Under the pieces are notes generated by a model that saw only the letters and a list, made by a program, of their open reading frames with translations, had not been told where the DNA came from and did no database searches. The position numbers and the translations under genes are program-made. A stretch of DNA of 27,291 nt from the NCBI GenBank assembly GCA_964014485.1, contig CAXHAT010000100.1:1-27291 (forward strand), given 5' to 3'. Positions 1 through 27,291 of this stretch are shown here, in pieces (the stretch's first letter is position 1; each line of letters starts with the position of its first letter). This DNA comes from an uncultured Deferribacteres bacterium (GTDB lineage Bacteria > Zhuqueibacterota > Zhuqueibacteria > Zhuqueibacterales > Geothermadaptataceae).

Positions 1-1
1 G

Positions 2-739
2 TCAAAAGGCGATTATGCCGGGGCGCTGGAAAAATACAACGAAGCGCTCAAAATCGACGAAGAATACTTCGGCAGGAATCATCCCAACGTGGCGATTCGC
101 TTGAACAACATCGCGGGCGTGCTTCGGGAAAAAGGCGATTATGCCGGGGCGCTGGAAAAATACCGCGAGGCGCTGGCCATTTTTGAAAAGTTTCTTGGAG
201 CGGATCACCCCAACACGCAAACAGTCCGGGAAAATCTGCAATACACCTGGTGGCAGTCTCTGAGCGAAAAGGAGCAATGGGCGCTGCGCACACAGGTTTA
301 TCTCGAGCAATTGTCTGAGAGCGTCATGGACACGCTCAAACTGGCTTTGCTCAATCAAATCGGCGTGGGGTATATCAAGCAGGAAAAGGCGGATTCGGCG
401 CTCATTTACTTGCGGCAGGCGCTGCCGTTGGCGCGGGCGTTGGGGGATCGCGAGATGGAGGGCACGGCGCTCAACAATCTCGGTTCGGCGCATAAACTGG
501 CGCAAAACTGGCCTTTGGCCAAGCAGTTTCTCCGCCGGAGCGTGGCGCACAACCGGGCAACGCAGGGCGACAGCGCAGCAGTTTTGGCGTTTACCTATTT
601 TCATCTCGCCGGCATGCATCAAGCGCAAAGCTGGGCGGATTCGGCACGGTTTTATGCGCAAAAAAGTCTGACCCTGGCGCGCAAACATGCGCTGGAGGAT
701 TTGATCAAGCAAGCGGAGGCGTTGCTGCAAAAAAGGTAG
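2..739 (+). CDS. TPR-repeat protein, C-terminal part (5' end lies outside the window)
   Basis: Frame is open from base 2 (SKGDYAGALEKYNEALKIDEEYFGRNHPNVAIRLNNI...). Contains 42-aa kinesin-light-chain-like TPR units (HP..A..LNN) and further TPRs (EGTALNNLGSAH). Stop TAG at 737-739. Confidence 0.85.
   Translation, partial: SKGDYAGALEKYNEALKIDEEYFGRNHPNVAIRLNNIAGVLREKGDYAGALEKYREALAIFEKFLGADHPNTQTVRENLQYTWWQSLSEKEQWALRTQVYLEQLSESVMDTLKLALLNQIGVGYIKQEKADSALIYLRQALPLARALGDREMEGTALNNLGSAHKLAQNWPLAKQFLRRSVAHNRATQGDSAAVLAFTYFHLAGMHQAQSWADSARFYAQKSLTLARKHALEDLIKQAEALLQKR
4..163 (+). repeat. 34-bp exact direct repeat at 126-bp spacing inside the TPR gene
   Basis: AAAAGGCGATTATGCCGGGGCGCTGGAAAAATAC occurs at 4-37 and 130-163; 126 bp equals one 42-aa TPR unit. 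Confidence 0.9.
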
Positions 740-741
740 AC

Positions 742-780
742 TGGATTGTTGGAGTCGTGGATTATTGGAATGATGAAATT
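742..780. repeat. degenerate 8-bp tandem repeat (TGGANTNN x4, plus one decayed unit)
   Basis: TGGATTGT TGGAGTCG TGGATTAT TGGAATGA TGAAATT immediately after the TPR stop codon. Confidence 0.55.
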
Positions 781-876
781 TGGCTGCGCGTCATTTGGCT
801 CTGCCGTCATAGATTTTGTTTCTCAGGTCGCCAAGTGCTGCGGGGACGGCAGATCGTTGTCGGGAGTAAAAGTTTA

Positions 877-905
877 TTGCCCTGACGGCAGGAGAATTGT
901 ATATT
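877..905 (+). promoter_or_regulatory. putative sigma70 promoter of the first TA pair
   Basis: TTGCCC (877-882), 17-bp spacer, TATATT (900-905), ending 43 bp before the ATG at 949. Confidence 0.5.
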
Positions 906-948
906 CCGGTTCACAAAAAACAGGAATCCATTTTAAGCTGAGACCAAC

Positions 949-1212
949 ATGGCGACCGTTCATTTGGAAATCCCCCCGGAAACGTCTAAAAAGCTCGCGC
1001 CTTACGAACACAGACTTGAAGAACTTGTCCTTCTGGGCTTGCAACAGATACACATTCAAGAAGCCTTGTTGCTTTATTCTCGCGGTCTCATTTCTTTGAG
1101 CAAAGCGGCTGAGCAAACCAGCTTAACGCACGAAGAAATGGCTCGTCAAGCACGCGCGGCCGGGATCGAACCGCGTTGGTCGGAAGAAATGGCGCAAGAC
1201 GAATTAGCATGA
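949..1212 (+). CDS. UPF0175-family antitoxin-like protein
   Basis: 87 aa with ALLLYSRGLISLSKAAE..SLT..EM motif typical of UPF0175; ATGA overlap with the downstream PIN gene. Confidence 0.8.
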   Translation: MATVHLEIPPETSKKLAPYEHRLEELVLLGLQQIHIQEALLLYSRGLISLSKAAEQTSLTHEEMARQARAAGIEPRWSEEMAQDELA

Positions 1213-1724
1213 AAGTGGTCAGCAATTCGGGGCCGCTCATTGCGCTGGCAAAACTCGGCTGTCTTCACCTGCTCCGACCGCTTTACGGACAAATTTCCAT
1301 TCCTTCCGCCGTCTACACAGAAGCCGTTTCAGACGGCTTGGCGCGAGGCGCTTCAGACGCTTTGTCGCTTGAATTGGCGTTGCGAAAGCAAGATATAAAA
1401 TCTATCAACTTGGCTGACGCCAGCTTACCTCCCGTTTCAGCAAGCCTTGCCTTACATCGCGGGGAAAAACACGCCATTCAACTCGCCATGAATAAAAAAG
1501 CTGATTTGATATTATTGGATGATCTAAAGGCGCGCGACGAAGCTAAAAAATTGGGATTGAGCGTCAAAGGAACGCTTGGCGTTTTTGTGGATTCGTTGCG
1601 CGGAGATTTGTTGAGTCTTAACGAACTTGACCTTATTTTCAAAACCTTGCTCAAACGCGACGATATTTGGATCGCCGCAGGATTGGTTCATCGTGTTTGG
1701 GAGCTTCTCGAGTCTGAGAGTTGA
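1209..1724 (+). CDS. DUF3368-type PIN-domain toxin (VapC-like)
   Basis: Start ATG 1209 overlaps the antitoxin stop. Motifs VVSNSGPLI, IPSAVYTE, LHRGEKHAI, ILLDDLKAR and KGTLGV match the DUF3368 PIN family. Confidence 0.85.
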   Translation: MKVVSNSGPLIALAKLGCLHLLRPLYGQISIPSAVYTEAVSDGLARGASDALSLELALRKQDIKSINLADASLPPVSASLALHRGEKHAIQLAMNKKADLILLDDLKARDEAKKLGLSVKGTLGVFVDSLRGDLLSLNELDLIFKTLLKRDDIWIAAGLVHRVWELLESES

Positions 1725-1746
1725 TAAATTTAAAAGGGACTTTTCT

Positions 1747-2697
1747 GTGCTCAATTTACGACAGATTATTTTTCTCATGATTGCAGCTACGCCGTTTTCA
1801 TTGTTGGCGCAGTGGCGGGCGACGGGGGCACCGGTTCGCGTTGCGGGCGGGGAGACGCATTTTGTCCGTCCCGTCTGGTCGCCCGACGGTCAGCGCATTG
1901 CTTTTACTTCGGAAAATTATCGCGGGCTTTGGGTGATGGAAGTTTCATCGTCGGAAGTCACGCAGGTGACCGAAGAACCCGCGGCCGGATTTGGCTTTGC
2001 CTGGTCGGGCGACGGAAAAGCGATTGCCGCACGCGTGGCAAAATTCGAAAATTGGCGGCGCTACAACGCCGTGCAGATTTTCGAAGTTGAGAGCGGCGAA
2101 TCGTGGCAGGTCACGGATTTTCGTTCGCGCATGCCCGGTCTGCCGCAATGGACGAGTGACAATCGGCAAATTTATTTATTCACCGGTAGAAGAACCGAGT
2201 CGTTCGACTCGCGCCTGCCCAGCGCAATCGTTTCAGCCGGGGATGAACGCGCCGGACGCGCTTCGCTGCAGTACGGCAAAATCGCGGTGCAACAAAACGT
2301 TGGCGAACAATGGCGCGTACTCGATCCATTGCAGGGAAAACGCTGCATCAATCTTGCGCTCTCGCCGGACGGCCAAAAAGCGGCGTTCGAGGTGGTCGGC
2401 GGCAATATGTTTGTGGTGAATCTCGACGGTTCCGGCCTGACCGATCTCGGCCCCGGCAACCGCCCCGCATGGTCGCCGGACGGGCAATATCTCACGTTCA
2501 TGATTGCCGAAGACGACGGCCACGAATTCACCGGCTCGGACATTTTCACCATTAAAATCGACGGCTCTGAGAAGGTCAACATCACCAATTCCCGCGACCG
2601 TCTGGAAATGAATCCATCCTGGTCACCGGACGGCGGGCGAATTGTGTTTGATGATTTTAGAACCGGAGAAATTCTCCTCCTTCGCGTCCAAAAGTAG
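1747..2697 (+). CDS. secreted TolB-like beta-propeller (PD40 repeats)
   Basis: Probable GTG start at 1747 after AAAGGGA; signal-peptide-like N-terminus (..SLLA/QW). Repeated PxWSPDG motifs (PVWSPDGQRIAF, PAWSPDGQYL, PSWSPDGGRIVF). Start position uncertain. Confidence 0.8.
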   Translation: MLNLRQIIFLMIAATPFSLLAQWRATGAPVRVAGGETHFVRPVWSPDGQRIAFTSENYRGLWVMEVSSSEVTQVTEEPAAGFGFAWSGDGKAIAARVAKFENWRRYNAVQIFEVESGESWQVTDFRSRMPGLPQWTSDNRQIYLFTGRRTESFDSRLPSAIVSAGDERAGRASLQYGKIAVQQNVGEQWRVLDPLQGKRCINLALSPDGQKAAFEVVGGNMFVVNLDGSGLTDLGPGNRPAWSPDGQYLTFMIAEDDGHEFTGSDIFTIKIDGSEKVNITNSRDRLEMNPSWSPDGGRIVFDDFRTGEILLLRVQK

Positions 2698-2835
2698 TAC
2701 ATTTTTTGTCATTCAGGAGGAATCTATTTTGCCTGACCCTTAAATTTTGGGCGTATTTTGTACTGGGCGATAACAAAGATTCTTTTAGAATGACATTTGG
2801 AAGACTCTGAAAAATCAATTAAAGAAATATTCCAA

Positions 2836-5346
2836 ATGCGTTCAAAAACGACTTTTCTGCCTATCATCTCTCTCGTTTTTTCAAGTACTCTTTTTGCGCA
2901 AGTCACCGGCCTTGTCGGCTGGGACATTTACGTCGATCCTGGTCATAGCCGCAAGGAAAACGTCGGCATTTACGGCTACACCGAAGCGGAAAAAGTGCTG
3001 CGCGTGGGGCTGCACTTGCGCGATTTACTGCTGACCAAAACCGACATCGACACGGTCTACAATTCGCGCTTTAACGACAACGTTTCCGTTGGACTCAGCC
3101 AGCGCACGGACGAAGCGAATTCGCTGGGCGCCGCATGGTTTCATTCCATCCACAGCGACGCCGGTTCGCCGACCGCCAACAGTACACTCATGCTCTGGGG
3201 ACAGTTGCGCAACGGGCAGGAAAAAACGCCGCCGGGCGGTCAAAGAATGAGCGACTTCATGATCGATATTCTCACGCGCGGCATGAGGATTGGCACGCGC
3301 GGCTCGTTTGGCGATTGCAGTTTTTACGGCTGTTCTTCCACCGGCCCTTATCTCAGCGTCAACCGGCGCAGCGCCATGCCGTCGGAGTTGAGCGAGGCGG
3401 GATTTCACACCAGCCCGGTGCAGAATCCGCGCAATATGAACGCGGAATGGAAACGTCTTGAAGCCTACACGCTTTTCTGGTCGATTCTGGGGTTTCACGG
3501 CCTTGAAAGACCTCCGGTCGGCATTGCGGCGGGCTATATTTTTGACGAGGAGAAGGAAATTCCGCTCAACGGCGCGACCATCCAAATCAGCGGGCAGGAG
3601 TACACGACGGACACGTTTGAATCGCTTTTTCATTTGTACAGCAACGATCCCGAGCAATTGCAAAACGGCTTTTACTTTATTGAAGATTTGCCGAATGAAA
3701 CGCTGGAAATGATCGTGAGCGCGGAAGATTTTTACAGTGACACGGTGCAGGTCGCGATGATCGACTCATTCTTTACCTTCACCGACGTATCGCTGGTTTC
3801 AAGCAAGCCGCCGGTCGTTGTTTCAACCTCGCCGAGCGTTGACGAGACCAACGTCGAAATTGAAGAATCAATCATCATCAATTTCAGCCGGCGCATGGAT
3901 CGCAATTCGCTCGATTCGACGGTGCTGACAATCTCACCTGCCGTCGGCTGGAACGCACTGTGGAGCGACAAGGATCGGCGCGTGCGCATCGTGCCGGACG
4001 ATCTTGCGTACGAAACGACCTACACCATCACCGTTTCCGGCGCGCTGAAAGATTTGTTCGATCATCCCTTCGACGGCAACGGCGACGGCGTTGGCGGAGA
4101 CGATTTTTCATTCAGTTTTACCACGGAAATGCAGGACGTCTCGCCGCCGCAGCTTTTGACCGTCTACCCTCCCCTTGATGCGCAAGACGTCGAAAACCCG
4201 CCGATTTTAAGTTTTGCTTTTGATGAAAGGCTCGCCTCAAGCTCGATCAAATCCGGTACAGTCATTTTGGAGCGTGCAGAAGACGGAGCAACAATAGGCG
4301 GCGCTTTGCAGCACAACGTCGTCAACAACAGGAGCGTGCTCAGCTTTTTCCCGCGCGAGACGCTTGACCTCGGCGCGGTCTACAATTCGCGCGTGGTTCC
4401 AGGCTTGACGGATCAGGACGGTAACGCGATTGAAGACGAGAAGAATTTCACCTTCAGCACCACGGCTCAGGACGAAACGATCACCATCATCGACGCTTTT
4501 GAAACCGGTTTTTTAGACAATTGGTGGGTTCCGCAGCAAAGCGGCACGACGAGAGGGATTGTCAGCGAGCAAACGTCGATCTCGCAGAATTTCAGCACGC
4601 GCAATCGCCTTGGCGGCAGTACGCGGTCCTTTAAAATGAATTACGGCTGGGATGAAAACGCCGGATCGTGGCTGATTCGGGAATTTCTCAGCGGCGGCGC
4701 CCCGCGCGAAGTTTGGTTCGAAGACCAGTATAAATTGCAATTGTACGTTTTCGGCGACGGCGGCGGCAATCGCATTCGTTTCGCCGTGGACGACAATGTC
4801 CCGGCCGTTTCCGTGGGTAATCACGAAGTTAGTCCCTGGGTCACAATTGACTGGATCGGCTGGCGTTTGGTTTCGTGGGATATGGCGAATGACGGTACGG
4901 GAAACTGGCTCGGCGACGGCAGCCTGGACGGCGCGCTGCGCATCGACAGTATTCAATTGACGCATGTTCCTGGCGCGGCCACGAGCGGCGAGTATTTTTT
5001 TGAAGATTTGCGTTTAGTGAAAGCCATCATCGTGGACGTCGAAGAACAGCCTGGCGGCGTTCCGACGGAATTCGCCTTGTTTCAAAACTATCCCAACCCG
5101 TTTAATCCGGCAACGGCCATTCGGTATCAGATTGCAGGAAAGCCGCAGCATGTACGGTTGGTGATTTATGACGCGCTGGGCAGAAAAATTCGCACTTTGG
5201 TCGATGAAATCAAGCCCGCCGGGCAGCACGCGATTACGTGGGACGGTGCGAACAACGAGGGCGAAAGAGTCGCGAGCGGCGCTTATATTTATCAGATGAA
5301 TGCGGGCGGTTTTGTGACTTCGAAGAAGATGGTTTTGACCAAATAG
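2836..5346 (+). CDS. secreted N-acetylmuramoyl-L-alanine amidase (Amidase_3) with two Ig-like (Big_5/SbsA-type) domains, a carbohydrate-binding-like module and a C-terminal secretion/sorting domain
   Basis: Signal peptide (MRSKTT...LFA/Q). Zn/catalytic motifs DPGH, TEAE, SIHSD and LSEAG are all present. Two PP.VV/LL..P...I.F..Ig-like units follow. C-terminus FALFQNYPNPFNP...SGAYIY...KKMVLTK. Confidence 0.85.
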   Translation: MRSKTTFLPIISLVFSSTLFAQVTGLVGWDIYVDPGHSRKENVGIYGYTEAEKVLRVGLHLRDLLLTKTDIDTVYNSRFNDNVSVGLSQRTDEANSLGAAWFHSIHSDAGSPTANSTLMLWGQLRNGQEKTPPGGQRMSDFMIDILTRGMRIGTRGSFGDCSFYGCSSTGPYLSVNRRSAMPSELSEAGFHTSPVQNPRNMNAEWKRLEAYTLFWSILGFHGLERPPVGIAAGYIFDEEKEIPLNGATIQISGQEYTTDTFESLFHLYSNDPEQLQNGFYFIEDLPNETLEMIVSAEDFYSDTVQVAMIDSFFTFTDVSLVSSKPPVVVSTSPSVDETNVEIEESIIINFSRRMDRNSLDSTVLTISPAVGWNALWSDKDRRVRIVPDDLAYETTYTITVSGALKDLFDHPFDGNGDGVGGDDFSFSFTTEMQDVSPPQLLTVYPPLDAQDVENPPILSFAFDERLASSSIKSGTVILERAEDGATIGGALQHNVVNNRSVLSFFPRETLDLGAVYNSRVVPGLTDQDGNAIEDEKNFTFSTTAQDETITIIDAFETGFLDNWWVPQQSGTTRGIVSEQTSISQNFSTRNRLGGSTRSFKMNYGWDENAGSWLIREFLSGGAPREVWFEDQYKLQLYVFGDGGGNRIRFAVDDNVPAVSVGNHEVSPWVTIDWIGWRLVSWDMANDGTGNWLGDGSLDGALRIDSIQLTHVPGAATSGEYFFEDLRLVKAIIVDVEEQPGGVPTEFALFQNYPNPFNPATAIRYQIAGKPQHVRLVIYDALGRKIRTLVDEIKPAGQHAITWDGANNEGERVASGAYIYQMNAGGFVTSKKMVLTK

Positions 5347-5379
5347 CCATGCAGATTGAAACCGCGCTTATAAAAGATC

Positions 5380-5417
5380 GAACTTGGTTTTGTCAGGGTT
5401 CGCCTCGAACCAAGTTC
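5380..5417. terminator. 10-bp inverted repeat downstream of the amidase (terminator-like or REP-like hairpin)
   Basis: GAACTTGGTT (5380-5389) / AACCAAGTTC (5408-5417); no clean U-tract. Confidence 0.4.
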
Positions 5418-5520
5418 AATGCTTAACAAAAAAAACGGCTCAGACGCCGTATCTTTTGGAATTCGCCGGGTTAGTGTTCTCGAAGCCGTACAGGGGGCGC
5501 AGATAATTGAATAAACTCGC

Positions 5521-5559
5521 TTGGCAAACCGGGAACGGCATGTTATATTTGAATATAAT
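5521..5559 (+). promoter_or_regulatory. putative sigma70 promoter of the second TA pair
   Basis: TTGGCA (5521-5526), 17-bp spacer ending in TGn, TATATT (5544-5549); a second TATAAT at 5554-5559. Confidence 0.55.
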
Positions 5560-5600
5560 CATTTCGATAAATTCCGCCGATAATTTGTGGAGAATACACA

Positions 5601-5843
5601 ATGAACGCTTCCGTGACGAGACTACAACAAATTGCGCTAACGCTGCCAAGTGAACATTTACAAGAAGTAATCGATTTCGCCGAATTCCTTTCACTCAAAA
5701 CACGCGAGGAACTTGCGCGAAGTGCACAGAATTCGACACGCGCAAACACTGCAGGACTGGAAATCCCCGTAATAAAGGGCGTCAAATTCGTTGGTGATCC
5801 GCTTTTGCGACGGGAAGACCTGTACGACGACCGGGGACGTTAG
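5601..5843 (+). CDS. DUF2281-type antitoxin-like protein
   Basis: LP.E..QEVIDFAEFL motif and C-terminal RREDLYDDR; GGAG upstream; stop codon abuts the PIN gene ATG. Confidence 0.75.
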   Translation: MNASVTRLQQIALTLPSEHLQEVIDFAEFLSLKTREELARSAQNSTRANTAGLEIPVIKGVKFVGDPLLRREDLYDDRGR

Positions 5844-6278
5844 ATGGCTGAGAACAACATCTTCGTTGATACCAACGTCTGGGTCGCGCGCATACTTAAA
5901 AATCACACCTTCCACAAACGCGCGAAAGACGCCCTTGATGAGCATACGAAAAATAAGGAGTATCTTTATATCTCCAGCCAGATCATTCGTGAGATTATTT
6001 CGGTCTGTACTTTGGGCAAAGGGCTATCCAGACCGCTTACTTGGGATGAGCTATACCAGGAATTGGCGGCAGTTTTGAAACAGGTTGTACTGCTTCCCGA
6101 AAATAGTAAAACTGTTGCCCGACTGGTCGATCTTGGGAAACAATACCGGGTTCGCGGCAAGCAAATTCACGACGCTAACATTGCCGCGACAATGTTGGCG
6201 AATAGTATATCACGAATTCTCACGTTCAATCCAGATGATTTCAAGCGATTCGATGAAATTGAGGTCATTATCCCATAA
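5844..6278 (+). CDS. PIN-domain (VapC-family) ribonuclease toxin
   Basis: Conserved acidic PIN motifs IFVDTNV, QIIRE, IHDANIAA and TFNPDDF; 144 aa. Confidence 0.85.
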   Translation: MAENNIFVDTNVWVARILKNHTFHKRAKDALDEHTKNKEYLYISSQIIREIISVCTLGKGLSRPLTWDELYQELAAVLKQVVLLPENSKTVARLVDLGKQYRVRGKQIHDANIAATMLANSISRILTFNPDDFKRFDEIEVIIP

Positions 6279-6466
6279 CAAATTCCCGCCAATTTTGACT
6301 TGCCGAGCCCATAAAATCCCCTATACGGCGATTGTCCTTTCATTCTTTTCGTTTAACTTTATTATGCTCAAACTGGCTGCAAAAGCAAGATACGAGATTT
6401 CAAGGGCTGACATGATTCATGTAAAACAATTTTTTGTGTTCAATAACTAACAAACATAGGCAAAAA

Positions 6467-7903
6467 GTGACGGCTGATATAGAAAAAAAACTCTCGAAAC
6501 AATTTGCGGACTGGCTCGGAAGCGCACCCGAAAATATTGTGAAGATGCAGGCGCATGGATCGGATCGGAAATATTTCAGACTGACCGCAAAGAACGAAAC
6601 GGCCATCGGCGTTTATAACCACGACAAAAAAGAAAACATTGCTTTTCTCGATTTTTCGGAGCGTTTTGGCCGCCTCGATTTGCCGGTACCGGAAATTTAT
6701 GCGCAGGATTTGGAAAGCGGCGTTTATCTCGAAGAAGACCTCGGCGATGAGACGCTTTTCAGTTTTCTTTCGCGCGAGCGGGAAAAGGGAGGATTTTCGC
6801 CGCGTCTCATCAAGATTTACCGGAAAGTGCTGGAGCAACTCCCACGCTTCCAAATTCTCGCCGGAAAGGAAATCGATTATAGTTTGTGCTACCCGCGCGG
6901 CAGCTTTGACCAACAATCGATGATGTGGGACTTAAACTATTTCAAATACTATTTTCTCAAGCTCGCCAAAATCCCTTTCGATGAACAATCGCTGGAGGAC
7001 GATTTTCACAAATTTGTCGATTTTCTGCTGCAAGCGGAGACTGATTTTTTTCTGTATCGCGATTTTCAATCCAGGAACGTAATGCTCAAAGACGGCGAAC
7101 CGTATTTTATCGACTACCAGGGCGGGCGAAAGGGCGCGCTGCAATACGACGTCGCTTCGATGCTCTATGACGCCAAGGCCAATATTCCGCAAGCTGTGCG
7201 AAATGAACTGCTTGAGCATTACATCCAGGCGGTTGAAAAATACAAGCCGGTCGACCGCGACTCGTTTATGCAGCACTACTACGGCTATGTTTTTATTCGA
7301 ATTATGCAAGCATTGGGCGCGTACGGATTTCGCGGGTTTTACGAGCGCAAAACGCATTTTCTGCGCAGCGTGCCGTACGCGATTCAAAATCTGGAATGGC
7401 TGCTGCGAACGGCTGATTTGCCGATTGAACTGCCCGCTTTGTCGGACGCCTGGCGGCGGTTGGTTGGCTCGACTTACTTGAGGCAGTTCGGCGACCCGGA
7501 TTTGAGCCTGACCGTTCGCATTCAAAGTTTTTCGTTCAAACGCGGCATCCCGGTGGACGAAAAAGGGCACGGCGGCGGGCATGTTTTTGATTGCCGCCTG
7601 TTGCCAAATCCGGGACGTTTGCCTGAGTTCAAGGAACTGACTGGGAATGACGAAGAAACGATCCGCTTTCTTGAAGAGAAAGATGAACCCAAAAAATTTC
7701 TGGATCACGTTCGCGGCATCGTTGAAATGGCGGTCAAAGATTATCGTTCGCGGAACTTCACTGATCTTATGATTTCTTTTGGCTGCACCGGCGGCCAGCA
7801 CCGCTCCGTCTATTGCGCGAACAAGCTCAGCAAATATTTGAAATCCTTCGAAAATGTCGTCGTTGAGCTGCGGCATCGCGAAATGGAAATGTGGAAACGC
7901 TAA
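6467..7903 (+). CDS. AmgK-like amino-sugar phosphotransferase (APH fold) fused to a RapZ C-terminal domain
   Basis: N-part: GSDRKYFR, LEEDLGD, YRDFQSRNVM, FIDYQG, YDVASML. C-part: IQSFSFKRGIP, VFDCRLLPNP, ISFGCTGGQHRSVY. GTG start at 6467 is probable but uncertain. Confidence 0.85.
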   Translation: MTADIEKKLSKQFADWLGSAPENIVKMQAHGSDRKYFRLTAKNETAIGVYNHDKKENIAFLDFSERFGRLDLPVPEIYAQDLESGVYLEEDLGDETLFSFLSREREKGGFSPRLIKIYRKVLEQLPRFQILAGKEIDYSLCYPRGSFDQQSMMWDLNYFKYYFLKLAKIPFDEQSLEDDFHKFVDFLLQAETDFFLYRDFQSRNVMLKDGEPYFIDYQGGRKGALQYDVASMLYDAKANIPQAVRNELLEHYIQAVEKYKPVDRDSFMQHYYGYVFIRIMQALGAYGFRGFYERKTHFLRSVPYAIQNLEWLLRTADLPIELPALSDAWRRLVGSTYLRQFGDPDLSLTVRIQSFSFKRGIPVDEKGHGGGHVFDCRLLPNPGRLPEFKELTGNDEETIRFLEEKDEPKKFLDHVRGIVEMAVKDYRSRNFTDLMISFGCTGGQHRSVYCANKLSKYLKSFENVVVELRHREMEMWKR

Positions 7904-8625
7904 TGAAAGCGATGATTCTCGCCGCCGGTTTGGGTACGCGCCTGCGCCCGCTGACAAATGACAAGCCCAAAGCTTTGGTCGAAGTTTGCGGCAAGCCGCT
8001 TATCGAGCATGTGATTCTAAAATTGAAGCTTTCCGGGGTTAAGCATGTTGTGATCAATTTGCACCACTTTGGCGATCAAATCAAAAATTTTGTTGAGACA
8101 AAAAACAACTTTGGCCTGAAAATCGATTTTTCTGATGAAAGTGAAGCGTTGCTGAGCACTGGCGGCGGGATCAAAAAGGCGGCGAATTTCCTTAAAGGCG
8201 ACGAGCCGTTTTTTGTTTACAACACCGATGTTTTGAGCGACATTGATCTGGGCGAAATGTGTCGTGGTCATTTGACAACGAACGCTTTGGTCACTCTGGC
8301 CGTCCGTCAACGCAAGACGTCGCGATATTTTTTGTTTGACGCTGAAGGCAGGCTCATCGGATGGGAGTCGGTTAGACAGAAAAAACGCATTATCGTTGGC
8401 GAACTCTTCGCCGCTCCGGAGCGGCTGTCTTTTATGGGCGTCCACTTGATTTCTCCGAGAATTTTTGATTTATTAACTGAGGATGGCGCTTTTTCAATAG
8501 TGGACGCTTATTTGAGATTGGCTAAAGAGGGCGGCTTCATTCAGGGTTTCAGAGCTGATCGATTTAAGTGGCTGGATTTGGGGCGAATGGAAAACTTGGA
8601 ACAGGCGGAAAAACTTTTTGGATAA
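7903..8625 (+). CDS. murU: nucleotidyltransferase, MurU-like (MurNAc-alpha-1-phosphate uridylyltransferase)
   Basis: MKAMILAAGLGTRLRPLT..KPKALV, LL.TGGGIKKA and WLDLG motifs; TAATG coupling to the AmgK-like gene. The murU symbol rests on this context. Confidence 0.75.
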   Translation: MKAMILAAGLGTRLRPLTNDKPKALVEVCGKPLIEHVILKLKLSGVKHVVINLHHFGDQIKNFVETKNNFGLKIDFSDESEALLSTGGGIKKAANFLKGDEPFFVYNTDVLSDIDLGEMCRGHLTTNALVTLAVRQRKTSRYFLFDAEGRLIGWESVRQKKRIIVGELFAAPERLSFMGVHLISPRIFDLLTEDGAFSIVDAYLRLAKEGGFIQGFRADRFKWLDLGRMENLEQAEKLFG

Positions 8626-8665
8626 ATTCAGATTTCCTCTTCGGCCCCATTGAATCGAGGAATAA

Positions 8666-8793
8666 AGGAGTGCAAAGCTTGCTTTGCCTCTTCATCAGAT
8701 CAACCGAAAGAAAGCCAAGGATTTGAGTAAAAAGCTAAAACGCATGGTCGAGAAAAGCCTGCCGCTGAAAAGCAAGGCAAGCCTTGCACTCCT
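8666..8793. repeat. REPIN-like doublet: two inverted GGAG-tagged palindromes about 84 bp apart
   Basis: Left copy GGAG-T-GCAAAGC-TT-GCTTTGC (8667-8687). Right copy on the - strand GGAG-T-GCAAGGC-TT-GCCTTGC (8772-8792). 19/21 identical, and the two differences are compensatory within the hairpin. Confidence 0.7.
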
Positions 8794-8828
8794 CATTCGA
8801 GAAAACGAAATCCAGAGCACGAATTAAA

Positions 8829-10151
8829 ATGAAAATAGCTTATATCGCCGCCGGCGCTGGCGGCATGTACTGCGGCAGTTGCATCCGCGACAACACCTTG
8901 GCTTCCGCGCTCATCAAACTCGGGCATGAGGTTGCGCTCATTCCGACTTACACGCCTATGCGCACGGATGAGGCAAGCGTGAGTATGGACAACGTTTTTC
9001 TTGGCGGCGTGAATATTTTTTTGCAGCTCAAAGTTCCTTTTTTCAGAAAAACGCCGCGCTTTATTGACAAGCTTTTCGACAATCCCGGCTTCTTGCGCCG
9101 CATCTCAAACGACGCTGGTTCAACCGACGCCGGGCAGCTTGGCGAGTTGACGCTTGCGACGATTCAGGGCGATCACGGCGTGCTTAAAAAAGAATTCGTC
9201 CGTCTGGTGGAATGGCTCAAAAACGAATACAAGCCGGATATTGTCCAACTCACAAATTCCATGTTTCTCGGCATGGCCGCGGGGATGAAGCGCGAGCTCG
9301 GCGTTCCGGTTTTGTGCGCTATGCAAGGCGAGGACATCTTTCTTGAAGCGCTCGCCGAACCGCACAAGTCGAATGTGCTCAAGATGCTGCAAGAAAAAGC
9401 CGCAGACGTTGACGGTTTTGTTGCGACCAGTGATTTTTATGCTGGTTTTATGCGTGAATACCTGAACGTTTCTCAAGATCGCATGCACGTGGTTCGGCTG
9501 GGAATCAACTTGGACGGGCACGGAAAAACGCCGCGAAAAAAACGCGACGATTCACTGACGATTGGCTATTTTGCGCGCATCTGCCCGGAAAAAGGCCTGC
9601 ACCATCTGATCGACGCTTTTCGAATTTTAAAAAATGATCGCACAATGCCGCAGTTACGCTTGAAAATCGCGGGGTACATGGGCAAAAAAGACGCGCCGTA
9701 TTACGAAGCGCTGAAGGCAAAATTGCAAAAATGGGGGCTTGCGAATGACGTTGAACATTGCGGCGAACTGAGTCGAGACGAAAAGATTTCATTTCTCAGC
9801 AGCCTGGACGTTCTTTCAACGCCGACGAGTTATCGCGAGCCGAAAGGGCTCTTCCTTCTCGAGGCTTGGGCCAACGGCGTGCCTGTCGTTCAGCCTGCAC
9901 ACGGCGCGTTTCCGGAAATGATTGAAGCGACTGGCGGCGGGCTTTTGGTTGAGCCGGATTCGCCGCAAGCACTCGCCGACGGCTTAAGAAAAATGATCAT
10001 GAACCCGGAGTTGCGAGAGCGCTGCGGCGAGAATGGGCGGCGAGGCGTGCGAGAACAGTTTTCTGATCAAGCTATGGCCGAAGCCACCGTGGAAGTCTTT
10101 TCTCATTATCTGCGGCAAAAATCGGAAAGCGCACTCGTAGAAAATTTATGA
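8829..10151 (+). CDS. glycosyltransferase family 4 (GT-B fold)
   Basis: IGYFARICPEKG and EPKGLFLLEAWANGVPVV (E-x7-E) motifs; N-terminal GAGGMYCGSC. Confidence 0.9.
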   Translation: MKIAYIAAGAGGMYCGSCIRDNTLASALIKLGHEVALIPTYTPMRTDEASVSMDNVFLGGVNIFLQLKVPFFRKTPRFIDKLFDNPGFLRRISNDAGSTDAGQLGELTLATIQGDHGVLKKEFVRLVEWLKNEYKPDIVQLTNSMFLGMAAGMKRELGVPVLCAMQGEDIFLEALAEPHKSNVLKMLQEKAADVDGFVATSDFYAGFMREYLNVSQDRMHVVRLGINLDGHGKTPRKKRDDSLTIGYFARICPEKGLHHLIDAFRILKNDRTMPQLRLKIAGYMGKKDAPYYEALKAKLQKWGLANDVEHCGELSRDEKISFLSSLDVLSTPTSYREPKGLFLLEAWANGVPVVQPAHGAFPEMIEATGGGLLVEPDSPQALADGLRKMIMNPELRERCGENGRRGVREQFSDQAMAEATVEVFSHYLRQKSESALVENL

Positions 10152-10231
10152 TGGAATTTTATCGATAAGATGTTTATAATCAGCCACGTTGGCTGTGTGA
10201 ATTTGTCCGTCTGATTTAAATCAACAAAACC

Positions 10232-11977
10232 TTGTTGAAATTTTTTGTCCTCCGCTCACGTTTTATCCCCGCATTCTTTTTCATCGCCTTTTTTGAAGGG
10301 GGAGCGTTCTTCCTATCTCTATTTCCAGAGATGACGTCTTCTTCCAATCTTCAATCAGCGCCATTGCAGCAAAATTCCGATTTCAAGGCATGGTTTCGCA
10401 GCGGCAGCATTCGGGTGGATATTTACCCGCGGCGCGGCGACGGATACATCGATCTGGCTTTGCGATTCAGTCGCCGCCCCAAGGATTGGCAAAAACTTAA
10501 GTCCTGGAATCGCAATCGTCGCTATCCTGAAGTTGGCAGACCGATTCAGGTTCCTTTTACCTACCTGAACGCCGCAAGCCGCTTGCTTGTGGTCAATCGC
10601 ATTTTCAAGCGCGACCGCTATCAAGAGCCGAACTGGCAGCATTACGTGACTTTTCGCGGCGAAACCATGTGGTTTATTGCGGAGGTTTTCACCGGCGACG
10701 GTAACAACTACCACAAAATCCAGAAAGCGAACAACATTACGGCAAAACAAAAAATCGGCGTTGGGCAACGTATTCTAATTCCCAAGACTTTGTTAAGCGC
10801 GGAATTTATTGATCAATCATCACAAGTAGTTGCCGCCTCTCCTGTGCCGACCAGAAGAAGCGGAAGCTCAAAAGAAACGGTCACCCGCTTCGCAAAACTC
10901 CCCGATCACCCTGAACTCTCTTTTGAAAAAGACGCAAACGGCAATCAATTTGCGGTTTATCGACTAAAAGGCGGCGAGGCGCTGTACAGTTCCGTCGTCG
11001 TGCGGTTCACGGGACGCATTGAAGCCGACGACGTGAATGAAATGGCCGGAAAAATCATGAAAGTGAACGGTATTTCAGACCCGACGAAGATCCCGACGGG
11101 AAAACGCATTCGCATCCCTTTTGAATATCTATCGGAAGACTTTGACAGCGGCGGCGCTCCCGACCGGCTCGTTGCGGTCAACCGTTCTCGCGGCAGAGCT
11201 AAGGCTCACGTCATCCTCGACCCGGGGCACGGCGGCGCCGACCCGGGAACAATTCGCAGCGGGCAGACAGAAGATGAGTTGGCCTATGATGTGATGGTGC
11301 GTTTGAAAAGAACGCTCGAACGTCGCGGCGCGAAAGTTTATACGACGGTCTACGATCCGGTTGACAAGGAAAGGCCGCGCAACATTTCAAAGCTAAAAAA
11401 CGGCAAGAGCGAACGCGTCAAAACGACGCCGAATTATCGTATCAGCAATGCGCGTACAAGCGTGAATATGCGCGTATACTTGGTGAACAATATTTACGAC
11501 AGGCTCAAACGGCAGGGCGTAAAGGATCGGGACATTTTCTTCATCAGCATTCACATGGACCACTTGCACCCGCGGTTGTCCGGCTCGATGATTTATTATC
11601 CACGCGCCAGAGAACGAACGAATTCTTTTAAGGCAAGCGGACGCATTTACGGCCGCTATCAGGAAAGCAAGGGCAGTCGAATTCATTTTTCGAAGTCGGC
11701 CAATCGTCAGGCGGAATCATTTTCGTATGATTTTAGTCGTGAGATGACGCGCGTCTTTCGCAAACGCGGCATACCGATTCATTCTTACCGCCCAATCCGC
11801 CCGTTCGTCTATCGTAAAAACAAGAAATGGACGCCGGCGATTATTCGTTACAACAAAGTGCCGACCGCCATTCTTTTGGAAGTGGCGAATATGGCGAACA
11901 GCAGTGATTTCAGACGGTTGCGCGATTATCGCTTTCGTCAAAAAGTCGCCGAAGCGATTGCCGAAACAATCCTTTAA
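10232..11977 (+). CDS. LysM-repeat N-acetylmuramoyl-L-alanine amidase (Amidase_3)
   Basis: Hydrophobic N-terminus; three LysM-like units ending ...VGRPIQVP, ...VGQRILIP and ...TGKRIRIP. Catalytic motifs LDPGHGG, TEDE, FISIH and ILLEV. TTG start uncertain. Confidence 0.85.
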   Translation: MLKFFVLRSRFIPAFFFIAFFEGGAFFLSLFPEMTSSSNLQSAPLQQNSDFKAWFRSGSIRVDIYPRRGDGYIDLALRFSRRPKDWQKLKSWNRNRRYPEVGRPIQVPFTYLNAASRLLVVNRIFKRDRYQEPNWQHYVTFRGETMWFIAEVFTGDGNNYHKIQKANNITAKQKIGVGQRILIPKTLLSAEFIDQSSQVVAASPVPTRRSGSSKETVTRFAKLPDHPELSFEKDANGNQFAVYRLKGGEALYSSVVVRFTGRIEADDVNEMAGKIMKVNGISDPTKIPTGKRIRIPFEYLSEDFDSGGAPDRLVAVNRSRGRAKAHVILDPGHGGADPGTIRSGQTEDELAYDVMVRLKRTLERRGAKVYTTVYDPVDKERPRNISKLKNGKSERVKTTPNYRISNARTSVNMRVYLVNNIYDRLKRQGVKDRDIFFISIHMDHLHPRLSGSMIYYPRARERTNSFKASGRIYGRYQESKGSRIHFSKSANRQAESFSYDFSREMTRVFRKRGIPIHSYRPIRPFVYRKNKKWTPAIIRYNKVPTAILLEVANMANSSDFRRLRDYRFRQKVAEAIAETIL

Positions 11978-12063
11978 AGCACAAAGATCAGAAAAAGGGC
12001 ATGTTTTTTCAAGCGCCCTTTCATTCCATTCTCTACATTTTCCAAGTTCATACACTTTCTGCG

Positions 12064-13251
12064 ATGCGCGATTGGCCTGAAAACACTCGCACGATTTTCC
12101 ACCTCGACATGGACGCTTTTTACGCTGCGGTTGAAGAACTAGATCACCCGGAATATCGCGGCAAACCGCTTGTTGTCGGTGCGGATCCGAAGGGCGGCAA
12201 AGGACGCGGGGTGGTCTCGACGGCGAATTATGAAGCACGAAAGTACGGCGTGCATTCAGCGCTGCCAATCTCGAAAGCGTGGCAACGCTGCCCGCACGCG
12301 ATTTATGTGCGCGGGCGGTTCGAGCGCTATGGCGAAATTTCCAGACAAATTATGTCGATTTTGAGAGAGTTTTCGCCTGTGATCCAGCAAATTAGCGTGG
12401 ACGAAGCTTTTCTCGACATGGCCGGCGCACTGAACGTGCTTGGACAGCCCCGAGAAATCGCCGTCAATATTAAACGTTGCATTCAGGAAGAAACGGGATT
12501 GACGGCGAGCATCGGCGTTGCACAAAATAAGTTTATCGCTAAAGTCGCTTCCGATCTCGAAAAGCCGGACGGTTTGACCGTTTGTTTTCCGGGTGAAGAA
12601 ATCGAGTTTCTGCACCCGCTGCCCATTCGTCGGCTTTGGGGCGTGGGCGCAAAAACGGCGGAAAAATTAGCGAACATGGGAATCAAGACGATTGGCGATA
12701 TTGCCAAATTTCCGCAGGCGAACCTGATAAAATCTTTTGGAAAATGGGGGATGCAGTTGTGGCGGCTTTCGAACGGCATCGATAATCGCCCTGTTGAGTC
12801 GCATAGTTTACGCAAGTCAATCAGCGAAGAAACGACCTACGACGAGGACGTCGCCGATCCTGCGAAAGTGGAAAAGACTTTGTTTAAAATCGCCGACCGT
12901 TTGTCTCGCCTGATGCGCAAGAAAAAAATCAAAGGCCGAACCGTGACGCTGAAACTTAGGCTGGAAGGCTTTGAAACGTTTACACGCTCGCGCACTTTAA
13001 GCGAGTATGTAAATGACGCCGATACGCTGCGCGCCATCGCAACAGATCAATTTCGTAATTTCAATCGAAGGGACAAACGTATACGCTTGGTTGGCATTGG
13101 CGTATCACAATTGAATTCACTTGGCGGCGAACAATTAAGCCTATTCAGCGGGAACCAATCCGTACAAAGCGAAAAACTGGCGACGCTTCTGGATGAATTG
13201 AAGGAAAAATATGGTGAACATGCAGCCACGCGAGGCAGTTTTTTAGGATAA
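12064..13251 (+). CDS. dinB: DNA polymerase IV (Y-family)
   Basis: HLDMDAFYAAVE, ANYEARKYGV, SVDEAFLD, AKVASDLEKPDG, LWGVG, KSISEETT and C-terminal clamp-binding QLSLF. Confidence 0.95.
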   Translation: MRDWPENTRTIFHLDMDAFYAAVEELDHPEYRGKPLVVGADPKGGKGRGVVSTANYEARKYGVHSALPISKAWQRCPHAIYVRGRFERYGEISRQIMSILREFSPVIQQISVDEAFLDMAGALNVLGQPREIAVNIKRCIQEETGLTASIGVAQNKFIAKVASDLEKPDGLTVCFPGEEIEFLHPLPIRRLWGVGAKTAEKLANMGIKTIGDIAKFPQANLIKSFGKWGMQLWRLSNGIDNRPVESHSLRKSISEETTYDEDVADPAKVEKTLFKIADRLSRLMRKKKIKGRTVTLKLRLEGFETFTRSRTLSEYVNDADTLRAIATDQFRNFNRRDKRIRLVGIGVSQLNSLGGEQLSLFSGNQSVQSEKLATLLDELKEKYGEHAATRGSFLG

Positions 13252-13255
13252 CGTC

Positions 13256-13289
13256 TAACCTTGTCAGGCTTTTGCCCCTGACAAGGTTA
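13256..13289. repeat. 13-bp perfect inverted repeat just after dinB (REP-like or terminator-like hairpin)
   Basis: TAACCTTGTCAGG (13256-13268) / CCTGACAAGGTTA (13277-13289), 8-nt loop, no U-tract. Confidence 0.7.
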
Positions 13290-13341
13290 AAACACACTCA
13301 ACGTACCAAGCTGTAAAAATGAGAAAAATGATCAAAGCACA

Positions 13342-13560
13342 ATGAGCGAGCTAATCAATTTTATAGAACAAGAAATGGGAGCGCTGTTGCGAGCCGCACG
13401 CGAAGACAAAGGCTGGACGCGCAAAGAAGCCGCCGACCGCATCGGCGTATCCGAGCAAGAAATTGAGCAAATAGAATCTCACTCTGGCAAAGTCACCCTC
13501 GCCGTACTTCAAAAATACGCTGAGGCGGTCGACAAAAAAGTGCAGATCAAGTTTCTCTAA
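13342..13560 (+). CDS. XRE-family helix-turn-helix protein
   Basis: LRAAREDKGWTRKEAADRIGVSEQEIEQIE...TLAVLQKYAEA, an HTH_3 pattern; 72 aa. Confidence 0.85.
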   Translation: MSELINFIEQEMGALLRAAREDKGWTRKEAADRIGVSEQEIEQIESHSGKVTLAVLQKYAEAVDKKVQIKFL

Positions 13561-13576
13561 ACAGCGACCATCCTTG

Positions 13577-14071
13577 CTATGGTTGACGGACGAACAGAGC
13601 CTGAGCGTCGCTTTGTCGTCGTGTTCGCAAAATACTGATCCAAATTCCCGCCATAAAAGCCAGAAACTTGACAAAGCCAAACTCAATGATGTTGTTTTTG
13701 AACGCTTCGTAAAGCTCATTCCATACCGCTGCGTCTGCTGTGATGACGACAACGCCCATCTGCACCAGAAAAAAGAGAGAAATCATCACCATGCTCAAAA
13801 ACGCGATGATCACAGGGCGGAATTGGATGATCAACTTCATCAGCGCATAGCCAAAAAGCAGCGGCAACAGCAAATCGTTCGCGCCTTGCCACACCGCCTC
13901 ACCGATATTGGGCGGCGGCGAATAACCGGGAGGACTTAAAGCAATGCTTGTCGTATCATGCGCACTTTTCCCGACATCGGAACGCGCGACGGCATGGACT
14001 GTTTGCATTGTAGAACTTTTCGGATTTGCGTTGAGAACGCTTGCGGCGGCGGCGGATAATAAAGCTAACAT
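13577..14071 (-). CDS. membrane protein, FUN14-like C-terminal half
   Basis: Strong SD (AAAGGAGG) 5 nt before the ATG. Three hydrophobic segments: FGYALMKL..., ...LVQMGVVVI...W, ...AFMAGIWISI, resembling FUN14 by eye. Confidence 0.6.
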   Translation of the reverse strand: MLALLSAAAASVLNANPKSSTMQTVHAVARSDVGKSAHDTTSIALSPPGYSPPPNIGEAVWQGANDLLLPLLFGYALMKLIIQFRPVIIAFLSMVMISLFFLVQMGVVVITADAAVWNELYEAFKNNIIEFGFVKFLAFMAGIWISILRTRRQSDAQALFVRQP

Positions 14072-14314
14072 TTGAGCCTCCTTTCTACGGGTGTTTTTTT
14101 CAGGAGCACTCCATATCCGTTTCAGAAACGTCGATGAAAATTAGCGACGCAACCTTCTCCCATTCAGACAACAGCTCCCCAATAGTTGATGTTATTATGG
14201 TAAGAAATCAGATATTCGCTTTTGTTATCTGTAAATTTTTACAAGGAGGGCGGGATGATGACAAAGGCGTTTTTATTACACCATTTGAAGCAGATGTTTT
14301 TTGTAAGATTAGAT

Positions 14315-16672
14315 TTAAACCCATTCAATAATGATGGTCGCTACCTTGGTGCCAGCGGGGTGGTTTTTCAAAGAATTGAGTTCAGACGTTTCGTTTTGAC
14401 GATACCAATTCAAGTCAACCGAAATGTCTTCGATCACATTTTCGGGCAGAGTTTTAAAAGCCTTCAATAAGGGCAGGCAGTCGGCGAGTTTCGCCAAGTT
14501 TTTGGAATAAACGGCGTTTTTTTGGCGGTCAAAAGGCGGGATTTGTTCGACAGCGTCGCGCAGCGTCACAAACAACCTTGGAAAGTTCGTGGCTTCATCC
14601 TCGGGGAATTTTGTTTTAAGCCAAGCGAGTTCTTCAGGAAAAAGCCCATGCTTGTGAATGATACAAGCAGAAGCGTCGGGCTCATTTTGCGCAAAGCTTA
14701 TTGAAAATCCGAGAATTGTCGTAAAATATTGTCTGGGAGTTTTTACTGAAAAACCGATTGATTTTTGAACCCCTTTTTCAAAAAAGACAACGTTCTCTTG
14801 ATACTGTCTGTACAGGCAAACTAAACGATGCCGGAGCACGGCTTCCAAATGTCTGCGCTTAAAATCCATGGTTCCAACGTTAAAAAGCTGTTTTGGGAGC
14901 ATTCCTTTTTTGTTGGATTGCCCAGCTTGAAAGAATCGTTCTACATCGGCAATAGCCTCGTTCCACAACGCCGCGCCGTCTTTCGAGTCGACAATTTTGT
15001 AGTAAAAATTTGAAAGCCCCTTTCTCCAAACGCCTTGTTGTGGGCCGCCGAGAAGTTTGCGGCGTTTTTGAATCTGTTCTTGCAAGCGTTCGGCGAAAGC
15101 GGCATAACCGATATCCGGCGGCAATCCGAGAATAGGATCTTTGGAAACATAGTTGATTTTTCGGGTAGACAGTGTATTTTGAATGCTGGAAAGCGCTCGC
15201 TTGGAGAATGCGGTTAGCATGTAGATCACCAAATGCGGGTAATTCTGAACTTCTTCGATCAAGTCATAGCCTTGCCTCGGCTGCCAGAACCTGTTTTCGT
15301 CGAGCAATTCCATATCCGCGAGCAAAGCGGAAACGCTGCGCGGATTTTTCTGGAACATTTTCAAAGCTTCTTCCCCATTAGTGAACCCATGGACATCGGA
15401 AAAATATCCTTGAAGACCACTCATGAGCGCAGCCAGGGTCTCAGGATCGTCTTCAACGATAATAATTTTATCCGGAACGTGTTTTCCGCCCGCAACAGGC
15501 TCGCTTTGTACTAGTTCAGCGTAGTATTCTTCGAGTAAATGCTCTAGAGATTTCAATCTTCTGAACAATTCAGGATTATTCTTCTCAACAGTGGCGCGAG
15601 CGCCTTTTGTTTTAGTCAAGATTTCATCAGTCAAAATTCTTGCGTTCGCCAGCATAAAATCTAGCGTATAAATAATGCGCTCATTGTTGGAATTGCGGCC
15701 TAATTTTTTGAGATCGTGCAGCAATTTGTCAACGATGCCGTCGTCGCGCAGGTAATAGTTTTGGATGATCGTTGATTTTGCTGCGGAGACTTCCGGGATA
15801 CATAAAGCTTCGTCGGCAACAAGGTCGTTGGGGATTTGAAAATGCGGGAAGATTGGCGTAAGCAGACGAGACGCATCCGTTTTTGCATACAATTCTTTAC
15901 GCGGCAAAAAAGATATGAAAGCGATTTGTAAGCTGTCATAAAGCGCCGCCAACATTCTTGCCGCTTCATAACCTTTGAAGCGCGTATACAGACCTTCCTC
16001 ATCTTTAAGCTCAGCTTGGATCAAGATTGTTGAACCCGCTTTGACTTGGCCATCGAGCGCTTCCGGGGTTACGGCCACGAGCTTGTCTTTATAGGTTTTG
16101 CGAAATTGTTCGGCTAACGGGCCTTCGTTGCAAACTACAATTGCATTTTCCGGCAGTTTTAGCTTTTTAGGTAATCTGACTGTTCTGTGAAAATCACCGA
16201 ATTGCCGCTCTAACTGGTGATCGATTTGCAAACAAGCTTTCAGCGCATTGAGCGCATCATGAAATTCGGCGGGATGGGGAGAAGATTGTGATTGAAAAGC
16301 GGCAAATAACGTGAGAAGACGAGGATAAATTGGGTCGATTCTTGTGCGATGAAAAGGGTGAAAAACGGCCTTTGATTTGTTTTCACGAATATCTTCAATC
16401 AGCGGTGATCGCATCGCGTCATCGTGAACAACGACGTTCAGCAGTCCTTTTGTCATCAGTAATCGTTTGATTTGTAGATCATATTCGCCAACCAGTCTTT
16501 CGCTGATGACCAAAACATTTTCAGGTTCAACATTGGGGCATTGGTAACATATGCCATCTATAGAGAGTTTAATAATATTTTTTCCTGGCGAGGTGCCGAA
16601 ATCTTCCAGCATTGGACAATTTTGACGAATCGTTCTCGCCGGGATAATAATTGCGGTCGGGAAGCCACTCAT
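14315..16672 (-). CDS. large cytoplasmic receiver-domain protein (degenerate REC, helical His segment, canonical REC, unknown C-terminal domain)
   Basis: ATG at 16672 overlaps the upstream stop (ATGA); 785 aa. Canonical REC: KIIIVEDD...LLADMEL...GYDLI...YMLTA...YVSKD. An earlier REC-like unit (ILIQAEL..GYEAA..IAFIS) lacks the Asp. Confidence 0.75.
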   Translation of the reverse strand: MSGFPTAIIIPARTIRQNCPMLEDFGTSPGKNIIKLSIDGICYQCPNVEPENVLVISERLVGEYDLQIKRLLMTKGLLNVVVHDDAMRSPLIEDIRENKSKAVFHPFHRTRIDPIYPRLLTLFAAFQSQSSPHPAEFHDALNALKACLQIDHQLERQFGDFHRTVRLPKKLKLPENAIVVCNEGPLAEQFRKTYKDKLVAVTPEALDGQVKAGSTILIQAELKDEEGLYTRFKGYEAARMLAALYDSLQIAFISFLPRKELYAKTDASRLLTPIFPHFQIPNDLVADEALCIPEVSAAKSTIIQNYYLRDDGIVDKLLHDLKKLGRNSNNERIIYTLDFMLANARILTDEILTKTKGARATVEKNNPELFRRLKSLEHLLEEYYAELVQSEPVAGGKHVPDKIIIVEDDPETLAALMSGLQGYFSDVHGFTNGEEALKMFQKNPRSVSALLADMELLDENRFWQPRQGYDLIEEVQNYPHLVIYMLTAFSKRALSSIQNTLSTRKINYVSKDPILGLPPDIGYAAFAERLQEQIQKRRKLLGGPQQGVWRKGLSNFYYKIVDSKDGAALWNEAIADVERFFQAGQSNKKGMLPKQLFNVGTMDFKRRHLEAVLRHRLVCLYRQYQENVVFFEKGVQKSIGFSVKTPRQYFTTILGFSISFAQNEPDASACIIHKHGLFPEELAWLKTKFPEDEATNFPRLFVTLRDAVEQIPPFDRQKNAVYSKNLAKLADCLPLLKAFKTLPENVIEDISVDLNWYRQNETSELNSLKNHPAGTKVATIIIEWV

Positions 16673-19600
16673 ACTGCTGATCTCCTGGCGGCGAATAAAG
16701 CTCTGCAAAGATGATACTTACTGCGTTCTTCTAACAAGTATCTGGCAACTTGTGAGTATTGAATAAATCTGGCTTGTAGCTTGCGAATCGTTTCCGGCAA
16801 ACCGCGTCCAGAAATGAGCACAATATGCAATTGAGGAAAATCACCTTCGATTCTTTCCAGCCATTTCGACATTCCTTTGTATCGATCTCCGAATAGTTTT
16901 TCGAGTATGCCTAGGTGGAGAACAAAAAAAGCGGCGTTTGGCAAATGTTCGCTCACCCAGCGCTCCATTGCAGCCTCAAAATACGGCGGGTTGTCTAAAT
17001 CGACTTTCTCTTTGGGAGGTATGAAAATATTCATCCGCTCCAGCATGCCTTCTTCAAAACCGTTTGTGCCATGCAGCTGCTCAACCGCTTTTTGGATGCG
17101 TTCGTCGAACAGCGTGATTTTGACCAAGCCGGTTTCGATCAATTCGTTAACGATTTTCTGATTAGCGCACGGTGTTTCAGGAACGTTGCTCAGAAGAAAA
17201 TGCGTGGGTTGTTTATGTTGAATCGGCTCGTAATACAAAGACTGACCGCACGCAATTTGATGTTCTAAGAATTCGGAGTAATCCTTGTCAATTAAACCAT
17301 GACGATCATAGATAACATATTTTTTTTCGGGGTTCAGTTGAAGGATACGGTCCGGGGTAATAGATGCTTCAGAGAGGCCATCGACGTTCCAATGAGAGGC
17401 TGTCGACTCATCTTCCGGGCGAATAAAAAGCTTTACACGCGGTTCTTTTGCCTGAACCCATTTTTGCCAGACGGTTTCGCAAAAACCTTCCGCGCTGTCA
17501 CCGGAATCTTTGTACAACGATTTCAATGCTTCGGAATTGATAACCGGGAACGCATTATCTATTTTTCCAGAAGTCAAGATGCGCATAGGCAGCGCTTTCA
17601 AATTTTCTTTCACATCTTGCAAAAGCGCTATGGAAGGCTGGTCGAGAATAAGAAATTTATGTTCAATATTAGAAGCAAGCTTTTCTTCAAACTCTTCTTT
17701 GCCAACGATGTCGATTCCGTTGCCACGAATTTTGCAAGCAAATGCGTCATCTTGTTGGAAAGACTTGCTTTCATCAACAATCAGGACTTCCTTCGGGCGG
17801 TTGAGAAAAAAACGATAACCAAGATTGCTATCGATATTGACAGCTTCAAGCAATGGCGGGTTGTGTCTTCCGTCCAGTTTTTCCGGCGGTATGTTGCGTA
17901 GATAGGCTGCACAAATTTTCATCTCCAAAACGCCCCAGGCCAAACCTCGCAACGCACCATTTTCATCAAGAATCGATTCGCCAATTCTGCCGTTAATATA
18001 ATCCAACAATTTCATACCCGCACCGCTTCCCGCAAAGCTACGCGCATTGCCAAGCCGATCTGAAATGCACACTTCGATGAGATCGTCGTTTTCCAACACG
18101 TCTCGCGTTTCAAAGACAATTTCCAGTCTATCATGACAACTCCGATCGAAAGCATGCTTGGCACTATTTCGGATAATGTTTTCTAGAACGATATAAAGAG
18201 CATGCATGCCAAGGATACCGTTAGGACAAGCAAATCGTGGATCTGATTCCGGGCTTTCAAGATCGATAAAGCGGTCGTTATTGAGATAGGAAATAATAAT
18301 TTTTTTTGCTTTCAAATCGTCGATTCCGCTGATGCGGTCAAGCAAAATCTCTTGCCACTGCAAATCGTCTTGATCCTGATAACGCGGCTTGAAGTAGCCC
18401 ATAACGTCGCGGTAAATATGAGCGGAAGCGCCTACGCCGGGACGCGAGGTGGAAAGCGCGGCTATAAAATCCATCCTGGTGCGGACGTACGAATTCAGCG
18501 CCATTATGCGCTGGTCGGTTCTACGAAACGTTTTTTCATCACCAAAGAAATCACGTTTGCTATACATTCTCGCCAACACGTGTGATCCAATATTATGAGA
18601 TAAATTTCGCGCCATCACTTTCGCAATAGCGGATTGACGGTGAGCGTCTTTAGATTTTTGGTGGGCGTTTTTTAGACGCGATGAATTTAAGAGAAGCATC
18701 CTTGCTTTCAACAGTTCGTCAAGAAGCAATACAGCATCTTTCATGCGTTTATGTATGTAGGGAATTTTCAAGCTCAATTTTTCAGGGGCAAGAATTTCAT
18801 GCGGGACTTCCAATGAAAGTATTTTATTCTTGCAAACGTCTTTCAATTCCTGATCAACATACTTTTCGATTTGCTTCCGTTCAAGGACTCGGGCAATAGA
18901 GATCTTGCACATATCGCCTTCTATCCAAAAAACCTGGCTGTTTTCCAATGTTTCCCGTGTTTCCAACCTACTCTTTCGCCAATGGTGCAGGCTGCGAATT
19001 TCACTTTCCCAATATTCGATGGGATTTTGAATGTCACTGTTTTCTCCATAGCTGTCCAGGATACTGTTGCGAGTCCCGCGCAGATAAGCTTCATTAATGA
19101 CTTTGTATAGACCATTATTCGGCGGATCAAAATATTTGTGCGCCTGGTCTCTCACCTCTTCATCAGAAAAAAATACGCCCAGATATCCCCTCACAGCACG
19201 TACCGGCGGGCAATCGCCGTCGTAAATCGGCAAGTACAGCAAGTAAGGGTACTTGTATCTGTCCTGATAAAAATTGATCCCCTGTATGGTATACATCCAA
19301 TCTTGATAGAACGCTTCGAACGGCTTGTATGATATTTTATGGAATTGTTCAGTCACTTGTGGTTGCGGGGGGCTGTCTTCGATTTGCAGGAATGGGATTT
19401 CTGCAGCGTCATGTTGTTGCGTGAGACATATTTTCGCTCGATAGGCGTGCCCTTGCTTCTCTTGGTGATAGTTATGGATAAGGCCGATGTTGAAAGCTTT
19501 CGGAACAACAAATTTATATGTTAAATGGAAAACGCCGGTCAGAAACTCAATGTCGTCATAATCACCGGGGTTTTCCAAGACCTCCTTGTAATACTTTTCC

Positions 19601-19905
19601 AAGGAGGTTTTTTTGACACAATTACTAAAAACCAGCGCTGCGTTTTCTTGAAAAATGTGCTTATGATTAAGAATATGTTTGAATTTTTCTTCATCATAAC
19701 CCAGTATCCAACGAAAGCTAACAGTGCCGTCAGGTCTTGTTTTCAACAAAGTAAAATCGAAGGGCGCCGCTTCTTCTGCGGTAAATCCTGAGTTGCTGAG
19801 AAAATTTTTGTATTGACAGTCTAATCCGTCAGCAACTGTCGTATATGGACGACGCTGTAAGGTAAAGTCTTGTAACATGTTTTCAATATTGTTAATGGTG
19901 CACAT
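16669..19905 (-). CDS. soluble atypical histidine kinase (GHKL) with C-terminal pseudo-receiver domain(s)
   Basis: SD GGAGGAG before ATG 19905; 1078 aa. H-box-like ARNLSHNIGSHVL, N-box VLENIIRNSAKH, ISDRLG and GALRGLAWG. C-terminal REC-like fold ITLFDER...FVLHLG...IVLISGRG. No transmembrane helix seen. Confidence 0.7.
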   Translation of the reverse strand: MCTINNIENMLQDFTLQRRPYTTVADGLDCQYKNFLSNSGFTAEEAAPFDFTLLKTRPDGTVSFRWILGYDEEKFKHILNHKHIFQENAALVFSNCVKKTSLEKYYKEVLENPGDYDDIEFLTGVFHLTYKFVVPKAFNIGLIHNYHQEKQGHAYRAKICLTQQHDAAEIPFLQIEDSPPQPQVTEQFHKISYKPFEAFYQDWMYTIQGINFYQDRYKYPYLLYLPIYDGDCPPVRAVRGYLGVFFSDEEVRDQAHKYFDPPNNGLYKVINEAYLRGTRNSILDSYGENSDIQNPIEYWESEIRSLHHWRKSRLETRETLENSQVFWIEGDMCKISIARVLERKQIEKYVDQELKDVCKNKILSLEVPHEILAPEKLSLKIPYIHKRMKDAVLLLDELLKARMLLLNSSRLKNAHQKSKDAHRQSAIAKVMARNLSHNIGSHVLARMYSKRDFFGDEKTFRRTDQRIMALNSYVRTRMDFIAALSTSRPGVGASAHIYRDVMGYFKPRYQDQDDLQWQEILLDRISGIDDLKAKKIIISYLNNDRFIDLESPESDPRFACPNGILGMHALYIVLENIIRNSAKHAFDRSCHDRLEIVFETRDVLENDDLIEVCISDRLGNARSFAGSGAGMKLLDYINGRIGESILDENGALRGLAWGVLEMKICAAYLRNIPPEKLDGRHNPPLLEAVNIDSNLGYRFFLNRPKEVLIVDESKSFQQDDAFACKIRGNGIDIVGKEEFEEKLASNIEHKFLILDQPSIALLQDVKENLKALPMRILTSGKIDNAFPVINSEALKSLYKDSGDSAEGFCETVWQKWVQAKEPRVKLFIRPEDESTASHWNVDGLSEASITPDRILQLNPEKKYVIYDRHGLIDKDYSEFLEHQIACGQSLYYEPIQHKQPTHFLLSNVPETPCANQKIVNELIETGLVKITLFDERIQKAVEQLHGTNGFEEGMLERMNIFIPPKEKVDLDNPPYFEAAMERWVSEHLPNAAFFVLHLGILEKLFGDRYKGMSKWLERIEGDFPQLHIVLISGRGLPETIRKLQARFIQYSQVARYLLEERSKYHLCRALFAARRSAV

Positions 19906-20104
19906 ATTTTCTCCTCCCTGGAATCCATTCCTTTCCACTTGTGTAAAACATTCAATGCAAAGAATTATAGAGCGGCAGTGGGTATCGATGTCCAATGACT
20001 GTTTGGAGACCCGGGAGATAGAAACTCTGAACCTTTTTCAATATCAGGTGAAATATCGCAAGAGAACCGCTACAAAATAAAACTTACTCACTGCGAAAAA
20101 CGTT

Positions 20105-20254
20105 CAACCTTGCCTCCCCCCAGCAGCTTCAGCAACGCACAGTTCCTGCTGCCACGCCTCCTGGACTTATTCCTCCTTGCTTCGAGATCAGAGAGAGAAG
20201 AACAATCCCTTGCTGTAAAAACTGTCCGTTCCTGAAGCTTTTAAGGCAAGGTTG
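20105..20254 (-). ncRNA. candidate rod-like structured RNA or 5' leader (about 150 nt), family unknown
   Basis: Nested helices 20105-20115/20244-20254 (11 bp), 20125-20132/20232-20239 (8 bp), 20134-20144/20220-20230 and 20163-20176/20196-20208. G.U pairs favour the minus strand; TATAAT lies just upstream. Confidence 0.45.
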
Positions 20255-20265
20255 TGTTGGGAAAA

Positions 20266-20271
20266 ATTATA
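20266..20271 (-). promoter_or_regulatory. perfect -10 hexamer upstream of the structured element and kinase gene
   Basis: TATAAT on the minus strand at 20271-20266; no convincing -35. Confidence 0.35.
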
Positions 20272-20346
20272 CTGAAAGCGATGTTAGCTGGAGTTATCTC
20301 ATTTTGGGCGAGCCAGAAAATGCGAGGGAAAAGGCGGGAAACTTCT

Positions 20347-20404
20347 ACGGCGACTCTTCTCATTAACACCGAAATAATTCACGGTGTTAATGAAAAGTCA
20401 CCAT
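20347..20404 (-). terminator. long hairpin (about 23 bp) 3' of the radical SAM gene
   Basis: Minus strand ATGGTGACTTTTCATTAACACCG / CGGTGTTAATGAGAAGAGTCGCCGT, with a 12-bp perfect core, G.U pairs and a 2-nt bulge. Begins 23 nt after the stop; no immediate U-tract. Confidence 0.55.
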
Positions 20405-20427
20405 CTTTACATCATTTTGTCGCTTAA

Positions 20428-21528
20428 CTAAAACAAGCCGGCCGGCTCCAAAACAGCATTGACGGAATTATGAATTTTTGACAAGCCAAGTTCATACAAC
20501 TTTCGTGCGTTAAAACCACAATCCGCAAGCTTTGCAACGGCGACTTGATCATAATTTTTGACTTGCATCAAATCTTCCGCCGATAGCCAATAACCTTCCG
20601 GCGTGACGCGAACGCTGCGCCAGAGACCAACCGGAATTCGGACCGAATTAACGCGCAGAGTCAAACCATTTTCAAACGTCTTCGGTACAGAAGCGATGTC
20701 CTTCATGGGGTCGGCCAATCCCTTCATCGTCAAAATCGAAAGCAACTCGTTCTGGAGCGGATCGACTTCCATATTGACACGAACTTCTGAATTCAATTTA
20801 ATCTGTTCAAAACGTTCGAAAACCCGATCAACGATTTCGTAAAAATCGCTGGTATTCAAATTCAGCGATTGATCCGTCCATGATTTAGGTTTGTAAAAAC
20901 CTACTGAAAAGTTGCCTACTTTGTAATGGTCGTGGAGGAACTGTACAAAGTCCGGGAGTGAATACAAGTTCGTCGCGGCTACAGTGTGCGTTATCCAAAC
21001 ACGGTCGCAAAACTTTTCTGTCAACCATTGCAAGTTCGGCGCAAGCTGCTCGAAGGCGCCTTCGCCTCGAATGTAATCATGTTCTTCAGGCAAGCCGTCA
21101 ACACTGACGTCGATATAATCCGGCGTGGTCTCTTCAAGCTGATTTTTATACTTGTGCAGCAACGTACCGTTCGTAATCACGCCGATTTCCGTTTGCTTGC
21201 CGCTTTGCTGAACTTCGTTTCTCAATTTCACCGCGTCCAACAAAAGCGAAACGCTTTGATCGTTGATGAACGCCTCTTTTCCGGCAATGCACAAAATAGA
21301 AGGCTTGACGTCTTCAAAAACAGATCGAAAAAATTTCAGCCATTCGTCACGGGTCAAGTACTTGTCGAAAGGCGACGTTTGTAGGTAACAATGCTTGCAA
21401 GAAAGATTGCAGGCATTATTGATTAGAGCAGAAATGACTTCCAGATTTCCGGCTCCACCCTCCGCTCCAGGTTCGGTGTTGAGTCGCGGGAAAGCGCCAT
21501 TTAAACTCCCCGCCATCAAATTTGACAT
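20428..21528 (-). CDS. radical SAM enzyme, function unknown
   Basis: CNLSCKHC (CxxxCxxC), AGKE in place of GGE, ITNGTLL and VSVDG...HDYIRG.G.F; SD AGGAGG at 21539-21534. Confidence 0.9.
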   Translation of the reverse strand: MSNLMAGSLNGAFPRLNTEPGAEGGAGNLEVISALINNACNLSCKHCYLQTSPFDKYLTRDEWLKFFRSVFEDVKPSILCIAGKEAFINDQSVSLLLDAVKLRNEVQQSGKQTEIGVITNGTLLHKYKNQLEETTPDYIDVSVDGLPEEHDYIRGEGAFEQLAPNLQWLTEKFCDRVWITHTVAATNLYSLPDFVQFLHDHYKVGNFSVGFYKPKSWTDQSLNLNTSDFYEIVDRVFERFEQIKLNSEVRVNMEVDPLQNELLSILTMKGLADPMKDIASVPKTFENGLTLRVNSVRIPVGLWRSVRVTPEGYWLSAEDLMQVKNYDQVAVAKLADCGFNARKLYELGLSKIHNSVNAVLEPAGLF

Positions 21529-21664
21529 GGCGACCTCCTGCCCCAGCAGAAAAAATTCAGAGGGGCGTCATAGATGCGGCATTCATGCTGAGTTGCGAGT
21601 ATCAATTCCCTGATGCTCGATGGTCTTTTCAGTCAATCCGCGTCCCAAAAAATCCGCTCAAACG

Positions 21665-21689
21665 AAAAAACGCCACAACATCGTGGCGC
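21665..21689 (-). terminator. intrinsic terminator in the leader of the radical SAM gene
   Basis: Minus strand CGCCACG-ATGT-TGTGGCG followed by TTTTTT, about 140 nt upstream of the radical SAM ATG. Confidence 0.65.
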
Positions 21690-21840
21690 AAACTTCACTC
21701 CAAGCGTCTTGTGACATTTAGGAAGCGGAAAATTTGAAAGCGTCTAAGTGTCCATTTCATAGTCGCATCTCTCATCAGTTGCGTGAAAAATAGAAAGTCG
21801 AAAAAGTTGTAGGAAAACGATGAACGCTTAGAAGGAAGAC
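21665..21840 (-). ncRNA. candidate leader/attenuator or small RNA (about 175 nt) containing a 21-codon ORF
   Basis: Extended -10 upstream; 15/16-bp long-range helix 21823-21838/21693-21708 with three G.U pairs on the minus strand only; ends in an intrinsic terminator. Confidence 0.4.
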
Positions 21841-21845
21841 AATAA

Positions 21846-21854
21846 ATCATAGCA
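21846..21854 (-). promoter_or_regulatory. putative extended -10 promoter
   Basis: TG-C-TATGAT on the minus strand (21854-21846). Confidence 0.4.
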
Positions 21855-21993
21855 ACTTACGCCTGATGAAGCTGCGGAAACCAGACAAGATATTTTTCCA
21901 AGATTTTACATACAGCAAGCTACAAACCCATACACAATGAAGCCGTCTTCAATTCTGGGACATTCCAAAATACAGATTTCTCCGAATTCTTCA

Positions 21994-22022
21994 TTGCCGA
22001 AAAGACGCGTGTTTTGTATTTT
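21994..22022 (+). promoter_or_regulatory. putative sigma70 promoter of the large hydrolase gene
   Basis: TTGCCG (21994-21999), 17-bp spacer, TATTTT (22017-22022); SD AGGAGG at 22076-22081. Confidence 0.4.
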
Positions 22023-22089
22023 AGCGGCTTCGAAAACTGCCTGCTTTTGAAATCGGCGCTGGAAATGAACGACAGAGGAGGACGAGACA

Positions 22090-25000
22090 ATGAAGCACAG
22101 GATTTTGGCCGGAATAGCAGTCGTTTTACTGGCATCCTTCACCGCCCCAGCCTTCGGGCAAAGCCAACCGCAAGGGCGCAGATCAACCCCGCCCAAGGAT
22201 ATTAAAAAACAGATCGAAAACACGCTTGCTCGCCTTGATCACTCGCGCATCAGCACCGGTTTTCTACGCAACCGCGCTGTACCGCTCGTTGATCTAAACA
22301 AACTCTCGGATGCTGAAAACGGCGCTCCCATCACGCTGAAAACGTGGCGGCAAATCTATTTTGAAATGCACAACAGCGCCTTGCAAACGCCAAATTTTGC
22401 GGCATTGCAGGATTTTGAGCGCCGCGCAGAGCGATTCAAGCGCAGCGGCGTTATTCCGGTTGGTATGCTGCGATTTCACTATAACGAAATCAAGCCGGAC
22501 GCTGTAGATCGCGGTCTGTTGCTCGTCGAGAATGACCAGTTGATCGATGTTCCCGAAAGTCCTGAATCTCCTTACCGCGAAAACGCCGTTTTTGCCGCTT
22601 CAGCTTTGAGCGCACATACATACGCCGATCCGCAGGCGTTTATTTTCCCCCAGGCGCTTTACACTACCAATCAAAGCTCGCGCCCGCAACGACTCGAAGT
22701 CAATTTTGACGACGGACGCGGATTTCAACGCATCGCTTTCGATCAGCCGATTTCGATAAGTTATACATCGCCCGGCCAAAAAAACATTGTCGTCCGCGCT
22801 GCATTTGGCGAGGAAGTTCTCGAGAGCGCTTTTCTTTTTGAAAAACGCGAGTTTCAATCGATTGAAGCGACCGATACGCCGGACGTCTTCTGGGAAAACC
22901 TGGTTTCAGACTATGATTATCTCGGCGTTTTCGGCGAGTACGACGCTTATATTTTTCTCGGCGACGGCAACACCGAACTCACAGACCCGCTCATATTCGT
23001 CGAAGGCTTTGATCCCGACAACGCTTTTGGCTGGCCGGAAATCTGGGATATTTTAAACGGTTTCGAGCTCGCACCGCGTTTAATCGCCGACGGTTATGAC
23101 ATCGTCATCATGAACTTTCACAACGGCGCCGACTACGTTCAACGCAATGGGCTGGCGCTTGTGAGCCTGATTGAAAAAGTGAACGCTGAAAAAACCGGCA
23201 ATGACCAGATCGCGATTGCAGGCGCCAGCATGGGCGGCTTGGTAGGGCGCTATGCGATGACCTACATGGAAACCAACGGCAAAGATCATAATTCGCGACT
23301 GTTCCTGACCTTTGACTCGCCGCATCAAGGCGCGAACATCCCTCTTGGCGTACAGCACTGGGTCGAGTTTTTTGCCGATCACTCTGCAGCAGCGGCGGAT
23401 CAACTGGTCAATTTGAACTCGCCTGCGTCGCAGCAAATGCTGGTTTATCATTTTGCCAGCGAACCGAATTACACAGAAAATTCTCTCAAGTCAGACCTGT
23501 TGAATGATTTGGCAAGCATGGGCAACTACCCAAGCGCCTCTGGTTTGCGAAACGTTGCGGTCGCAAACGGAAGCGGAGCCGGGTCGGCGGGCGGGCAGCT
23601 TGGCAATAACGACGTGCCGCTCAATCCTGGCGACCAGATCATCGAATGGAATTATTGGAGCCTGTTCGTTGCTATCGACGGCAATGCCTGGGCTGTTCCG
23701 GACGAATCGCCGGAAACGCGAATTTTCGAAGGCGACGTTGATCAACTTTGGCCGTTTCCAGACGATCATCTCGAGGTTTTCGTTTCTGGTACGCAGCCGT
23801 ACGATAATGCTCCCGGCGGTAAGCGTGATACGCAGCAGCAAATTTCAGATTCCGACACTGGCGGGCTTGGCGTGATCATGACGGACTTCCCGTATCACAA
23901 TTTTATCCCGACGGTAAGTGCACTGGATATTCGCGACGGCGGCGGCGATCCAGTCGATCTCTTTTACAACATAAATAATGATGCACAAGTCGTTGATAAA
24001 ACGCCGTTCGAAGCGGTAAATTTTCCGACTTCTACGATAAACGAAGAACATGTTGAAGTGACTCAAGCGAACGCAGATTTTGTCGTCGCGCAAGTGCAAA
24101 TTGGCGGCTCCGCTCCTACTCCGCCTGCTGATCCGTCAGGCTTGACGGCAACGGCCAGCGGAACATCGCAAATCGATTTGGCCTGGACGGACAATTCCGG
24201 CAACGAAGACAATTTCAAGATCGAGCGTCACGCAGGAGACGGTAATTTCGCCGAAATCGCCACGGTCGGCGCGGACGTGACGTCGTTTGGCGACACAGGC
24301 CTTTCGGCTTCGACGACCTACACTTACCGCGTGCGCGCTGCGAACGCCGCCGGGAATTCCGGTTATTCCAACGCAGCGTCGGCCACGACGGACGACCCGC
24401 CCTCGCCGCCGGCTGATCCGTCAGGTTTGACCGCCACGGCCAACGGAACGTCGCAGATCGATCTGGCGTGGACGGACAATTCCGCCAACGAAGACAATTT
24501 CAAGATCGAACGCCATGCCGGCGACGGTAATTTCGCTGAGATCGCCACGGTCGGCGCGGACGTCACGTCGTTTGGCGACACAGGCCTTTCGGCTTCCACG
24601 ACCTACACTTATCGCGTGCGCGCTTCCAACGCCGCCGGGAATTCAGGTTATTCCAACGAAGCGTCAGCGACGACGGACGATCCGCCCCCGCCGCCTGCTG
24701 ATCCGTCAGGCTTGACCGCCACGGCCAACGGAACATCGCAGATCGATCTGGCCTGGACGGACAATGCTTCCAACGAAGACAATTTCAAGATCGAGCGTCA
24801 CGCCGGAGACGGTAATTTTGCCGAGATCGCCACAGTCGGCGCGGACGTGACGTCGTTTGGCGACACAGGCCTTGCGGCTTCGACGACGTACACTTATCGC
24901 GTGCGCGCTTCCAACGCCGCCGGAAATTCCGGTTATTCCAACGAAGCGTCCGCCACCACCGACGATCCGCCCCCGCCGCCTGCTGATCCGTCCGGTTTGA

Positions 25001-27255
25001 CCGCGACGGCCAACGGTTCTTCGCAGATCGATCTGGCGTGGACGGACAATGCTTCGGATGAAGACAACTTTGTCATCGAGCGGCATGCCGGCGACGGCAA
25101 TTTCGCCGAGATCGCCACGGTCGGCGCGGGCGTGACTTCTTTTGACGATACCGGACTTGCCGCTTCGACGACCTACACTTATCGCGTGCGCGCTGCGAAC
25201 GCTGCCGGAAATTCGGGCTATTCAAACGAAGCGTCCGCCACCACCGATGATCCCGGCGTCGATCCCAACGAAAATCTGGCGCTCGACAAGCCGGTCACCG
25301 CTTCCAGCGAGCTCTCTTCCCGGCCGGTTGAAAACGCCGTCGACGGCGACGACGGCTCGGTTTTCGGCACCGACAGCGACGGCGAGCAGTGGCTGCGCGT
25401 CGATCTCGAAGCCGCACTGCCTGTCGGACGCGTCATTGTCAAATGGACCAACGATTATTTTGCAACCGATTATGAATTCCAAATTTCCGACGACGACGCC
25501 AACTGGACGACGGTTTATTCAACAGATGCAGGCGCGGCGGGCGAGCAGGAATTCACCTTCTCGCAGACAACCGCGAGCTACGTTCGTCTGTTCATGACGG
25601 CGGCCAATCGCAGCCGTTACGGGATCGGCGAGTTGGAAGTCTATGCCGGCGATGCTCCGGCCGGGCCGCCTGCCGCGCCTTCCAGTTTGACGGCGACGGC
25701 CAACGGCGCGTCGCAGATCAATCTGTCGTGGACGGATAATTCTTCCAACGAAGACAATTTCAAGATCGAGCGGCATGGAGGGGACGGCAATTTTGTTGAA
25801 ATCGCGACCGTCGGCGCGGACGTCGTTTCATACAACGACACGGGTTTGGTCGCTTCGACGACTTATACTTATCGCGTGCGTGCGTCGAACAGCGCCGGAA
25901 ACTCCGGCTATTCCAACGAAGCTTCGGCCACCACCGACGATCCGCCTCCGCCGCCCGCTGATCCGTCCGGCTTGACCGCAACGGCCAACGGTTCTTCGCA
26001 GATCGATTTGTCTTGGACGGACAACTCCGGCAACGAAGACAATTTCAAAATCGAGCGTCACCCGGGCGACGGCAATTTCGCCGAAATCGCCACCGTCGGC
26101 GCGGACGTGGTTTCCTACAACGACACGGGCTTAAGCGCATCGACAACCTATACCTATCGCGTGCGGGCTGCCAACGCCGCCGGGAATTCGGCTTACTCCA
26201 ACGAAGCGTCGGCCACCACCGACGATCCGCCTCCGCCGCCCGCTGATCCGTCAGGTTTGACGGCGACGGCCAACGGTTCGTCGCAGATCGATTTGTCGTG
26301 GACGGATAATTCTTCCAACGAAGACAATTTCAAGATCGAGCGCCATGCCGGCGACGGCAATTTCGCCGAGATCGCCACTGTCGGCACGGACGTAACCAGC
26401 TATGACGACACGGGCTTAAGCGCGAATACAACCTACACCTATCGCGTGCGCGCCAGCAATGGTGCGGGCGATTCCGGCTACTCCAACGAAGCCTCGGCGA
26501 CGACGGATGAAGGCGGCGCGGATCCCAACGTCAACCTGGCGCTCGACAAGCCGATCGCCGCTTCGAACGTCTTTTCGTCCTTTGCGGCGGAAAACGCCAA
26601 CGACGGCGACGACGGCACAAGTTGGGGCACCAAGGACGAGGGCAATGAAGAATGGCTGCGGGTCGATCTCGAATCCGGCCAGACCGTTGGCCGCGCGATT
26701 GTCAAGTGGAACGGTTCCCGTTTCGCGCCGGACTACGAACTGCAGGTTTCCGACGACGACGTCAACTGGACCACGGTCTACGCCACTGACGCCGGCGCCG
26801 AAGGCGAGCAGGAATTTGAGTTCGCCCAAACAACGGCGCGCTATGTCAGGCTCTACGTTCTGTCCTTCAATGTCTCCGCCGTGGCGGTCAACGAGTTGGA
26901 GATTTATTCGGGACCGGCGGAATCAGTAAGCAGTAAGCTGTCAACCGTCAACAGTCCGTCTTCAGCTCACGGCTCGCAGCCGACGGTTGACAGCTACGCG
27001 CTGCACCAAAATTATCCCAACCCGTTTAATCCGTCGACGACCATCGTCTTTGAACTGCCGGAAAACGAGATTGTCACGTTGCGCATCTTCGACGCCAGCG
27101 GCAGGGAAGTCGCGCGACTGGCCGAAAAACAGGCCTTCGCAGCAGGAAGACACGCACTCAAATTTGACGCAAGAAATCTCCCAAGCGGAATCTACCTCTA
27201 CGCCGTCACAGCCGGGAAATTCAGGCAGGTCAGGCGAATGGTGTTGATGAAGTAA
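22090..27255 (+). CDS. secreted alpha/beta-hydrolase (lipase/PGAP1-like) with 7 FN3 domains, 2 F5/8-type-C (CBM32-like) domains and a C-terminal secretion/sorting domain
   Basis: Signal peptide; FVEGFD, GASMGG nucleophile elbow and FDSPHQGANIP. FN3 units end in TTYTYRVRA.N..G.S.YSN. CBM32-like units NLALDKP..AS...WLRVDL...RYVRL. C-terminus YALHQNYPNPFNPST...SGIYLY...RMVLMK. Confidence 0.9.
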   Translation: MKHRILAGIAVVLLASFTAPAFGQSQPQGRRSTPPKDIKKQIENTLARLDHSRISTGFLRNRAVPLVDLNKLSDAENGAPITLKTWRQIYFEMHNSALQTPNFAALQDFERRAERFKRSGVIPVGMLRFHYNEIKPDAVDRGLLLVENDQLIDVPESPESPYRENAVFAASALSAHTYADPQAFIFPQALYTTNQSSRPQRLEVNFDDGRGFQRIAFDQPISISYTSPGQKNIVVRAAFGEEVLESAFLFEKREFQSIEATDTPDVFWENLVSDYDYLGVFGEYDAYIFLGDGNTELTDPLIFVEGFDPDNAFGWPEIWDILNGFELAPRLIADGYDIVIMNFHNGADYVQRNGLALVSLIEKVNAEKTGNDQIAIAGASMGGLVGRYAMTYMETNGKDHNSRLFLTFDSPHQGANIPLGVQHWVEFFADHSAAAADQLVNLNSPASQQMLVYHFASEPNYTENSLKSDLLNDLASMGNYPSASGLRNVAVANGSGAGSAGGQLGNNDVPLNPGDQIIEWNYWSLFVAIDGNAWAVPDESPETRIFEGDVDQLWPFPDDHLEVFVSGTQPYDNAPGGKRDTQQQISDSDTGGLGVIMTDFPYHNFIPTVSALDIRDGGGDPVDLFYNINNDAQVVDKTPFEAVNFPTSTINEEHVEVTQANADFVVAQVQIGGSAPTPPADPSGLTATASGTSQIDLAWTDNSGNEDNFKIERHAGDGNFAEIATVGADVTSFGDTGLSASTTYTYRVRAANAAGNSGYSNAASATTDDPPSPPADPSGLTATANGTSQIDLAWTDNSANEDNFKIERHAGDGNFAEIATVGADVTSFGDTGLSASTTYTYRVRASNAAGNSGYSNEASATTDDPPPPPADPSGLTATANGTSQIDLAWTDNASNEDNFKIERHAGDGNFAEIATVGADVTSFGDTGLAASTTYTYRVRASNAAGNSGYSNEASATTDDPPPPPADPSGLTATANGSSQIDLAWTDNASDEDNFVIERHAGDGNFAEIATVGAGVTSFDDTGLAASTTYTYRVRAANAAGNSGYSNEASATTDDPGVDPNENLALDKPVTASSELSSRPVENAVDGDDGSVFGTDSDGEQWLRVDLEAALPVGRVIVKWTNDYFATDYEFQISDDDANWTTVYSTDAGAAGEQEFTFSQTTASYVRLFMTAANRSRYGIGELEVYAGDAPAGPPAAPSSLTATANGASQINLSWTDNSSNEDNFKIERHGGDGNFVEIATVGADVVSYNDTGLVASTTYTYRVRASNSAGNSGYSNEASATTDDPPPPPADPSGLTATANGSSQIDLSWTDNSGNEDNFKIERHPGDGNFAEIATVGADVVSYNDTGLSASTTYTYRVRAANAAGNSAYSNEASATTDDPPPPPADPSGLTATANGSSQIDLSWTDNSSNEDNFKIERHAGDGNFAEIATVGTDVTSYDDTGLSANTTYTYRVRASNGAGDSGYSNEASATTDEGGADPNVNLALDKPIAASNVFSSFAAENANDGDDGTSWGTKDEGNEEWLRVDLESGQTVGRAIVKWNGSRFAPDYELQVSDDDVNWTTVYATDAGAEGEQEFEFAQTTARYVRLYVLSFNVSAVAVNELEIYSGPAESVSSKLSTVNSPSSAHGSQPTVDSYALHQNYPNPFNPSTTIVFELPENEIVTLRIFDASGREVARLAEKQAFAAGRHALKFDARNLPSGIYLYAVTAGKFRQVRRMVLMK
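24127..26510 (+). repeat. intragenic 285-bp tandem repeats (FN3 x4 and x3) within a 1260-bp higher-order duplication
   Basis: Equivalent unit positions at 24127, 24412, 24697, 24982 and 25672, 25957, 26242. GATCCCAACG at the start of each CBM32-like domain at 25261 and 26521 (offset 1260). Confidence 0.9.
26924..26995. repeat. palindromic heptamer-repeat element inside coding sequence
   Basis: CAGTAAG CAGTAAG CTGTCAA CCGTCAA ... GCTCACG GCTCGCA GCCGACG GTTGACA, with a 14-bp perfect inverted repeat at 26936-26949/26982-26995. Confidence 0.7.
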
Positions 27256-27291
27256 GCTCGATAAAAAATGCCCGGGGCTTGGGAGGCGCCG

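Follow-up and report, generated by a model that had tools for sequence, protein, structure and literature searches.

A radical SAM enzyme, an atypical histidine kinase and a multidomain regulator as one copy of a widespread, unnamed signalling family

What could a radical SAM enzyme, an atypical histidine kinase and a multi-receiver protein, encoded side by side, accomplish together? The window analyzed here is the whole 27,291-nt contig CAXHAT010000100.1 (assembly GCA_964014485.1) of an uncultured Deferribacteres bacterium, in which the block at 14315-21854 carries, on the minus strand, genes for the radical SAM enzyme (20428-21528, 366 aa), the kinase (16669-19905, 1078 aa counted from the ATG behind a GGAGGAG ribosome site) and the regulator (14315-16672, 785 aa). 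The initial annotation had described three co-oriented genes, an ATGA overlap coupling kinase and regulator (16669-16672) and an AT-richer block; all three observations were confirmed, the G+C content of the block being 0.444 vs 0.502 for the genome, a value equally low in 0.5% of 2342 same-size windows. Neither Pfam nor NCBIfam detects the kinase, of the regulator they recognize the receiver alone, and no published description of the module was found in a search of openly accessible main texts. The module represents a single copy of a cross-phylum signalling family that is widespread and as yet unnamed. With moderate confidence it can be read as an autoregulated small-molecule phosphorelay, in which the kinase would sense, D453 of the regulator would accept and the regulator would bind a repeat in the kinase promoter.

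The predicted model of the kinase (pLDDT 92.6) contains a GAF-like domain (residues 12-285; structural matches with Z 7.4-8.0), a small alpha/beta domain (285-380), a DHp domain with H437 (helices 382-441 and 457-486), a CA domain (490-705; PrrB 1ys3, Z 9.8, rmsd 2.9, 134 aligned residues) and three receiver-like units (705-1078). Conservation of H437 (118/120 homologues), of N580 in the N-box (120/120), of D616 in G1 (115/120) and of G658 in G2 (120/120) provides the GHKL signature, and by modelled fold and residues the protein has the DHp and CA domains of a histidine kinase, with predicted activity. The two-His H-box reported earlier holds across the family (H442 in 117/120 homologues), and so does the His-for-Asp receiver: the last receiver-like unit carries D934, E935, H997 and S1032, with the histidine present at the phospho-site in 120/120. 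The protein departs from canonical hybrid kinases in that its C-terminal receiver has His997 in place of the phospho-acceptor Asp. D867, a candidate acceptor in the middle unit, is kept in only 61/120, and in the model all three units are degenerate. No membrane helix was found, in agreement with the soluble kinase proposed before. Pfam gave no match to HisKA, HisKA_2, HWE or HEF_HK at E up to 1, and the NCBIfam kinase models gave none at 0.1. Atlas feature matches to HWE/HisKA_2 kinases score 0.87, which is a lead only.

The regulator model (pLDDT 89.8) comprises two inactive receiver-like units, a four-helix bundle with H319 (helices 310-385), an intact receiver (399-541) and an output domain (545-690). 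The receiver superposes on 3jte (Z 14.8, rmsd 2.2, 124 aligned residues), and its D408, D453 and K511 are retained in 133, 137 and 133 of the 145 homologues, so that the coexistence of active and inactive receivers, already noticed from the sequence, is borne out. H319 is present in 134/145 homologues and R616, in the output domain region, in 145/145. The output domain, which 445 clusters have in common, is probably a DNA-binding domain: the model places helix 606-626, strand 629-630, helices 631-639 and 646-653 and strands 658-660 and 669-672 in winged-helix order. The earlier statement that no DNA-binding output is recognizable therefore stands for library searches and probably fails for the protein itself. 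Pfam, PDB-sequence and Atlas searches with the output domain returned nothing significant, Trans_reg_C matched none of 28 output domains, and whole-model fold searches gave lists filled by the receiver, in which neither the output domain nor the His bundle had a listed match; this is not evidence of a new fold. Membership of the OmpR/PhoB family found no support at the sequence level (profile probability 0.13%, 10-sequence profile), and profile comparison with GerE, OmpR and LytTR domains gave nothing better than shuffles. DnaA domain IV, an idea taken from inspection by eye and from the likeness of the repeat to the DnaA box, reached a profile probability of 1.5% and a score of 16.0 vs up to 15.8 for shuffles, and was likewise not supported.

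The predicted site of the regulator is a direct repeat on the minus strand at 20282-20299, with two 8-bp half-sites (AGATAACT nn AGCTAACA) and a 10-bp period. It covers the -35 position, and a TATAAT -10 element read from the sequence (20266-20271, minus strand) lies 10 nt beyond it; transcription would accordingly begin near 20259. An unseeded motif search scored the repeat at 21.25 bits vs at most 16.5 across 20 shuffled sets; in a leave-one-out test it ranked first in 6/6 spacers, and all six have a -10-like hexamer 9-10 nt past the repeat. A model-free count found perfect period-10 repeats in 18 of 37 regulator loci vs 2 of 39 loci without the regulator. Applied to 76 loci outside training, the repeat model gave 24 sense vs 1 antisense matches at period 10 and 1-4 at other periods, and on 80 control loci (generic radical SAM loci from a metagenome scan with the radical SAM alignment) it gave 4 vs 2. 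Combined with its -10 element, the repeat is the highest-scoring site of the 8.4-Mb genome; at least four genomic sites score higher on the repeat alone, all of them lacking a -10. A genome-wide regulon was not found (next site 18.6 vs 24.8). The remaining 19 of the 37 regulator loci, among them L006-L009 with the same radical SAM family, have no perfect repeat. It is absent from 10 well-flanked loci with a sigma-54 activator as output; this contrast is weak because sigma-54 promoter patterns occur in only 2 of 12 such loci under a crude leader definition. In a quick regulator tree the repeat word tracks regulator clades across host phyla, a match that fails to single out the regulator because whole operons travel together. 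Its clade variants include AGATAACT, TACTAAC and ATCTCAC types. Sigma-70-like sites are no more frequent than chance (13 vs 12.0 +/- 3.8), and the repeat was not found upstream of the radical SAM gene in the window. Of the -10-like elements first proposed before both genes, the one before the kinase is upheld only jointly with the repeat, and its counterpart at the radical SAM gene lacks support.

Structured RNAs had been suggested in the same intergenic regions. Three hairpins do exist on the minus strand, with z scores calculated for windows picked after a fold had been seen: a long stem-loop just 3' of the radical SAM stop (20349-20402, z -9.1), a hairpin of 150 nt within the predicted leader of the kinase mRNA (20105-20254, z -3.8) and one upstream of the radical SAM gene (21630-21760, z -2.9; 4 of 200 shuffles fold as well), with a terminator-like core at 21670-21689 from a terminator scan. 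The stem-loop is likely a terminator or 3' stabilizer, and 5/5 spacers after this radical SAM enzyme contain a hairpin, unrelated in sequence, no farther than about 110 nt from the stop. The leader hairpin has no counterpart in related spacers and is specific to this locus. Taken as a whole, the sequence upstream of the radical SAM gene is no more stably folded than its shuffled versions (z -0.27). Conserved structured RNA was rejected: the hairpin segments have no Rfam match and resemble no other DNA of the genome or of the fetched loci, and neither the spacers nor the regions upstream of the radical SAM gene align between relatives.

The radical SAM enzyme matches Pfam Radical_SAM (E 5.6e-13) and carries the CxxxCxxC motif. 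It belongs to an unnamed family: its best NCBIfam score is 62 bits vs a cut-off of 400, and no cut-off was approached. Across 71 aligned sequences G83, E85, D140, S142, R154, G312 and D319 are invariant, and no cysteine beyond C47 is conserved. These data agree with the SPASM-like segment without cysteines described initially; by eye, the C-terminal segment resembles a SPASM/Twitch hairpin devoid of cysteines. Viperin was rejected as an identity, the pVip match (36 bits, residues 32-157) being restricted to the generic core and the NCBIfam score being 32 bits vs a cut-off of 180. In profile comparison the nearest solved structures are the peptide maturases SkfB and 5wgg, which, together with the peptide-type binding protein encoded in loci that combine this enzyme with an importer, would suit modification of a protein, either the kinase or an exported and re-imported peptide, as the step that sets the signal. 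This appears very improbable: the surroundings of the enzyme gene showed no conserved small ORF, in L006-L009 the gene is flanked on both sides by transporter genes at distances of about 30 nt or less, and the conserved K84, R103 and R307 would rather fit a small anionic substrate.

Gene linkage extends beyond this locus. Among 167 genomes of the phylum the radical SAM family occurs in 10, the kinase in 10 and both in 8 (five of one genus), i.e., the kinase is found in 8 of 10 enzyme-bearing genomes vs 10 of 167 overall; a single contig carries both genes in 7 of the 8. The link between enzyme and kinase, originally based on adjacency and orientation, is thereby strengthened, since the two families do co-occur; here a hairpin stands between the two genes. 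The kinase occurs with other enzymes in G141 and G137, and its family spans phyla (142 loci in species-representative genomes). A radical SAM enzyme or methyltransferase is encoded upstream of the kinase or fused to it in 34 of 63 loci, with radical SAM, methyltransferase and PF03641 domains among the fusions and some enzymes at the kinase N-terminus. ABC importers accompany the kinase in 46 of 63 loci and are of nutrient type (branched-chain and polar amino acid, NMT1, peptide). Importers are missing from this copy and from L003-L005, and the sensor region of the kinase aligns between importer-bearing and importer-less loci carrying this enzyme. The direct repeat, the wider importer-and-enzyme family and a fourth gene are points beyond the initial annotation.

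The nutrient-type importers might indicate that the sensed compound comes from outside or is made by the host, with the radical SAM enzyme regulated or co-opted (detoxification, catabolism) instead of being a synthase. In relatives the repeat stands before the entire importer-enzyme-kinase operon, and G052 (96% complete) has the radical SAM enzyme without the kinase, as such a role would allow. Nevertheless, this explanation is considered unlikely: the enzyme slot mostly holds SAM-dependent tailoring enzymes, single or paired, and not catabolic pathways, in some cases the enzyme is joined to the kinase at its N-terminus, and this copy and L003-L005 manage without an importer.

The fourth gene (13577-14071, minus strand) encodes a small hydrophobic protein of 164 aa, probably a membrane protein; a likeness to FUN14 proteins found no support, as Pfam gave no match. 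Homologues are encoded after the regulator in L005 and G139 and after the kinase in L003, and it is probably a fourth member of the module. A conflict or defence role had also been inferred at first; in such an anti-phage or conflict system the relay would end in a toxic or dormancy effector. The spread is patchy, divergence is fast and G+C content low; one copy lies beside what look by eye like recombinase-like genes, and some relatives carry downstream genes for receiver-HerA, receiver-TCAD9, a Ser/Thr kinase or a 1,100-residue adenosine-deaminase-like protein. The inference nonetheless found little support and is judged improbable. The genes of the window match only viperin models, weakly and through the generic radical SAM core (36 bits), while no defence model covers the kinase, the regulator or the membrane gene. 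The window has no evident effector gene, and the family is tied to importers and the promoter repeat. PADLOC models are matched by 10 of 98 downstream representatives, several via generic domains, leaving 88 without a match. The effector is probably a DNA-binding domain acting on the conserved repeat rather than a toxic output.

Architecture, conservation, gene linkage and the repeat are the observed base of the autoregulated phosphorelay, from which we infer the relay steps; the cytoplasmic character of the relay, part of the first interpretation, is supported. The radical SAM enzyme might make or convert the ligand of the GAF-like domain, a step given slightly less than an even chance. Very likely the kinase would autophosphorylate at H437 in an ATP-dependent manner. 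From there phosphate would likely move to D453 of the regulator; a multistep route through a receiver-like unit of the kinase and the H319 bundle is given even chances. Binding of the 10-bp-period repeat by the C-terminal domain of the regulator is likely, and, once bound, the regulator would with fair probability activate the kinase-regulator operon. Activation is proposed on the ground that the repeat overlies the -35 position and keeps a fixed spacing to the -10. For most relatives, an ABC importer encoded in the same operon would supply the ligand or its precursor from outside; having none, this copy would depend on a molecule that is internal or diffusible.

A broader and more doubtful reading is that the family forms mix-and-match private signalling circuits, in which a swappable SAM enzyme would write the signal, a GAF kinase with a His-for-Asp receiver would read it and a new winged-helix family with a co-diverging operator would answer. 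If so, the specificities of signal, sensor and operator could be read as a code, and the Cys-less radical SAM enzyme would represent a novel type of signal synthase. The invariant histidine at the receiver phospho-site, if used, would constitute new phosphorelay chemistry. With a site of 18 bp, a candidate domain to bind it and specificity variants found in nature, there is a direct experimental handle, and a repeat-driven reporter could be used to hunt for the ligand and the radical SAM product.

Several known systems resemble parts of the module. The enzyme shares a core profile match (E 4e-15 to 2e-6) with SPASM/Twitch enzymes (SkfB, 5wgg, cytosylglucuronate decarboxylase) and differs from them in lacking conserved auxiliary-cluster cysteines and an evident precursor peptide. 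The pho box of PhoB/OmpR regulators is a tandem direct repeat of about one helical turn, placed over the -35, with the -10 about 10 nt further on, and located in front of their own operon. The same layout is found here, whereas the output domain has no Trans_reg_C match, the regulator has 785 aa with extra units and the kinase is not membrane-bound. Quorum-sensing circuits (Vibrio Lux/Cqs, Lsr, agr) combine a synthase, an importer and autoactivation; similarly, one cassette of the present family holds enzyme, transporter, sensor, regulator and a predicted feedback site. Their synthases and receptors showed no sequence homology to the proteins here, however, the enzyme slot holds unrelated families, and signal and density dependence are analogy only. 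The ternary conflict systems, in whose available description the vWA-associated effectors include no histidine kinases (PMC7159879), are not this system. The HEF_HK/Response_reg_2 pair, reportedly a divergent kinase-like and receiver-like pair found with restriction-modification genes (bioRxiv 10.1101/2020.08.26.268516), is likewise missed by standard domain models, but PF19191 and PF19192 gave no match here at E up to 1, and importers and small-molecule enzymes are present instead. In Caulobacter, the pseudo-receiver histidine kinase ShkA reportedly acts on the transcription factor TacA (PMC7010744; PMC6969517). With reference to that description, the kinase here has an N-terminal GAF-like sensor, an RNxSHNxGSH-type H-box and, within its set of three degenerate receiver-like units, His at the phospho-site; the regulator has a built-in His bundle and a new output domain, and genes for enzymes and importers are linked to the family. 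The two share the path from a pseudo-receiver kinase to a transcription factor, and ShkA is the top Foldseek match of the kinase model (E 1.5e-5).

The module is real, and the three co-oriented minus-strand reading frames claimed in the initial annotation are confirmed: a radical SAM enzyme (20428–21528, 366 aa), a kinase (16669–19905, 1078 aa), and a regulator (14315–16672, 785 aa), the latter two coupled by an ATGA overlap. The AT-richer block also holds: module G+C is 44.4% vs 50.2% for the genome, and is equally low in only 0.5% of equal-size genome windows (n = 2342). Third-position G+C is 0.45–0.46 in the kinase and regulator, 0.52 in the enzyme, and 0.51–0.65 in seven flanking genes. 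The amidase-dinB pair neighboring the module is adjacent in 6/6 family relatives examined, with the module absent near it in all six (~10 kb downstream fetched). No integrase is evident by eye among the window's ORFs. Lateral acquisition of the module is plausible. Other plus-strand genes of the window include two small pairs resembling, by eye, an antitoxin and a PIN-domain toxin (949–1724 and 5601–6278), a RapZ C-terminal domain fused to a phosphotransferase (6434–8625), with what looks by eye like a nucleotidyltransferase gene after it, and a 1721-aa secreted protein (22090–27255) that combines a region resembling alpha/beta-hydrolases with seven fibronectin III domains, two F5/8 domains, and, at its C-terminus, a sorting domain.

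The kinase has no meaningful Pfam match and zero NCBIfam or PADLOC matches. Scoring of 8000 candidates yields 254 relatives; the family occupies 142 loci in species-representative genomes, and the 80 listed come from hosts in many phyla of Bacteria and from two archaeal bins. In the structure model (84 sequences, pLDDT 92.6; best Foldseek match: ShkA), a GAF-like domain (residues 12–285; Z 7.4–8.0 against five GAF-containing entries, values below 8 being modest), a DHp hairpin, and a CA domain (490–705, Z 9.8 to PrrB) precede three beta-alpha units located past residue 705; no membrane helix is found. These units may be receiver-like, judging from weak profile scores (37%, 0.2%, and 10%) and secondary structure. 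Among 120 homologues, H437 is conserved in 118, H442 in 117, N580 and G658 in 120, and D616 in 115; in the late units, H869, D934, H997, and S/T1032 are kept in 120, E935 in 119, and D867 in 61. The invariant H997 closes the strand on which a receiver would bear its Asp, and the earlier proposal of a His-for-Asp receiver therefore stands.

In the regulator model (145 sequences, pLDDT 89.8), two units are receiver-like and lack the active-site set, a four-helix bundle bears H319 (kept in 134/145), and a further receiver is intact, with D408, D453, and K511 (Z 14.8). Residues 1–165 represent a fused version of a separate gene (170–330 aa) that 59 of 71 loci have 3′ of the kinase; iterated profile searching finds 43 of these 59 genes, 10 of them in round one. 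In four relatives (L006–L009), the regulator is split over three genes. Its C-terminal domain (545–690) is common to 445 clusters, with R616 invariant. Modeled residues 606–672 run helix, short strand, helix, helix, strand, strand, which is the element order of a winged helix; no library search confirmed this fold for the domain.

The conserved non-coding element of the module spacers is a direct repeat of two 8-bp half-sites with a 10-bp period. Spotted by eye in six spacers, it was then recovered by an unseeded Gibbs search at 21.25 bits (15.6–16.5 in 20 shuffled sets) and is top-ranked in 6/6 spacers in leave-one-out analysis. The window's copy (20282–20299) ends 10 nt ahead of TATAAT and therefore covers the -35 position. 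Scored jointly with the -10, it tops all 16.8 million genome positions (24.8 vs 18.6 for the runner-up); the repeat-only score is exceeded at several other genome sites. In 76 loci outside training, period-10 matches number 24 sense and 1 antisense, and those at periods 8, 9, and 11–13 number 1–4; control loci (n = 80) give 4 and 2.

The window offers only the kinase or the regulator as a binder of the repeat, and presence and absence across loci point to the regulator as the candidate. Among 49 well-flanked loci, the repeat occurs in 8/24 with the regulator cluster, 1/25 without it, and 0/10 with sigma-54 output only. When intergenic DNA (41.5 kb with the regulator, 27.5 kb without) is scanned without a motif for perfect 8-bp repeats, those of period 10 occur in 18/37 vs 2/39 loci; other periods give 0–6 and 1–3. 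L059 and L073 seem to account for both exceptions; their contigs stop 0 and 3.5 kb past the kinase. In a quick tree built from 41 regulators, the repeat word tracks regulator clades: GGAAAAC (five loci; hosts TM6, Bacteroidota, and one gammaproteobacterium) falls in the same clade as the window's AGATAAC group; further groups are TACTAAC (L019, L041, L052, L054) and ATCTAAC (L012, L013); ATCTCAC (L023, L072); and GGATAA (L024, L035, L049). As the hosts are so diverse, we infer that a shared host regulator is unlikely; operons travel as units, therefore the tree by itself cannot identify the binder.

Some repeats lie elsewhere. Sense-strand copies that lie within importer or upstream genes or at their ends (L032:2633, L044:5026 and 5639, L025:3245, L030:4105, L072:3320), most with a -10-like hexamer, suggest putative internal promoters inside coding DNA. 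One Calditrichia genome encodes two family kinases (L003, L005), both with the repeat and only one with the regulator within 10 kb, which suggests control in trans. L042 contains five TTGATA-type period-10 repeats (5759, 6182, 17323, 17413, 17503), three of them spaced 90 nt apart ahead of one downstream gene.

The radical SAM enzyme constitutes its own family (~75 close proteins among 87 matches), with a conserved N-terminal motif and, beyond the SAM cluster, not a single conserved Cys. Of the 80 listed loci, 8 carry the enzyme upstream of the kinase: directly so in L002, L004, and L005, and with a peptide-type importer in between in L006–L009 and the more distantly related L038. Among 167 phylum genomes, the close family (E < 1e-50) occurs in 10, a distant relative in six more, and the kinase in 10. 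The co-occurrence on which the initial annotation had made the link depend holds in 8 genomes (7 on one contig), one genus supplying five of them. The exceptions are G052 (96% complete), with the enzyme and no kinase module; G139 (67% complete), with the enzyme at a contig end, the regulator and membrane gene on a separate contig, and no kinase match; and G141 and G137, where other enzymes accompany the kinase. Modification of a protein or peptide by the enzyme is very improbable; most likely, it would make or convert the kinase ligand. A parallel cassette (L188–L193 in G148–G153, e.g., L189:3858–10613) combines a distant relative of the module's radical SAM enzyme (~25% identity) and a methyltransferase with a 732-aa protein, in which kinase-like motifs are visible by eye and which does not match the module's kinase family, and a 775-aa protein that opens with a receiver-like stretch and is truncated in G153.

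Of the structured RNAs proposed earlier, the hairpins are real, and their sequence is not conserved among relatives. A stem-loop is present past the radical SAM stop in 5/5 spacers (best 70-nt z -3.7 to -11.0) and lacking in L003, which has no enzyme (z -1.3); it is likely a terminator or a 3′ stabilizer. A 51-codon minus-strand ORF (21695–21850), for which no DNA similarity was found elsewhere, overlaps the hairpin that precedes the radical SAM gene; a leader peptide is possible, albeit unsupported. A hydrophobic 164-aa ORF (13577–14071, minus strand) is a probable fourth member. Its homologues lie immediately 3′ of the regulator in L005 and G139, where the repeat precedes them, 3′ of the kinase in L003, and head to head with importer operons in G145 and G146. 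The window retains one half-site (~14219–14231) near the ORF.

For 63 of the listed loci, 5 kb or more of upstream sequence is available; ABC importer genes, of four classes and on the same strand, occur in 46 of them. The window locus is a compact version without an importer. Upstream enzyme labels, hand-tallied and partly derived from cluster membership, give a radical SAM gene (several unrelated subfamilies) in 20/63, a methyltransferase in 16/63, and either in 34/63; the upstream slot can also hold PLP enzymes, pterin enzymes, tRNA-synthetase paralogues, and a FabH-like enzyme with an MFS transporter. Sensing of a nutrient or xenobiotic by the module is rather unlikely. Downstream of the kinase, the family encodes the module's regulator, a sigma-54 activator, or multi-receiver proteins of other kinds. 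PADLOC matches occur in 10/98 downstream representatives, several via generic kinase, AAA, or radical SAM domains, and the defense role suggested initially is doubtful indeed.

Several operons carry further genes: in L012:12988–17528, L030, and L046, the small receiver-like gene and the regulator flank a tyrosyl-tRNA synthetase and a tyrosine-decarboxylase-like gene; additional outputs are receiver-HerA (L041:13775–16474, L054, L055) and receiver-TCAD9 fusions (L070:13587–16661, L075). Proteins of 1,100–1,200 aa with an adenosine-deaminase-like region, 3′ of the sigma-54 activator (L021:15650–19078, L028:15571–19140), match the PADLOC CARF_ADA model (E 3e-94 and 2e-49).

Most likely, a ligand would bind the GAF-like domain of the kinase, which would autophosphorylate at H437, and the phosphate would pass to D453 of the regulator, directly or via a kinase receiver-like unit and H319. 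The regulator is predicted to bind the direct repeat, and the kinase-regulator operon would be activated by analogy with the pho-box promoter, a model for activation via a repeat over the -35 position.

No published description of the module was found in the literature searched; PMC7159879 concerns other systems in the part available. The kinase is outside the named kinase classes compared, and is not HEF_HK as presented in the accessible part of bioRxiv 10.1101/2020.08.26.268516. The regulator is not OmpR/PhoB, and the enzyme is neither SPASM/Twitch nor viperin. As proposed, the module resembles pho-box-like autoregulation and a quorum-sensing-like cassette. It would also work like the soluble hybrid-kinase relay ShkA-TacA, as described in the available part of PMC7010744.
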